Sequence record: NC_049343.1
Reading direction: 5' to 3' (one strand)
Origin: Escherichia phage 500465-2
DNA: 33,041 bases
Shown: one piece after another, positions 1-33,041 of the stretch
Layout of the letters: each line of letters starts with the position of its first letter
Position numbering within the stretch: position 1 is the first letter of the stretch
Position numbers and translations under genes: made by a program
The notes under the pieces: generated by a model
What the model was told of the DNA's origin: nothing
Seen by the model: the letters and a program-made list of their open reading frames with translations, nothing else
Database searches by the model: none

Positions 1-106
1 AGCTAACATTCCGTTTAGCCAGGCTGGAACTGTAAGGCACAGAGATGCCTATGAAGCATATGTTCGTGGTTGGCGATTAATACACAGCAACAATTGATAC
101 TTTTGA

Positions 107-129
107 AGCGCCGATAAGGCGCTTTTTTT
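107..129 (+). terminator. Rho-independent terminator-like hairpin (GC stem agcgcc/ggcgct, loop gataa, then T7 run)
   Basis: Seen in sequence: aagcgccgataaggcgcttttttt. Would terminate a + strand gene ending upstream of the window. Confidence 0.5.
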
Positions 130-583
130 GTTTGCACGATAGTGCACAAGTTTGCACAATTTTTTTGAACGACTTTTTGTACTTCCGGCCCGCGTGGTGG
201 CTGGATCCGTCAAGGATCCGTACGTGCACAAAAAAACGCGTTTTTTCTGCGCGCAGGGTGACGGGGGAACAGCCCGCGTTTCAGGGGGTAAATAGCATTC
301 CCTGAACGATGTCGCAGAGATACAACAGAATGGCTGTATTTCTCACGCTGAGCGTGAAAAAGACGTGAGGGCTTTTGATTTGATGGGGTGAAAGGTAAGG
401 CCGTCAAAATCGCACTGAGACGGCGAGAACATGCAGTCAACGCGGTGGGATTGCGTAAGAGTCTGACTGTCGATAATGGCAATCAGCAGGAAAGCGTCGT
501 GAAATTATCTGACTGATACAGGAGCTGGAGAGTCGGGCATAAATTTTTTATGCCCCGGCGAAGCAGCAGACAAGCGAAGCGCG

Positions 584-1628
584 TCAGGATGTGGGCTGGG
601 TGTCTAACAGTGCGTAAGGGTTAAAGCGGATCACCTCTTCGCCAAGCCAGTCATTGATGTGCTTCATGGCCTCCATGACAGGCATCAGCTCGTTAATTGC
701 GTAAACCCGCGCGGCCTTCTCCACATCACCAAACGCACTTTTTTCGCCCGGCATCGCCCCCATCAGTTGCGGCGGAACGCGGTGCGCAGCCAGCACATCA
801 TCACGGGATGCCGCCTTAACATTCATGAACTCATCCTTTGCGGTGATCTGCTGGAACGGCAAAATTTGCACCCCCTCTTTGCCCCCGTTGGGCGCATGAT
901 GAGCACGTTTTTAAACGCACCACCACCACGCGCACCCTGTAACGTTTCTTTCAGGGAGTCCATGCTTTCGCGGTTTACCTGCGCTGCACCGATGTAGATG
1001 ATGCACCCGGCGTGGATCCATTGTCGTAATACAGTTTTCTGAACATGTCCGCCGAATGAGACAGGCTGGCCGAGAGTAATGCGCCAAGATATTCCGCATG
1101 CCGTAAATTTCCTGGTTAATGTCCGGATTCATCAGGTGGCACACTTTGCCAGGGCGAAACTGAAACGCGTCCTTGCCATCCTGCACATACCACCATGATT
1201 CAAGATCGCTTCCGCGTCGCATGTATTTCGCCAGTGCGTGCCGTAATTTAATGTGTTCGCCGAGCATATTGCTCCGAAGCTCAAGGAATGCGTTACCGAA
1301 CACAAACCAGTCCAGCGCCAGCGCCGAGAAATCCTGCCGGGAAAGCAGCGGGGTGCGGGATTGTAGCAACCGAGCAATACATTGCGCTTAAAGTAAAGCG
1401 CAGACTGATGCCAGGACTTTGCCGGGCGGCTCTTGCCAGACCGTACCAGTCCACCGGGGTTTCATACCATCGCCCGTTATCAGCACAGTACATATTGTCC
1501 AGCAGGTCATGCCCGGTCAGGCGATAAGGACCATCAAATGTGAATGCACTGAGCGATGATTCTTTCCTGAGCGCATCAGCGAGATCAATGCGTGAACTCA
1601 TGCGCACTTTTTTATTTTTTCTGCTCAT
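584..1628 (-). pseudogene. Phage portal protein (P2 gpQ-like); reading frame split into three segments (1293..1628, 911..1369, 584..871)
   Basis: N-terminal segment MSRKNKKVRMSSRIDLADALRKESSLSAFTFDGPYRLTGHDLLDNMYCADNGRWYETPVDWYGLA matches the P2 portal N-terminus from memory; total span about 348 codons fits gpQ size. At least two frame changes; could be sequencing indels. Confidence 0.8.
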
Positions 1629-3377
1629 CAGAACTCCATAACCGTGAAACGCTCGTTTTCTCCTTCGCCGCCAATTGGTTCGTTAATGACAGCAAGCATG
1701 GTTGCCCACGCAAGGTCGCCGTGGCTGATCCCCCTCGCGCGGTCCGTTTCGTAAGTGATAAAGCCACCCGGTGTTTTCACCTTACGCACGGCGTTAAAGG
1801 CCGCGACCAGCTCGCGTTCGGCGCGATCGTATTCCCACCGTCCGGCACGCATTATTTGCAGCATTTTCAGTACCAGCGACCGTTTGGATGACAGCGTGAA
1901 GGTGTACGGAATAGCAGCAGGGAAAAACCGCTTCACTATCTGATAAACAGCCTCCCCGTTCCCGCCCGTCACATCAATGCCGATGTGTTCCACGTTGTAG
2001 CGACACGTGAACTCTTCAATGACTCTGGCCTGTTCTTCAAACTCCAGCCCCTGAACGCGTCGCGTCTCCACCGTTCGAAAACGGCCACCAGGAACAGCCG
2101 GAGGAACCACCACGGACACAGCGCCGCTGTCCCCGTTGCCACTGCTGCCGTTTGCGTCATACCAATCCATACCGGACGATTCCCCATCGGGCGGGGAGCA
2201 AAAGGTTTCCAGTCTTTCCAGTCGTCGTATCCGTCAACACCGCAGCCAATCAGGATATTCAGGTTAAATGCCGATTCCCCTTCGCGGACAAACTCACACA
2301 TATAGAGATTGAGGAACTCGTCTTCGGTGTTTTCATCACGAATTTCGTCGATATCGGTGTGTTTCCAGCCGTGTTTAACCACATCTTCCAGCGTGACAAT
2401 TTGCCGCCACGTCCGGTCAGGGCAGATAAGCCCGTTATGCAGCGTTTTCCAGTCCACAGAAAAACGCTGGCGTTTATGCGTGGCCTTTTTCTCGTTCCAG
2501 CGGTCGCCGTTCCAGTAGGCGTATGCCTCGTGCGTTTCGGTGGATGGCGTGGAGAAGTAGGTGCGCCGCAGTCCGCTGAGGGTTGCCATAGCGCCAGCCA
2601 CCTTGCGCAGTTCGGCAAAGCGACTGACCCAGAAAAATTCATCAAAATAAAAATTGCCCGTATAGGACTGTGCCGATGCAGCAGAAGTGCCGAGAAAATG
2701 CAGCTCTGCGCCGTTTGAGAGGATGATTTTATCGCCCCCTTTCAGCTCCACATCAACTTCAGCCGCGGCCTTCTGAATAATGCTTTTAAACTGGAACGCC
2801 TGACGACGCGACGCAGACAAAAAATCTGGTTACGCTGGTAAGGTTGCGCCACATCGTCACGCAGCGCCATCAGCAGCGCTTCCTGTGCAAAATACCAGGT
2901 CGCCCCAATCTGTCGGGATTTCAGGATCATCCTGTTACGTATCCCGGCTTCCCTGCAAAGGGTCAGGGAGTCAAACCAGCCCCGCTGATGCCACTCCAGC
3001 CTGCTGATGATTTTTTCCCGCAGTGCGGCAATCTGTTCCGGCGTGAAATGATTTTTGAGTTTTTTCGCCCGGCCTTTCTTTCCTGTGGCCGTCGCATCCG
3101 GCTGGCCATCATGCAGTTTTTTAAGCTGCCGGGTCAGCAGGTCTATTTCCTTGAAGTCACCACCTGTTTTATTCTGTTTTTCAGTGAGCTGGATGAGGCG
3201 CGCATCGATGGACTGCGTGACACGCTGCACGGGTGGCGTTTCATCCCACTGGTCGCGTTTTTTCCACGCATAAATCGTGTTCGGGTTTATTCCCATCAGA
3301 CGTGATATTTCTGCGGGCGGATAACCCTGCCAGTAAAGTTGCCGCGCACGCTGGCGCACAAAAGCGTCCTGAATCAT
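1628..3377 (-). pseudogene. Terminase large (ATPase) subunit (P2 gpP-like); frame split into three segments (2742..3377, 1969..2820, 1628..2170)
   Basis: Three consecutive minus-strand ORFs in different frames jointly span about 583 codons (gpP size); divergent from scaffold gene O as in P2. Frame breaks may be indel errors. Confidence 0.8.
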
Positions 3378-3530
3378 TGCTCCCCCTGAGTAATTACAGG
3401 AAGATTACCGCGCGCGAAACTGTTCTCCTTAACCCCCTGTTCTGGCCGTTTTCTTACAACAAAAGCCCTTTGTATCAACCTGTTACGCTTTGCCATCATG
3501 ACTGAAGAACCAGTCAGAGGGGCAAAAACT

Positions 3531-4365
3531 ATGGCTAATGAAAAAAAGACATCCCGCAAAAAGTTTCGCGTGGCTGTCTCCGGTGTAACGGCAGACGGGC
3601 GCGAAATCAACGGCGACATGCTGAAAGCTGCCGCCACCAGTTATAACCCGTCCGTTATGGTGCACGTGTGAATATTGAGCACATCCTGTCACCACTCCCG
3701 GTAGCGAGTTTTCCGCTATGGGCGATGTTGTGGGGTTGAGCACCGAAGACATAACCGATGGCCCGCTGGCAGGTCGCACGGCACTGTATGCCGAAATTGA
3801 GCCGACCGCTCGCATGATGTCCCTGCTTAACGATGGTAAAAAAATTTACTCCAGTATTGAGCTGGAACCACAGTCAACCATCACGGGAGGCCCTTACCTG
3901 CGCGGGCTGGCAATGACCGACACCCCTGCCAGCCTGGGCACGGAACGTCTGGCCTTTGCGGCACAACAACGTATGCAACTGATGACATTCAACTGTCAGC
4001 AGGGAGACGTGGCGATGTTTACCGCCGCTATGGAGTCAGAACTTATCGAACTCACCGAACAACGTCAGGAAGAAGGCACCCAGTGGTTTAACCGCGTTAT
4101 GGGGATTATTGGCCGTGGCCGCAAAGCGGATGACGCCAGTTTCTCCCGTATTCAGGAAGCGGTGGAAGGTGTCGCAACGTCACAGGCCGACATTATCGAC
4201 CGTTTTAATGTGCTGGAAACCCGCCATCAGCAGGACAGCCAGAAAATCACTTTACTGACCACAGAGCTGGCAGCACTGAAGGAAAAACTGCGCACGCAGG
4301 ACGGCGATCCGCAGAATCGGTTCACCGCAACGGGCGCAGCCTCCGACCAGCTGGCTGACTTCTGA
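3531..4365 (+). pseudogene. Capsid scaffolding protein (P2 gpO-like); N-terminal 46 codons (3531..3671) out of frame with main body (3718..4365)
   Basis: MANEKKTSRKKFRVAVSGVTADGREINGDML start followed by a premature stop; continuation VNIEHILSPLP is in a second frame and the body ...LGTERLAFAAQQ... in a third, indicating two closely spaced indels. Confidence 0.75.
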
Positions 4366-4388
4366 TAAGACAAAGGAGCAAATTTTTT

Positions 4389-5441
4389 ATGAATCTGGTG
4401 ATGTCAGATATTACCCGCAACAAGCTGGGTTGCTATATGGCGCAGCAGGCGTCGCTTAACAATATCCCGGTTTCCGCACTGGTATCGCGATTTACCGTGG
4501 AACCCTCGGTACAGCAGCGTTTTGAAAACGCCTCAAAGGAAAGCACCGAATTTACAAAAAGAATTAACGTGATCGGCGTGACCGACCAGAAAGGCGAAAA
4601 AATCCTCCTGGATACCACCGGGCCGATTGCGCGCACGAATACCAGTTATGACGGCACAAAACGCCGTAACCCGAATAACGTGGTTGATCTGAAAAACCGC
4701 AAATACCAGTGCGAACAGGTGAACTACGACACGTTTATTTCGTATCCGCAGCTTGATGCCTGGTCGGCACACCCTGATTTTCAGTCCCGCATCAGCGCAC
4801 AGATTGCCCGACAGGTGGCGCTTGACCGCATCATGATCGGTTTCAACGGCACGTCTCACGCGGATGAGTCCAACTTCAGCACCAACAAGCTGCTTCAGGA
4901 CGTTAACGTGGGCTGGCTGGAGCACATCAGAACCGACGCCAGCGAACGCGTTATGAATGACGTGACGCTGACCTCCCGCAACATGGACAACACCGTGGCG
5001 CACGCGGGTAAGTATGCGAACGCTGATGCACTGGTACAGGACGCGCGTTCATCCCTGTTGGATGAATGGCACAAGGAAGCTGACGACCTCGTGGTGATTA
5101 TGGGGCGCAACCTGTTTAACTCGCTGCGTCTGCCCGTGCTGAACAGCATCAGCGGCCAGAATCCCAATGCGGAATTACTCGCCGGGCAGCTCATCCTGTC
5201 ATCGCGCACCATTGGCGGGCTGGGCGTGTTCCTTGCGCCGTTCTTCCCGGATGCAACGATGCTGATCACCTCGTTCAACAACCTGTCGATTTACTGGCAG
5301 AAAGGTTCAATGCGTCGCCTGATGAAAGACGAGCCGGAATACAACCGCATCGCCACCTACCAGTCCATCAATGACGCTTATGTCGTTGAAGACTATGGCA
5401 AGTGCGCGATGGTCACTGGCCTGAAGTTCGCCGACAGCTAA
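4389..5441 (+). CDS. Major capsid protein (P2 gpN-like)
   Basis: 350-aa ORF; conserved blocks (FTVEPSV, GEKI, IGFNG, LQDV.VGWL, VVIMGR, YVVEDY) shared with P2 gpN as recalled; position after scaffold gene. Confidence 0.9.
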   Translation: MNLVMSDITRNKLGCYMAQQASLNNIPVSALVSRFTVEPSVQQRFENASKESTEFTKRINVIGVTDQKGEKILLDTTGPIARTNTSYDGTKRRNPNNVVDLKNRKYQCEQVNYDTFISYPQLDAWSAHPDFQSRISAQIARQVALDRIMIGFNGTSHADESNFSTNKLLQDVNVGWLEHIRTDASERVMNDVTLTSRNMDNTVAHAGKYANADALVQDARSSLLDEWHKEADDLVVIMGRNLFNSLRLPVLNSISGQNPNAELLAGQLILSSRTIGGLGVFLAPFFPDATMLITSFNNLSIYWQKGSMRRLMKDEPEYNRIATYQSINDAYVVEDYGKCAMVTGLKFADS

Positions 5442-5486
5442 TCAACTCACGGCGGGCATCATGCCCGCCAGTAACGGAGAGAACAA

Positions 5487-6287
5487 ATGATTACTCCTGC
5501 ACAGCAACACTGGCAGAACGTGATGGCACAGCGCGCAGGCCGGGCGAATGAAGGCGTGGACCACGCCGCGCGTACCGCGCATGAAGAGGTGCTGTATCGT
5601 CTGCGTCTGGCACAGGCCCGGCTTAAGGGCGTACAGGCCAGAAGCGCGAAAGCCGCCATCAAAAAAGAGTTGTTGCCGGATTTTTCCGGCTGGATTGAGG
5701 GAACGCTGGAGGCTGACGGCGGGCAGCAGGATGAAGTGATTGCCACGCTGATGGTGTGGGCGATTGACTGCGGCGATCTTCCGCTGGCGTTGCGTATTGG
5801 TGCGTATGTGGTCCGTCATAACCTCATTATGCCGGATAACTTTGGCCGTACTGCTGCCACAGTGCTGACCGAAGAAATCTGCAACCCGGTACTGACGCAG
5901 GCCGGGGCGGATGCCGACGCGGATTTGTCCGCCTTTATCGAACCACTGGACACCCTCCGGAAGATTGTCACCGACCAGGACATGCCGGACGAAGTACGCG
6001 CCAAATTATGCAAGGCGTGCGCCTTTGCCCGTCGTGGTCTGACCGATGCAGACAACATGGCCTTATCACTGAAGCTGCTGCGCGAAGCGATGCACCTGAA
6101 CCCGAACGCAGGTGTGAAACGCGAGATTGCAACCCTTTCCCGCGCCCTGAAAAAAGCCGATTCCGCAGCCGAACCAGAAGACGCCAGCGCACCGCAGGCG
6201 CAGGACGAAAGCAGCAAAAGTAAAAAGACAACGCGGAAGCCTGCAACACGAAAAACCACCGCGACGCAGAAGGCGAAGCGCGGTTAA
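5487..6287 (+). CDS. Terminase small/endonuclease subunit (P2 gpM-like)
   Basis: 266-aa ORF with MPDEVRAKL and AGVKKEI-like blocks and a basic K/R-rich C-terminus; synteny N-M-L. Confidence 0.85.
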   Translation: MITPAQQHWQNVMAQRAGRANEGVDHAARTAHEEVLYRLRLAQARLKGVQARSAKAAIKKELLPDFSGWIEGTLEADGGQQDEVIATLMVWAIDCGDLPLALRIGAYVVRHNLIMPDNFGRTAATVLTEEICNPVLTQAGADADADLSAFIEPLDTLRKIVTDQDMPDEVRAKLCKACAFARRGLTDADNMALSLKLLREAMHLNPNAGVKREIATLSRALKKADSAAEPEDASAPQAQDESSKSKKTTRKPATRKTTATQKAKRG

Positions 6288-6379
6288 CGACTGACCCCGT
6301 CAGCGGGCGGCGTGCGCGGTGTTCCGGTTTGACTCCGTGACCGTTTACACCGCGCACCCACCGCCCGATTTTTTCAGGA

Positions 6380-6883
6380 GTGAACCCCATGAGTATGGTT
6401 GCCAGAACCAACCCCGGACCCGCAGAGGACGACATCACCGATACCGATGATGGTGATACCCGTATTTCAGCGGGTGCATTCTGGCCGGATATTGTGCTGC
6501 GTGAGCTGCGTCTGGCGGTACGACTGCCGGGGCGCGTGACCACCTCCCGCCTGCTGCATACCGCCACCGGGGCGGTGGCTCACGTTACCCGCGAGCTGGA
6601 AGCATGGCAGCAGGAACAGCAGGCGGCTGGCCATCAGACGCTGGCCGATGTTCCGGCACCCGTAATTAACGGAGAAAGCGTCAATCTCTGGCACTGGCGC
6701 AATGCGGTTTATACCGCCACGCGCGCCCTGATTCTGGAGCGTTACCGCGATGCGGACACAACGGACAAGGGCGACCGCCGGGCGGACGCACTGGATATAC
6801 AGACATCGGATTTGTGGCGCGATGTGAGCTGGGCCATCTCTGACATTCTGCGCCGCCCGCGAATTTTTGCGGAGCTGTGCTGA
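6380..6883 (+). CDS. Head completion/stabilization protein (P2 gpL-like)
   Basis: 167-aa ORF in the expected position between M and X; alternative start ATG at 6389 behind the AGGAG at 6376-6380. Confidence 0.75.
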   Translation: MNPMSMVARTNPGPAEDDITDTDDGDTRISAGAFWPDIVLRELRLAVRLPGRVTTSRLLHTATGAVAHVTRELEAWQQEQQAAGHQTLADVPAPVINGESVNLWHWRNAVYTATRALILERYRDADTTDKGDRRADALDIQTSDLWRDVSWAISDILRRPRIFAELC

Positions 6884-7137
6884 TGAAAGTGAAGGCACTG
6901 GAAGGCGACACCGTGGATTCGCTCTGTTTCCGGTACTACGGCACGACGCAGGGCGTCACCGAAAAGGTGCTGGATGCCAACCCCGGACTCTGTCAGCAGG
7001 TATTTCTGGACGCCGGGCAGGACGTGGAGATGCCGGAGCCGGAGAAGAAGAAACGAGAAATGATTCAGTTGTGGGGGAGTAGCAGTGAGCACCATTCAAA
7101 CAGGGATCACAGAGCAGGTTATTGCGTGGCTCTTTGA
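6883..7137 (+). CDS. Tail protein gpX-like; as written runs 50 bp into the holin gene, true stop probably near 7083
   Basis: MKVKALEGDTVDSLCFRYYGTTQGVTEKVLDANPGL resembles P2 gpX (67 aa). One extra G in the G5 run at 7073-7077 would give ...QLWGE-stop, matching the P2 X C-terminus. Confidence 0.55.
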   Translation: MKVKALEGDTVDSLCFRYYGTTQGVTEKVLDANPGLCQQVFLDAGQDVEMPEPEKKKREMIQLWGSSSEHHSNRDHRAGYCVAL

Positions 7138-7408
7138 CCACCTGCCAACGGTGTATGCAGTAGGCGCGGCGGTCAGCATTTCCGCGCTGATGAGTCTTTA
7201 TGACGGACGAACACTGGTTCAGACCGTAACGGGATCGCTGGCGTGCGGCGTTCTTGCCATGGCCGTGGCCGGGTCGTTGCGCTTCTTCGGGTTTCCTGAA
7301 GATGCCGTGACGTTTATCGGCGCATCAATCGGTTTTATGGGCGCAGAGAAAGCACGCGACAAGGTTATTGCGGCCTTTAATCGCAGGGTGAAGGAGAAGG
7401 ACGAATGA
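7085..7408 (+). CDS. Putative holin (GTG start, three hydrophobic segments)
   Basis: 107-aa ORF immediately upstream of the endolysin with ATGA overlap; hydrophobic stretches VIAWLFDHLPTVYAVGAAVSISALMSLY, VTGSLACGVLAMAVAGSL, VTFIGASIGFMGA; GGGGGAG RBS before the GTG. Confidence 0.55.
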   Translation: MSTIQTGITEQVIAWLFDHLPTVYAVGAAVSISALMSLYDGRTLVQTVTGSLACGVLAMAVAGSLRFFGFPEDAVTFIGASIGFMGAEKARDKVIAAFNRRVKEKDE

Positions 7409-7797
7409 GCAACACATTTAAATTCAGCAGCCGGAGCGAAAAGAATTTGCAGGGCGTAAATCCTGATCTGGTGAAAGTGACCCGACGGGCACTGGAAATT
7501 TCGGAAGTGGATTTTGGTATCACCGAAGGGTTGCGCAGCCGTTACCGCCAGAAGCAACTTGTGGCCACAGGTAAGAGCCAGACCATGAACAGCCGCCACC
7601 TTACGGGGCATGCCGTGGATGTTGTGGCTTATATCGGCAGCCAGGTGTCATGGGAATGGCCGCTGTACGAAAAAATCGCAGCAGCATTCAGACAGGCCAG
7701 CCGGGAGCTGAATATTCCGGTGGAATGGGGCGGCGACTGGAAGACCCTGAAAGACGGACCGCATTTTCAGTTACCACACGGAGCCTATCCGGCATGA
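7405..7797 (+). CDS. Endolysin, L-alanyl-D-glutamate peptidase (peptidase M15, phage T5 endolysin-like)
   Basis: N-terminus FKFSSRSEKNLQGVNPDLVKVTRRALEIS..DFGI and SRHLTGHAVDV zinc-ligand block resemble the T5 endolysin as recalled; not the P2 gpK lysozyme type. Confidence 0.8.
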   Translation: MSNTFKFSSRSEKNLQGVNPDLVKVTRRALEISEVDFGITEGLRSRYRQKQLVATGKSQTMNSRHLTGHAVDVVAYIGSQVSWEWPLYEKIAAAFRQASRELNIPVEWGGDWKTLKDGPHFQLPHGAYPA

Positions 7798-8201
7798 AGC
7801 TCTGGCCCACGCTGGGTGTCGCTTTCCTTCTGATTGCCGCATGGGGAACATCCATGCGTCTGTCATGGTCGCTGGGCCGGGAGAACGCCAGAAACGAAGC
7901 GCAGGCCAGCACCCTGAAACGTACCGCCGACACCCTGAATATCATCAGCGCCGGGGTACAGGATATGCAGCAGGTGCTGGCGCAACTCCGCGTGGAAAAT
8001 CAGCAACGCAATCAGGACGGAGAGGCAAGACGTGAACAGCTACGCAACGATATTGCAAAAGATGAATGCGCCCACGCTTTGCCTGACGCTCGTTTTACTG
8101 ACAGGCTGCGCAGGCACGCAGAACGCGCCACGGCCAGCGCCGTCAGTCCGGCTTATACCGCAGACGCTGACCATACCGGTAACGCCTCCCCCCTTCCCTG
8201 A
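7794..8201 (+). CDS. i-spanin (Rz/LysB-like inner-membrane spanin)
   Basis: Start ATG overlaps the endolysin stop (ATGA); N-terminal TM MKLWPTLGVAFLLIAAW followed by a charged, coiled-coil-like region; position after endolysin. Confidence 0.65.
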   Translation: MKLWPTLGVAFLLIAAWGTSMRLSWSLGRENARNEAQASTLKRTADTLNIISAGVQDMQQVLAQLRVENQQRNQDGEARREQLRNDIAKDECAHALPDARFTDRLRRHAERATASAVSPAYTADADHTGNASPLP

Positions 8202-8352
8202 CACTCCCACATGGGGAAATCTCGGTATATGGGGCGACCGCCTTCTGGATGCACTGGAAACCTGTAACGCGGATAAACGGGCCATTGAATTACTGGAACA
8301 GCGCAGGCTGCAACGACTGAACAACGAGGACAACAACCATGCTGAAAACTGA
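8032..8352 (+). CDS. o-spanin lipoprotein (Rz1/LysC-like), overlapping the i-spanin in another frame
   Basis: Signal peptide with lipobox LLTGC then a proline-rich segment (PVTPPPFPDTP); overlapped spanin architecture. Start could be 8032 or 8062. Confidence 0.6.
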   Translation: MNSYATILQKMNAPTLCLTLVLLTGCAGTQNAPRPAPSVRLIPQTLTIPVTPPPFPDTPTWGNLGIWGDRLLDALETCNADKRAIELLEQRRLQRLNNEDNNHAEN

Positions 8353-8806
8353 TTCCCTGCGTGAAGCCATGACCCGTTCATGCCGATGGTGTCAGGCCAA
8401 CCCGGAAAAATTCACCATTTTCGTGGAGAGCGGCAACATTGAAACGACCGGAGAAACGCCCTCGTTTGTTTACCGCTATCAGATGGTGATGTTTGTCATG
8501 GATTACGCCGGGGAGCTGGACGACCTCACGCTGCCGCTGCTGGCGTGGTTATCCGAAAATCAGCCACAGTTGTTGCTCAACCCTGAGCGTAATCAGGACC
8601 TCAAATTCTCCGCCGTTATCAATGACGATGACAGCGCCGATCTCCTGTTTACGCTCCCCCTGCGGGAACGCGTTCGCATCACGCGCAGCAGTCAGGGCAC
8701 ACCGCAGGCAGAACACCTGCCGGAGCCAAAACCCCGCCTACCATCTTCCGAAGGCGACTGGTCGCATGTATTCCAGGATGTGACGTGGGGTGAAAGCGAT
8801 GGATAA
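8339..8806 (+). CDS. Tail completion protein (P2 gpR-like)
   Basis: 155-aa ORF; MLK.DSLR N-terminus and LAWL.ENQP block as in P2 gpR; synteny. Confidence 0.8.
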   Translation: MLKTDSLREAMTRSCRWCQANPEKFTIFVESGNIETTGETPSFVYRYQMVMFVMDYAGELDDLTLPLLAWLSENQPQLLLNPERNQDLKFSAVINDDDSADLLFTLPLRERVRITRSSQGTPQAEHLPEPKPRLPSSEGDWSHVFQDVTWGESDG

Positions 8807-9434
8807 GGCATTCACACGCGTGGATGAAACCTTTGAGGCCATCCGCGACAGCCTGAATCAGCAGGCCATCAATAACATCGCCAGAAAGCTGGCACAGGAT
8901 TTACGCCGCGCCCAGCAGGCGCGTATCCGGTCACAGAAAGCGCCGGACGGGACCGCGTGGACACCACGCAGACGCCGCGTAACCCGGATACAGGAACGCA
9001 TTCGCTTTATCTGGAATAACGAAGCACGCACGCTGAAAAACTGGCATCACGACACGGGGAAATACGGGCGAACCATTACCGGGTGGGATAAGGATAAAAA
9101 CAATATCCGCACGTTTTACCGGGATGACATCGACCGTTTTCTGGAAATACGCACCCGGCGCATCAACCAGGACAGCACAAAGCGCGTCCCCATGTTCGTA
9201 AAACTGCGCACCGCCCGCTACCTGAAAGCACGTGCAGATGCTTCCGGTGTGACGGTGGGTTACAGCGGCGTGGCCGCACGTATTGCCCGCGTTCATCAGT
9301 TCGGTAAGCGCGATCAGGTTGCGCCGGGCATTTTCACCGATTACCCGGTACGTGAGCTGCTGGGTATCAGCCAGGCAGATGAGCGCCTGATTTATAACAC
9401 GGTGCTGGGCCGGATTGCGGAGGCTGTACGGTGA
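8799..9434 (+). CDS. Virion morphogenesis/tail completion protein (P2 gpS-like)
   Basis: ATG at 8799 overlaps the R stop; position between R and V; longer than P2 S (about 212 vs about 150 aa). Confidence 0.65.
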   Translation: MDKAFTRVDETFEAIRDSLNQQAINNIARKLAQDLRRAQQARIRSQKAPDGTAWTPRRRRVTRIQERIRFIWNNEARTLKNWHHDTGKYGRTITGWDKDKNNIRTFYRDDIDRFLEIRTRRINQDSTKRVPMFVKLRTARYLKARADASGVTVGYSGVAARIARVHQFGKRDQVAPGIFTDYPVRELLGISQADERLIYNTVLGRIAEAVR

Positions 9435-10012
9435 GCGCAGAACTCATGCGACTGCTGAGCAATATCATCCGCACCGGGATCATCTCTGAAGTTGATGAGA
9501 AGTCCTGGCGCGTGCGCGTTCGCAGCGGCGAACTGGAAACAGGCTGGCTGCGCTGGAACACCACGCGCGCGGGAGCCTTCAATGTGTGGCTGCCGCCATC
9601 ACCAGGCGAACAGGTGGTAATTGCCTGCATTGGCGGCAACCCGGAAACCGCCATGATAATTGGCAGCCTGTGCAGTGATGCCAGTCCGGCCCCCGGCAAA
9701 AGCCTGAAAGAAATCGTGATCAGCGCGCCGGACGGCGCGGTGTTCCGCTACGACGCGGACGCTGGCGCACTGAGCGCCAGCGGCATGAAAACGGCCACTT
9801 TACAGGCATCCGTCAGCGTGAAACTGGATACGCCCGTCGTGGAATGCACAAACCTTCTGAGAACGGCGACGCTTGACGTCACAAAAGGAGGAAAGATGAG
9901 CGGCAATATCACGCACAGCGGCGGCAACTTCACCTCAAACGGCATCACAGTGCATACGCATAAACACGGTGGCGTGAAAGGCGGCAGCGATTCGACAGGA
10001 GGCCCGCAGTGA
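9431..10012 (+). CDS. Baseplate spike/assembly protein V (P2 gpV-like)
   Basis: 193-aa ORF, glycine-rich C-terminus (HTHKHGGVKGGSDSTGG); synteny S-V-W-J-I. Confidence 0.85.
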   Translation: MSAELMRLLSNIIRTGIISEVDEKSWRVRVRSGELETGWLRWNTTRAGAFNVWLPPSPGEQVVIACIGGNPETAMIIGSLCSDASPAPGKSLKEIVISAPDGAVFRYDADAGALSASGMKTATLQASVSVKLDTPVVECTNLLRTATLDVTKGGKMSGNITHSGGNFTSNGITVHTHKHGGVKGGSDSTGGPQ

Positions 10013-10359
10013 CAACCCGCTACACAGGAATGAATCCGGACGGGACGGGAAACCTGAACGATATGGAGCACCTGAAACAGTCAGTCAGGGATATCCTGAC
10101 CACCCCGCTGGCAAGCCGGGTTATGCGACGGGAATATGGCAGCCTTGTGCCTGATTTGATTGACGAACCCATGAATAACACCACGCGTCTGCAATGCATG
10201 AGTGCTGCCGTGATTGCGCTGACACGATGGGAACCCCGCATTGCCCTGGATGCCATCGACGTTGTCTGGAAAGCGGGAGGCCGCGCCGGGGTGACGCTGT
10301 CGGGCACTGTCATGCAGACCATGCAGAATGTTGAATTAACCATCACGCTAAGGGAGTAA
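10009..10359 (+). CDS. Baseplate wedge protein W (gp25/GPW-like)
   Basis: 116-aa ORF in the position and of the size of P2 gpW, overlapping V by 4 bp. Confidence 0.85.
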   Translation: MTTRYTGMNPDGTGNLNDMEHLKQSVRDILTTPLASRVMRREYGSLVPDLIDEPMNNTTRLQCMSAAVIALTRWEPRIALDAIDVVWKAGGRAGVTLSGTVMQTMQNVELTITLRE

Positions 10360-10362
10360 ATC

Positions 10363-11259
10363 ATGCCCGCCGTTGACCTTTCACAGTTACCGGACCCCGC
10401 CATCATCGCGGAGCCTGACTTTGAGGCAATTCTGGCTGACACAAAGGCCATGATGATTGCGGCTTATCCCGCCGAACAGCGTGAAGCCGTTTCCGCCGCG
10501 CTGGAGCTGGAATCGGAACCCCTTAACGTTATCGCTCAAACCATGTCGTTTCGTGAAATGCTGTTACGCCAGCGGGTTAACGAGGGGGCACGCGCCTGCA
10601 TGTTAAGCCACAGCGCCGGGACAGACCTGGACAACCTCGCGGGCAATATGAACACAAAGCGCCTGGTTATCACTCCGGCAACGGATACCACCGACGCGGT
10701 GATGGAGAGCGACACCTCGCTGAGACTGCGGGCGCAGCGGGCGTACGACGGCCTGAGTGTTGCTGGCCCGTCAGGTGCATACGAGTATTTTGCCCGCAGC
10801 GCCAGCGGTCTGGTGCGTGATGCGCGGGCTATCAGTCCGTCTCCGGCAAATGTGACGGTTTCCATCCTGTCCACTGAAGGCGACGGCACAGCAACGGAGG
10901 CGTTGCTTAATACCGTTCGCGCCGTTCTGAATGCAGAGGATACCCGCCCGGTGGCCGACCGCCTGACCGTACAGAGCGCCAGAATCGTGACATGGCGGCT
11001 GAATGCAAAACTGTACTTTTACCCCGGTCCGGAATCCGAACCTATTCTGGCGGCGGCTGAATCGTCGTTCAGGAAGTGGCTGGCTGAGCAGGGGCTTATC
11101 GGTCAGGACGTGGCGTTGTCCGCCATTGCTGCCGCACTGCATGTGCACGGTGTGCAACGCGTGGAGATAATCGAACCCACACAGAATCTGGCCATCAGCG
11201 ACATACAGGCGGCGCGCTGTGAGTCATTCACCATCAGCGAAGGTGGGCGCAATGAGTAA
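10363..11259 (+). CDS. Baseplate assembly protein J (P2 gpJ-like)
   Basis: 298-aa ORF in conserved position between W and I. Confidence 0.9.
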   Translation: MPAVDLSQLPDPAIIAEPDFEAILADTKAMMIAAYPAEQREAVSAALELESEPLNVIAQTMSFREMLLRQRVNEGARACMLSHSAGTDLDNLAGNMNTKRLVITPATDTTDAVMESDTSLRLRAQRAYDGLSVAGPSGAYEYFARSASGLVRDARAISPSPANVTVSILSTEGDGTATEALLNTVRAVLNAEDTRPVADRLTVQSARIVTWRLNAKLYFYPGPESEPILAAAESSFRKWLAEQGLIGQDVALSAIAAALHVHGVQRVEIIEPTQNLAISDIQAARCESFTISEGGRNE

Positions 11260-11860
11260 TTCACTGTTACCGCCATCAGCCAGCCGTTTCATGCGTTGCG
11301 CCGAAGCAGTCGGAGCGCGCATTACAGACATCCCGGTAGACCTCAACACGCTGTGGTCACCGGACACCTGCCCGGTGCATTTGCTGCCTTATCTCGCCTG
11401 GGCGTTTTCCGTTGACCGCTGGGATCGCAACTGGCCGGAAGAGACAAAGCGACAGGTGATTCGTGATGCATGGCTGATACACCGACACAAAGGGACCATC
11501 AGCGCACTGCGAAGAGCCGTGGAGCCTCTCGGCTACCTGATTGAAGTAAAGGAGTGGTGGCAACTCAACGAGGAGCCAGGAACATTTCGCATTGTTGTCG
11601 GAGTACTTGATCAGGGCATCACCGATGAAATGTATCAGGAACTTGAGCGCCTTATTGCGGATGCAAAACCAGTAAGTCGCCATCTGACGGGGCTGGCGAT
11701 CAGCCTGAGTGTGAACGGAAAGATTTTCGTTGGTACGGGATGCTATCACGGCGATGCCCTGACGGTTTATCCCTACACCCCGGAGTCCATTATTGTCGAA
11801 GGGGATTATTTCCCTGCCCCGGCCATTCATTTAATTGATAATCTGAGAGTAAACGCATGA
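11252..11860 (+). CDS. Baseplate/tail protein I (P2 gpI-like)
   Basis: ATG at 11252 overlaps the J stop; ends with overlap onto the H start (ATGA). Confidence 0.8.
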   Translation: MSNSLLPPSASRFMRCAEAVGARITDIPVDLNTLWSPDTCPVHLLPYLAWAFSVDRWDRNWPEETKRQVIRDAWLIHRHKGTISALRRAVEPLGYLIEVKEWWQLNEEPGTFRIVVGVLDQGITDEMYQELERLIADAKPVSRHLTGLAISLSVNGKIFVGTGCYHGDALTVYPYTPESIIVEGDYFPAPAIHLIDNLRVNA

Positions 11861-13362
11861 CAGTGAAATACTACGCCATTCTGACTAATCAGGGCGCGGC
11901 ACGACTGGCTAACGCGACGATGCTCGGCAGTAAGCTGAATCTGACGCAAATGGCCGTTGGTGATGCAAATGGTGTGTTACCAACACCAGACCCTGCACAA
12001 ACAAAACTGATTAACCAGAAACGCATTGCACCGCTGAATCTTCTGAGTGTTGACCCTAACAATCAGAGCCAGATTATTGCTGAGCAAATCATCCCTGAAA
12101 ACGAGGGAGGATTCTGGATCCGTGAGATTGGTCTTTATGATGATGAAGGTGTACTCATTGCGGTGGCAAACTGCCCGGAAACGTACAAACCGCAGTTGCA
12201 GGAAGGCAGTGGACGCACCCAGACTATCCGCATGATTCTGGTTGTCACGAACACCGAAGCCATCACGCTGAAAATCGACCCGTCGGTGGTACTGGCGACC
12301 CGTAAATACGTGGATGATAAAGTCCTGGAATTAAAGCTGTATGTGGATGACCAGATGAGAAACCACATTGCCGCACAGGATCCTCATACCCAGTATGCGC
12401 AGAAACATAATCCGACATTTACCGGAGAACCAAAAGCGCCGACGCCTGCCGCAGGAAATAACACCACGCGGATTGCGACCACTGAGTTTGTTCAGGCCGC
12501 TATTACCGATCTGATTAACGGTGCGCCAGCCACGCTGGACACACTGAAAGAAATTGCCGCAGCCATTAACAATGACCCGAAATTCAGCACCACCATTAAC
12601 AATGCGCTGGCACTGAAAGCGCCGCTATCGAGTCCGGCACTTACCGGAACGCCAACAGCACCTACTGCGGCACAGTCGGTCAACAATACACAGATTGCCA
12701 CCACAGCTTTTGTGAAATCAGCAATTGCGGCAATGGTGGGTTCTGCCCCTGCGGCACTGGATACACTGAATGAACTGGCGGCGGCGCTGGGGAATGACCC
12801 TAACTTTTCAACAACAGTGCTTAATGCACTGGCAGACAAACAACCGCTGGACAATACGCTGACTAATTTGAGTGGAAAGGATGTTGCTGGTCTTCTCGCA
12901 TACCTTGGTTTGGGAGAAGGTGCTCCAGCTATTGGCGTTCCGTTCTTCTGGCCCTCCGCGGCAATGCCAAATACTGTAATCGACAGCTGGTCCGGTATGG
13001 TGTTTTTGAAGTTCAACGGGGCGAAATTTTCTGCCTCTGATTACCCTGTGCTGGCGAAAGTGTTTCCTTCGCTGGTATTACCTGAAGCCCGCGGTGATTT
13101 CATTCGTATCTGGGATGACGGGCGAGGTGCAGACGGTGGTCGCGAATTATTAAGCTGGCAGGCAGCTACAAACTTTTCTCAGTTTGCCGGGAATATAGGC
13201 GAAGGTGCGGGACACGCAATTAACTTTCATGATGGCATCGCCGGAAATCAGCCAGGATTTTCACGATTTAATTTCACCAGTAACTCTGTGGGTGATGGTG
13301 TGAATTTTGTTGCTGTCAGACCGCGAAATATTGCATTTAACTTTCTGGTGAGGGCTAAATAA
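11857..13362 (+). CDS. Tail fibre protein H (constant N-terminal part plus currently expressed variable C-terminal part Sv)
   Basis: 501-aa ORF; two tandem ~53-aa repeats (T.IATT.FV...APA.LDTL.E.AAA..NDP.FSTT..NALA.K.P); a Gin-type crossover site lies inside the ORF at 12893-12918. Confidence 0.9.
   Translation: MTVKYYAILTNQGAARLANATMLGSKLNLTQMAVGDANGVLPTPDPAQTKLINQKRIAPLNLLSVDPNNQSQIIAEQIIPENEGGFWIREIGLYDDEGVLIAVANCPETYKPQLQEGSGRTQTIRMILVVTNTEAITLKIDPSVVLATRKYVDDKVLELKLYVDDQMRNHIAAQDPHTQYAQKHNPTFTGEPKAPTPAAGNNTTRIATTEFVQAAITDLINGAPATLDTLKEIAAAINNDPKFSTTINNALALKAPLSSPALTGTPTAPTAAQSVNNTQIATTAFVKSAIAAMVGSAPAALDTLNELAAALGNDPNFSTTVLNALADKQPLDNTLTNLSGKDVAGLLAYLGLGEGAPAIGVPFFWPSAAMPNTVIDSWSGMVFLKFNGAKFSASDYPVLAKVFPSLVLPEARGDFIRIWDDGRGADGGRELLSWQAATNFSQFAGNIGEGAGHAINFHDGIAGNQPGFSRFNFTSNSVGDGVNFVAVRPRNIAFNFLVRAK
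12893..12918. repeat. Gin/Cin/Pin-type recombination site (left), inside H
   Basis: ttctcgcataccttggtttgggagaa; matches the reverse complement of the right site at about 20 of 26 positions, core TTGGTTT.GGAGAA. Confidence 0.55.
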
Positions 13363-13955
13363 TGAAACCTGTTTTTGATGAAAATGGGCTGGCTACAGTG
13401 CCGGGCGATATGCGTTGTTTTTATTATGATGCTGAAACATCTGAGTATACGGGCTGGTCTGATGAATATATTAATACTGGCGTAAGTATGCCCGCCTGTT
13501 CCACTGGTATTGACCCTGGCGAAAACATTCCGGGAAGAGTGGCAGTATTTACAGGTAAGGGATGGAGCCATGAAGAAGACCATCGCAATGAGACTGTTTA
13601 CTCAATCGAAAATGGTGCTGCTGTTACAGTGGATTATATCGGTGCCATCAAAAACGGTTATGTCACGCTTTCACCGTTAACGCCATATGATAAATGGGAT
13701 GGTGAGAAATGGGTGACAGATACTAAGGCACAACACGGTGCCGCAGTAGAAGCGGCAGAAGCACAGCGCCAGTCACTGATTGATGCTGCAATGGCTTCCA
13801 TCAGCCTGATTCAGCTGAAATTACAGGCCGGGCGGAAGCTGACGCAGGCAGAAACCACCCGGCTTAACGCCGTGCTTGATTACATTGACGCGGTGACGGC
13901 AACAGATACGAGCACCGCGCCGGATGTCATCTGGCCTGAACTGCCGGAGGCGTAG
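13362..13955 (+). CDS. Tail fibre assembly protein (P2 gpG / Mu U-like)
   Basis: 197-aa ORF directly after H; C-terminal ...DTS.APDV.WP.LPEA signature shared with the minus-strand paralogue. Confidence 0.85.
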   Translation: MKPVFDENGLATVPGDMRCFYYDAETSEYTGWSDEYINTGVSMPACSTGIDPGENIPGRVAVFTGKGWSHEEDHRNETVYSIENGAAVTVDYIGAIKNGYVTLSPLTPYDKWDGEKWVTDTKAQHGAAVEAAEAQRQSLIDAAMASISLIQLKLQAGRKLTQAETTRLNAVLDYIDAVTATDTSTAPDVIWPELPEA

Positions 13956-14367
13956 GCCATTCAATATCTGGCGCACCGGAAGTATCGACCAGTTCCAGTG
14001 CGTCCAGATAATCCAGCCACAAATTATATTGCACCAGTTCCTCACCTTTCAGGCGACCAATCGCCGCTTTACCAGGCCATTGCTTACTGTTTATGTATTC
14101 GTTGACCTGATTAATCAATTGCTGCTTTTCCAGTTCGGCTGCGGCAATTTGTTCCTCATGAGTTGGCGGTGGAATATCAATCCATGCAGGCATTCCGTCG
14201 ATGACACCTCTGTATTTTCCTTCTGGTGCTTCCTTCATAAATTCGGCGGCAACAGTGTCGTCAATTTCGATTCCATCACCGGGCCATTCGCCGGATTCCT
14301 GATAAGCGATTTTAAGCTCCACAGGGAAAAACGCATTTTTATCGGCACTGAAAATATATTTCTGCAT
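13927..14367 (-). CDS. Alternative tail fibre assembly protein (U'-like), in the currently silent orientation
   Basis: 146-aa ORF on the opposite strand; C-terminus LVDTSGAPDIEWPTPPAVQAR parallels the gpG C-terminus. Confidence 0.8.
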   Translation of the reverse strand: MQKYIFSADKNAFFPVELKIAYQESGEWPGDGIEIDDTVAAEFMKEAPEGKYRGVIDGMPAWIDIPPPTHEEQIAAAELEKQQLINQVNEYINSKQWPGKAAIGRLKGEELVQYNLWLDYLDALELVDTSGAPDIEWPTPPAVQAR

Positions 14368-14369
14368 TT

Positions 14370-14725
14370 CTACCGTCCTATCGAAATATAACTGAATCTG
14401 TATTGCTGTGAGATATCACTGGTTGCCACACGCCACGCTGAATTACTGATATGTTCAAAATTTACAGACAAAACCTGCGGGGCAGGATTCGACGGGTCTG
14501 ACTGAACGGCATCAGACATAACACTGACTGAAATCATCGGCTGATTAGGGAATGGTATAGGGAAGTGTCCACTGATAAAGCGGGTCGTGTTTCCTGAAAA
14601 AGTGCCAAACTGAACAATATATCCACCTGGTAGCCTGAACCATCCCGAACCAGAAGCGAATGCTCCCATATCCGGTATCTGATTATCTCCTGTGCCCACA
14701 TCCCTTTTCGCCGCTTCTCCTAAAC
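14370..14725 (-). CDS. Alternative tail-fibre C-terminal variable segment (Sv'-like); promoterless exon fused to H only after inversion
   Basis: Minus-strand ORF 14370..14768 whose first codons lie beyond the right crossover site; shares the GLGE junction with H (H: LAYLGLGEGAPA; here: LNVGLGEAAKRD). Confidence 0.6.
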
Positions 14726-14740
14726 CAACGTTTAAGAAAA
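14715..14740. repeat. Gin/Cin/Pin-type recombination site (right), just upstream of the invertase gene
   Basis: ttctcctaaaccaacgtttaagaaaa; resembles gix/cix/hix consensus (TTCTC..AAACC..GGTTT..GA.AA) as recalled. Confidence 0.55.
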
Positions 14741-14795
14741 TGCAGAGGTAACAGCTAACTGGCATCATCCCCGGTTTTTATTCAGGGGGATGATC

Positions 14796-15383
14796 ATGCT
14801 TATTGGCTATGTTCGCGTATCAACAAATGACCAGAATACAGACCTGCAACGAAACGCTCTTGTTTGTGCAGGATGCGAACAAATATTTGAAGATAAATTA
14901 AGCGGGACAAAGACAGACCGACCGGGATTAAAACGCGCTTTAAAGCGCCTTCAAAAAGGCGACACGCTGGTTGTCTGGAAACTGGATCGCCTCGGGCGAA
15001 GCATGAAACATCTGATTTCTCTCGTCGGGGAACTACGGGAGCGAGGGATTAATTTTCGCAGTCTGACCGACAGCATAGATACATCTTCTCCAATGGGGCG
15101 TTTTTTCTTCCACGTGATGGGTGCCCTGGCTGAAATGGAACGTGAATTAATTGTTGAACGTACACTGGCCGGACTGGCTGCAGCGCGCGCACGAGGGCGC
15201 ACAGGCGGACGTCGCCCGAAGCTGACAAAAGAACAGCATGAGCAAATAGCAAGGCTGATCAAAAACGGGCACGACAGAAAACAACTGGCAATAATTTACG
15301 GCATTGGTATATCGACGATTTATCGTTACCACCCCGCAGGAGAATCAAGCGGAACAATTGAGAAGAGTCAGGAAACAAAATAA
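14796..15383 (+). CDS. Serine recombinase DNA invertase (Gin/Pin/Cin/Hin family)
   Basis: MLIGYVRVSTNDQNTDLQRNALVCAGCEQIFEDKLSG...GDTLVVWKLDRLGRSMKHLISLVGELRERGINFRSLTDSIDTSSPMGRFFFHVMGALAEMERELI is near-identical to Gin/Pin as recalled; catalytic-Ser N-terminal domain and C-terminal HTH. Confidence 0.92.
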   Translation: MLIGYVRVSTNDQNTDLQRNALVCAGCEQIFEDKLSGTKTDRPGLKRALKRLQKGDTLVVWKLDRLGRSMKHLISLVGELRERGINFRSLTDSIDTSSPMGRFFFHVMGALAEMERELIVERTLAGLAAARARGRTGGRRPKLTKEQHEQIARLIKNGHDRKQLAIIYGIGISTIYRYHPAGESSGTIEKSQETK

Positions 15384-15410
15384 CCGCTAATCTGGTCATT
15401 AGCGGTTTTT
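15384..15410 (+). terminator. Rho-independent terminator-like hairpin after the invertase gene
   Basis: accgctaat-ctggtc-attagcggt followed by ttttt. Confidence 0.5.
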
Positions 15411-15418
15411 GTGTTAAA

Positions 15419-15913
15419 TCAGAACAGCCCTTTAACTGAACTGACCGCGCTGTTAAGAGATGATGTCACTTTATCTTTGAAGCCGGACAGCATATCGCTG
15501 AACGATGAGGATTGCAGGCGCTCCCGCAAATCCTCATCACAGCGTTCAAGGGTCAGTGAAAATTCTATCTTTTTCGCCTTACCGTAGCGATCAAACTCGG
15601 AACGGGTCGTATTCGTTCCGGTCAGGACATACATGCCGTAAATCTGCCCGACGCCATCAATCAAAGGCCAGGGTCGTCCTGTATACGCCTGCGTGGTCAG
15701 CAGCGACAGCGACACTTCGCCACCTGTAATTTCAGGATAAAGCACACCAGAAAGAACGATGCGATCATCACCTGCACCGATATACTGCCAGCTTGCTGAA
15801 CGGTTAACGCGTTCATTTTTCACATGCCGCCAGCTTTTGTTTTGCTGTAACTGCTGATGCGGCAGCGTGCGCAGCTCAAAAACAAACATGCCGTAGATCA
15901 TCATCATGGCCAT
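15419..15913 (-). CDS. Tail protein U (P2 gpU-like)
   Basis: N-terminus MMMIYGMFVFELRTLPHQQLQQNKSWRHV...WQYIGAGDDRIVLSGVLYP matches the P2 gpU N-terminus as recalled. Confidence 0.85.
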   Translation of the reverse strand: MAMMMIYGMFVFELRTLPHQQLQQNKSWRHVKNERVNRSASWQYIGAGDDRIVLSGVLYPEITGGEVSLSLLTTQAYTGRPWPLIDGVGQIYGMYVLTGTNTTRSEFDRYGKAKKIEFSLTLERCDEDLRERLQSSSFSDMLSGFKDKVTSSLNSAVSSVKGLF

Positions 15914-15919
15914 GACTCC

Positions 15920-18763
15920 TCAATCTTTATCGTAAAAACTGCCACGCCCGGCACGGGCGCGCCGTTCCATTTCTGCCCTGACCATTTCACCGACCAGTTT
16001 CGCCAGTTCGCGGGGATTCTGCGTAACAACGTTATGCAGATGAACATGAATTTCACCACCAAATCCGGAGGCAACAGGCTCCCGGTTACGGGAAGTTACA
16101 GGAACTGATGCCACTGGAGATCGTATAGCCTCCGCCACCGGGCGGGAGCTGGCCGCAACAACAGGGACCAGCGCCGGAGGCAGCGGAGCCGAGACCACGG
16201 GTGTGATATTAATTGCGGGGGCAGGCTTACTGACCTGCGCAATCTTCCGCTCCTGCCACTCCCCACGAACAGCAAGTGCTCGGGGCAGGTTCTTAAAGAC
16301 AATATCGCCGGGGCCAATGCGTTTTTTCGTCTCCTCAACCAGCTTACCTGTGTTATCAGCAATTTTGCTGAGTCTGCGCAGCGTACCGGTATTGCTGTCT
16401 GTGAGCGGTTTATTGTCTTTGGGGTTATCACCTCCGGTGCCATTGCCATTTTCCACAGGCTTCGGCGGATTGATTTTCGCCAGGTCCCCCTGAAGCAAGG
16501 CAACCTTGTCCTGAAGAATGGCCTCACGCTGTGCGTCTTCGATTTTCTTGCGCGCCCTTTCCGCTTCATCCGGAAGGACGCCAAGTTTTTCAAGTATCCA
16601 CGCCAGCGTATCCAGTAGCATTTTTGCAGGTGTCAAAACAAGTTGTAACGCACCGCCAAGAACGTTACCGAATATCTCGCCAGCACTGGTACATTTATCC
16701 AGCGTTTCCTTGCTGGACTCCATCGGTGACAACAGCGATTTAAACCAGTTAAACACCTGGCTGATCCCGCTTCCGATTGCGTCAAAAACAGGACCAAACC
16801 GTTCAAAGGTTTCGCGCAACGGGGTCAGCCTTTCCATAATCCCGCTGAACACCCCGGCAAAAAATGCCCTGATGGGATCCCAGTATTTCCAGATGAGAAC
16901 GGCAGCTCCGGCAAGCGCAGCCACGATAAGACCGACCGGACTGAACAACGCCCCGATAGCGCCCCCCAGTAACGAAACGGAACCCGTCACCATTCCCCAT
17001 AGTGCTGGCAGGAGTCTGACAGCATTCATTGAACCGGTCAGGAGGGAAAAGCCAAGACGCAGTTTTGCCAGCGGGCCAGCAAGCACACCAATAGCCAGCG
17101 ACAACGAGCCAACCGTTGCAGTCATTGCCAGCAACGCACCGCCTGCTATCAGTAGCTGGCGCGTCAGTACCGGATGGGCCTGCGCCAGCGAGGTGATTTT
17201 TTCAAGCACCCGCGTGAGCCACTGCGTGACAGAACGCAGCGGACCGTCAACCAGATCACTGATGCGAATACGAAGACCTTCCCATGCGCTGTCGAGATTT
17301 TTCAGGTCCCCATCAAGATTATCGGCCATTACTTTTGCAACGCGATCGGCCTCTCCCCTTGCCCCCTGCAATTCTCTGGTCAGTTTTTGCAGCTCTCCTG
17401 AACCAGCCGCCGCAACAAGCGTCTGCAAACCAACGAACGCCTCTTCTCCGGCGATGTCCTTGAAGAAGGAGACCTGGTCCACCTGTCCGTATTTTTGTGT
17501 CGCCTTATAGAGATCAAGCAGCACATCCTCCATCGGGCGCATTTTGCCTCTGGCGTCAGCAACTGACACCCCCAGCTCTTTCAGCGCATCAGCCGCAGCT
17601 TTTGGCGGTGATGCAAGGCGGGACAGACTTGCGCGCATGGCTGTACCAGCATCGCTTCCACGAAGACCATTATTGGCAAGCATCCCGGCCATGGCTGCCG
17701 CTTCTTCAAGACTGATACCAAGTTTTGCGGCAACCGGACCGGTATACTTCATGGTTTCGCCCAGCGCGCGTAAATCAGTATTGGTCCGGGTGAATGCTGC
17801 TGTCAGCGTATCGCCAACACGGTCCATTTGATCGGCTGTCAGGTTGAATTGTGTGAGGATATTGGAGCCTATATCAGCCGTCTCGCCGAGTTCGACGCCA
17901 CCTGCCAGCGCCATATTAAGAACACCGGGCAATGCGGCCTGAATGGCCTGCGGAGTAAAACCAGCCATTGCCAGAAAGCTCTGCCCACTGGCGGCATCAC
18001 TCGCAGTAAACTGTGTTTCAGAGCCAAGTTTTAACGCCTGCTCACGCAGCGCCTTAAACTGCGGGCTGTTTTTGTCGATTCGCGTCAGTGCCTGAACGCG
18101 GGACATCTCTTTCCCGAACCCGATCGCAGGCTGCAAAAAACGCCCGGCAGCATAGCCGCCAGCCGCTGCCGCACCAATTGCCAGCGCACCACCTGTTTTC
18201 AGTTTTCCCGCAGTTTCCTGCGCGCGCGAATACCGCTCACGCGCCCGCGTTACACGCGCAAGCGCCTGCCGTTCGCGTTCAAGCTGGTTGTTGTACTGTT
18301 CGGTGCGTCTGATGGCCTGCTGGATGGTGTTATCGCTGCCTGTCAGGGAAATGCCGTGGCGTTTCAGCTCTCCGCCAAGCTCCCGCATTTTCTGAATTTC
18401 ACGTGTGCGCGATTCATTCAGGTGTTCAAGCCGGGTGCTTAACTGCTGCATCAGCTTTTGTTGTTTTTCGCTGAGCACTGTACCCGTGCGTTGTAACTGA
18501 TTAAGGGCGTTAAGCTGGCGTCGTGCTTTCAATATGCCAGCATCCGCTTTACTGACAGCGTCGCGGGCGCGCTCAAATGATCGCGCCTGACGCTCGAGAT
18601 TTTTGATCGCCCCCTGCGTTCGCTGGATGGAGTCACCAAACTGCCCCATCAGGCGGCGGGCGTTTTCGGCAGGCCGGGTCAGCCTGTCAACGGCGCTGAA
18701 AGCGACCCGGATATCAAGAGTCTTCATTGTCTGCATTCCCGCTGCGAAGTGCCGCCCGCTCAC
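15920..18763 (-). CDS. Tail tape measure protein (P2 gpT-like)
   Basis: 947-aa ORF, helical/Ala-Gly-rich with hydrophobic central segments; located between E/E' and U. True start may be an internal ATG (MQTMKTLD). Confidence 0.9.
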   Translation of the reverse strand: MSGRHFAAGMQTMKTLDIRVAFSAVDRLTRPAENARRLMGQFGDSIQRTQGAIKNLERQARSFERARDAVSKADAGILKARRQLNALNQLQRTGTVLSEKQQKLMQQLSTRLEHLNESRTREIQKMRELGGELKRHGISLTGSDNTIQQAIRRTEQYNNQLERERQALARVTRARERYSRAQETAGKLKTGGALAIGAAAAGGYAAGRFLQPAIGFGKEMSRVQALTRIDKNSPQFKALREQALKLGSETQFTASDAASGQSFLAMAGFTPQAIQAALPGVLNMALAGGVELGETADIGSNILTQFNLTADQMDRVGDTLTAAFTRTNTDLRALGETMKYTGPVAAKLGISLEEAAAMAGMLANNGLRGSDAGTAMRASLSRLASPPKAAADALKELGVSVADARGKMRPMEDVLLDLYKATQKYGQVDQVSFFKDIAGEEAFVGLQTLVAAAGSGELQKLTRELQGARGEADRVAKVMADNLDGDLKNLDSAWEGLRIRISDLVDGPLRSVTQWLTRVLEKITSLAQAHPVLTRQLLIAGGALLAMTATVGSLSLAIGVLAGPLAKLRLGFSLLTGSMNAVRLLPALWGMVTGSVSLLGGAIGALFSPVGLIVAALAGAAVLIWKYWDPIRAFFAGVFSGIMERLTPLRETFERFGPVFDAIGSGISQVFNWFKSLLSPMESSKETLDKCTSAGEIFGNVLGGALQLVLTPAKMLLDTLAWILEKLGVLPDEAERARKKIEDAQREAILQDKVALLQGDLAKINPPKPVENGNGTGGDNPKDNKPLTDSNTGTLRRLSKIADNTGKLVEETKKRIGPGDIVFKNLPRALAVRGEWQERKIAQVSKPAPAINITPVVSAPLPPALVPVVAASSRPVAEAIRSPVASVPVTSRNREPVASGFGGEIHVHLHNVVTQNPRELAKLVGEMVRAEMERRARAGRGSFYDKD

Positions 18764-18950
18764 GCCAGCTAACCACTTCGCCGGGCGTCATCATGAAGAT
18801 TTCGGCGGGCGACCAGTTAAAAATAACGGCAATATCTGCCACAAAGTCTTCTATGTGCTCAAAGCACACAACCGTGATCAGGCTTCCGTCGCCTGTTCGT
18901 TCTTCCCGCCAGAGTCCGCACCGCTCAAAAAATTTACGGCAACCACACAT
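18714..18950 (-). CDS. Tail assembly chaperone E' frame (expressed as E+E' fusion by -1 frameshift)
   Basis: -1 frame ORF overlapping the 3' end of E; slippery heptamer at 18926-18932. Confidence 0.65.
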   Translation of the reverse strand: MCGCRKFFERCGLWREERTGDGSLITVVCFEHIEDFVADIAVIFNWSPAEIFMMTPGEVVSWRERAALRSGNADNEDS

Positions 18951-19243
18951 AACTGAATAAAGTCACGGGATGCCATTTTTTTGATCGTCACTTCATCCAG
19001 TCGCGGTGATGTCACGCGTGACAGCAGCGTAAACATGGATTCCGCTTTCAGATTCAGCACATCAGACAGCGACAAATCTCGCAGAGATCCAGCCTGCTCA
19101 ATAGCCCCGGTGATCTCCACATACGTGATTTTTTCGCCGCCTCGCTCAATTGGTTGGGTAAGTTTTACGCCACGCTCACTGGTTTCTTTCACAGTGTCAG
19201 TAACTACCGTGTTTTCGGTATCGATGTTTTTCGTCTCTTTCAT
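18878..19243 (-). CDS. Tail assembly chaperone E (P2 gpE-like)
   Basis: 121-aa acidic ORF between the tail tube gene and the tape measure gene. Confidence 0.8.
   Translation of the reverse strand: MKETKNIDTENTVVTDTVKETSERGVKLTQPIERGGEKITYVEITGAIEQAGSLRDLSLSDVLNLKAESMFTLLSRVTSPRLDEVTIKKMASRDFIQLCVVAVNFLSGADSGGKNEQATEA
18926..18932 (-). other. Programmed -1 ribosomal frameshift slippery site T_TTT_TTG
   Basis: Minus-strand reading gta aat ttt ttg agc (E frame) versus cgt aaa ttt ttt gag (E' frame); same heptamer as the P2 E/E+E' site as recalled. Confidence 0.65.
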
Positions 19244-19297
19244 CAGGAAACTCCTTTCAGTCAGAGGCGACGCACTGCGCCGCCTGCATATTACTTA

Positions 19298-19810
19298 TCA
19301 GCCAAGCCCAAGCGCGGAACGGATGCGATCGGACACAATGTCCTTGCCGTCCTTCCGGTAAATGAAGTTCAGCAGGTCAATCTCCCACAACGGGCGATCG
19401 TTAACACTCAGCTTGTAGTAGGTGTTTTTAATGGCGTAAGTGTGTGATGTGGCTTCGCCCTGTTTGGCTTCCCCCATATCAATTTCCGTCACACGTCCGC
19501 GCATTTCGACTTCATACAGGTCGCTTTCTGCATCGGTGTAGTATTCACCCGCAAAACGCAGCAGCGTGCCGTCAATCGTGCCGCCATACTTAAGGAACAG
19601 CGCACGAACTGCGCCCCCCATGACAAAGCTCGCATCAAGCGCAGAGTCGTCCAGACCGAGATCAATACTTACCGCCCCCATCATGCCACCACCCCGGTAG
19701 CTGTCGGTTTTGCGCGTCAGTTTGGGCAGAGTGACGGACGTCACCTTACCCACTTCGTTTTCACCATCCACAAACAGCGTAAAAAAGCGAAGATGTTTTG
19801 GCACAGCCAT
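19298..19810 (-). CDS. Tail tube protein (P2 gpFII-like)
   Basis: 170-aa ORF directly downstream of the sheath gene on the same strand. Confidence 0.9.
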   Translation of the reverse strand: MAVPKHLRFFTLFVDGENEVGKVTSVTLPKLTRKTDSYRGGGMMGAVSIDLGLDDSALDASFVMGGAVRALFLKYGGTIDGTLLRFAGEYYTDAESDLYEVEMRGRVTEIDMGEAKQGEATSHTYAIKNTYYKLSVNDRPLWEIDLLNFIYRKDGKDIVSDRIRSALGLG

Positions 19811-20994
19811 CAGGCACCTCCCAGAACCGCAAATGCGGGTTCAAAGTATTCATCAGTAAACGTCTGGTAAAGCTCCATGTCTTCCAGTGGCGGAACGGGC
19901 GTATATTTGTAGCGAATACGCACACGCCCCTGACGTAAATCCGTGGTGCTGTTATCCACCACGTCATACCAGCACTCCGCGCCAATCAGTTTCCCGGCAG
20001 TAACCAGTGAATCCAGTTTTGCCCTGATGGCACTGATAACATCCTTCACGTTCGCAGGCGTCAGTGGACTGTCGATGGTTTCAAACTGCGCTTCCGCAAT
20101 TGAATCAGCCAGCACCTGTGCGGTTCGGGTATACACCTCAAAGATGTAGGCGTTCGTTTCCGGTGTGCGGTTGCCCCAGAAGCGGAACCCGTTGCGACGA
20201 ATAATGGTCGTGATTTCTTTGTTGTTGAGGCTGTTGGCATCACTGTCTTCGGCCTGTAACGACCAGAACACATGCCTCGACATCCCCAGCACATTTTTAA
20301 CCGGAACGTTGGACAGTGATTTGTGCCATCCCTGCTCATGGTCAATGTACGCACGAAGGCCGCACGCATAGGCAGGCGCGGGGAACGTTTCGTTTTTGCC
20401 ACTTTTCGGGTTGTAGGCGATGAAGTCCGGCCATAAGAGCATCACCTCACGTTCGTTGAATTTCTGGCGGTAGGTAATCGCCTCAGCCATCGTGTTACAG
20501 CCGTGACATGAGGCATACACAAACGCGCGCAGTTTACCTGCAATCACGCACAGGGATTTTGTTACAGCCTCCGTGTCCAGCTCCGGCGCGGCCAGAATAC
20601 GCGGACGGTATCCGATGCTTTCATCCTGCTCTGCAACAAGCAGCGCATACATCCCCGTATAGCTGCCGTCATCCTCAGAACCACCGATAACCAGTTGATC
20701 CTGCGTCTTTCCGTCTTCTTCTTTGTGTTCAGCCACGCGAACGACGATCACCTTTGTGCTCACCTGGTCTGCGATGGCCTTAAGCGCACGATAAAGCGTC
20801 CCCGTTGTCCCGCATTTTCCCAGCACGTCATTGACGCGGGTCAGCAGTGTGGGCTTGTTCAGCGGGAACAGCTTCGCGTCCGCATCATCCGCCGTTGCCA
20901 CGATACCGATAACGCTGGAATCAACATCGTTAATCGCTGTTACCAGGTCGGTATTTTCCGTAACACGGGCACCATGAAAACGAGTTTCACTCAT
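19810..20994 (-). CDS. Tail sheath protein (P2 gpFI-like)
   Basis: 394-aa ORF; blocks FPLNKP, QAIADQ, CQKLRAF-like, DQEQGWHK.LSNV, LIRR.GFRFWGNRT, NYTRTAQV, YTPVPPLE match P2 FI as recalled. Confidence 0.92.
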   Translation of the reverse strand: MSETRFHGARVTENTDLVTAINDVDSSVIGIVATADDADAKLFPLNKPTLLTRVNDVLGKCGTTGTLYRALKAIADQVSTKVIVVRVAEHKEEDGKTQDQLVIGGSEDDGSYTGMYALLVAEQDESIGYRPRILAAPELDTEAVTKSLCVIAGKLRAFVYASCHGCNTMAEAITYRQKFNEREVMLLWPDFIAYNPKSGKNETFPAPAYACGLRAYIDHEQGWHKSLSNVPVKNVLGMSRHVFWSLQAEDSDANSLNNKEITTIIRRNGFRFWGNRTPETNAYIFEVYTRTAQVLADSIAEAQFETIDSPLTPANVKDVISAIRAKLDSLVTAGKLIGAECWYDVVDNSTTDLRQGRVRIRYKYTPVPPLEDMELYQTFTDEYFEPAFAVLGGA

Positions 20995-21151
20995 AGCTTC
21001 AGCCCCTTGTATCCGTTAAATGATTCGGCAACAATCATCACCCACCACGCGCGTAATCTCACCCCTGCGCCATTCTCCCGCCACGGCGACAACAAAAAGC
21101 AGTAACCCCCTCCGCACGCACATGCGACCATGCCACACAGGGAGGGAGCAG

Positions 21152-22261
21152 ATGACCGACACCACCATGCAATTGCTCAGTCAGGGCACAGACCCCGTGA
21201 AAATGCCGGATTTTGATATTCTCGCCGAGGGTAAAACGCTGTCCGGCGTGGCAGAACGCCTGATGAGCCTGTCACTGACCGACAACCGGGGATTTGAGGC
21301 GGACCAGCTCACCATCACGCTGGATGATGCCGATGGCCAGTTGCAGCTACCGCCACGGGGCGCGCGTCTGACGGTTCTCATTGGCTGGAAAGGGGAACCG
21401 CTGACAGAAAAAGGCACTTACATTGTTGATGAAATCGCTCACGAAGGACCGCCGGACAGGCTGACTGTTTCAGCCAGAAGCGCAGATTTTCGGGATGAAT
21501 TTAATGTTAAACGTGAGGCGTCCTGGCATGATGTGACCGTTGAACGTGTGGTATCCGCCATCGCTCATCGGTACGGCCTGAAACCGCAAATCAGCGAAAT
21601 GCTGATGGATATCGAAATCGACCACGCCGACCAGACTGAAGAAAGCGACATGTCCTTCCTTACGCGCATGGCGGAAATGCTGGGCGCAATCACCACGGTA
21701 AAAAGCGGTAATCTGTTATTCATCATGCCCGGCGGTGGCGTAAACGCACAGGGCCAGCCGTTGCCATCGTTCGCCATCACACGCAGCAGCGGCGATCGCC
21801 ATCAGTTCCGCATTGCTGACCGCGAGGCGTATACGGGGGTACGCGCTTACTGGCTTGATCTTAATTACGGGAAAAAGAAAAAAGTCAGCGTGAAACGCCG
21901 CAAACCGCCAAAACCCAAAAAGGAGAAAAGCAGCAGCCGTGAAGGTGATTATATGGAAGGCGCGGAAGGCAATGTGTTTGTGTTACGCAAGACTTATCAG
22001 AACGAGCAGGCAGCAAGACGCGCAGCGGCGGCAAAGTGGCAGCAGCTACAACGCGGAGCCGCATCGTTTTCCATCACGCTGGTGCGTGGACGTGCAGAAC
22101 TCTACCCCGAAATGCATGGCACGGTAACAGGATTTAAAAGCGAGATTGATAATCAGGACTGGATTATTGCGAAAGCCGAGCACACCATTGATAACAGCGG
22201 CTTTACCACACAGCTTGAGCTTGAGGCAAAAATCCCGGAATGGATAGCAGAAACAGAGTGA
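21152..22261 (+). CDS. Tail protein D (late control gene D-like)
   Basis: ORF 21020..22261; likely start ATG 21152 behind GGGAGGGAG; C-terminal part resembles gpD. Stands alone on + strand, divergent from FI. Confidence 0.8.
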   Translation: MTDTTMQLLSQGTDPVKMPDFDILAEGKTLSGVAERLMSLSLTDNRGFEADQLTITLDDADGQLQLPPRGARLTVLIGWKGEPLTEKGTYIVDEIAHEGPPDRLTVSARSADFRDEFNVKREASWHDVTVERVVSAIAHRYGLKPQISEMLMDIEIDHADQTEESDMSFLTRMAEMLGAITTVKSGNLLFIMPGGGVNAQGQPLPSFAITRSSGDRHQFRIADREAYTGVRAYWLDLNYGKKKKVSVKRRKPPKPKKEKSSSREGDYMEGAEGNVFVLRKTYQNEQAARRAAAAKWQQLQRGAASFSITLVRGRAELYPEMHGTVTGFKSEIDNQDWIIAKAEHTIDNSGFTTQLELEAKIPEWIAETE

Positions 22262-22381
22262 GCAACTTAGACATATTAGCTCAAACTTAAACTGGCAAGT
22301 TTACAGTATAGAATTAAACATAAACGACGGTCCGCTCCGTGTCAGAAGCGGACTTTGTCATCCCTATGTAAGGTTGATTGC

Positions 22382-23404
22382 TTAATACGCATTTAATTTA
22401 AATTTGTATTTGCCTTCTATGTAATGGATAAATTCAATTATGCTTTTTTCTATCGCATCTAATATATGAATATATCCATCCCGATTTAAGGTCCTATCCA
22501 ACTCAAAGTGATGAACTATCCCATGTCTATATTGTATGATTTCAGAAATTCGATTCTCAAGAAAATCAACTGATTTTCCAATTCTTTTTTTCTTATAAAG
22601 AATCGCTCTCACATCTATATCCAGCCACTCTTTATATGCTTTGTTTAGGTGGGTTAAGTTTTGAAAAGTGTAATTTCTTGCAATAACACTTTCTATTGAA
22701 ATATTTCCTTTCTCTATCTCAAGCAGAATATCAAAATCAACTTTTTGCTTATACGATGTTCTTTTTGCTATTGCGAAAGGATCGTACTTTATAAGTATTT
22801 GAAAAGCTCTAGAGAAAAAGTATTCAAACATAGCAACCGCAAAAGGTACTAATCCATTATATATAACTCTACTGGGATCCATACATTGCATGTAATCAAA
22901 GTATTCGGATAAGCCGCCATCTTCCGGTAGGTTTAATTTAATAGAAGGTTCAGGTAAGGCATGTTTAACAGCGGAAATCTCATGATGGACATGATTAAAT
23001 ATTGAAGAAATGCCACGACTGATCGGACTACTAGAATCCTTCCATAGAGGAGCGTACCTATTTTTCCCATAATCACCTATAAGTGTTCCACCAAAAAGAC
23101 TCCTTGCGCCTTTTAGAACATCATTAAGCATTTTTACATCATGCCAACTAGCGCTATATAAATTACGCACATGCAATGCCCATTTATTACCAGATATGTG
23201 TAATTCGTCATTTGAAACAGGATATATATCAGCCGAAACTCCATCTGTAGATTTGAAGTCCGTATCATCAAACCAAGAGTAATTCAACGTTCCTTGGGGC
23301 CATTCCCACAAATGTTTACACCTTTTAAAACCTAAATTTTCAAGGTAATTTTTAAGTTCGTTTCTAGTTGCTTTTTTAGGGTACAGCGTTATATCTCTTC
23401 CCAT
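22382..23404 (-). CDS. Hypothetical protein, AT-rich cargo gene between D and ogr; C-terminal HEPN-like Rx4H motif (candidate abortive-infection/defence protein)
   Basis: 340-aa ORF in a visibly AT-rich block; no resemblance to P2 structural or regulatory proteins that I recognise; motif IIQYRHGIVHHFELDRT near C-terminus. Confidence 0.7.
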   Translation of the reverse strand: MGRDITLYPKKATRNELKNYLENLGFKRCKHLWEWPQGTLNYSWFDDTDFKSTDGVSADIYPVSNDELHISGNKWALHVRNLYSASWHDVKMLNDVLKGARSLFGGTLIGDYGKNRYAPLWKDSSSPISRGISSIFNHVHHEISAVKHALPEPSIKLNLPEDGGLSEYFDYMQCMDPSRVIYNGLVPFAVAMFEYFFSRAFQILIKYDPFAIAKRTSYKQKVDFDILLEIEKGNISIESVIARNYTFQNLTHLNKAYKEWLDIDVRAILYKKKRIGKSVDFLENRISEIIQYRHGIVHHFELDRTLNRDGYIHILDAIEKSIIEFIHYIEGKYKFKLNAY

Positions 23405-23595
23405 GCTTTATTCACCTGATATACAATATTTTAAATTTTAACTATTATGAACGTATGAATTTTCACATTGGATGTATGGAAGTTCAACAACTATTGAAAG
23501 TTCAATTTTCACTCTTCGCACAGAGCGAGCTGTTAGTTGGAATTAGGGATCGTACAATCTAGAATAGCGGCAACACCACGTTAAGGGAGGTCGCT

Positions 23596-23856
23596 ATGTT
23601 CCGTTGTCCGCTTTGTGGCGCATCTGCCCGTATCCGCACAAGTCGTCCGGAAAATGATTCAAACACCGTGCGGCAAAAGTATTACCAGTGTAACAATCTG
23701 GAATGCGGCGTATGCTTCTCAACACTGGAAGCTTTCCATAAATTCACATCGAAACACGCCTCCGGCGTTCACTCTTCAGAAGGTATCCCGTGGCATGAGC
23801 TACCAGCTTCACACAGGGGAAACAATCAGATGAGTTTGCCTTTACCTCAGAATTAA
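23596..23856 (+). CDS. ogr: Ogr/Delta-family zinc-finger late transcription activator
   Basis: MFRCPLCGASARIRTSR...YYQCNNLECGVCFSTLEAF: CxxC...CxxxxC zinc-finger pattern as in P2 Ogr (MFHCPLCQHAAHARTSR...YHQCQNVNCSATF as recalled). Confidence 0.88.
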   Translation: MFRCPLCGASARIRTSRPENDSNTVRQKYYQCNNLECGVCFSTLEAFHKFTSKHASGVHSSEGIPWHELPASHRGNNQMSLPLPQN

Positions 23857-23900
23857 CAAGCAGAATTGCCGGAGTAACAAAAAAGCGATAGATTACGCGC

Positions 23901-24252
23901 GGGTGCCTTTCGGCTGATGGTCGGAGGGAATACCCGAAGGCCAGATGTGGAAAGGCCCCGGAAAACACTTTTGTTTAACCGAGGCCCTAACCGTCTACCC
24001 TAAGCAAGTGAAAGGTTAGCGCCTCTCCGGAAAAGGAGCAAGTGCTATGTCGCAAAAATCGCTTACAGCCATCACGTTCTGCGTGACGGTAATCCTCATC
24101 ATCTGGATGTTGCACGGTTCGCTGTGCGAAATACGGATGAGTTTCTGGGGAGCGGAGTTTGCGGCGTTCTTACAGTGTAAGCAGTAAGGAAACCGCGACG
24201 GGGGAGTAATCCCCCGTCAATCGGTTGCCAGGGTAAGGTCGATAAGGCACCC
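23901..24252 (+). promoter_or_regulatory. hok mRNA-like regulatory envelope: 5' element gggtgcctt (23901-23909) exactly complementary to 3' element aaggcaccc (24244-24252); 3' hairpin 24195-24218
   Basis: Long-range 9-nt perfect complement flanking the toxin ORF, as in the tac/fbi fold-back pairing of hok mRNAs. The antisense sok-like RNA and its promoter were not located. Confidence 0.5.
24047..24187 (+). CDS. hok: Hok/Gef-family type I toxin (46 aa, below the ORF-track cutoff)
   Basis: MSQKSLTAITFCVTVILIIWMLHGSLCEIRMSFWGAEFAAFLQCKQ: N-terminal TM helix, conserved SLCEIR and E.AAF motifs as in HokA-E; RBS AAAGGAG upstream. Confidence 0.8.
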   Translation: MSQKSLTAITFCVTVILIIWMLHGSLCEIRMSFWGAEFAAFLQCKQ

Positions 24253-24385
24253 TATCTCACGGCTCTAAATGCAAAAATTCCATGAAACTGTGGGATTTTT
24301 GCATCACTACTGATACAGATCTGCCCTTCTATATGTCTCACTCTATACCAGCTAATCAATTGACACTTATCAATAAAAAAAAATC

Positions 24386-24394
24386 TGATAAAAT
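24386..24394 (+). promoter_or_regulatory. Extended -10 promoter element (TGaTAAAAT) upstream of the zinc-ribbon gene; TTGACA hexamer at 24360-24365 is too far for canonical spacing
   Basis: Seen in sequence; about 55 bp upstream of ATG 24449. Confidence 0.35.
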
Positions 24395-24448
24395 CAAAAT
24401 GTTTTGTAACAAATATCAACTCGTATTGATCCAAAGGAGGCGGATTAC

Positions 24449-24781
24449 ATGGCATTAATCAAATGTCCTGAATGCCAGAAAGAGGTGAGCGATTCAGCAT
24501 TGTATTGCCCTGCTTGCGGTAAACAAATAAAAAAACTTAAGCGTTCATTTTTTGGAAAGCTCATTAAGTGGATATTTATATTATTTAATATTTTTATGAT
24601 CTATACGCTTTTAGTTGGACTGGGAGGCACTAGTGAAATAATAAATAATGCTACATCCGATGCCGAAAAAGCCGGTGCAGTTATTGGTACAGGCTTAGGT
24701 TTAATTACCATTGGAAGTTTATGGGTTATTGGCGATATCATTATCGGAATTTTAGTATTTCTTACTAAACCAAAAGGATAA
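24449..24781 (+). CDS. Zinc-ribbon membrane protein (N-terminal CPEC...CPAC ribbon, two predicted TM helices)
   Basis: 110-aa ORF with strong RBS (AAAGGAGG); MALIKCPECQKEVSDSALYCPACGKQ followed by hydrophobic helices; AT-rich. Confidence 0.7.
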   Translation: MALIKCPECQKEVSDSALYCPACGKQIKKLKRSFFGKLIKWIFILFNIFMIYTLLVGLGGTSEIINNATSDAEKAGAVIGTGLGLITIGSLWVIGDIIIGILVFLTKPKG

Positions 24782-24785
24782 CAAA

Positions 24786-25679
24786 ATGAAAAATATAATT
24801 TTTTCTATAGGTGCATCATTTATATCAATTAGTGTACTGCCTGTTCACGCAGCAACTGAACATAATAACTTCAATGCAGTACTCCAGTGCCGAGCAATAG
24901 AAAATAATAAAGACAGACTTTCTTGTTACGATAAGTCAATACAACCGACTCGAACGAAAGTTGCTGAAAAATTCGAAAGCAGAGATCAATGCCCTGATGA
25001 GAAAGATGATGACAGACGTTTATCTTGTTATGATCGTTTTTTTTCTCCAACATTTACTCCATCTGTAAACTCAAAATCTAAAACGGAAAAGCCAGTAACA
25101 ACAGAGGCTCAGCAACCAAATCTTTCTGAGATATCTAAATGCCGAGCAGAAAATGATAAAGAAGCCAGACTAAACTGCTACGATAAACTATTCCCACAGG
25201 ATAAAGCTGTTCAAGCTGAATCAAAATTAGAGAAAGCCACAGATGTAGGAAAATGGCACACATCCATTACTACATCGCCAATTGATGATTCGAAAAATGT
25301 AATTTTATCGTTAGAAAGTGATGATTATATCAGAACTCCATTTGGAGAAGCGGTTACTCCCACTCTGTTTATAGCTTGCCGAGAAAAGAAAACCGAAGTA
25401 TTTCTTAGTTGGGATGTATATTTAGGCCTTGAACAAACCAGCATGCTTTATCGTCTTGATAAACAGAAAGCAGTTGAGCGAAACTGGCTAGTATCTACAG
25501 ATACAAAGGCTGTTTTTTATAAAGGTAATGACATTGATTTCATCCGAAAACTAGCCAACTCAAACAAAATGTATACAAAAATAACTCCTTATAATGAGAG
25601 CCCTGTAAGTGCAACTTTCAATTTAAACGGCCTGTCAAACGCGCTAAAACCACTTCAAGCTGCTTGTAACTGGAAATAG
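24786..25679 (+). CDS. Secreted protein of unknown function with three Cys-containing repeats (C...RLSCYD) and a C-terminal domain with a Cys pair
   Basis: 297-aa ORF 4 bp after the zinc-ribbon gene; signal peptide MKNIIFSIGASFISISVLPVHAA; repeats QCRAIENNKDRLSCYDK / QCPDEKDDDRRLSCYDRF / KCRAENDKEARLNCYDKL. Confidence 0.7.
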   Translation: MKNIIFSIGASFISISVLPVHAATEHNNFNAVLQCRAIENNKDRLSCYDKSIQPTRTKVAEKFESRDQCPDEKDDDRRLSCYDRFFSPTFTPSVNSKSKTEKPVTTEAQQPNLSEISKCRAENDKEARLNCYDKLFPQDKAVQAESKLEKATDVGKWHTSITTSPIDDSKNVILSLESDDYIRTPFGEAVTPTLFIACREKKTEVFLSWDVYLGLEQTSMLYRLDKQKAVERNWLVSTDTKAVFYKGNDIDFIRKLANSNKMYTKITPYNESPVSATFNLNGLSNALKPLQAACNWK

Positions 25680-25708
25680 CATAAATCATGTGGCTTAGCC
25701 ACAATCCA

Positions 25709-25746
25709 GATAACACAAAGCCCGTGAAAACGGGCTTTGTGTTATC
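25709..25746 (+). terminator. Perfect 16-bp stem hairpin (gataacacaaagcccg-tgaaaa-cgggctttgtgttatc) after the cassette; no T-run
   Basis: Seen in sequence; a second small palindrome tgtggc-tta-gccaca lies at 25689-25703. Confidence 0.4.
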
Positions 25747-25945
25747 TGTAACTCGAAAATGTGGTCACTACGTGGACACGTGCTGATATAAATCCTTTTA
25801 TATCAATAAATTAAATCATCATTTTTTTCATCAACAAGGATTTTCACGTTTGTGTTACCTGTATGAGACGAGAGTTAACCGGACAAGTGTGCCATAATCT
25901 CGCGGCCAGGCATACTTGCGAAGATTTCAGGTATAAGGATACGTA

Positions 25946-28119
<2,174 letters not shown>

Positions 28120-28278
28120 TTACTCCAGAATGCAGCGCAAGGCGAGGAGTATCCCCGTCTCATCTCTCTGGTTTCAGGGTTACAGTGCGTTGGCAGGATT
28201 TAACGCGTACGTCTTTTCAGAAGGAAATCGACAAAGCGGGAAGTTTGCCTGGAACTGGCGGCGATTGTCAATGATGTG

Positions 28279-28307
28279 AAAAAGGGAACCATCAGGTTCC
28301 CTTTTGC
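28279..28307 (-). terminator. Terminator-like hairpin downstream of fabB (aaagggaacc-atcag-ggttcccttt with flanking T/A runs)
   Basis: Seen in sequence, about 95 bp beyond the fabB stop on the minus strand. Confidence 0.45.
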
Positions 28308-28324
28308 GTTAGTGCCGGAGGCCG

Positions 28325-28395
28325 CATTGGCGCGTAACGTCGGATGCGACGCTGGCGCGTCTTATCCGACCTACTCCGACTACTCCGACCTACTG
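28325..28395. repeat. REP-like palindromic element followed by a short tandem repeat (ccgacctact / ccgactact / ccgacctact)
   Basis: cgtcggatgcgacgctggcgcgtcttatccgacctac resembles REP consensus; located between yfcJ and fabB. Confidence 0.5.
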
Positions 28396-28399
28396 CGAA

Positions 28400-29620
28400 T
28401 TAATCTTTCAGCTTGCGCATTACCAGCGTGGCGTTGGTGCCGCCGAAGCCGAAGCTGTTAGACATAACGGTAGTCAGTTCGCGATCGGTCGTTTCGGTCA
28501 CGATGTTCAGACCCGCAGCCTGCTCGTCCAGCTCTTCAATGTTGATGCTCGGGGCGATAAAGCCGTGTTCCAGCATCAGCAGAGAGTAGATAGCTTCCTG
28601 TACGCCAGCAGCGCCCAGAGAGTGACCGGTCATGGCTTTGGTTGCAGAAATCGCCGGGCTCTTATCGCCGAACACTTCACGGATAGCTGCCAGTTCTTTC
28701 ACGTCGCCAACCGGAGTCGAAGTACCATGAGAGTTCAGGTAATCGATTGGGGTATCAACGCCGTGCATCGCCATCTTCATGCAGCGTACTGCGCCTTCGC
28801 CAGACGGAGCAACCATGTCTGCACCATCAGAGGTTGCGCCGTAGCCAACGATTTCAGCATAGATGTGAGCACCACGCGCCAGCGCGTGTTCCAGCTCTTC
28901 AACCACTACCATACCGCCGCCGCCAGCGATAACGAAACCGTCACGGTGAGCGTCGTAAGTACGGGAGGCTTTTTCCGGGGTGTCGTTGTATTTAGTAGAC
29001 AGCGCACCCATCGCGTCGAATTCGCAGGCCATTTCCCAGCACAGCTCTTCGCCGCCGCCAGCAAACACGATGTCCTGTTTGCCCAGTTGGATCTGCTCTA
29101 CTGCGTTACCGATACAGTGTGCGGAAGTCGCACACGCGGAGCTGATGGAGTAGTTAACGCCATGAATTTTAAACGGCGTGGCGAGGCAGGCAGAAACGCC
29201 GGATGCCATCGCTTTGGTGACCACATACGGGCCAACCGCTTTCAGGCCGCGCGGGCCGCGCATTGCGTCAGCGCCGAACACCTGGAAACGCGGGGAACCG
29301 CCGCCAGAACCTGCAATCAGGCCAACGCGCGGGTTATTCTGGTAAGCTTCCGGAGAAAGGCCCGCATCTGCGATTGCCTGCTCCATAGAAAGGAATGCAT
29401 AAATGGATGCGTCGCTCATAAAGCGCACAACTTTGCGGTCAATGAGGCCAGTGGTATCCAGTTTTACGTTGCCCCAGACGTGGCTACGCATGCCGGAATC
29501 CTTCAGCTCCTGAGAGAAAGTGATCCCTGAACGTCCTTCACGCAGAGATGCCAGGACTTCCTGCTGGTTATTACCGATGCTGGAAACAATGCCCAGGCCA
29601 GTAATCACTGCACGTTTCAT
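28400..29620 (-). CDS. fabB: 3-oxoacyl-[acyl-carrier-protein] synthase I (KAS I)
   Basis: 406-aa [40 protein letters not shown]...; active-site Cys in [12 protein letters not shown], His/His in HGTSTPVGD and GHSLGAAG. Confidence 0.95.
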
Positions 29621-29712
29621 TCAATACCTCTGTAAGTCGCACATAGAGTAAGTTTCGAATGCACAATAGCGTACACTTGTACGCCGAACAAGTCCGATCA
29701 GCCATTTAATAG

Positions 29713-31785
<2,073 letters not shown>

Positions 31786-31801
31786 TCTGCTCTCGCAGTG
31801 T

Positions 31802-33041
<1,240 letters not shown>

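Follow-up and report, generated by a model that had tools for sequence, protein, structure and literature searches.

Results

A functional two-state invertible tail-fibre switch of the Gin/Pin type very probably occupies a 1.8-kb segment of the window, by which we mean the whole 33,041-nt stretch of Escherichia phage 500465-2 DNA that was analysed (NC_049343.1). The element that carries it is a prophage of the P88-like type (Xuanwuvirus, Peduoviridae), from E. coli of enterotoxigenic type. The crossover sites, the reading frame, the sequence conservation of the invertase and its enhancer, the occurrence of both orientations in nature, and a crossover within the core region of the sites support this reading directly. 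By analogy with the Gin/Hin/Cin/Pin-type family, inversion would be expected to depend on host Fis and negative supercoiling and to proceed at a family-like switching rate, and the two fibre tips would be expected to differ in receptor specificity. An earlier note on this DNA had described a Gin-type invertible tail-fibre segment, and every structural element that we tested for was present. The kind of system is already known: it is an ordinary textbook case of programmed DNA inversion. Coordinates of its parts are collected in Table 1.

Table 1. Parts of the tail-fibre switch and their positions in the window
Feature	Position	Strand	Basis or detail
H, expressed form (501 aa)	11857-13362	+	PF12571 at N-terminus
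Constant part of H (aa 1 to ~350), outside the invertible segment	11857-12905	+	PF12571 N-terminal tail-collar fibre domain, E 7.6e-63
Left crossover site (26 bp, gix/pix-like), inside H	12893-12918		Core TT at 12905-12906; TTCTCGCATACC-TT-GGTTTGGGAGAA
Variable H C-terminus, now expressed (StfE-like, weak tail-collar signature)	12906-13362	+	40% identical to e14 StfE, E 6e-26
Assembly chaperone of the expressed tip (TfaE-like)	13362-13955	+	Caudo_TAP PF02413, E 5e-27; 63.5% identical to e14 TfaE
Alternative assembly chaperone (TfaP-like), currently silent	13927-14367	-	Caudo_TAP PF02413, E 2.8e-33; 55.6% identical to e14 TfaP
Alternative promoterless fibre C-terminus (gp53-like C domain), currently silent	14370-14728	-	PF21882, E 3.7e-9
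Right crossover site (26 bp)	14715-14740		Core AA at 14727-14728; TTCTCCTAAACC-AA-CGTTTAAGAAAA
Gin-family serine DNA invertase, outside the segment	14796-15383	+	Resolvase PF00239, E 1.4e-50, and HTH_7
Enhancer-equivalent stretch (nt 19-90 of the invertase gene)	14814-14885	+	Homology to P1 cin enhancer and Mu gin
Bidirectional terminator-like hairpin between invertase and convergent gene U (inverted repeat I4)	15382-15407		10-bp stem, then T-run on both strands

Two fibre tips, each with its own chaperone

The segment holds two convergent cassettes, each consisting of a fibre C-terminus and, behind it, an assembly chaperone of the Caudo_TAP family. The constant N-terminus of the fibre lies outside the segment; two alternative C-termini, each in frame with it, are encoded on opposite strands within. 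This arrangement had been proposed in the earlier note, with the variable C-terminus of H and an assembly gene on the plus strand and an alternative assembly gene and fibre C-terminus on the minus strand, and the ORFs are indeed there, with matches to the Pfam families Caudo_TAP and PF21882. When inversion at the core was simulated, the constant part of H was joined in frame to the silent C-terminus, yielding a product of 468 aa that has its first 354 aa in common with the 501-aa product of the present orientation.

Over a portion of its length, the constant part shares 76% identity with that of P1 S. The tips themselves come from different domain families, one StfE/collar-like and the other gp53-like C; the Pfam Collar match to the expressed tip, at E 0.009, falls below the cutoff. 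Neither tip showed similarity to Mu S/S', P1 S/S', P88, or P2 H in a similarity search, and a tblastn comparison of the silent tip with e14 gave no match at E 1e-3. A promoter scan inside the segment produced matches that were no commoner than in shuffled sequence.

The crossover sites belong to the gix family

Two imperfectly symmetric 26-bp crossover sites in inverted orientation bracket a segment of 1822 bp. When the two are compared as an inverted repeat, 20 of the 26 positions agree; the central dinucleotides, the same in both, are inverted (TT/AA). Invertase sites are required to have matching 2-bp overhangs (PMC1904230). The pair is missing from the output of a generic repeat finder for the window because it has no 9-nt exact seed. 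Because about four pairs with as good a plain inverted-repeat match would be expected by chance in the whole window at spacings of 3 kb or less, the evidence for the sites is a family-specific matrix and not repeat statistics.

That weight matrix was built with the Mu gix half-sites as its sole input and was used to score the whole 33-kb window. The two sites rank first and second, at 21.7 bits each. The next best match scores 13.7 bits, the maximum in 30 shuffles is 18.6 bits, and an exact calculation gives 3e-4 expected sites per window. Judged as gix-family members, both sites are far beyond chance. The claim that the inverted sites resemble gix/cix/hix was thus upheld by the formal comparison with gix and cix that had been suggested as a check, and the resemblance extends to pix. 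We also looked for a third or fourth site of the kind found in a shufflon (as in EPEC or p15B) and found none in the window; the third-best match lies inside gene D and is within the shuffled range. The relatives that bear an invertase each have exactly two high-scoring sites, which flank their own segment. Phages pro483 and Peduovirus magyaro have a left site identical to that of the window, and the window's right site is close to e14 pixR and P1 cix.

The adjacent gene encodes a Gin-family invertase

The gene beyond the right site encodes a small serine recombinase in which the N-terminal catalytic domain, including the active-site serine, is joined to a C-terminal helix-turn-helix. Residues 1-183 align to the Gin structures 4m6f and 3uj3 (E 3e-101), and the catalytic Ser9 is present at the position of the S9A mutation in structure 3uj3. 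The protein is 98.5% identical to the P88 invertase, 85.6% to Mu Gin, 77.6% to Pin, and 74% to Cin, in agreement with the Gin/Pin-like invertase gene that had been read at this place. To locate its Fis-contact residues, we relied on a correspondence of residue numbering between Hin and Gin, which we take to be valid here. The invertase motif EQIARL, aligned to Hin EQISRL, conserves Q, R, and L of helix 1 of the DNA-binding domain, and the basic residues K46, R47, and K50 of helix B (LKRALK) are conserved as well. The invertase-specific residues of Hin that contact Fis and the enhancer are Q151, R154, and L155, together with basic residues at 47, 48, and 51 (PMC3798978).

The invertase gene appears to contain, at its 5' end, a recombinational enhancer in cis. 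The enhancer's position was taken from the annotation of the P1 record, in which the Cin inversion enhancer is nt 19-90 of cin; the equivalent stretch in the window is identical to Mu gin at 69 of 72 positions and to cin at 56 of 72. A search for Fis-like 15-mers (G-N13-C) at a spacing of 48 bp returned candidates 49 bp apart, the first of which is absent in P1. The distance from the site core to the start of the invertase gene is 68 bp, compared with 67 bp in Mu.

Both orientations occur in sequenced E. coli

The segment has inverted in nature, very probably by exchange at the site centres. The simulated inverted sequence of 2601 nt is 100% identical, in one aligned piece, to sequences in the complete genomes of E. 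coli strains 503025, 503440, and 503829, and the window orientation is 100% identical in E. coli strains B7A and TW10573. The strains in the inverted state carry the same prophage at the same chromosomal locus, with flanks that are 99.9% identical and only window positions 12905-14731 reversed. Outside the segment, prophages in opposite states differ by 1-2 substitutions over 18 kb, and the inversion is therefore very recent. In strain 503025, the sites are the predicted reciprocal half-site chimeras of the window's two sites, so that the exchange can be narrowed to the interval from position 12 to position 20 of the 26-bp site. The annotation of the same strain includes a 468-aa 'phage tail protein', and the alternative, TfaP-like chaperone is on the expressed strand. 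The three inverted-state genomes all come from one sequencing series, and a single inversion event could be the ancestor of all of them.

Among E. coli genomes matching at a coverage of at least 80%, 41 have the window form and 25 the inverted form. The 2601-nt query, which comprises the fibre, the segment, and the start of the invertase gene, matches in some part in 3439 of 5426 E. coli genomes, at a median of 2 places per genome. One observation counts against a fully functional prophage: the replication gene of the prophage in strain 503025 contains an internal stop.

Layout of the prophage

A P2-type set of head, lysis, baseplate, and tail genes is present according to PGAP annotation and Pfam. 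The PGAP annotation of the identical B7A prophage names P2-family capsid, GPO, gpM, V, W, J, I, FI, FII, E, T, U, D, and ogr, and Pfam matches in the window are to GpU, Phage_base_V, and GPD. The gene order is not that of canonical P2, in which H-G-(fun/Z)-FI-FII-E-T-U-D lie on one strand: here U, T, E', E, FII, and FI follow the invertase directly on the minus strand (15419-20994), and the plus strand carries D. Accordingly, the switch is flanked by G and the 3' end of U, and the invertase abuts U, not FI. The earlier note had put the inversion system in the G-FI slot; this placement fails, since the FI-to-U block is on the opposite strand and it is U that adjoins the invertase. The true G-FI slot does house the switch in two Peduovirus relatives, pro483 and Peduovirus magyaro. 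Flipping of the FI-to-U block by an invertase was considered and rejected, as no relic gix-like sites were found at the block borders. A 340-aa ORF next to D had no PADLOC or PHROG match.

Discussion

In the mechanism that we propose, the late baseplate/fibre operon (V-W-J-I-H) would read from constant H across the left crossover site and run on into the variable C-terminus, with its cognate chaperone, that is in line with it at the time; the opposite cassette, being promoterless, would stay silent. Dimers of the invertase would occupy both 26-bp sites, come together with an enhancer, bound by Fis, within the first ~90 nt of the gene that encodes them, and cleave both sites at the central TT/AA dinucleotide. 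The particles of a lysate could then carry either of two fibre tips, which would amount to host-range bet-hedging. The architecture of the segment suggests that receptor specificity may alternate in this way.

Three other accounts of the data were weighed. The first concerns the opposite orientation itself, which might be an assembly error or the product of RecA-dependent recombination between inverted repeats. Assemblers can be misled by inverted repeats, but those at issue are 26 bp long and identical at 20 of 26 positions, too short and too divergent for RecA recombination or assembly collapse. Moreover, three complete genomes are concordant, and the recombinant sites, exact reciprocal chimeras of half-sites exchanged within the core region, bear the signature of a serine invertase, which makes this account extremely improbable. 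We also regard it as very unlikely that the switch is a frozen relic, with remnant sites and an invertase that no longer recombine, and that its two orientations go back to a single ancient event or to acquisition on separate occasions. The 100%-identical genomes do number only five, split two against three by orientation, and the three share a project. An ancient event, however, does not fit the 1-2 substitutions over 18 kb, which point to a very recent inversion. Nor does a relic fit an intact invertase ORF with Ser9 and a catalytic domain nearly identical to that of active Gin, or two sites that have kept full family scores, and the switches of closely related P2-like prophages invert in culture (PMC4272514).

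The remaining account accepts a working switch and attributes its inversion mainly to another Pin-family invertase acting in trans, of the e14 Pin, PinQ, or PinR type, instead of to the adjacent gene. Gin and Hin can stand in for one another, as can their sites (PMC1904230), the e14 P segment is inverted by PinQ of prophage Qin (PMC12529663), the window sites are closest to the e14 pix sites, and several related loci occur in most E. coli genomes, as the partial matches to the 2601-nt query indicate (3439/5426 genomes, median 2 places). Against this, the neighbouring invertase gene is intact and canonically placed, with a cis enhancer, assigned by homology, at Mu-like spacing. We consider a mainly foreign enzyme unlikely, and it would change only which enzyme acts, leaving the nature of the element unaffected. 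A functional switch with its own invertase thus remains our preferred reading.

One orientation might conceivably serve the lysogen, with a chimeric fibre-tip protein made from the prophage masking an outer-membrane receptor and blocking the adsorption of other phages, a suggestion to which we attach very little probability. It arises from the StfE/TfaE-like character of the expressed cassette and the pix-like sites, both as in e14; with the e14 P segment inverted by PinQ, StfE2 has recently been reported to block T2 adsorption (PMC12529663).

As a discovery the switch has little value, being already annotated in P88 and pro483 and demonstrated experimentally in P2-like prophages of EPEC. It does explain why automatic annotation splits an intact fibre gene into 'partial' pseudogenes and names the silent cassette as a separate protein, and it serves as a warning that the assemblies of near-identical strains will differ by a 1.8-kb inversion. 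It also offers two swappable receptor-binding cassettes with their chaperones, of potential use for the engineering of P2-type phages or tailocins.

Comparison with known systems

Canonical P2 has homologous baseplate, fibre, and tail genes, with the tail genes all on one strand. Its gene H contains one orphan gix-like site, TTATCGAATATC-TC-GGTTTACAGGAA, which scores 23.2 bits; there is no second site and no alternative cassette. The earlier note was correct in stating that canonical P2 lacks such a switch and carries Z/fun between G and FI, where we find fun(Z) and no invertase.

The likeness to the Mu G segment and Gin, also claimed beforehand, is confirmed in the order of the parts: constant fibre part, site, tip and chaperone, convergent chaperone and tip, site, and an invertase outside. 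The first 360 nt of Mu gin, enhancer region included, are ~93% identical in DNA to the invertase gene of the window. After nt 360, DNA identity falls to ~55%; the DNA-binding domain has diverged from that of Mu gin, and the Hin DNA-binding domain matches at least as well. Mu is a transposable phage, in contrast to the P2-like phage described here, and its G segment is longer (~3 kb versus 1.8 kb). The Mu core is TC where that of the window is TT, with the window half-sites closer to pix and cix. Relative to Mu S/U and S'/U', the tips and chaperones of the window are unrelated or only ~30% identical.

It is the pix sites of the e14 P segment in E. coli K-12 that the window sites most resemble. 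Those sites, CTCTCGAAAACC-TT-GGTTTGGGAGAA and TTCTCCCAAACC-AA-CGTTTATGAAAA, are nearly the same as ours, and they bound a segment of 1797 bp, compared with 1822 bp here. The likeness extends to the cassettes, the expressed one being StfE/TfaE-like (40% and 63.5%) and the silent chaperone TfaP-like (55.6%). However, Pin is only 77.6% identical to the window invertase, e14 is a defective lambdoid element, and no e14 similarity was detected for the silent tip.

In pro483 and Peduovirus magyaro, the latter from E. coli O157:H43 T22, constant H and the segment are related to those of the window (89-91% over the aligned parts). In these two phages, FI stands behind the invertase on the same strand, whereas the FI-to-U block is inverted in the window prophage. 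P88 (Xuanwuvirus P88, Peduoviridae) has the same layout as the window: V-W-J-I-H, invertible segment, invertase, the block U-T-E'-E-FII-FI on the other strand, and D, which is on the plus strand. It differs in having Mu-like gix sites with a TC/GA core, Mu-like U/U' cassettes, and a longer fibre, and there is no ORF between D and hok. Finally, in P2-like prophages of EPEC E2348/69, inversion has been shown by sequencing and PCR, for a two-state version and for a three-site shufflon version (PMC4272514).

Crossover sites flanking the tail-fibre segment

The earlier note proposed that inverted sites resembling gix, cix and hix bracket the segment. Compared as an inverted repeat, the two sites agree in 20 of 26 bases, with the central dinucleotides, TT and AA, in inverted orientation. 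Approximately four such pairs within 3 kb of one another are expected somewhere in the window; as a plain inverted repeat the pair is at chance level and not significant, and a generic repeat finder run on the window did not report it. We therefore do not rest the sites on this measure but on a weight matrix derived solely from the gix sites in the Mu record (four half-sites). Both sites score 21.7 bits and no other position in the window scores as high; the third-ranked position reaches 13.7 bits, the peak across 30 shuffles was 18.6 bits, and the exact expectation is 3e-4 sites per window. This family-specific test is decisive as to the reality of the sites, as the note had read them. Exactly two strong matches to the matrix flank the segment in every relative examined. 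Canonical P2, which lacks an invertase, retains a single strong gix-like orphan site within H; this suggests an ancestor with invertible fibres, by descent or by exchange.

Features of the invertible segment and its surroundings (window coordinates unless marked L006, a stretch of the phage P2 record containing H)
Feature	Position	Strand	Evidence or sequence
Tail-fibre gene H, 501 aa	11857-13362	+	PF12571, E 7.6e-63
Left site	12893-12918		TTCTCGCATACC-TT-GGTTTGGGAGAA
Fibre-assembly chaperone	13362-13955	+	Caudo_TAP, E 5e-27
Second chaperone, convergent	13927-14367	-	Caudo_TAP, E 2.8e-33
ORF without fibre N-terminal part	14370-14728	-	gp53-like C domain, PF21882
Right site	14715-14740		TTCTCCTAAACC-AA-CGTTTAAGAAAA
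Serine recombinase (invertase)	14796-15383	+	Resolvase + HTH_7
Bidirectional terminator, after invertase	15382-15407
U, T, E', E, FII, FI, downstream of terminator	15419-20994	-
D, past FI-to-U block	21020-22261	+
P2 orphan site, in H	L006 858-883		TTATCGAATATC-TC-GGTTTACAGGAA; Mu-matrix 23.2 bits

An ORF map and a Pfam scan of the window recover every gene of the proposed layout: H, two chaperones, a silent tip and an invertase. The B7A RefSeq annotation cuts the intact H ORF (19458-20963 in L001, the B7A chromosome stretch with the identical prophage) into two 'partial' pseudogene pieces and gives the silent cassette (14370-14669) an entry of its own as 'gp53-like domain-containing protein'; the tip labelled 'partial' in strain 503025 is the other one. 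The split H and 'partial' tips in B7A and 503025 are an annotation artefact of invertible genes.

Both orientations occur in natural genomes

To simulate inversion, each site was cut in the middle of its central dinucleotide. In the product, the reading frame of the H constant part continues into the silent C-terminus, giving a 468-aa protein that has its first 354 residues in common with the 501-aa form. Both versions of a 2601-nt stretch were then searched against 5426 complete E. coli genomes. Strains B7A and TW10573 match the window version at 100% identity; strains 503025, 503440 and 503829 match the simulated inversion product at 100%, in one aligned piece. At a coverage of at least 80%, the window form has matches in 41 E. 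coli genomes, the inverted form in 25.

The 503025 prophage occupies the same chromosomal locus, beside flk, yfcJ, fabB and mnmC, has the same gene set, and is annotated with a 468-aa 'phage tail protein'. Direct comparison shows flanks that are 99.9% identical, with only window positions 12905-14731 reversed. Its sites, TTCTCGCATACC-TT-GGTTTAGGAGAA and TTCTCCCAAACC-AA-CGTTTAAGAAAA, are reciprocal half-site chimeras of the window sites. Since the window sites differ from each other at positions 3, 6, 7, 9, 12 and 20, these chimeras place the exchange between positions 12 and 20, around the central dinucleotide. Serine invertases break both strands at the site centre, leaving 2-bp overhangs, before a 180-degree rotation (PMC1904230), and the exchange seen in 503025 is what such an enzyme does.

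Neither an assembly error nor RecA recombination fits as the source of the opposite orientation, given that the repeats are 26 bp long and only 20/26 identical, and that exact reciprocal chimeras occur in three complete genomes. A frozen relic that no longer recombines is likewise unlikely: beyond the segment only 1-2 substitutions separate inverted from non-inverted prophages, and the invertase remains intact. A Pin-family enzyme acting in trans could account for part of the inversion, as members of the family cross-react (PMC1904230, PMC12529663), but this would leave the nature of the element unchanged.

The invertase and its putative enhancer

Residues 1-183 of the invertase align without gaps to two Gin crystal-structure sequences (E 3e-101), and the catalytic serine is present where structure 3uj3 bears an S9A mutation. 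The protein is 98.5% identical to the phage P88 invertase, 85.6% to Mu Gin, 77.6% to e14 Pin and 74.0% to P1 Cin. The gene is a mosaic: nt 1-360 share ~93% identity with Mu gin DNA but the rest only ~55%, and Hin (1hcr) is at least as good a match to the DNA-binding domain as Gin is. The P88 enzyme is nearly identical and works on Mu-like sites with a TC core, whereas the window sites are pix-like with a TT core.

Certain residues are conserved solely in Fis/enhancer-dependent invertases (PMC3798978), and all of them are present in the window invertase. Hin Q151, R154 and L155 correspond to the motif EQIARL. The basic Hin residues 47, 48 and 51 correspond to K46, R47 and K50.

In the P1 record, the enhancer for Cin-mediated inversion is annotated within cin, at nt 19-90. 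Because the equivalent stretch (14814-14885) is identical to Mu gin at 69/72 positions and to cin at 56/72, and because 68 bp separate the right core from the invertase start codon (67 bp in Mu), the putative enhancer and its geometry are conserved at the level of sequence. A stem-loop at 14761-14800 (+), GGCAUCAUCCCC...GGGGAUGA, spans the invertase Shine-Dalgarno sequence and start codon (-24.4 kcal/mol, z-score -2.3) and might hold invertase translation low; the leader of Mu gin has no such stem-loop.

Proposed mechanism

Late V-W-J-I-H transcription would cross the left site and enter the tip-and-chaperone cassette that faces the operon, leaving the other cassette silent for want of its own promoter; a promoter scan gave no more matches than in shuffled sequence. 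The invertase, produced from its own gene outside the segment, would flip the 1822-bp segment with Fis bound to the predicted enhancer within the invertase gene, and progeny particles would bear one of two tips. The sites, the reading frame, the conserved invertase and enhancer sequences, and the two natural orientations with exchange at the core are demonstrated by the sequence data. From the family we infer dependence on Fis and supercoiling, a rate of switching, and different receptors for the two tips. A 2025 report describes PinQ inversion of the e14 P segment yielding a protein that blocks T2 adsorption (PMC12529663); a similar benefit to lysogens of the window prophage is highly improbable.

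Prophage context

The window is a P2-like prophage of enterotoxigenic-type E. coli, with a layout unlike that of P2. P2 lacks an invertase: downstream of its H and G come a terminator and an oppositely oriented fun(Z), after which FI to D and ogr share a single strand. This arrangement agrees with the earlier statement that canonical P2 has no switch and carries Z/fun between G and FI. The further claim that the inversion system fills the G-FI slot holds for pro483 and Peduovirus magyaro but fails for this prophage, where U adjoins it and FI to U lie on the minus strand. With D on the plus strand, the F-operon block is thus inverted in place relative to P2 and separated from D. Block and D together span 15419-22261 in the window, and P88 shows the same arrangement. 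The Mu-matrix scan found no gix-like sites at the borders of the FI-to-U block.

Between D and ogr lies a 340-aa ORF (22382-23404, -) with no counterpart at that position in P88 or P2. Its Pfam match to HEPN_RiboL-PSP is weak and below the cutoff (E 1.2e-4, 22.5 bits), and PADLOC and PHROG gave no match; it is a candidate cargo or defence gene, at what would be an unusual hotspot for a P2-like phage. ParM-like and plasmid-partition genes, unusual in a P2-like phage, adjoin the replication endonuclease gene of the same prophage (L001 5781-7056, left of the window). The B7A record has an IS1A directly upstream of flk (L001 33503-34200; window ~25890) that is lacking in the window and 503025, and the window and B7A record differ by 16 small indels over 25.9 kb; thus, the window derives from a different assembly or sister strain than the B7A record.

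Comparison with known invertible fibre systems

Mu G, P1 C and e14 P are the textbook invertible fibre segments with Gin-family invertases. The e14 P segment is closest to the window in sites, which are nearly identical, and in cassettes: the expressed tip shares 40% identity with StfE, its chaperone 63.5% with TfaE, and the silent chaperone 55.6% with TfaP. Comparison of the tips with those of Mu, P1, P88 and P2 revealed no similarity. Matches in several unrelated phages start exactly at the left site (that in vB_EcoM-606R2 at query base 1038, window 12894), showing that segment and invertase move as a single module.

Invertible fibre segments are already annotated in isolated P2-like phages. 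P88 (Xuanwuvirus, Peduoviridae) has the same layout as the window, including the segment and an annotated invertase, with Mu-like TC/GA-core sites. A segment and invertase of this kind also occur in pro483 and Peduovirus magyaro, both Peduovirus phages, with FI coming immediately afterwards; their left site is identical to that of the window. In P2-like prophages of EPEC E2348/69, phase variation through inversion has been demonstrated by sequencing and PCR, in two-state and three-site versions (PMC4272514). The window locus is an ordinary member of this already known family.

Follow-up and report, generated by a model that had tools for sequence, protein, structure and literature searches.

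An anciently fixed inversion of the FI-to-U tail gene block in the P88-type branch of P2-like phages

Tail gene order in P2-like phages and in the 500465-2 prophage

The genome annotation of phage P2 places G-FI-FII-E-T-U-D in one direction, as the initial annotation of the DNA studied here had stated, and P2 and Fels-2 alike possess a single co-directional seven-gene operon in which the stop codon of U overlaps the start of D. Both also have a -1 frameshift between E and E′, an Ogr-type activator and a dyad activator site about 80-88 nt ahead of the start codon of FI, and Fels-2 carries in addition an invertase gene just before FI. In P2, a shared-site design is found only for P/Q vs. O, where one site lies between the two divergent late promoters PP and PO, its centre 55-56 nt from each of the annotated starts (3016 and 3127, 111 nt apart). 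A different system is known from the G segment of Mu, the C segment of P1 and Fels-2, in which a serine invertase stands beside a segment of ~1.8 kb that carries alternative H C-termini together with G genes and has an inverted crossover site at either end; such Gin/Hin/Cin-type segments occur naturally in both orientations.

The window analysed here, 33,041 nucleotides of Escherichia phage 500465-2 (NC_049343.1), is a prophage of the P88-like type, belonging to genus Xuanwuvirus of the family Peduoviridae. Across the structural genes it is colinear with P88, the type phage, at 96.1% identity in a stretch of 11.5 kb and 95.0% in one of 7.5 kb, these being the identity and colinearity by which membership of the genus was assessed, and with the exception of I and the tail fibre its proteins are 93-100% identical to those of P88. 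From the portal to D/ogr the window has the same genes, in the same order and on the same strands, as P88, P884B11, Shae_phiSM, PhiR44_2 and Chuche, at 93-96% nucleotide identity, including the convergent invertase-U and the divergent FI-D junctions; the stretch running from the invertase-U to the FI-D junction matches each of the five in a single colinear piece (93-95% identity), and the annotated strands of P88 and its relatives agree with those of the window. The window differs from the other Xuanwuvirus members in its tail-fibre C-terminal cassettes, and from P88 in having a cargo gene between D and ogr.

Gene calls and Pfam matches (Table 1) confirm the orientation that had been described from the sequence: H, G and the invertase occupy the plus strand, U-T-E/E′-FII-FI (15419-20994) the minus strand, and D the plus strand again. 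As had been claimed, this is the order that flipping the FI-to-U block would produce, and it equals that of Fels-2 with the block reversed, since Fels-2 has the P2 order and an invertase just before FI. No co-directional run of all seven genes ending with D exists in the window; unlike in P2 and Fels-2, D is preceded by a spacer and has a 5′ region of its own. It is indeed divergent from FI, but it does not stand alone on the plus strand as first proposed, the co-directional ogr gene lying downstream.

A homologue of every gene of the P2 and Fels-2 operon can be recognised, FI, FII, E/E′, T, U and D all being represented, with 31-53% identity in tblastn to P2 and Fels-2. Positions 18926-18932 form a slippery heptamer, T TTT TTG (T6G), which is in the zero frame of E and in the correct -1 register into E′, and the two frames are probably joined at this T-rich heptamer by a programmed -1 frameshift as in P2. 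The open reading frame of T extends to 18763, the start assigned by PGAP in the identical prophage of strain 503025 being 18727, and in the same strain the counterpart of the H′ cassette is annotated by PGAP as a partial tail protein. The N-terminus of H is 52-67% identical to that of P2 and Fels-2 H, and the invertase 73% identical to that of Fels-2. GGGAGGGAG precedes the ATG of D. At the left border of the block, the predicted bidirectional hairpin would block read-through from G or the invertase. In most relatives D is directly followed by ogr; a PADLOC scan of the three cargo proteins of the window gave no match. Neither R nor V is preceded by a genuine intergenic gap in which a further late promoter could lie.

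Table 1. Features of the tail region and of the FI-D spacer, in window coordinates
Feature	Position	Strand	Evidence or remark
Tail fibre gene H	11857-13362	+	PF12571, E 7.6e-63; constant N-terminal part and variable C-terminus now expressed
Tail fibre assembly gene G (copy now expressed)	13362-13955	+	PF02413
G′, alternative tail fibre assembly gene	13927-14367	-	PF02413, E 2.8e-33; silent in present orientation
Alternative H′ C-terminal cassette	14370-14768	-	PF21882; silent in present orientation
Serine DNA invertase, Gin/Hin/Cin type	14790-15383	+	PF00239 and PF02796
Bidirectional intrinsic-terminator hairpin (predicted), convergent invertase/U junction, left border	15382-15407	both	10-bp stem, T-run on each side; also an inverted repeat
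Tail gene U	15419-15913	-	PF06995, E 1.5e-38
Tape measure gene T	15920-18763	-	PF10145
E′ frame	18714-18869	-	PF06528, E 1.7e-12
Tail assembly chaperone gene E	18878-19243	-	6e-9 in tblastn against P2 E; PF10109 matched weakly, E 0.0054
Tail tube gene FII	19298-19810	-	PF04985, E 6e-47
Tail sheath gene FI	19810-20994	-	PF04984, PF22671, PF17482
Divergent FI-D spacer, 157 bp	20995-21151	.	Putative late promoter region acting both ways (PF to the left, PD to the right)
Predicted -10-like hexamer GATGAT of PF	21034-21039	-	44-49 nt from dyad centre; predicted start ~21027; nAnnAT columns conserved
Candidate Ogr-type activator dyad TCT-N12-ACA	21074-21091	.	Centre 88 nt from FI ATG, 69 nt from D ATG
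Predicted -10-like hexamer GACCAT of PD	21126-21131	+	44-49 nt from dyad centre; predicted start ~21138
Baseplate hub / late control gene D	21152-22261	+	PF05954; 96% identical to P88 D
Low-GC cargo gene between D and ogr	22382-23404	-	
ogr/delta-type zinc-finger late activator gene	23596-23856	+	PF04606, E 5e-14; ogr/Delta-like in strain 503025 annotation

Distribution of the inverted order and the substrate of the invertase

Of 5426 complete E. coli genomes, 1356, about one quarter, carry the FI-D junction, counted at a coverage of at least 80%, and 622 carry the invertase-U junction. Any FI-D match at all was obtained in 1386 genomes, the 30 without an intact junction being partial, and six independent complete genomes reproduce both junctions with 100% identity. 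Apart from these 30 partial matches, a single orientation of the FI-U block was seen in every genome examined. We further surveyed 80 D-containing loci from species-representative genomes; over the whole comparison, the relatives covered were those of Enterobacterales together with phiCTX and HP1. Wherever D is at least 61% identical to that of the window, FI is divergent from D (29 of 29 loci); among the remaining 51 loci FI was found in 38, always on the same strand as D and in the P2 order, and was undetectable in 13. All P2-, Fels-2- and phiCTX-like relatives tested are co-directional, and the co-direction of seven genes is a feature of P2, Fels-2 and phiCTX, not of the whole family.

A lineage-specific arrangement was among the explanations initially offered, and this one has held, the order being shared by the five Xuanwuvirus phages named above, by SEN5 and Klebsiella 3LV2017, and by 29 Enterobacterales prophage loci. 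SEN5 (Senquatrovirus, Salmonella) and 3LV2017 (Reginaelenavirus) have a D that is 63-70% identical to that of the window and show the same inverted U-T-E-FII-FI divergent from D, although they belong to other genera, possess other tail-fibre genes and have no invertase, indicating that the FI-U inversion is older than the invertase and independent of it. In simple neighbor-joining trees, built separately for D and FI with phiCTX as the root and without bootstrap support, the inverted type forms one clade each, with no P2-type member inside, and a single old inversion is therefore the simplest account. Divergence from P2 and Fels-2 is even over the head, baseplate, FI-U and D genes, at 32-54% amino acid identity: the FI-U block shows 32-48% (FI 46-48%, FII 42-47%, U 46%) and D 48-53%, with N at 42% and J at 50-54% outside the block. 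In the literature we found no paper on the FI-U inversion; those on P88 and PhiSM are silent on the orientation, and those on Burkholderia P2-like phages and on xenorhabdicin had no bearing on it. P88 is inducible and lytic (PMC5285337), and PhiSM forms plaques and has lysogenised K-12 (PMC6456863).

The invertase does have a real substrate in the window, which is the invertible H/G segment (12904-14729, ~1.83 kb) with inverted crossover sites at 12904-12919 and 14714-14729. In the prophage of strain 503025, otherwise 99.9% identical, this segment lies in the opposite orientation, and the difference between such near-identical prophages implies that the enzyme is active in the lineage. The two sites were recovered by genome comparison and a pattern search, having been missed by a repeat search with a 9-nt seed because of their mismatches, and the pattern search returned only these two, none being located at the FI-U borders. 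Between the borders themselves (15384-15418 and 20995-21151), the repeat search found only chance-level pairs, 71-77% complementary and in coding sequence, which agrees with the absence of convincing inverted repeats noted earlier by eye. The FI-U block thus has neither crossover sites at its borders nor both orientations among close relatives, 1356 of the 1386 matching E. coli genomes and all phage relatives sharing the one FI-D junction, and an invertase next to U is undetectable in 26 of the 29 inverted-type loci. A system of the Gin/Hin/Cin type accounts for the H/G segment but not for the 5.6-kb FI-U block, in which the invertase is not involved.

The FI-D spacer as a predicted two-way late promoter

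It had been pointed out that with this gene order the FI-D spacer would have to hold both the F promoter and a D promoter, and a search for Ogr-type sites was proposed. The spacer does not contain the perfect TGT-N12-ACA motif but carries TCT-N12-ACA, which deviates from it by one base, and exactly one perfect motif occurs in the spacers of 24 of 29 relatives, with its centre 74-85 nt from the FI ATG. The candidate dyad of the window is recognised only by comparison with these relatives, and its distance from FI agrees with the 79-89 nt of P2-type phages. Over the whole window, the strict motif has four matches, all of which are within genes and below chance expectation, and the relaxed TTST-N12-ACAA also has four against 2.6 expected, of which only the two in divergent spacers are meaningful. 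A gapped 13-base motif, TTCT-N12-ACAACAAAA, is restricted to the FI-D spacer and the P-O spacer (3440-3464). An Ogr-type activator gene and a candidate dyad upstream of FI, as seen in the P2 module, are both present. A generic sigma-70 scan, whose counts over the window were at chance level, found no promoter in 20995-21151; a lack of matches there is expected for activator-dependent promoters and gives no positive evidence for them.

The four predicted promoters PF, PD, PP and PO have -10-like hexamers 43-50 nt from the dyad centre, those in the FI-D spacer being weak (3-4 of 6 matches to TATAAT). This spacing agrees with the P2 annotation, where the start points are 55-58 nt from the centre of the site. 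The predicted starts of PF and PD would be ~111 nt apart as are those of PP and PO in P2, which are annotated whereas those of the window are predicted. On the PD side, a 'Gc.A..AT' block preceded by a CGCGCG-rich stretch is conserved across the clade, and this flank is similar to the one on the PO side in the same phage (ACAACAAAAGC ... GC-A--AT). The dyad flanks in the inverted clade reach 0.71 and 0.63 bit per column, figures inflated by loci that are partly close kin, while in P2-type phages the FI side alone is conserved and the FI-distal flank is not (0.17 bit per column). Such conservation supports the idea of two promoters in the spacer, and with a single dyad and core elements equidistant on both sides, we infer that PF and PD form a shared-site bidirectional late promoter like PP/PO of P2.

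Origin of the arrangement and its meaning

We consider the best explanation, with a probability of roughly 0.85, to be one ancestral FI-U inversion that included PF and was inherited without involvement of the invertase, PF and PD probably sharing a dyad. Comparison suggests that in the common ancestor of a large P2-like clade, including at least Xuanwuvirus, Senquatrovirus and Reginaelenavirus, FI-FII-E/E′-T-U would have been inverted once, carrying along its own PF, and that the inverted order has been passed on since. As read from the sequence, FI to U would be transcribed leftward from PF, ending at the bidirectional terminator facing the invertase gene, and rightward transcription of D, with ogr downstream, would begin at PD, a new late promoter, both promoters most likely using a single dyad with its centre ~55 nt upstream of each predicted start. 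The odds lean slightly toward the further proposal that, once the inversion had brought D to the upstream side of PF, the PF site became a second bidirectional promoter through a -10 element at the mirror position, recreating the PP/PO design independently and placing D-ogr under direct positive feedback by Ogr. Since the Ogr-type site is a dyad, one new -10 would be enough to attain this, and the inverted clade would then possess a second copy of the design, FI-U vs. D-ogr, that P2 has only once.

That the FI-U block was simply mis-oriented in the assembly of the source genome, a possibility raised at the outset, has a negligible chance of being true: the ~17 single-base homopolymer indels separating the window from an otherwise identical prophage do mean that its sequence quality is imperfect, but the junctions recur without a mismatch in the six complete genomes, the FI-D junction is found in 1356 of the E. 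coli genomes, and separately sequenced phage genomes contain it as well. Scarcely more credible is a recent or ongoing inversion by the adjoining serine invertase acting at secondary sites, by which D would have been cut off and the prophage possibly crippled. An active-looking invertase gene does adjoin the block and the enzyme is at work in the lineage, as the H/G segment attests, yet crossover-like sites and significant flanking inverted repeats are both lacking at the FI-U borders, relatives with no detectable invertase near U (SEN5 and 3LV2017 besides the 26 loci) have the same order, genera that share just 55-75% protein identity are all fixed for it, the junction is intact in 1356 of 1386 matching E. 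coli genomes, and phages with the inverted order such as P88 and PhiSM are viable, so that the suggestion of a compromised D has to be abandoned.

Replacement of the module, in which an FI-U cassette from another contractile-tail lineage was acquired in reverse, would be in keeping with the mosaic nature of phage genomes, and a block apparently equipped with a promoter and a terminator of its own could be transferred in one piece. We nevertheless find it improbable, given that identity to P2 and Fels-2 is equal inside and outside the block, that the FI and D trees agree on a monophyletic inverted clade, and that the distance from the PF dyad to FI is that of P2-type phages. A greater, though still doubtful, likelihood attaches to an ancestral arrangement in which expression of D does not depend on the shared dyad. 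D would then either have an independent promoter, constitutive or dependent on another factor, or be expressed only weakly, and the conserved sequence on the D side would have some other purpose. The predicted -10 of PD (GACCAT) is weak, the window dyad has one degenerate half-site, and few copies of D are needed per virion, so weak expression could suffice. Against this, the D-side flank is conserved solely in the inverted clade, its hexamer lies at the mirror distance of 44-49 nt as for PF, PP and PO, and the D side is similar to the PO side in this phage, all of which favor the sharing of one dyad by PF and PD. Half-site changes are found as TCT-N12-ACA at both divergent spacers of P88-like phages and as TCT-N12-AGA in Providencia prophages, and if PF/PD did become a second bidirectional promoter in the way proposed above, they would reflect co-evolution of activator and site.

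The inverted block is the normal, anciently fixed order of the P88-type branch; it reflects neither damage nor an artefact, and the invertase did not produce it. P2 is accordingly not representative of every P2-like phage: FI-U divergent from D is the norm in this clade, which is carried by about one quarter of complete E. coli genomes and by many other Enterobacterales, and such an orientation should not be taken as a sign of damage, of misassembly or of an active invertase. The splitting of the F operon has apparently been accommodated by two-way use of a palindromic Ogr site, providing an example of how activator-dependent operons may tolerate rearrangement, and the conserved elements of the spacer offer a hypothesis that can be used in engineering P88-like phages or tailocins.

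Gene order and its occurrence

By ORF listing and Pfam scans, the genes FI, FII, E, E', T and U run leftward between the serine invertase and D, and a slippery heptamer, T TTT TTG, at 18926-18932 in the right -1 register offers a route from E to E'. In P2 the order FI-FII-E-E'-T-U-D forms a single co-directional operon driven by PF, the late promoter on the FI side (GenBank annotation), and Fels-2 keeps this order with an invertase directly ahead of FI; the initial annotation therefore described the window accurately as what flipping FI to U would produce. Its further remark that D stands alone on the plus strand is right as to the separation of D from the block, but an ogr-type gene trails D co-directionally.

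Late genes of the window around the FI-U block
Gene	Coordinates	Strand	Remark
H	11857-13362	+	
G	13362-13955	+	
G'	13927-14367	-	silent alternative
H' C-terminal cassette	14370-14768	-	silent alternative
Serine invertase	14790-15383	+	
U	15419-15913	-	
T	15920-18763	-	
E'	18714-18869	-	
E	18878-19243	-	
FII	19298-19810	-	
FI	19810-20994	-	
D	21152-22261	+	
ogr-type gene	23596-23856	+	PF04606

A query of 10 kb around the block matched Escherichia phage P88, Xuanwuvirus P884B11, Citrobacter phage Shae_phiSM, PhiR44_2 and Chuche. In every one of these phages the match is a single colinear alignment that spans the invertase through the whole of D (92-95% identity), and the annotated strands agree with the window. 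Of 5426 complete E. coli genomes searched with junction probes, 1356 contain the FI-D junction (1-kb probe, at least 80% coverage) and 622 the invertase-U junction; both probes matched at 100% in six ETEC genomes, strains B7A and 503025 among them. With this junction in so many complete genomes and in separate phage genomes, the assembly artefact that had been considered is rejected, and the alternative of a lineage-specific arrangement proved right, the same orientation being present in P88, P884B11, Shae_phiSM, PhiR44_2, Chuche, SEN5 and 3LV2017. Nor is D crippled by the inverted arrangement, as had been feared, since P88 is an inducible, lytic phage (PMC5285337) and PhiSM is spontaneously released, forms plaques and has lysogenised K-12 (PMC6456863).

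The window also carries about 17 single-base indels relative to the otherwise identical 503025 prophage and flank, mostly in short homopolymer runs (898-3697, 7073, 31242 and 31302). These split the portal (Q), large terminase (P) and scaffold (O) frames into several ORFs and shorten mnmC, and they look like sequencing error in the source assembly, not true pseudogenes.

Origin of the inverted orientation

Scanning one genome per bacterial species with a D protein alignment gave 80 loci, in each of which FI, FII, T, U, D, ogr, J and I were placed by tblastn. Wherever D was at least 61% identical to that of the window (29 of 29 loci), FI lay on the opposite strand directly upstream of D, with J and I farther upstream and co-directional with D. 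The hosts are Salmonella, Kluyvera, Kosakonia, Enterobacter, Klebsiella, Citrobacter, Hafnia, Yersinia, Pectobacterium, Rouxiella, Dryocola, Xenorhabdus, Photorhabdus, Providencia and Morganella, together with a record labelled Vagococcus whose D is 98% identical to the window's. Near-identical enterobacterial P2-like loci occur in assemblies labelled Vagococcus sp. (NZ_JBQPOM010000071, locus L007), a Gram-positive genus, and Chryseobacterium sp. (L081), where contamination or mislabelling is likely. Among the other 51 loci (D at most 53% identical), FI was found in 38, always on the strand of D and in P2 order, and was undetected by tblastn in 13. The distant phiCTX is co-directional, and HP1, whose gene order differs, is yet wholly co-directional.

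Neighbour-joining trees were built for D and for FI with phiCTX as the root; in each, all inverted-type sequences form a single clade with no P2-type sequence inside. Amino-acid identity to P2/Fels-2 is about equal inside the block (FI 46-48%, FII 42-47%, U 46%) and outside (N 42%, J 50-54%, D 48-53%), which argues against import of a foreign cassette. An inversion helped by the adjacent invertase had also been suggested. The 16-nt crossover motif, however, occurs in the window only at 12904-12919 and 14714-14729, in inverted orientation, and a repeat search at the block borders found no meaningful inverted repeats, bearing out the initial inspection by eye. Thus the invertase is an ordinary tail-fibre switch with no bearing on block orientation, and invertase-driven inversion is discarded. 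The segment between these motifs (12904-14729, 1.83 kb) is itself inverted relative to the 99.9% identical 503025 prophage, so that the two prophages express different H C-termini and G chaperones. Furthermore, an invertase adjoins U in only 3 of the 29 inverted loci, and no invertase accompanies the inverted block in two isolated phages, SEN5 (Senquatrovirus) and Klebsiella phage 3LV2017 (Reginaelenavirus). Judged from these comparisons, the simplest reading is a single old inversion in the ancestor of the clade.

A predicted bidirectional promoter between FI and D

At the left border of the block, a hairpin at 15382-15407 (10-bp stem, T-runs on both strands) is, from its sequence, a predicted bidirectional terminator for the invertase and the FI-U transcript, which would leave D out of reach of read-through. 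On the earlier expectation, the spacer between FI and D would have to hold two promoters. A search for Ogr-type sites found no strict TGT-N12-ACA match in the window's spacer (20995-21151), but the variant TCT-N12-ACA is present at 21074-21091. Spacers from 29 related loci place it at the homologous position: 24 of 29 have a single perfect TGT-N12-ACA whose centre lies 74-85 nt from the start codon of FI. The distance is alike in P2-type loci (79-89 nt; P2 82, Fels-2 81), which suggests that PF travelled with the block. In its extended form, TTCT-N12-ACAACAAAA, the motif has exactly two copies in the window, one in the FI-D spacer and one in the P-O divergent spacer (3440-3464). In the P88-like group both divergent spacers carry the hybrid TCT-N12-ACA, and two Providencia loci (L016, L025) have in the FI-D spacer a perfect TCT-N12-AGA dyad (GTTCTC...GAGAAC) instead of TGT-N12-ACA; such variants may mean that activator and site vary together.

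When spacers were aligned on this dyad, a conserved nAnnAT hexamer was seen on the FI side and a conserved TTGTCT...CGCGCG...GC-A--AT block on the D side, each with its hexamer ending 49 nt away from the centre of the dyad. Conservation extends to both flanks in the inverted clade (0.63 and 0.71 bit per column, from loci that are not independent), whereas in the P2-type control the FI-proximal flank is conserved (0.57) and the distal flank is not (0.17), a pattern supporting the earlier expectation of two promoters. All four predicted window promoters, PP, PO, PF and PD (on the P, O, FI and D sides), have a weak -10-like hexamer at a distance of 43-50 nt from the centre of a dyad. The predicted starts, about 21027 leftward and 21138 rightward, are 111 nt apart; the annotated PP and PO starts of P2 (3016, 3127) are likewise separated by 111 nt around one activator site annotated for both. 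Based on the dyad, its two-sided conservation and the hexamer geometry, we propose that the FI-D spacer would act as a second PP/PO-like bidirectional late promoter.

Neighbouring genes, public records and significance

Between D and ogr is inserted a gene of low GC (34-38%) at 22382-23404 (-), absent from P88, which has no match to 22272-23559. Its 340-aa product gave a below-threshold HEPN_RiboL-PSP match (E 1.2e-4) and no PADLOC match, and may be defence or abortive-infection cargo. Beyond ogr, and before the host gene flk, comes further cargo (~24047-25679), shared with Shae_phiSM: a hok/gef toxin gene (503025 annotation), a zinc-ribbon protein (24449-24781) and a TagO/VasI-like protein (24786-25679, PF11319). 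From 25946 onward come the host genes flk, yfcJ, fabB and mnmC, with an IS621 transposase gene (IS110 family; 31956-32936, -) beside mnmC, as annotated in the identical 503025 region.

Several records need care. In 503025 (NZ_CP025892, 20809-21662) PGAP reduces D to a 267-aa truncated VgrG/Pvc8 protein and a pseudo-ORF, although the full 369-aa frame is open; in P88 (NC_026014, 22178-22309) a 43-aa hypothetical ORF is annotated over the predicted promoter. The Shae_phiSM record (OR565851) labels the sheath 'late control gene D' and D 'ogr'. PhiSM was described in 2019 as a siphovirus with a long non-contractile tail (PMC6456863), and its genome record, which matches the window, is listed under Peduoviridae and encodes a sheath, tube and baseplate of P2 type; published morphology and genome record do not fit.

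The window prophage belongs to Xuanwuvirus, the genus of P88-like phages. A literature search found no paper commenting on the block orientation, which annotated public genomes from three ICTV genera have shown for years and which is not new in kind; the sole modestly new element would be the putative PF/PD promoter sharing one dyad.

Follow-up and report, generated by a model that had tools for sequence, protein, structure and literature searches.

What does the AT-rich DNA between gpD and ogr in Escherichia phage 500465-2 encode, and what could its product do for the phage or for the lysogen? The window analyzed here is the whole stretch of 33,041 nucleotides of this phage (NC_049343.1). A previous sequence-only reading had described the block as a cargo island with a single uncharacterized gene, whose protein carries a HEPN-like motif, and had suggested that it could be a single-gene abortive-infection or defense system.

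A foreign gene in a variable prophage slot

The limits given for the island are correct: both the ORF list and the sequence place the end of gpD at 22261 and the start of ogr at 23596. The block is also AT-rich, as had been noted, with a GC content of 0.346 (22262-23595, 1,334 bp) against 0.542 in the phage DNA to its left; GC3 is 0.27 in the cargo gene and 0.59 in D. One minus-strand ORF of 340 aa, convergent with D, is the sole substantial ORF between the two phage genes. No further ORF reaching 48 aa was found there; shorter ones (20-47 aa) either lie within the gene in a different frame or lack support.

We searched E. coli genomes with a query from which the island had been deleted, and sampled 43 P2-like prophages having both flanks. 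The flanking D-ogr region was matched in 1,515 E. coli genomes, 1,112 of them with at least 80% of the region. The junction is empty in 26 of the 43 sampled prophages, with a D-ogr gap of 41-54 bp that agrees with the claimed adjacency of D and ogr in canonical P2, and occupied in the other 17 (~40%). In one of the empty sites (L011), the 42-nt junction corresponds to positions 22262-22271 of the window joined to 23564-23595, and therefore the segment truly inserted is 22272-23563 (1,292 bp). Seven different cargoes, each a single gene, occupy these junctions; they are flanked by conserved arms and occur in either orientation. Besides the gene studied here, these include GmrSD_N, PIN, DUF3800, and SEC-C cargoes and two hypotheticals; PADLOC recognized none of the seven types. 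The comparison across P2-like prophages, which had been suggested as a check, thus reveals a true variable slot with alternative single-gene cargo of the nuclease type. The cargo gene is a foreign accessory gene in a swappable prophage slot. Use of the same slot in other genera was rejected, since the homologs of Hafnia (88% identity) and Mixta (85%) adjoin neither gpD nor ogr; the search for phage DNA around these two homologs gave no match, and their neighbors are mostly unannotated.

The features of the slot and of the gene are given in Table 1. The left side was delimited with alignment A3, in which the window is set against one empty site and six other types of cargo; without an insert, the junction has the sequence ..GAGTGAGGAACTTAGA|ATAGCG.. 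On the right side, the promoter-like site lying across the junction is, judging from its sequence, the probable promoter of ogr. For the HEPN gene, a weak candidate promoter can be discerned by eye on the minus strand, with TTGAAC (23487-23482) followed after 17 nt containing TGt by GAAAAT (23464-23459); its score of 8/12 is below the threshold of the promoter scan, and the assignment is putative. The direct repeats AGTTCAA pointed out previously in this region are present (23481-23487 and 23499-23505) but not significant, as an 8-mer direct repeat occurs in 25% of the shuffles of the 191-nt region. Hence, we rejected a function as operators: the two copies are more simply seen as -35-like TTGAAC boxes on the strand of the cargo gene.

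The island lacks an adjacent co-oriented antitoxin gene of the type II toxin-antitoxin kind (e.g., HepT-MNT, RnlAB), and no conserved neighbor was found at other loci. It has no tandem repeats at a score of at least 30, and Rfam, which includes the abiF motif, gave no match within 22262-23595 at E<=1.

Table 1. Coordinates of the slot and of the cargo gene in the window
Feature	Position	Strand	Details and basis
gpD stop and left copy of the imperfect direct repeat bounding the cassette	22259..22271	plus	TGA 22259-22261; repeat TGAGCAACTTAGA; alignment A3
Conserved left arm, common to all occupied versions whatever the cargo	22272..22354		Conservation in A3
GC-rich hairpin in left arm	22330-22353		GTCCGCT..AGCGGAC; terminator-like on both strands (D and cargo gene); terminator scan
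Cargo gene	22382..23404	minus	ORF list; RefSeq WP_000532200.1, annotated "hypothetical protein" in strain B7A
C-terminal HEPN domain (aa 176-340)	22385..22879	minus	RiboL-PSP-HEPN type
Predicted catalytic motif R293-H-G-I-V-H298 (Rx4H)	22511..22528	minus	Reverse complement AGA CAT GGG ATA GTT CAT
Connecting region: long helix (aa 127-149), then variable linker (aa 150-175)	22880..23029	minus	Predicted structure; alignment A1
N-terminal alpha/beta domain (aa 1-125)	23030..23404	minus	Strands 2-8, 40-44, 56-62, 75-82, 107-110; helices 14-23, 87-104
Cargo-specific AT-rich upstream region	23405..23511	minus	Sequence
Conserved right arm, common to all occupied versions	23512..23563	plus	Alignment A4
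Hairpin-like sequence in right arm	23512-23529	plus	CTCTTCGCACAGAGCGAG; A4; promoter and terminator scans
Promoter-like site overlapping the right junction	23537-23565	plus	-35 TTGGAA 23537-23542; -10 TAGAAT 23560-23565; promoter scan
Right copy of the direct repeat	23554-23563	plus	ACAATCTAGA; A4
Native D-ogr spacer, including the ribosome-binding site of ogr; same sequence whether the site is empty or occupied	23564..23595	plus	AAGGGAGG; A4

A HEPN domain fused to an alpha/beta domain

The two domains of the protein are separated by a helix and a linker that form its least conserved region (mean identity 47% in alignment A1; the two domains have 77% and 71%). The Rx4H signature proposed from the sequence, in the stretch IIQYRHGIVHHFELDRT (aa 289-305), is borne out by conservation: R293 and H298 do not vary among 75 sequences whose identity goes down to ~20%, and H294 is present in 93% of them. 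Among these 75 sequences, the only invariant residues are E194, F247, R293, and H298. The invariance of the catalytic residues suggests a metal-independent RNase activity from a composite active site of a HEPN dimer. The His cluster FNHVHHEISAVKH, to which attention had also been drawn, exists (aa 136-148) but is not conserved past close relatives, with H138 alone at 90% in A1 and none of its residues in the diverse alignment A2; we rejected it as a functional site.

The structure was predicted with high confidence (pLDDT 96.5, pTM 0.90) and has a HEPN fold: four helices form an up-and-down bundle, and one of its core helices (282-299) ends in the motif. Profile searches matched the Pfam family HEPN_RiboL-PSP (PF18735) over aa 181-329. 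For the protein itself the match is sub-threshold (22.5 bits for a gathering threshold of 28.4; E 1.2e-4; profile positions 29-189 of 191), and it is supported by the relatives: most close homologs carry a precomputed PF18735 match, and 50 of the 75 diverse relatives match the family at E<=0.01, the best at 4.3e-10. Foldseek returned nothing at E<0.02 in the PDB, the sequence search of the PDB gave noise only, and the search of PHROGs with the protein gave nothing meaningful (best E 0.092).

The N-terminal domain has a conserved patch (D89, N94, G105, G106, G113, and NRY115-117), and we found neither a family match nor a recognizable sensing fold for aa 1-125. It is always fused to a HEPN domain of the type found in the cargo protein. 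An exhaustive search gave no evidence of domain shuffling, and its "N-terminal-only" matches are frameshifted or truncated gene calls with junk C termini, so that the pairing of this domain with other effectors was rejected. We propose that it is a sensor or regulatory domain.

Distribution and genomic neighborhoods

The island is present at full length and at least 95% identity in 65 of 5,426 complete E. coli genomes (~1%), and the ORF is intact in all 65. The E. coli matches listed are annotated as "hypothetical protein," and the identical protein occurs on at least 1,000 contigs. There are 295 homologs, of which the best 120 are full-length. The genome scan used alignment A1 as its query and thus covers the close subfamily only. 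No relative was found by tblastn in 72,556 plasmids and 50,697 phage records.

An unusual feature of the family is its conservation across phyla. Full-length identity is 56-88% across at least six phyla, including Bacteroidota, Desulfobacterota, Gemmatimonadota, and Spirochaetota. Such very high conservation is atypical for defense sensors that track fast-evolving phage proteins.

Most relatives lie in non-phage contexts, many of them in chromosomal defense islands. A relative in Pantoea is in a lambdoid prophage with a SIR2 gene ~6 kb away in the same early region, and one in Pseudomonas is in an integrase-AlpA-DUF927 island adjoining a UvrD helicase gene. Others are in small islets next to HNH or toxin-antitoxin genes, and several stand alone among housekeeping genes. 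The defense systems found beside relatives in other phyla are R-M, Thoeris, Hachiman, DISARM, CBASS, DRT, and Lamassu. Within 3 kb of the gene (24 loci, several phyla), 340 PADLOC models were matched among 135 ORFs, counting models rather than proteins and using crude ORF calls. Many of the matches are at E<1e-100. They comprise, among others, type I R-M (2e-294), ThsA (two, 4e-202), HamB (E=0), DrmD (1e-199), a CBASS cyclase (1e-105), RT_VI, LmuA (two), and PDC candidates. Pfam searches on the same set gave ResIII (three), SIR2_2 (two), integrases (two), and STALD. The far set, at 6-9.5 kb, matched 54 models among 108 ORFs and also holds defense genes. Defense genes are thus found near the relatives, with more model matches near than far, in a comparison that contrasts these two sets only and counts models on crude ORF calls. 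The 24 or more loci share no conserved neighbor gene and their contexts are all different. Across eight loci, there is no conserved flank beyond a promoter/RBS leader of ~40 nt common to three close cassettes.

Proposed function and alternatives

The suggestion of a single-gene abortive-infection or defense candidate is favored by each of the in silico tests that had been named, among them the profile search and the slot comparison, and the relatives stand beside bona fide defense systems; from these data, we infer a role in defense. We consider it likely, though well short of certain, that the island is a single-gene cassette in a P2-like gpD-ogr cassette-exchange hotspot, and that it encodes a self-contained, infection-activated HEPN ribonuclease providing abortive-infection defense to the lysogen. 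The protein would be self-contained, as suggested by the lack of a partner gene or RNA, of tandem repeats, of a second ORF, and of family-wide flank conservation. In this mechanism, the gene would be expressed in the lysogen from its own promoter, and the protein would stay inactive until infection, possibly held by its N-terminal domain. This domain could sense a cue common to many infections or dock a universally conserved RNA; either would fit the cross-phylum identity. Pairing of the HEPN domains would next create the composite active site, which would cleave an essential RNA, most probably the anticodon loops of tRNAs, as in ApeA, DARNA, HepS, and PrrC, and less probably mRNA or rRNA. Translation would stop before the invading phage matures.

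A first alternative is that the protein is a HEPN defense effector that is not self-sufficient. It would need a partner encoded elsewhere, such as a host factor, another prophage gene, or the signal of a separate sensor, and the gene alone would not protect. Csm6, for example, depends on cyclic oligoadenylates. The lack of a recognizable sensing fold in the N-terminal domain is consistent with this, and the patch formed by D89, N94, GG105-106, G113, and NRY could be the pocket of a second messenger. A universal small-molecule ligand would fit the high cross-phylum conservation, and the neighbors of relatives include a CBASS cyclase and ThsA. However, the many loci share no neighbor that could be the partner, no second gene accompanies it in the slot in E. 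coli, and ApeA, DARNA, and HepS are single HEPN proteins able both to sense and to act. This makes a partner-dependent effector unlikely, if still worth keeping in mind.

There is little likelihood that the protein is a toxin serving mainly to stabilize the mobile element, by addiction or post-segregational killing, or to compete with P4 satellites and other P2-like phages, rather than a general anti-phage defense. The island has no antitoxin ORF, RNA-antitoxin repeats, or Rfam match, the flanks are not conserved across the family, and many homologs are in chromosomal defense islands, not on elements in need of stabilization. Quite improbable is an RNase serving the cycle of the phage or counter-defense, for example in the maturation of late transcripts, the breakdown of host mRNA upon induction, or the destruction of immune RNAs or signals of the host. 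The gene adjoins the late-gene activator ogr and has an intergenic control region in common with it, and some HEPN proteins degrade cyclic oligoadenylate signals (10.64898/2026.02.22.705581). Yet, the gene is missing from most P2-like prophages and unrelated genes take the same slot, its transcription is opposite to that of D and ogr and insulated by the two-strand terminator-like hairpin, and its relatives are absent from the phage records searched and mostly in non-phage contexts. Finally, we give hardly any credence to a HEPN-like protein that binds but does not catalyze, or to a passenger gene that is decaying and has no current function, given the invariance of R293, H298, and E194 in such diverse sequences, the intact ORF in 65 of 65 E. 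coli genomes and the many contigs with the identical protein, and the full-length conservation across phyla.

Beyond the favored reading of the island as an infection-activated defense cassette, we tentatively suggest a broader one, which we hold as somewhat doubtful. The protein could found an unnamed family of single-protein defense systems, in which an alpha/beta N-terminal domain gates a RiboL-PSP-type HEPN RNase on a bacteria-wide cue, and the gpD|ogr junction could be a fourth, largely unmined P2 hotspot with mostly unrecognized single-gene immune cargoes. The cue could arise from infection as a nucleotide or nucleic-acid product; a conserved host RNA or ribosome state is another candidate. 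If this is true, a universal cue would explain the 56-88% identity from E. coli to Spirochaetota. Confirmation would add to the known immune nucleases a small one (340 aa), made of a single HEPN protein with a candidate sensor domain and found in ~1% of complete E. coli genomes and in at least six phyla. Its unusual conservation would be a handle on a general issue that ApeA and DARNA have brought up, namely, which universal infection by-products bacteria take as a sign of danger. The junction itself is now defined as a cassette-exchange slot, with fixed arms, a hairpin that is terminator-like on both strands, and a probable replacement promoter for ogr. As ~40% of the sampled junctions carry cargo and PADLOC recognizes none of the seven types, two short conserved anchors could allow a cheap harvest of new candidate systems from genomes and metagenomes.

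Comparison with known systems

The gpD|ogr junction has the hallmarks by which Rousset et al. (2022) described hotspots, namely, a small locus between two conserved phage genes and a high turnover of unrelated cargo. It resembles in this the old-tin and Z/fun hotspots of P2 (Rousset et al. 2022, PMC9122126; Moura de Sousa et al. 2026), and also in having single- or few-gene systems and AT-rich foreign DNA, but its position is neither of these two classical slots. We found no explicit description of the D|ogr slot in the literature. The "third hotspot between a tail protein and CI" of iLund4u may overlap with it.

Neither the protein nor any of its 75 relatives has a match in PADLOC v2, including PD-T4-5, PD-T4-2, PD-T7-3, ApeA, and AbiD/F, and therefore homology connects it with validated systems only at the level of the HEPN superfamily. 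In the literature, we did not find a description of the fixed two-domain architecture, of the N-terminal domain, or of a defense role, nor an experiment on the protein or a close relative. The accession of the protein is absent from the DefensePredictor table entries listed. The 320-aa RiboL-PSP-type HEPN protein of the DefensePredictor "GNAT" system was discarded as unrelated, as the motif helix alone aligns (hhalign probability 0.5%).

The closest family by sequence type is RiboL-PSP-HEPN (PF18735), with which the protein shares an Rx4H RNase-type four-helix bundle. This family was defined by fusion to an endoRNase L-PSP domain or by an operon with a ParB/DUF262 gene, and a distant relationship to AbiD/AbiF was noted in its description (Anantharaman et al. 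2013, PMC3710099). The cargo protein has neither the fusion nor the partner, and has instead a fixed 125-aa alpha/beta N-terminal domain. There is no L-PSP domain, and no ParB/DUF262 neighbor in the window or in the top 25 Pfam families of the 135 neighbors. HEPN domains of the PF18735 type are listed for PD-T4-2, PD-T4-5, PD-T7-3, and ApeA (PMC10952713). PD-T4-2 is a two-gene system of DUF262 and HEPN (Vassallo Table S1) and, as said, has no PADLOC match here. AbiD/AbiF (Abi_2) and PD-T4-5, which the literature regards as a distant AbiF/D relative, are also single-gene HEPN abortive-infection proteins on mobile elements. Membership was rejected, with no match of the protein to Pfam Abi_2 or to PADLOC AbiD/PD-T4-5 at E<=10 and none among the 75 relatives. 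AbiF is neutralized by a cis-encoded ncRNA with abiF motifs (PMC12373285); such an RNA antitoxin was rejected here, with no tandem repeats or Rfam match in the island and no conserved flanks at eight loci.

Precedents for such a function are the single-protein HEPN abortive-infection tRNases ApeA, DARNA, and the prophage-encoded HepS (10.64898/2026.01.26.701840; 10.64898/2026.02.22.705581; PMC13043305). ApeA (Gao et al. [quoted passage not shown] However, ApeA is larger (~580 aa) and almost entirely helical, its three domains include a split HEPN, and it assembles into decamers or dodecamers, whereas the cargo protein has 340 aa, an alpha/beta N-terminal domain, and a compact HEPN. Given these differences and the lack of a PADLOC ApeA match in the 75 relatives, membership was rejected. 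DARNA (PD-T7-3) is also a single-protein HEPN system with an Rx4H motif in E. coli; it causes abortive infection by tRNA cleavage once phage SSB presents ssDNA, a generic cue of infection (10.64898/2026.02.22.705581). Its domain order is reversed, the HEPN (R117/H122) being N-terminal and followed at the C terminus by a helical domain for DNA sensing, in a dodecamer of 456-aa chains, whereas in the cargo protein the HEPN is C-terminal and the other domain alpha/beta; with no PADLOC match either, membership was again rejected. HepS, from the Salmonella prophage Gifsy-1, is described as a single HEPN-domain protein and recognizes the tail-tip proteins of siphoviruses (Nature 2026, PMC13043305). 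The matched HepS chain (9oik_A) has 218 residues; it shows no sequence similarity to the cargo protein and did not turn up when PDB sequences were searched at E<=10. By analogy, the cargo protein is most likely a counterpart of ApeA, DARNA, and HepS that stands outside their families, and it is probably a single-protein anti-phage suicide nuclease of this well-known general kind.

A single-gene island between D and ogr

The window covers the late-gene end of an Escherichia coli P2-like prophage, whose integration site adjoins flk/yfcJ/fabB. The sequence-only reading had placed here an AT-rich insert with a single minus-strand ORF, between the tail gene D (gpD) and the regulator ogr; the ORF list and the GC content confirm its coordinates and composition (GC of 0.346 in the 1,334-bp block vs 0.542 in the 22 kb of phage DNA on the left; GC3 of 0.27 in the cargo gene vs 0.59 in D). 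The product (WP_000532200.1) is named "hypothetical protein" in RefSeq. The island occurs in 65 of 5,426 complete E. coli genomes, always full-length (65/65) with at least 95% identity, and has no match among 50,697 phage records. It contains no second ORF, tandem repeat, or Rfam family, and no antitoxin was found for the cargo gene. Many RefSeq records (L001 and L012 to L017, loci in other genomes) show for gpD only an 801-nt "contractile injection system protein, VgrG/Pvc8 family" and a small opposite-strand pseudogene; this is an annotation artefact and no real truncation.

Features of the window and of the 340-aa protein
Feature	Position	Remarks
Tail-fibre gene	11857-13362	intact
Invertible host-range segment	13927-15383	
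DNA invertase ("recombinase family protein")	14790-15383	
gpD ORF	21020-22261	intact; likely start 21152
Left arm	22272-22354	~80 nt after D stop
GC-rich hairpin	22330-22353	within left arm; terminator-like on both strands
340-aa ORF	22382..23404	minus strand; sole real ORF between gpD and ogr
Best candidate cargo promoter	23487-23459	TTGAAC-17-GAAAAT; weak, read by eye
Right arm	23512-23563	~50 nt
Promoter-like site	23537-23565	TTGGAA-17-TAGAAT; mostly in right arm, just upstream of ogr RBS
ogr start	23596	
hok/sok-type module	23901-24187	directly 3' of ogr
Hok ORF	24047-24187	46 aa
Second AT-rich block	24250-25900	GC 0.36; between hok and flk
110-aa zinc-ribbon/TM protein	24449-24781	in second AT-rich block
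297-aa protein annotated "TagO"	24786-25679	in second AT-rich block
Alpha/beta domain	aa 1-125	second model
Long helix	aa 127-149	second model
Variable linker	aa 150-175	second model
Helical domain	aa 176-333	second model; R293-H298 at C-terminal end of helix 282-299

The slot is a cassette-exchange hotspot

The D-ogr junction is a cassette-exchange hotspot rather than the site of a one-off insertion. Both flanks, joined with the island removed, matched 1,515 of the 5,426 complete genomes. Comparing D-ogr content across P2-like prophages, as had been proposed, gave short junctions (41 to 54 bp) in 26 of 43 rows with both flanks, taken evenly down the ranking, and an insert in 17, five of them the window's own island (1,334 bp, except 1,344 bp in one). 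Six other cargoes were found: a DUF3800 protein (389 aa; insert of 1,493 bp), hypothetical proteins of 221 aa (~1,000 bp) and 465 aa (~1,840 bp), a SEC-C/"YecA family" protein (379 aa; ~1,815 bp), a PIN-domain protein (PIN_4; 500 aa; 1,981 bp), and a GmrSD-N protein (GmrSD_N; 527 aa; 2,191 bp). There is one gene per insert, and either strand occurs. PADLOC recognizes none of the six as a system, with weak partial matches in two (best E 9e-5 and 3.3e-5). All six are candidate defence genes, and the slot supplies several further unrecognised candidates. The classical P2 hotspots number two, D-ogr not being among them, and the accessible literature on P2 hotspots does not name it. The "third hotspot between a tail protein and CI" of iLund4u may overlap with it. 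D-ogr is an under-described P2 cargo slot.

Junction alignments of occupied and empty slots separated the fixed from the swapped parts. Two arms are common to all occupied versions, and an imperfect direct repeat flanks the cassette (TGAGCAACTTAGA at the D stop, ..ACAA(C/T)(T/C)TAGA at the right end). One copy of this repeat remains where the slot is empty; hence, the truly inserted segment is 22272-23563. In most strains, the right arm ends in TGAGCTAGTACAACTTAGA, which is similar to the 3' end of D (TGAGCAACTTAGA). The arms appear to provide regulatory parts irrespective of the cargo, namely the two-strand terminator-like hairpin after D and the -35/-10-like ogr site. The ogr promoter context seems to be duplicated, which would keep ogr expressed when a cassette is present.

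With the hok/sok-type pair, the P2-like prophage carries a module of the addiction type (sok RNA, RF01794, 51.9 bits, E 3.9e-10, below the gathering score of 59). The P2-like prophage of O145 RM9872, although integrated elsewhere (near ihfA/pheT), also has it 3' of ogr; the module therefore belongs to the prophage right end, between ogr and attR. The hok-flk block has the appearance of a further variable slot, located at attR or just past it: a TM2-domain gene takes its place in a second strain whose prophage also sits at flk, and strain B7A has an extra IS1. The DNA invertase lies beside oppositely oriented tail-fibre assembly genes; B7A has only pseudogene fragments of the tail-fibre gene.

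A two-domain protein with a predicted HEPN fold

The sole match of the protein in profile libraries was Pfam HEPN_RiboL-PSP (aa 181-329, profile positions 29-189 of 191), at 22.5 bits (E 1.2e-4), below the 28.4-bit threshold. PADLOC and NCBIfam profiles gave no match, and the best PHROGs match (E 0.092) was not meaningful. A word-indexed search returned 295 homologs, the best 120 being full-length (~340 aa, 64-87% identity), most with PF18735. When 1.84 billion cluster representatives were searched exhaustively, 284 clusters matched at E<=1e-3, in which the two-domain length is retained in full down to ~22% identity. The sequence-only reading had quoted a HEPN-like Rx4H motif and a second motif, which we located at aa 289-305 (R293...H298) and aa 136-148. 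Its HEPN interpretation of the former is supported: PF18735 matches 50 of 75 diverse members (best 4.3e-10), the modelled domain is helical, and only E194, F247, R293, and H298 are invariant among the 75, with H294, Q248, G55, D89, N94, G105, G106, and G113 conserved in at least 90%. A first structure model, from 31 close sequences, had a pLDDT of 84, with residues 292-299 below 50; the second, from the 75 diverse sequences, reached a pLDDT of 96.5 and a pTM of 0.90. The protein is predicted to adopt a HEPN fold in which the putative catalytic residues never vary, and it belongs with HEPN at the domain level and probably with the PF18735 sequence type at the family level. The N-terminal domain is fixed and no less conserved than the HEPN domain (mean identity 77% vs 71% in the close set, 30% vs 28% in the diverse set). 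The exhaustive search never found it with another effector; apparent cases were frameshifted gene calls.

Sparse distribution and defence neighbourhood

The close subfamily has only 21 loci (56-88% identity) among ~100,000 species-representative genomes. They span Hafnia, Mixta, Halomonas, Endozoicomonas, Marinobacter, Moraxellaceae, Halochromatium, and Alloalcanivorax; Desulfuromusa and Desulfobacterales; Ulvibacter, Winogradskyella, and Kapaibacterium; and Gemmatimonadaceae and Patescibacteria MAGs and a Spirochaetia genome. This cross-phylum conservation is odd. A Firmicutes MAG ("Planococcaceae bacterium UBA3378", DEQA01000038.1) has the gene at 100% identity on a 4.2-kb contig that also bears gpD and ogr of the E. 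coli type; this contig is almost certainly an E. coli contaminant in the bin.

The D-ogr slot is used in Escherichia only. The Pantoea carrier is a lambdoid prophage with a SIR2 gene ~6 kb away in the same early region, the Pseudomonas carrier an integrase-AlpA-DUF927 island adjoining a UvrD helicase, and others are small islets beside HNH or toxin-antitoxin genes or amid housekeeping genes. Around 24 non-E. coli loci, 135 crude ORFs within 3 kb matched 340 PADLOC models at E<=1e-5 and 108 ORFs at 6-9.5 kb matched 54, counting models rather than proteins and with no genome-wide baseline. The near matches, many at E<1e-100, include type I R-M, ThsA (twice), HamB, DrmD, a CBASS cyclase, a DRT reverse transcriptase, LmuA (twice), and several PDC candidates; Pfam agrees (ResIII three times, SIR2_2 twice, integrases, STALD). 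Although the comparison is rough, the signal of a defence-island neighbourhood is unambiguous. Neighbours were unlike one another in every locus examined, and the flanks of eight divergent loci had nothing in common, apart from a short leader that three close cassettes share. The gene on its own is the unit, and in E. coli it makes up a mobile cassette within a hotspot.

Possible mechanism and comparison with known systems

The protein is probably an RNase that lies latent in the lysogen, where the gene would be transcribed from a promoter of its own. The N-terminal domain, or its interface with HEPN around D89/N94/GG105-106/G113, would hold the nuclease off until a cue. The HEPN domains would then pair and the enzyme would cut an essential RNA. 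Anticodon loops of tRNA, the targets of ApeA, DARNA, HepS, and PrrC, are tentatively the leading candidate substrate. Since the protein is 60-70% identical in hosts meeting entirely different phages, we speculate that a universal cue or docking partner is likelier than a variable phage protein; infection by-products (nucleotides or nucleic acids) and conserved RNAs are candidates.

The original observation is confirmed, and the defence interpretation has what support computation can give. We found no experimental test of the protein in the literature, our access to the relevant surveys being incomplete; the candidate is sharply delimited and readily testable. Membership tests placed the protein in none of the named families. 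ApeA has an unlike architecture and gave no profile match, and DARNA/PD-T7-3 has the opposite domain order. HepS has one HEPN domain only (matched chain of 218 residues) and no sequence similarity. AbiD/F and PD-T4-5 gave no profile match, and no RNA antitoxin was found at the island. PD-T4-2, like the "Ribo L-PSP-HEPN" contexts of 2013, calls for either fusion to L-PSP or a partner gene of the DUF262 type, and this protein has neither. In predicted action, it resembles the single-protein HEPN abortive-infection nucleases. It is a single-protein HEPN defence candidate of a familiar kind, with an unclassified putative sensor domain.

Follow-up and report, generated by a model that had tools for sequence, protein, structure and literature searches.

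A Hok/Sok-family toxin–antitoxin cassette with an apparent absence of mok downstream of ogr in a P2-like prophage

The hok cassette and its product

The region very probably constitutes a self-contained Hok/Sok-family type I toxin–antitoxin cassette, carried as cargo in the stretch that separates ogr from the right end of its P2-like host prophage. Control appears to be exerted directly at the hok ribosome-binding site (RBS), without mok. The cassette measures about 390-440 bp, and its host prophage is P88/Xuanwuvirus-like and integrated beside flk in E. coli. Throughout, the window denotes the whole 33,041-nt stretch of DNA that we analyzed (NC_049343.1, Escherichia phage 500465-2). The Hok/Sok-type cassette is real yet already catalogued, and its single unusual feature is an apparent absence of mok. 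Our results support the hok/sok-like interpretation offered by an earlier sequence-only reading, including its placement directly after ogr: the last base of ogr (Pfam Ogr_Delta, 52.4 bits) is 23856, which puts the hok ATG, at 24047, 191 nt further downstream. To that interpretation we add putative positions for the hok promoter and a Sok-like antisense gene, as well as covariation that supports the tac/fbi, tac/ucb, ucb/dcb, and RBS-hairpin pairings. We also describe the absence of a mok leader ORF in this subfamily and, from folding models, a predicted refolding switch at the hok RBS itself. As found, the locus carries little weight, since it only adds to the many annotated copies of a widespread Hok cassette; its mok-less wiring is a modest lead. 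If that wiring is true, the subfamily would offer a simple natural test case of an antisense RNA that controls translation purely by refolding, without overlapping the RBS, and would correct the habit of labelling such peptides "MokW-like".

The toxin gene is the following feature.

24047..24187, plus strand: hok, encoding a 46-aa Hok/Gef-family membrane toxin with an ATG start; cluster 72 of the 2026 Hok catalogue

The translation of this ORF is exactly the peptide quoted in the sequence-only reading. Codon comparisons show that the 46-aa Hok/Gef peptide is intact and under purifying selection, with a dN/dS of about 0.2 (0.11-0.27) against nine homologues from loci down to 61% amino-acid identity. 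The peptide matches Pfam PF01848 HOK_GEF at 30.1 bits (gathering score 22), with residues 7-44 on profile positions 5-42 of 42, and PHROG 251 at 82.8 bits. The TM helix that had been read from the letters is borne out by a 17-residue mean hydropathy window that peaks at 2.58 over residues 6-22. The conserved Hok motifs likewise hold: C27, E28, E37, and A39 do not vary when the subfamily is aligned with HokW and R1 Hok. A strong Shine-Dalgarno sequence (SD) of its own, AAGGAG at 24033-24038, lies 8 nt from the hok AUG. The top NCBIfam match is HokA (NF007290 equivalog), at 35.8 bits; because this score is far below the equivalog cut-off of 89, the window Hok is not a HokA orthologue. PGAP names the 100% identical E. 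coli chromosomal copies "Hok/Gef family protein".

The exact 46-aa peptide is entry 1628 in Hok 60%-identity cluster 72 of Escalera-Maurer et al. (bioRxiv 10.1101/2025.08.07.668861), a preprint that also describes hok as enriched in prophages. The constructs made there for arabinose-induced toxicity assays included two cluster members, 72_1621 (the P88 variant, V15A) and 72_1589 (the variant from Stx phages), and only 19_179, 60_1482, and 69_1540 are reported as non-toxic (bioRxiv 10.1101/2025.08.07.668861). Because 72_1621 and 72_1589 are absent from this list of three, they were presumably toxic, the data concerning a plasmid-expressed V15A variant of the window peptide. The preprint treats the coding sequence only, expressly leaving mok, Sok, and mRNA structure for future study, and the RNA anatomy and mok absence of the window locus do not appear in it (bioRxiv 10.1101/2025.08.07.668861).

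Layout and conservation of the hok mRNA

On the hok-sense strand we delineated the following promoter, mRNA, and 3' elements.

23866..23894, plus strand: probable hok promoter, read from sequence (-35 TTGCCG 23866-23871, 17-nt spacer, -10 TAGATT 23889-23894)
23901..24252, plus strand: full-length hok mRNA core, 352 nt from 5' tac to 3' fbi; one conserved block in 19 loci
23901..23915, plus strand: tac, whose partners are fbi (full-length RNA), ucb (3'-trimmed RNA), and 23918-23935 (nascent RNA, metastable hairpin)
24237..24252, plus strand: fbi (fold-back inhibitory), pairing with tac through 15 bp with one bulged U
24197..24218, plus strand: GC-rich 3' hairpin, 9 bp, the expected stop for 3' exonucleolytic trimming
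24269..24302, plus strand: likely hok mRNA terminator, a 15-bp A/U-rich hairpin with a U5 run (-18.1 kcal/mol, z = -5.2)

Comparative alignment shows that the leader and trailer have the layout of a hok mRNA, and that loci from E. coli, Salmonella, and Klebsiella preserve the pairings through compensatory changes. The structure alignment comprises 19 distinct homologous loci. An alignment-based search for related loci gave only six in genomes, of which three probably lie on contaminant contigs, and the set was taken instead from contigs that encode the peptide. Most of the covariation signal comes from just two lineages, the E. coli type and the Salmonella type, and the independent covariation events are therefore few.

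Transcription of hok is predicted to start at about G23901. A TAGATT or TAGAAT hexamer stands at an equal distance from GGGTGCC in 17 of the 19 homologous loci, and when P2-like and Stx-phage contexts are compared, homology starts at TTGCC. The candidate promoter was not flagged by a generic sigma-70 promoter/terminator scan because its 8 of 12 consensus matches fall under the scanner threshold of 9. That scan called neither the hok promoter nor the Sok-like promoter described below; it picked up just the 3' hairpin, read from the wrong strand, and, at 24367, a promoter-like site that is unrelated.

The RNA folding that the sequence-only reading had proposed as a check yields an MFE structure for 23901-24252 that is closed by 5'/3' end-pairing, with an energy of -158.9 kcal/mol (z = -7.7) that none of 100 shuffles equalled. 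The 9-nt complement noticed earlier, GGGTGCCTT at 23901-23909 and AAGGCACCC at 24244-24252, is 100% complementary. A perfect 9-mer inverted repeat anywhere in these 441 nt is no rarity, being expected 0.35 times per dinucleotide shuffle and occurring at least once in 23% of shuffles, but the complement of this very 9-mer within the 72-nt zone after the stop codon occurs in only 0.015% of them. The reading of the 9-nt complement as tac/fbi fold-back pairing is upheld by a predicted pairing probability of 0.98 and by its retention with compensatory changes in the 19 loci, where none of the 13 consensus pairs is lost and three show such changes. In tac, alignment columns 10-12 covary with two partners, fbi columns 360-362 and ucb columns 50-51. 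In the nascent RNA, the first 40 nt are predicted to fold into a tac-containing hairpin of -19.6 kcal/mol.

The GC-rich 3' hairpin is present as had been claimed (GACGGGGGA at 24197-24205 paired with TCCCCCGTC at 24210-24218), although its stem begins at 24197 rather than at 24195, and four stem positions carry compensatory changes among the 19 loci. The likely terminator at 24269..24302 lies outside the conserved cassette, and other loci have a different, canonical terminator in the same place. A comparison with Rfam, also suggested beforehand, was favorable in extent and short in score: RF01794 matched over positions 1-157 of 157 on the hok-sense strand at 23901-24060 (E = 1.3e-10), with 51.9 bits against a gathering score of 59. 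At gathering thresholds Rfam gives zero matches in the whole window, and permissive matches to sR1, CsrC, and a flavivirus stem-loop in the window are due to chance.

The predicted leader switch, the putative antisense RNA and the apparent absence of mok

The textbook hok/sok system requires a small mok leader gene, which in R1 is described as absolutely required. The sequence-only reading had been unable to delineate a mok frame overlapping hok, and rightly so, as an ORF scan finds none there. The positive controls behaved as they should, with an SD-preceded ATG at -57 (GAGG SD) recovered in hokW and R1-type loci. Of the 20 cluster-72 loci that the scan covered, 12 (the window locus and 11 more) yielded no leader ORF, and the remaining eight have only scattered, non-homologous leader ORFs, none of them conserved. 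In the window, an in-frame TAG at 24017-24019 and a TAA at 24001-24003 close two leader frames. We rejected the ORF at 23917..24003, in the mok-equivalent frame, as a mok candidate: it has no SD, its ATG lies within the tac region and is missing in Salmonella-type loci, and its stop falls 30 nt before the hok SD. With no mok leader ORF, control therefore appears to act directly on the hok RBS. We put at about even the chance that cluster 72 is a naturally mok-independent Hok/Sok system in which 3' processing opens the hok RBS and the Sok-like RNA closes it again by releasing the anti-SD strand. The elements that would take part are as follows.

23947..23961, plus strand: ucb (upstream complementary box, GUGGAAAGGCCCCGG), paired with dcb in full-length RNA and with tac in truncated RNA
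23979..23986, plus strand: dcb (CCGAGGCC), with GAGG where R1 and hokW have the mok Shine-Dalgarno and no start codon after it
23981..24025, plus strand: antisense-target hairpin, predicted after 3' truncation only, with a loop (CCUAAGCAA) complementary to the 5' end of the Sok-like RNA
24017..24047, plus strand: RBS hairpin, sequestering the hok SD AAGGAG 24033-24038 and the A of the AUG
24013..24041, minus strand: probable Sok-like promoter (-35 TTGCTC 24041 to 24036, 17-nt spacer, -10 TAACCT 24018 to 24013)
23951..24005, minus strand: predicted Sok-like antitoxin RNA, about 55 nt, with a 17-nt single-stranded 5' tail, a 37-nt hairpin, and UUU

Folding models suggest that truncation swaps the ucb/dcb pairing for a tac/ucb stem plus the target hairpin. 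The predicted probability of pair 23981:24025 in the target hairpin is 0.93 in truncated and 0.00 in full-length RNA, and the cost of opening the target loop falls from 7.4 kcal/mol at full length to 0.9 after truncation. In isolation the target hairpin folds at -18.0 kcal/mol (z = -4.5), with 95% of cells paired across loci. The RBS hairpin, of -13.1 kcal/mol alone and with an outer stem conserved in the 19 loci, has a predicted probability of 0.99 both in full-length RNA and when the Sok-complementary region is held single-stranded, and of 0.05 in truncated RNA. RNAalifold keeps tac/fbi, ucb/dcb, the RBS hairpin, and the 3' hairpin, with double changes in 17 pairs. The leader helices of the truncated state are 93.3% paired across loci, against at most 54% for slid controls, and one locus (L025) carries a three-way compensatory change in columns 56, 87, and 126 that joins ucb, dcb, and the anti-SD strand.

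Opening the window hok RBS is predicted to cost 11.8 kcal/mol at full length, 8.7 when truncated, and 12.5 with the Sok-complementary region single-stranded (13.0 when a slightly different Sok region is held so). The corresponding means over the 19 loci are 13.2, 10.0, and 13.5. The predicted switch amounts to only about 3 kcal/mol and is weak or absent in four of the 19 loci (L013, L025, L019b, and L020a). In the R1-type control, the hok RBS stays closed throughout (17.7, 17.5, and 18.2 kcal/mol) and the mok RBS switches, from 13.7 to 7.2.

In the sequence of events that we propose, the constitutive promoter at 23866-23894 would yield a stable mRNA starting near 23901, which 5'/3' pairing would lock and therefore close to ribosomes and antisense RNA alike. 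Slow 3' trimming back to the hairpin at 24197-24218 would remove fbi, after which tac would re-pair with ucb, and dcb with 24021-24025, to form the antisense-target hairpin. Formation of this hairpin would draw the anti-SD strand away from the RBS hairpin and thereby uncover both the SD and the AUG of hok. An unstable, short Sok-like RNA, made from the opposite strand from about 24005 to 23951, would pair with the target loop and 5' arm and release the anti-SD strand, so that the RBS hairpin shuts again. By analogy with Sok and SokW, the Sok-like/hok duplex would also be cut by RNase III. Once the supply of Sok-like RNA ended, Hok would be synthesized and the inner membrane permeabilized.

We consider it unlikely that the system is instead a canonical three-component one, with the role of mok taken by a 24-codon ORF at 23945..24019 or by a non-canonical start in the -1 frame at 24004..24180. 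In the first case, ribosomes that reach the TAG at 24017-24019 and stop there would unfold the RBS hairpin on its 5' side, so that hok translation is coupled to that of the leader, and the Sok-like RNA, complementary to nearly the whole ORF, would block that translation. The 24-codon ORF does exist in the window, with an AUG after GAAGG (a weak SD) and a stop inside the RBS hairpin, and could serve as a leader ORF in the E. coli lineage. E. albertii-type loci (L011 and L026) share the ATG and an SD-like AAGG ahead of a 79-codon frame that runs through hok, and phage PhiR44_2 has an 87-codon frame. Against this, the ATG at 23945 is missing in all Salmonella and Klebsiella members, where AGAAAGACG replaces AGATGTGG; a 2-nt insertion in the Stx-phage member shifts the frame, which ends after 15 codons; and in the active conformation the ATG is buried in the tac/ucb stem. 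In the window the -1 frame stays open over 58 codons, but it lacks any ATG, GTG, or TTG upstream of +77, and in most loci a stop closes it at -13 or -16, or at +80.

The predicted Sok-like RNA folds at -20.6 kcal/mol (z = -2.4), and its putative ends were transferred from the sokW misc_RNA annotated in AP000422. The search for a minus-strand promoter over the leader, also suggested in advance, drew no call from the generic scan; the candidate was placed by homology to sokW. It occupies the position of the sokW promoter, and its -10 TAACCT and 17-nt spacing are identical to those of sokW of Sp5, the sokW hexamer being deduced from primer YO-421 against the VT2-Sakai sequence. Mutational inactivation of the sokW -10 region unmasks HokW toxicity (Takada 2021, PMC8621323). 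All 19 loci have TAACCT or TATCCT at this position, a conservation of -10 and -35 that is not independent evidence for a promoter because both elements overlap a structured, conserved part of the mRNA. It is conceivable, though in our estimation very unlikely, that the toxin is controlled by mRNA folding and 3' processing alone, and that the apparent Sok promoter is a by-product of conserved mRNA structure. Such a reading can point to the failure of a consensus scan to call the Sok-like promoter, to a -10 that matches three of six consensus positions, and to a predicted Sok-like terminator with no more than UUU after it. The same weak TAACCT nevertheless drives sokW, where its mutation has the effect just described (PMC8621323), the R1 -10 (TATCCT) is also found among these loci, and the design of a 5' tail plus hairpin is preserved. 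This design, together with a target loop that is predicted to open up solely after truncation (7.4 to 0.9 kcal/mol), would be hard to account for without an antisense partner.

Relation to known systems and distribution

The predicted anatomy has much in common with R1 hok/mok/sok, the parB paradigm: a membrane toxin with the LCE motif, tac/fbi pairing, ucb/dcb exchange, a metastable 5' hairpin, a 3' hairpin as trimming stop, and, as a candidate in the window, an antisense gene set within the leader with its -35 lying across from the hok SD. Unlike R1, the window locus is prophage-borne rather than plasmid-borne, has no mok ORF, and encodes a Hok of 28% amino-acid identity; its hok RBS is predicted to open, whereas in the R1-type control it is the mok RBS that switches. 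The hokW-sokW system of the Stx2 prophage (Sp5/933W) is likewise a prophage-borne Hok/Sok with the same cassette layout and with the -10 TAACCT and 17-nt spacing of the putative Sok-like promoter, and it is an experimentally established type I system, RNase III- and Hfq-dependent, that speeds lysis after induction (Takada et al. 2021, PMC8621323). HokW, however, belongs to a different subfamily, with 51 aa and 30% identity to the window Hok, and hokW has an annotated mokW. K-12 HokA is 43% identical and has in common with the window peptide the MxQK start, the WM..SLCE core, and the AAFL.CK tail, but K-12 hokA has a mokA pseudogene and is disrupted by IS150.

The locus is 100% identical in many E. 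coli chromosomes, with a match in 1586 of 5426 complete genomes, and phages P88, P88_4B11, Chuche, and PhiR44_2 carry the cassette at 93-97% identity. Stx2 phages have a second, 46-aa hok cassette at 82% nucleotide identity to the window locus. We ruled out that this Stx-phage match is hokW itself, from the absence of a hokW primer in the related loci and from protein alignment; it is a different 46-aa cassette located elsewhere in those phages. Overall, the cassette occurs in P2-like prophages, Stx phages, tail-fibre regions, a TraI-linked context, and tandem copies.

These contexts also bear on whether the locus has decayed or fallen silent, as several hok loci on the E. coli K-12 chromosome have, and keeps an intact ORF that is never expressed because the required mok was lost. 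The mok start is indeed missing at its R1/hokW position, and inactive hok loci do exist, as the IS150 disruption of K-12 hokA attests. Such decay is nonetheless very unlikely in our judgment: dN/dS stays at about 0.2 down to 61% amino-acid identity, four helices carry compensatory changes, hok keeps its own strong SD, the cassette has spread through all the settings listed above, and the cluster 72 representatives were toxic insofar as their absence from the list of non-toxic constructs indicates. A functional cassette might serve to retain the prophage and its cargo, to help in lysis, or to exclude other phages, alone or in combination. PADLOC has no model that matches Hok or the neighboring cargo genes. 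In Salmonella prophages the D-ogr-hok order recurs with Hok peptides that are only 61-67% identical, and the site 3' of ogr in P2-like prophages is repeatedly occupied by this hok cassette.

Identity of the hok gene and its place in published catalogs

The interpretation of this locus as a hok/sok-like cassette is supported. The 46-aa Hok/Gef ORF claimed in the sequence-only reading is present downstream of ogr (Ogr_Delta, 52.4 bits), which ends at 23856, and its product, MSQKSLTAITFCVTVILIIWMLHGSLCEIRMSFWGAEFAAFLQCKQ, passes the Pfam HOK_GEF cut-off (30.1 bits, cut-off 22). The top NCBIfam match of the peptide is HokA (35.8 bits, far under the equivalog cut-off of 89), and HokA of K-12 shares 43% identity with it. 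The hok frame has a dN/dS of 0.11-0.27.

Features of the cassette
23866-23871 (+), inferred hok promoter -35, TTGCCG, followed by a 17-nt spacer
23889-23894 (+), inferred hok promoter -10, TAGATT
24033-24038 (+), hok SD, AAGGAG, 8 nt from the AUG
24041->24036 (-), predicted Sok-like promoter -35, TTGCTC, followed by 17 nt
24018->24013 (-), predicted Sok-like promoter -10, TAACCT
24047..24187 (+), hok ORF, ATG start
24269-24302, likely transcription terminator in this prophage, a 15-bp hairpin and U5 run

The locus is already annotated and catalogued, and hence is not a new object. PGAP annotates it as a "Hok/Gef family protein" (WP_000078920.1, IHE3034), and the exact peptide is entry 1628 in the alignment of Escalera-Maurer et al. 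(bioRxiv 10.1101/2025.08.07.668861). That preprint reports 32,532 hok loci, an enrichment of hok in prophages, and cluster 72, the 60%-identity subfamily to which our peptide belongs, as a "high-abundance cluster". To assay toxicity, the authors cloned two cluster members, 72_1621 (the window peptide with a V15A difference) and 72_1589 (the variant of Stx phages). Among the 45 constructs tested, only three are named as non-toxic; because cluster 72 is not represented among these exceptions, both of its constructs are probably toxic. As stated there, mok, Sok, and mRNA structure lie outside that analysis.

The Hok peptide itself scores 82.8 bits against PHROG 251, the "MokW-like host killing" family. 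Since the name attaches to Hok, phage records NC_049391, NC_026014, and NC_029120 label hok as Mok-like, which is an annotation misnomer.

RNA architecture and the candidate antisense gene

The perfect 9-nt complement earlier reported between the transcript ends, GGGTGCCTT (23901-23909) and AAGGCACCC (24244-24252), was confirmed. A 9-nt inverted repeat anywhere in 441 nt is expected 0.35 times per shuffle and is thus not unusual alone; the complement of this 5' 9-mer occurs within the 72 nt past the stop codon in only 0.015% of shuffles. Folding from leader to trailer, the check that had been proposed, gave an MFE structure of 23901-24252 that closes on this end-pairing (z = -7.7). The GC-rich 3' hairpin exists as well, with its stem (GACGGGGGA/TCCCCCGTC, 24197-24205 / 24210-24218) starting at 24197 rather than at 24195. 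Rfam returned no match at gathering thresholds; a permissive search aligned all 157 positions of RF01794 ("sok") to 23901-24060 (E = 1.3e-10), so that the expected family match holds over its full length at a score below gathering (51.9 bits, threshold 59). Because this match has the sense orientation of hok and stops at its AUG, the model recognizes the leader that encodes Sok on the opposite strand.

The probable hok promoter, which has 8 consensus matches where our generic promoter scan needs 9 of 12, would place the transcription start at about G23901, the first base of the 5' element tac; the promoter -10 is kept in 17 of 19 loci. In the predicted full-length RNA, tac pairs with the 3' fold-back inhibitory element, fbi, over 15 bp (P = 0.98), the leader box ucb (23954-61) pairs with its complement dcb (23979-86), and a hairpin at 24017-24047 holds the hok SD and AUG (P = 0.99). 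Upon truncation at the 3' hairpin, tac is predicted to pair with ucb instead, dcb pairs with 24021-25 and thereby creates a target hairpin spanning 23981-24025 (P = 0.93), and the probability of the RBS hairpin drops to P = 0.05. Opening the loop that is complementary to the 5' end of the antisense RNA then costs 0.9 kcal/mol, down from 7.4 kcal/mol. In 40-nt nascent transcripts, tac folds into a local hairpin, the counterpart of the classical metastable structure.

An alignment of 19 distinct loci (61-100% amino-acid identity) bears on these structures. RNAalifold retains tac/fbi, ucb/dcb, the outer RBS hairpin, and the 3' hairpin, with both-sided changes at 17 pairs, and pairing in the leader structure of the truncated state reaches 93.3% across loci versus 30-54% for slid controls. 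Columns 10-12 of tac covary with fbi columns 360-362 and also with ucb columns 50-51, the signature expected of alternative pairing, and a linked change in locus L025 at ucb column 56, dcb column 87, and anti-SD column 126 fits a three-step exchange. Independent covariation events are few, because most double changes separate just two lineages.

The minus-strand promoter that had been sought was located as a candidate through comparison with sokW. [quoted passage not shown] 2021, PMC8621323). When primer YO-421 is set against the VT2-Sakai sequence, the sokW -10 is deduced to be TAACCT, the same hexamer at the same 17-nt spacing as in the window. With the ends of the annotated sokW transferred to the window, a Sok-like RNA is predicted to run from about 24005 to 23951 on the minus strand; it would fold (-20.6 kcal/mol) into a free 17-nt 5' tail and a 37-nt hairpin followed by UUU.

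The apparently mok-less leader and the predicted RBS switch

No mok could be delineated in the sequence-only reading, and our ORF scan of the window bears this out. In the R1-type and hokW controls, the same scan finds, 57 nt before hok and after GAGG, an ATG that is read through hok. By contrast, about 15 nt bearing this ATG in hokW and R1 are missing from the window, where no start codon opens the mok-equivalent frame before +77 and two frames are closed by TAA 24001-03 and TAG 24017-19. Of 20 subfamily loci, 12 (the window and 11 others) lack a leader-starting ORF that reaches the hok SD, and the ORFs of the remainder are scattered and non-homologous.

In both L006 (VT2-Sakai, 715-927) and L005 (an IncFII R1-type plasmid), the mok ATG precedes the hok ATG by exactly 57 nt, which puts mok in the hok frame, so that 'Mok' would be Hok extended N-terminally. 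The R1 coordinates of Le Rhun 2022 (mok start 116-118, hok start 174-176) give a 58-nt spacing and therefore a different frame.

Predicted RBS opening energies (kcal/mol) for full-length RNA / truncated RNA / truncated RNA with the Sok region single-stranded
R1-type control, hok RBS: 17.7 / 17.5 / 18.2
R1-type control, mok RBS: 13.7 full length, 7.2 truncated
hokW control, hok RBS: 10.7 / 8.2 / 8.0
hokW control, mok RBS: 16.5 full length, 8.7 truncated
Window, hok RBS: 11.8 / 8.7 / 12.5 (third value 13.0 with a slightly different Sok region)
Subfamily mean (19 loci), hok RBS: 13.2 / 10.0 / 13.5

Unlike the R1-type control, in which the hok RBS remains closed and truncation opens the mok RBS, the window subfamily is predicted to open the hok RBS itself on truncation and to re-close it when the Sok-complementary region is single-stranded. 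The main alternative is that a 24-codon ORF at 23945..24019 acts instead of mok; it terminates within the RBS hairpin. Neither the Salmonella nor the Klebsiella members have its ATG, and in the Stx member its frame is shifted. Direct, mok-independent switching of the hok RBS is the most likely reading, to which we give an even chance. The predicted switch is modest, and it is weak or absent in 4 of the 19 loci, so this reading stops short of established. The absence of mok together with the predicted rewiring constitutes a modest lead.

By analogy, loss of the Sok-like RNA supply would release Hok, whether the cassette were lost or silenced or an infecting phage shut off host transcription. 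Only 10 nt, with no terminator, separate the end of ogr from the hok -35, so transcription of ogr could continue into the cassette.

Distribution and genomic neighborhood

The window derives from an E. coli P2-like prophage adjoining flk. Many complete E. coli chromosomes contain the 421-nt locus at 100% identity, and a match occurs in 1586 of 5426 complete genomes. Phages P88, P88_4B11, Chuche, and PhiR44_2 carry a 93-97% identical cassette, likewise after D and ogr and labelled "MokW-like host killing", and the D-ogr-hok order recurs in Salmonella P2-like prophages (L017, L023, L024) whose Hok is only 61-67% identical. Many Stx2 phages carry a 46-aa hok cassette 82% identical to the window locus. 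This cassette is not hokW: HokW has 51 aa and shares just 30% identity, and these loci lack the hokW primer sequence.

Subfamily hosts comprise E. coli, Shigella, E. albertii, Salmonella, and Klebsiella oxytoca. The cassette adjoins lambdoid tail-fibre genes in L015, lies near a TraI relaxase in L021, and occurs in tandem in L019 and L020. Between contexts, homology spans the hok promoter -35 to the fbi element, so this is a mobile cassette of about 390 bp. The Salmonella tandem copies (hok at 1501-1641 and 1991-2131 in L019, and at 1501-1641 and 1995-2135 in L020) lie about 490 bp apart, both complete with their own tac and fbi. The L015 copy (Salmonella, ~1300-1500) keeps hok, the SD hairpin, and fbi intact, with unrelated sequence in place of the 5' end (tac and the promoter -10 included); it may be deregulated or dead. 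This enterobacterial hok also appears in three GTDB contigs, from a Planococcaceae MAG (L008), Vagococcus sp. (L009), and Xanthomonas pisi (L012), with peptide identities of 100%, 100%, and 74% and E. coli-type flanks kept in the first two; assembly contamination is the most likely source.

An AT-rich island (~22300-23560; 31-39% GC versus ~52% in the flanks) lies between tail gene D and ogr, which adjoin directly in P88 and PhiR44_2. It has no megablast match among a 50,697-record phage collection. Its 340-aa ORF (22382-23404, minus strand) gave no match in PADLOC or PHROG searches and a weak Pfam match to HEPN_RiboL-PSP (22.5 bits, under the 28.4 cut-off), and the island is possibly a defence-type moron. 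Between hok and host flk are two AT-rich cargo genes, 24449-24781 (+) and 24786-25679 (+), which encode a zinc-ribbon membrane protein with weak DrpB similarity (phrog_6586) and a VasI/TagO-like protein (PF11319, 89.6 bits; phrog_1848), respectively; P88-like phages carry both.

Follow-up and report, generated by a model that had tools for sequence, protein, structure and literature searches.

The locus described here raises two questions: whether an AT-rich block of two small genes at the junction of a prophage and the chromosome belongs to the phage or to its host, and what the products of these genes may do. The window that was analyzed (the whole stretch of DNA, 33,041 nucleotides of Escherichia phage 500465-2, sequence record NC_049343.1) contains a P88-like prophage (Xuanwuvirus, P2-like) integrated at the 5′ end of pdxB, upstream of flk, and the block lies between hok and attR. 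A preliminary description, made from the letters alone, had read the block as horizontally acquired cargo, either a prophage moron or a separate islet, with a possible envelope-targeted function. The coordinates of the features are collected in Table 1.

Table 1. Features of the two-gene block and its right flank, in window coordinates.
Feature	Coordinates	Strand	Evidence
Whole cargo module (moron): promoter, two genes, 3′ hairpin	24261..25751	+	Homology breaks and GC drop
5′-edge inverted repeat (arms of 14 nt, loop of 8 nt)	24269..24304	+	Folding
Predicted sigma-70-type promoter with extended -10 (TTATCA-16 nt-TGaTAAAAT)	24367..24394	+	Promoter scan and cross-genus conservation
Palindrome TTTGTaACAAA shortly after the -10 (resembles an operator or a 5′-UTR element)	24403..24413	+	Conserved block
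Gene 1, 110-aa predicted inner-membrane protein	24449..24781	+	ORF, Pfam, phrog, hydropathy
Gene 2, 297-aa predicted exported protein	24786..25679	+	ORF, signal peptide, Cys motifs, PF11319
3′-end hairpin with a perfect 19-bp stem	25707..25748	+	Folding and compensatory changes
Right arm of the phage, conserved, up to and including the att core	25752..25848	+	Match to Chuche; core matches K-12 pdxB

The boundaries of the block were set by comparison with P88 and Chuche, two phages that do not carry the cassette. Homology to these phages ends at 24258-24260 and restarts at 25752, which leaves a discrete module of 1.49 kb. The AT richness noted earlier was confirmed, with a GC content of 0.34-0.40 over 24501-26000 compared to 0.51-0.59 in the flanking DNA. 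On the right flank, 93 bp of conserved phage DNA separate the module from the att core (approximately 25826-25848, TTTTCATCAACAAGGATTTT), which forms the first codons of pdxB and is common to the 5′ end of pdxB in K-12, and the segment 25752-25844 matches the DNA that adjoins the integrase of phage Chuche. When the window was searched for direct repeats of att, only chance matches came up, because attL lies beyond its ends. In the virion-numbered phage genome NC_049391 the pair corresponds to gp36/gp37 between hok and int, and PhiR44_2 and Citrobacter phage phiSM also carry it, while in sister phages the same slot holds Com and a DNA methyltransferase, or a RES-domain gene, or is empty. The module is therefore present or absent between conserved genes of collinear phages, is atypical in composition and has sharp boundaries against P88 and Chuche; it is a moron, a cargo transcription unit that is probably autonomous, in a variable slot between ogr/hok and attP. 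The reading as acquired cargo thus stands, since the genes lie inside attP-bounded P88-like phage genomes. Of the two forms proposed for it, only the moron survives: the module is found in sequenced phage genomes and is therefore phage cargo, and a separate chromosomal islet is ruled out by this and by the phage DNA on the right flank.

Next to the module are ogr, hok and attR; a WYL/BrxR gene is absent from its neighborhood, and no T6SS genes were found in the window. Defence-like neighbors in the phage are hok/sok (Rfam gave a sub-threshold sok match beside hok), a RES-domain gene and a HEPN-like ORF. The copy in E. mori adjoins a GmrSD_N/Schlafen gene.

The two ORFs had been placed on the plus strand with a 4-nt spacer and strong ribosome-binding sites, and both the positions and the spacing were exact; the ribosome-binding sites are AGGAGG and AAGGA. 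The extended -10 that had been picked out by eye at 24386-24394 was recovered by the promoter scan. Promoter-like sites in the region as a whole are not above chance (3 found compared to 5.6 expected), and the evidence for this site comes from its conservation upstream of gene 1 as cTTGTCAAT...TC(C/T)GATAAAAT in an alignment of E. coli, Klebsiella, Dickeya, Brenneria and the non-prophage copy of E. mori. A TTGACA at 24360-24365 was dropped as the -35 element because its spacing of 23 nt is too long and the cross-genus alignment favors TTATCA/TTGTCA at 24367-24372. An upstream terminator hairpin precedes the promoter in every genus compared, the E. mori copy included, and the block that contains the palindrome (AATGTTTTGTAACAAAT) is conserved in E. 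coli, Klebsiella, E. mori and L054.

Both edges of the module are marked by inverted repeats whose sizes had been underestimated. The 5′ repeat exists as described, with arms of 14 nt rather than 10 (24269-24282 and 24291-24304, 93% complementary, dG -18.1, z -6.9), and could be an insulator or a terminator after hok. The 3′ hairpin is perfect, as had been noted, and its stem is 19 bp rather than 16 bp long (25707-25725 and 25730-25748, loop of 4, dG -33.9, z -10.2); compared to phage P88_4B11, three compensatory pair changes leave the stem perfect. The terminator scan found no U-tract after this hairpin, and it was therefore not registered as a canonical terminator. Neither the inverted repeat nor the 3′ hairpin matched an Rfam family.

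The zinc ribbon and two TM helices that had been described for gene 1 were borne out. The CPEC...CPAC motifs lie at residues 6-9 and 20-23 and give a Pfam Zn_Ribbon_1 score of 31.2 bits, and the hydropathy profile places hydrophobic helices at approximately 33-57 and 76-104, with positive charges before TM1. The zinc ribbon and the C-terminus are predicted from this topology to be cytoplasmic, and the loop of approximately 22 residues periplasmic. In the family alignment W92, G95, G100, T106, P108 and K109 are invariant at the end of TM2, and the two-helix module ends in T-(R/K)-P-K. The family of this 2-TM module is very broad: 336 representatives were counted at E <= 1e-10. Gene 1 itself corresponds to phrog_6586 (E 7e-43); PHROG gives no function annotation for phrog_6586 or phrog_1848, and a PDB sequence search with gene 1 and gene 2 returned nothing meaningful.

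Gene 2 had been credited with a signal peptide, three Cys repeats and a C-terminal Cys pair, and all three were found: a signal-like helix ending in VHA, three C-x11-C-Y-D ("RLxCYD") motifs at 35-49, 69-83 and 119-133, and a Cys pair at 198/294. The protein scored 89.6 bits against Pfam PF11319 (VasI/TagO), for which the gathering score is 26.5, and is thus a member of this domain family; the match falls into three stretches that reflect the repeated N-terminal motif. Its score on NCBIfam TIGR03360 (75.9 bits) is under the equivalog cutoff of 124.2, whereas EDL933 T6SS-2 VasI reaches 257.4, and all phage-type homologues tested (P0010, P0048, P0068) score 44-78 bits. Gene 2 and EDL933 T6SS-2 VasI align end to end (26% identity, E 5e-11), including the C..RLxCYD motif and the terminal C-x-W. 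The Pfam IalB (PF06776) score of 20.6 falls short of the gathering threshold of 22.1. Inspection of the sequence revealed no lipobox, outer-membrane anchor or secretion signal other than Sec. The product is predicted to be a Sec-exported, disulfide-rich periplasmic protein in which a beta-sandwich of the VasI/IalB fold comes after three helical hairpins stapled by Cys residues. A BFVD search returned uncharacterised phage proteins only. Proteins of the IalB/VasI fold also occur in strictly lytic T4-like phages, among them RB16, KP15 and Aeromonas phage 65.2. The signal peptide and TM helices predicted for the pair favor the envelope targeting that had been proposed, and the roles suggested along with it (superinfection exclusion, immunity, anti-phage activity) are compatible with the genomic context. 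The preliminary description had missed the VasI/TagO (PF11319) family of gene 2 and the DrpB resemblance of the gene 1 membrane module.

The distribution of the cassette is that of an accessory element. Of 5426 complete E. coli genomes, 237 carry it, and K-12 does not have it; in MG1655 the gap between pdxB and flk is just 98 nt and both genes are missing, in agreement with the earlier statement that flk in K-12 is not preceded by such genes. A conserved chromosomal housekeeping operon, which had been named as the finding that would speak against cargo, is not what these counts describe. The two genes were found together elsewhere as well. A gene 1 homologue lies directly upstream of the VasI ORF, usually 4 nt apart, in approximately 61 of 72 distinct homologues (~85%), and this pairing is seen at more than one att site, across E. 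coli, Klebsiella, Dickeya, Salmonella and Brenneria. With few exceptions the pair occupies the gpD-ogr-attR slot of P2-like prophages in Enterobacterales, and the carriers include phages of plant pathogens, of environmental Enterobacterales and of gut strains. The association with prophages that had been asked about is therefore general, with exceptions in E. mori, Izhakiella and Phytobacter, where the cassette stands outside prophages. A natural zinc ribbon-TM-VasI fusion was found in the same phage slot. The VasI genes that have no gene 1 beside them (~15% of distinct homologues) adjoin a gene for an unrelated protein that shares the architecture of gene 1, with a zinc ribbon and a TM2 domain, or for a tail-anchored membrane protein. 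A few lineages of E. coli have a frameshift in VasI and an intact gene 1. The dN/dS values of both genes (0.03-0.43) indicate that these are real genes, both of them under purifying selection. In summary, gene 1 and gene 2 are translationally coupled and co-inherited.

Homologues of gene 2 in other phages also lie close to lysogeny functions. In Brucella phage BiPBO1 the VasI gene begins 9 nt after a CI-type repressor gene (HTH and peptidase S24), at L102 it follows an HTH repressor and stands beside an integrase, and in one Klebsiella phage it is in an immI-like region. VasI-domain cargo is found within the lysogeny modules of Brucella, Pasteurella and Labrenzia phages. None of the ~110 loci examined had a T6SS cluster around the gene 2 homologue.

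The most likely role of the module, which we put forward tentatively and at somewhat less than an even chance, is an envelope function expressed in the lysogen, for example superinfection exclusion or defence. The operon would be transcribed in the lysogen from its own sigma-70 promoter, and both products would act together at the inner-membrane/periplasm interface and shield the lysogen by altering its envelope, most probably through a block on the entry of superinfecting phages or other injection devices. The part of gene 1 may be to anchor or position the VasI-like protein in the periplasm, or to signal on its behalf, and it may do so by contacting the divisome or the Rcs system in the manner of DrpB. 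The points counted in favor of exclusion or defence are the slot, the promoter, the coupling of the genes, the repressor-adjacent VasI genes, the defence-like neighbors, the precedent of SDIC4B (described below) and the purifying selection. Counted against it are a PADLOC 2.0 search for known defence systems, which gave no match; the PHROGs without function annotation; the silence of the two surveys of P2 defence hotspots that were consulted, in which neither the slot nor the genes are named; the hairpin without a U-tract; the VasI genes without gene 1 and the frameshifted VasI beside an intact gene 1; and the genetics of a true VasI, which point to a T6SS.

These genetics are the main reason to consider that the phage VasI homologue and its membrane partner may plug into, or interfere with, a host T6SS, so that competitors are killed more, the system is silenced, or the cell is protected against an incoming T6SS attack. 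VasI of V. cholerae (VCA0118) is exported; without it the killing of amoebae and E. coli is incomplete, yet it is dispensable for Hcp or VgrG secretion, and the work that showed this is the sole genetic study of a true VasI (PMC3166118). Gene 2 is a genuine PF11319 member that aligns end to end with a T6SS VasI, and the cargo gene of phiSM has been listed as a putative T6SS/virulence factor (PMC6456863). A T6SS modulator is nevertheless unlikely. The TIGR03360 scores of gene 2 and of the phage-type homologues are well apart from that of the T6SS protein, the loci examined place no homologue in a T6SS cluster, and true VasI has no zinc-ribbon partner, the order in EDL933 being tssH-vasI-tssA. 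In addition, laboratory strains, E. coli C for one, serve to propagate the carrier phages, and VasI-domain cargo sits in phage lysogeny modules. That the protein is a bona fide T6SS component is ruled out for the loci examined by the equivalog cutoff and by the constant absence of a T6SS cluster.

The membrane module of gene 1 leads to a different proposal, in which a DrpB-like gene 1 acts at the division site and/or triggers Rcs (capsule) or Psp, the VasI-like protein serves as co-factor or sensor, and the lysogen gains capsule, biofilm or stress phenotypes. These phenotypes could themselves be a route to phage resistance. Gene 1 has the DrpB type of topology: N-in and C-in, two helices, a periplasmic loop of approximately 20 aa and a conserved distal end of TMH2. 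It matches NCBIfam DrpB (NF038392) across the whole module with E 1.4e-4, but the score of 22.1 bits does not reach the cutoff of 50. In hhalign gene 1 and E. coli DrpB are colinear over 78 columns (E 9e-4, probability 23%), and the family-invariant T106-(R/K)-P-K aligns with T89-R-P of DrpB. DrpB in multicopy activates Rcs and Psp, and the T89A mutant does not activate Rcs (PMC11709261). With the top representatives of the gene 1 family (144-sequence set) DrpB gave phmmer values of 1e-6 to 1e-3, and several family members carry precomputed Pfam DrpB (PF28000) matches. Taken together, the gene 1 membrane module is weakly DrpB-like at the sequence level. A role in envelope stress or division is likewise judged unlikely, as the resemblance is under every curated threshold, DrpB is just a marginal relative within a very broad 2-TM family, the effects of DrpB are seen in multicopy only, and the role of VasI is left unexplained.

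It is very unlikely that the pair is a lytic-cycle accessory that helps the phage itself to infect or leave the cell, for example by readying the envelope for tail penetration, entry of DNA or lysis, rather than serving the lysogen. The module does lie downstream of the late activator gene ogr in the same orientation, and the fold is present in the T4-like phages named above. On the other hand, a terminator hairpin stands between the module and the upstream gene, the module has its own predicted sigma-70 promoter, the close relatives P88 and Chuche are viable without the cassette, the cassette persists outside prophages in three genera, and the VasI gene of BiPBO1 follows a CI repressor gene. 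An exported IalB-like factor that helps bacteria adhere to eukaryotic cells or invade them, a role suggested both for IalB of Bartonella and for VCA0118 (which may be an adhesin or effector) and in line with the classing of the phiSM gene as 'virulence' cargo (PMC6456863), has only a slight chance of being correct, given that gene 2 has no outer-membrane anchor, lipobox or secretion signal beyond Sec, is coupled to an inner-membrane partner, stays below the Pfam IalB threshold and is carried by phages of plant-pathogen and environmental Enterobacterales besides those of gut strains.

An exclusion or defence function in the lysogen is the preferred reading, and it can be extended to a broader and quite unlikely one, that periplasmic VasI-fold proteins form a general class of envelope guards against contractile and other injection devices (phage tails, tailocins and T6SS spikes). 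The phage VasI, held or regulated by its zinc-ribbon DrpB-like partner, would intercept an incoming spike or tube or trigger RcsC-dependent envelope remodelling; VasI/TagO of the T6SS would be the domesticated counterpart, dealing with the spike that the cell itself sends through the periplasm. Such a role, if it is real, would be a new kind of superinfection exclusion and would give the first mechanistic handle on a long-unexplained VasI/TagO accessory protein. At 1.5 kb, including a predicted promoter of its own, the cassette is a compact candidate for a new envelope-level mechanism of exclusion or defence and a way into what VasI-fold proteins do. It marks an attP-proximal slot on the ogr side, unnamed in the surveys of P2 defence hotspots, as a possible new cargo slot, and it bears on virulence and T6SS inventories. 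The likeness of gene 1 to DrpB is weak but specific and includes the residue needed for Rcs activation.

Among known systems, gene 2 is closest in family to VasI/TagO of the T6SS (VCA0118; EDL933 T6SS-2 VasI; PF11319, TIGR03360), with which it shares the signal peptide, the C-x11-C 'RLxCYD' motif, the beta-sandwich and the terminal Cys-x-Trp; like VCA0118, it is predicted to be exported. It differs from T6SS VasI in its triplicated Cys motif, its low identity and sub-cutoff score, its zinc-ribbon membrane partner and its location in the attP-proximal slot of P2-like phages, away from any T6SS cluster at the loci examined. IalB of Bartonella (PDB 3dtd; PF06776) has neither the Cys-hairpin repeats nor a membrane partner, and no biochemical function was found for it in the IalB literature. 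DrpB (YedR), a small protein of the E. coli divisome that activates Rcs in multicopy, resembles the membrane part of gene 1 in size, topology and loop length, whereas gene 1 has an N-terminal zinc ribbon, is phage-borne and is coupled to an exported partner.

The SDIC4 system of Serratia is similar in design. It too is a two-gene operon, located on mobile DNA or DNA of the defence type, and its key protein, SDIC4B, is small, exported by Sec to the periplasm and reported to adopt a VasI-like fold; SDIC4B alone gives 10-200-fold phage protection (bioRxiv 10.1101/2024.01.28.577318). The sequences of SDIC4A, SDIC4B and SDIC4E were extracted from the plasmid sequences of that preprint. The SDIC4B-family model matches the same two PDB structures as gene 2 (IalB and a Vibrio flagellar ring component), a weak fold signal. 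In contrast, gene 2 and SDIC4B are not similar by BLASTP (E 56) or by hhalign of VasI with SDIC4B (alignment probability 1.1%), SDIC4B belongs to a different Pfam family (PF27224), SDIC4A is periplasmic and unrelated to gene 1, and gene 1 gave only an insignificant TM match to SDIC4E. SDIC4 also associates with BrxR in chromosomal islands and not with P2-like phages (bioRxiv 10.1101/2024.01.28.577318). Membership of SDIC4 is ruled out at the sequence level, as no BLAST or profile similarity to SDIC4A, SDIC4B or SDIC4E was found.

The classical exclusion morons expressed in lysogens include lambda rexAB, P22 sieA, HK97 gp15 and T5 llp. The module has no sequence relationship to them (no annotated PHROG or PADLOC match) and is alike by context only: it is accessory, AT-rich and probably transcribed independently, lies beside att and lysogeny functions and encodes predicted envelope proteins.

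The window contains the right end of a P2-like prophage, with the gene order tail genes, gpD, a 340-aa ORF, ogr, a hok/mok-type gene and the cassette, followed by flk, yfcJ and fabB. The nearest sequenced phages are P88-like (genus Xuanwuvirus, Peduoviridae). The entire cassette was found at 93-97% DNA identity in Escherichia phage PhiR44_2, Citrobacter phage Shae_phiSM and Xuanwuvirus P88_4B11, and in the virion-numbered genome of the last the pair (gp36 and gp37) is located between hok and the integrase gene. The cassette therefore lies within the phage genome, beside attP, and of the two origins first proposed for this acquired DNA, prophage moron or separate islet, it is the phage cargo that was borne out. 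Module boundaries were set by comparison with phages P88 and Chuche, in which ogr and hok are present and the cassette is absent. Homology with these phages ends at window 24258-24260, and homology with Chuche restarts behind the cassette, alongside the integrase gene. The att core of ~20 bp (TTTTCATCAACAAGGATTTT), located by comparison with K-12 and the Chuche attP region, represents the opening codons of pdxB, so that the prophage has integrated into the 5′ end of this gene, with its promoter side and some 7 codons left in attR. The statement that flk of K-12 is not preceded by such genes was accurate, as the pdxB-flk spacer is merely 98 nt there. Farther downstream, the interval between mnmC and yfcL is annotated with an IS621 transposase gene (IS110 family) in the record of strain 503025, which is 100% identical.

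Features of the prophage end, the cassette and the adjoining chromosome (window coordinates)
Feature	Coordinates	Strand	Remark
gpD	21020-22261		
340-aa ORF	22382-23404	-	between gpD and ogr; AT-rich block, GC 0.32-0.35
ogr	23596-23856		
hok/sok-type toxin-antitoxin locus	23901-24228		
sok-like RNA	23901-24060		just under Rfam threshold (51.9 vs 59 bits)
hok/mok-type toxin gene (Hok/MokW-like 46-aa ORF)	24047-24187		phrog_251
GC-rich hairpin	24197-24218		within hok/sok-type locus
Inverted repeat	24269-24282 / 24291-24304		14-nt arms; z -6.9
Predicted extended -10 promoter	24367-24394		TTATCA-16 nt-TAAAAT, TG upstream
Palindrome	24403-24413		TTTGTaACAAA
Gene 1	24449-24781		110 aa
Gene 2	24786-25679		297 aa
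3′ hairpin	25707-25748		19-bp stem; dG -33.9; z -10.2
Restarted homology with Chuche	25752-25844		
att core	~25826-25848		first codons of pdxB
IS621 transposase gene	31956-32936	-	between mnmC and yfcL

Every element that the preliminary description had noted from the sequence alone is there, and the feature is real and well delimited. The AT-rich block has a GC content of 0.34-0.40 over 24501-26000, compared with 0.51-0.59 in both flanks; the two ORFs are 4 nt apart, each preceded by a Shine-Dalgarno sequence, and a promoter scan recovered the extended -10. Only the sizes of the two dyads needed correction: the arms of the inverted repeat are longer than the 10 bp first given, and the 3′ hairpin has a perfect stem as described, but not one of 16 bp. 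No U-tract follows this hairpin, which lies inside the module; three pair changes separate it from the copy in P88_4B11, all of them compensatory, so the stem remains perfect. No Rfam family explains either structure. Upstream regions of gene 1 were aligned from E. coli, Klebsiella, Dickeya, Brenneria and Salmonella-type loci and from a non-prophage copy in Enterobacter mori. All have a common layout, in which the GC-rich terminator hairpin of the preceding gene is followed by cTTGTCAAT, a spacer and TC(C/T)GATAAAAT, the extended -10; in most lineages a block, AATGTTTTGTAACAAAT, contains the palindrome listed in the table. Because of the upstream layout, the 3′ hairpin and the composition taken together, the cassette fits the classical definition of a moron and is a predicted transcription unit. 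The palindrome lies directly downstream of the -10, is kept in the E. coli, Klebsiella and E. mori copies, and looks like an operator, with no match to known regulator sites.

The cassette is accessory in E. coli: of 5426 complete genomes, 237 contain 80% or more of it, and 764 the hok end next to it. In each of the four E. coli genomes inspected, it follows a P2-like prophage at the flk locus. In related phages, the slot of the cassette holds Com and a DNA methyltransferase in Chuche and an 80-aa ORF in P88, while other E. coli prophages and P88_4B11 have an additional RES-domain gene upstream of the pair. In three of the compared loci (L002, L003 and L005), this NAD+ phosphorylase-type toxin gene is located between hok and the cassette, just upstream of the latter, and an 11-bp sequence (window 24250-24260) flanks the insertion on both sides. 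The gpD-ogr interval is empty in P88_4B11 and PhiR44_2, whereas a different E. coli prophage has an alpha/beta hydrolase there, and it is therefore a second variable cargo slot. The 340-aa ORF that occupies it in the window, in a second AT-rich block, has a HEPN_RiboL-PSP match below threshold (22.5 vs 28.4 bits) and gave no match in PADLOC and PHROG searches; it is possibly a defence gene.

The gene 2 protein has the signal-like N-terminus, ending in VHA, the three C-x11-C-Y-D motifs (35-49, 69-83 and 119-133) and the Cys pair (198/294) that had been described. It matched Pfam VasI (PF11319) at 89.6 bits and NCBIfam TIGR03360 at 75.9 bits, below the cutoff of 124.2, and its PGAP name is "TagO". 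Other phage-type homologues scored 44-78 bits on TIGR03360, compared with 257 bits for the true T6SS-encoded VasI of EDL933 T6SS-2 (order tssH-vasI-tssA-tssM), which has 26% identity to the gene 2 protein across the whole domain. As judged from these sequences, the phage proteins form a clade separate from T6SS VasI. Homologues of ~297, 250 and 210 aa have three, two and one Cys motif, respectively. V. cholerae VasI (VCA0118) is exported (PMC3166118), a 2026 review still gives the function of TagO/VasI as unknown (PMC13584744), and gene 2 of phiSM has been included, with no experiments, among putative T6SS/virulence cargo (PMC6456863). Modulation of a T6SS by the cassette is a rather unlikely reading.

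Gene 1 encodes a Zn_Ribbon_1 protein of phrog_6586, with CPEC...CPAC and two hydrophobic helices as first described. Its family shows 60-75% identity across Enterobacterales, with one Haemophilus member, and both genes are under purifying selection (dN/dS 0.03-0.43 in gene 1, 0.07-0.35 in gene 2). The two-helix part matched NCBIfam DrpB, a small divisome protein, below threshold (22.1 bits, E 1.4e-4) with the full module covered, and several family members have precomputed Pfam DrpB matches. In an hhalign comparison, gene 1 and E. coli DrpB were colinear (E 9e-4, probability 23%), and the family-invariant T106-(R/K)-P-K was opposite T89-R-P of DrpB, in which a T89A mutant was reported without Rcs activation (PMC11709261). 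Both proteins have N-in/C-in topology and a loop of ~20 residues (for DrpB, PMC7648144). An exhaustive profile search retrieved 336 representatives of the two-helix module at E <= 1e-10; some have one zinc ribbon or several, some none, and some other extensions. Because this family is widespread and DrpB is only a marginal relative of it, the module is termed DrpB-like, not DrpB. A role in Rcs or divisome signalling, which could double as an exclusion mechanism, is about as improbable as the T6SS reading.

The preliminary description had asked whether the pair co-occurs elsewhere and is always prophage-associated. Among 103 loci from genomes, metagenomes and viral contigs, with overlapping-ORF cases counted, a gene 1 homologue immediately precedes about 61 of the 72 distinct VasI ORFs in the same orientation, in most cases at a distance of 4 nt. 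Nearly all pairs follow gpD and ogr of a P2-like prophage, with att sites at flk/pdxB in E. coli, yccJ-wrbA and cpxP-fieF in Klebsiella, pflB in Dickeya, and copA in others. The association is not constant, however, as the pair in E. mori (L024, 4983-8885) is outside any detectable prophage, between ybbJ and copA and beside a 590-aa GmrSD_N + Schlafen/AlbA_2 protein. This pair is near-identical to copies on P2-like viral contigs, and the locus looks like a prophage remnant retaining its cargo or a small defence islet. In a few E. coli lineages VasI is frameshifted and gene 1 intact. Gene 1 is missing beside a 250-aa VasI of E. coli and Salmonella, which is convergent to the phage end; the E. 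coli copy adjoins a 98-aa zinc ribbon + TM2 protein, of the same architecture as gene 1 and of a different family. Proteins of this kind, 98 aa long with TM2 (PF05154) behind an N-terminal zinc ribbon, adjoin VasI genes that have no DrpB-like partner at two loci (L012, 7830-8126; L029, 8713-9009), and are therefore a second, unrelated family of the same architecture in the same company. The VasI gene of Izhakiella is flanked by a zinc-ribbon-TM2 gene and a pseudogene of gene 1. A single metagenomic P2-like prophage (L113, 6001-6732; protein P0052) has a zinc ribbon, one hydrophobic helix and VasI fused in the same slot, next to copA, which is the product of an in-frame deletion or else a true fusion.

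VasI domains were also found by tblastn in unrelated temperate phages. In Brucella phage BiPBO1 (L110, 1629-3046), the VasI/TagO gene begins 9 nt past a CI-type repressor gene (HTH_3 + Peptidase_S24), an arrangement that recalls lambda cI-rexAB and suggests that VasI cargo may be expressed in the lysogen in this alphaproteobacterial phage. In viral contig L102, VasI comes after genes for an HTH repressor and a tail-anchored membrane protein and is beside the integrase gene; it lies in an Arc/Bro-N (immI-like) region of a Klebsiella phage, and downstream of replication genes in a lambdoid E. coli phage. These positions are typical of lysogen-expressed accessory genes. Structural relatives, all of them uncharacterised proteins, also occur in lytic T4-like phages; a lytic-cycle role is improbable, and a role in host interaction more remote still.

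The region is a phage moron of two tightly linked genes, for a predicted inner-membrane protein and a predicted periplasmic protein. The operon would be expressed in the lysogen, and its products would give the lysogen a beneficial envelope-level function. Superinfection exclusion or defence is tentatively ranked first, short of an even chance, because of the placement, the neighbours, the recurrent association with small membrane proteins that have zinc ribbons, and the precedent of SDIC4, a Serratia anti-phage system. In SDIC4, a periplasmic protein of VasI-like fold alone is reported to protect against phages 10-200-fold (bioRxiv 10.1101/2024.01.28.577318); neither window protein resembled the SDIC4 sequences from the preprint supplement at the sequence or profile level. 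Two published surveys of P2-like defence hotspots give gpA-gpQ, int-att, int-gpA and a tail-gene site, and the ogr-attP slot and these genes are absent from both. A small experiment would be worthwhile for the annotation point and for the hypotheses on DrpB/Rcs and exclusion, which can be tested. Compared with known systems, the cassette as yet stays within the known kinds of prophage cargo, and its gene 2 represents the VasI family in a variant that is carried by phages and has a membrane partner dedicated to it.
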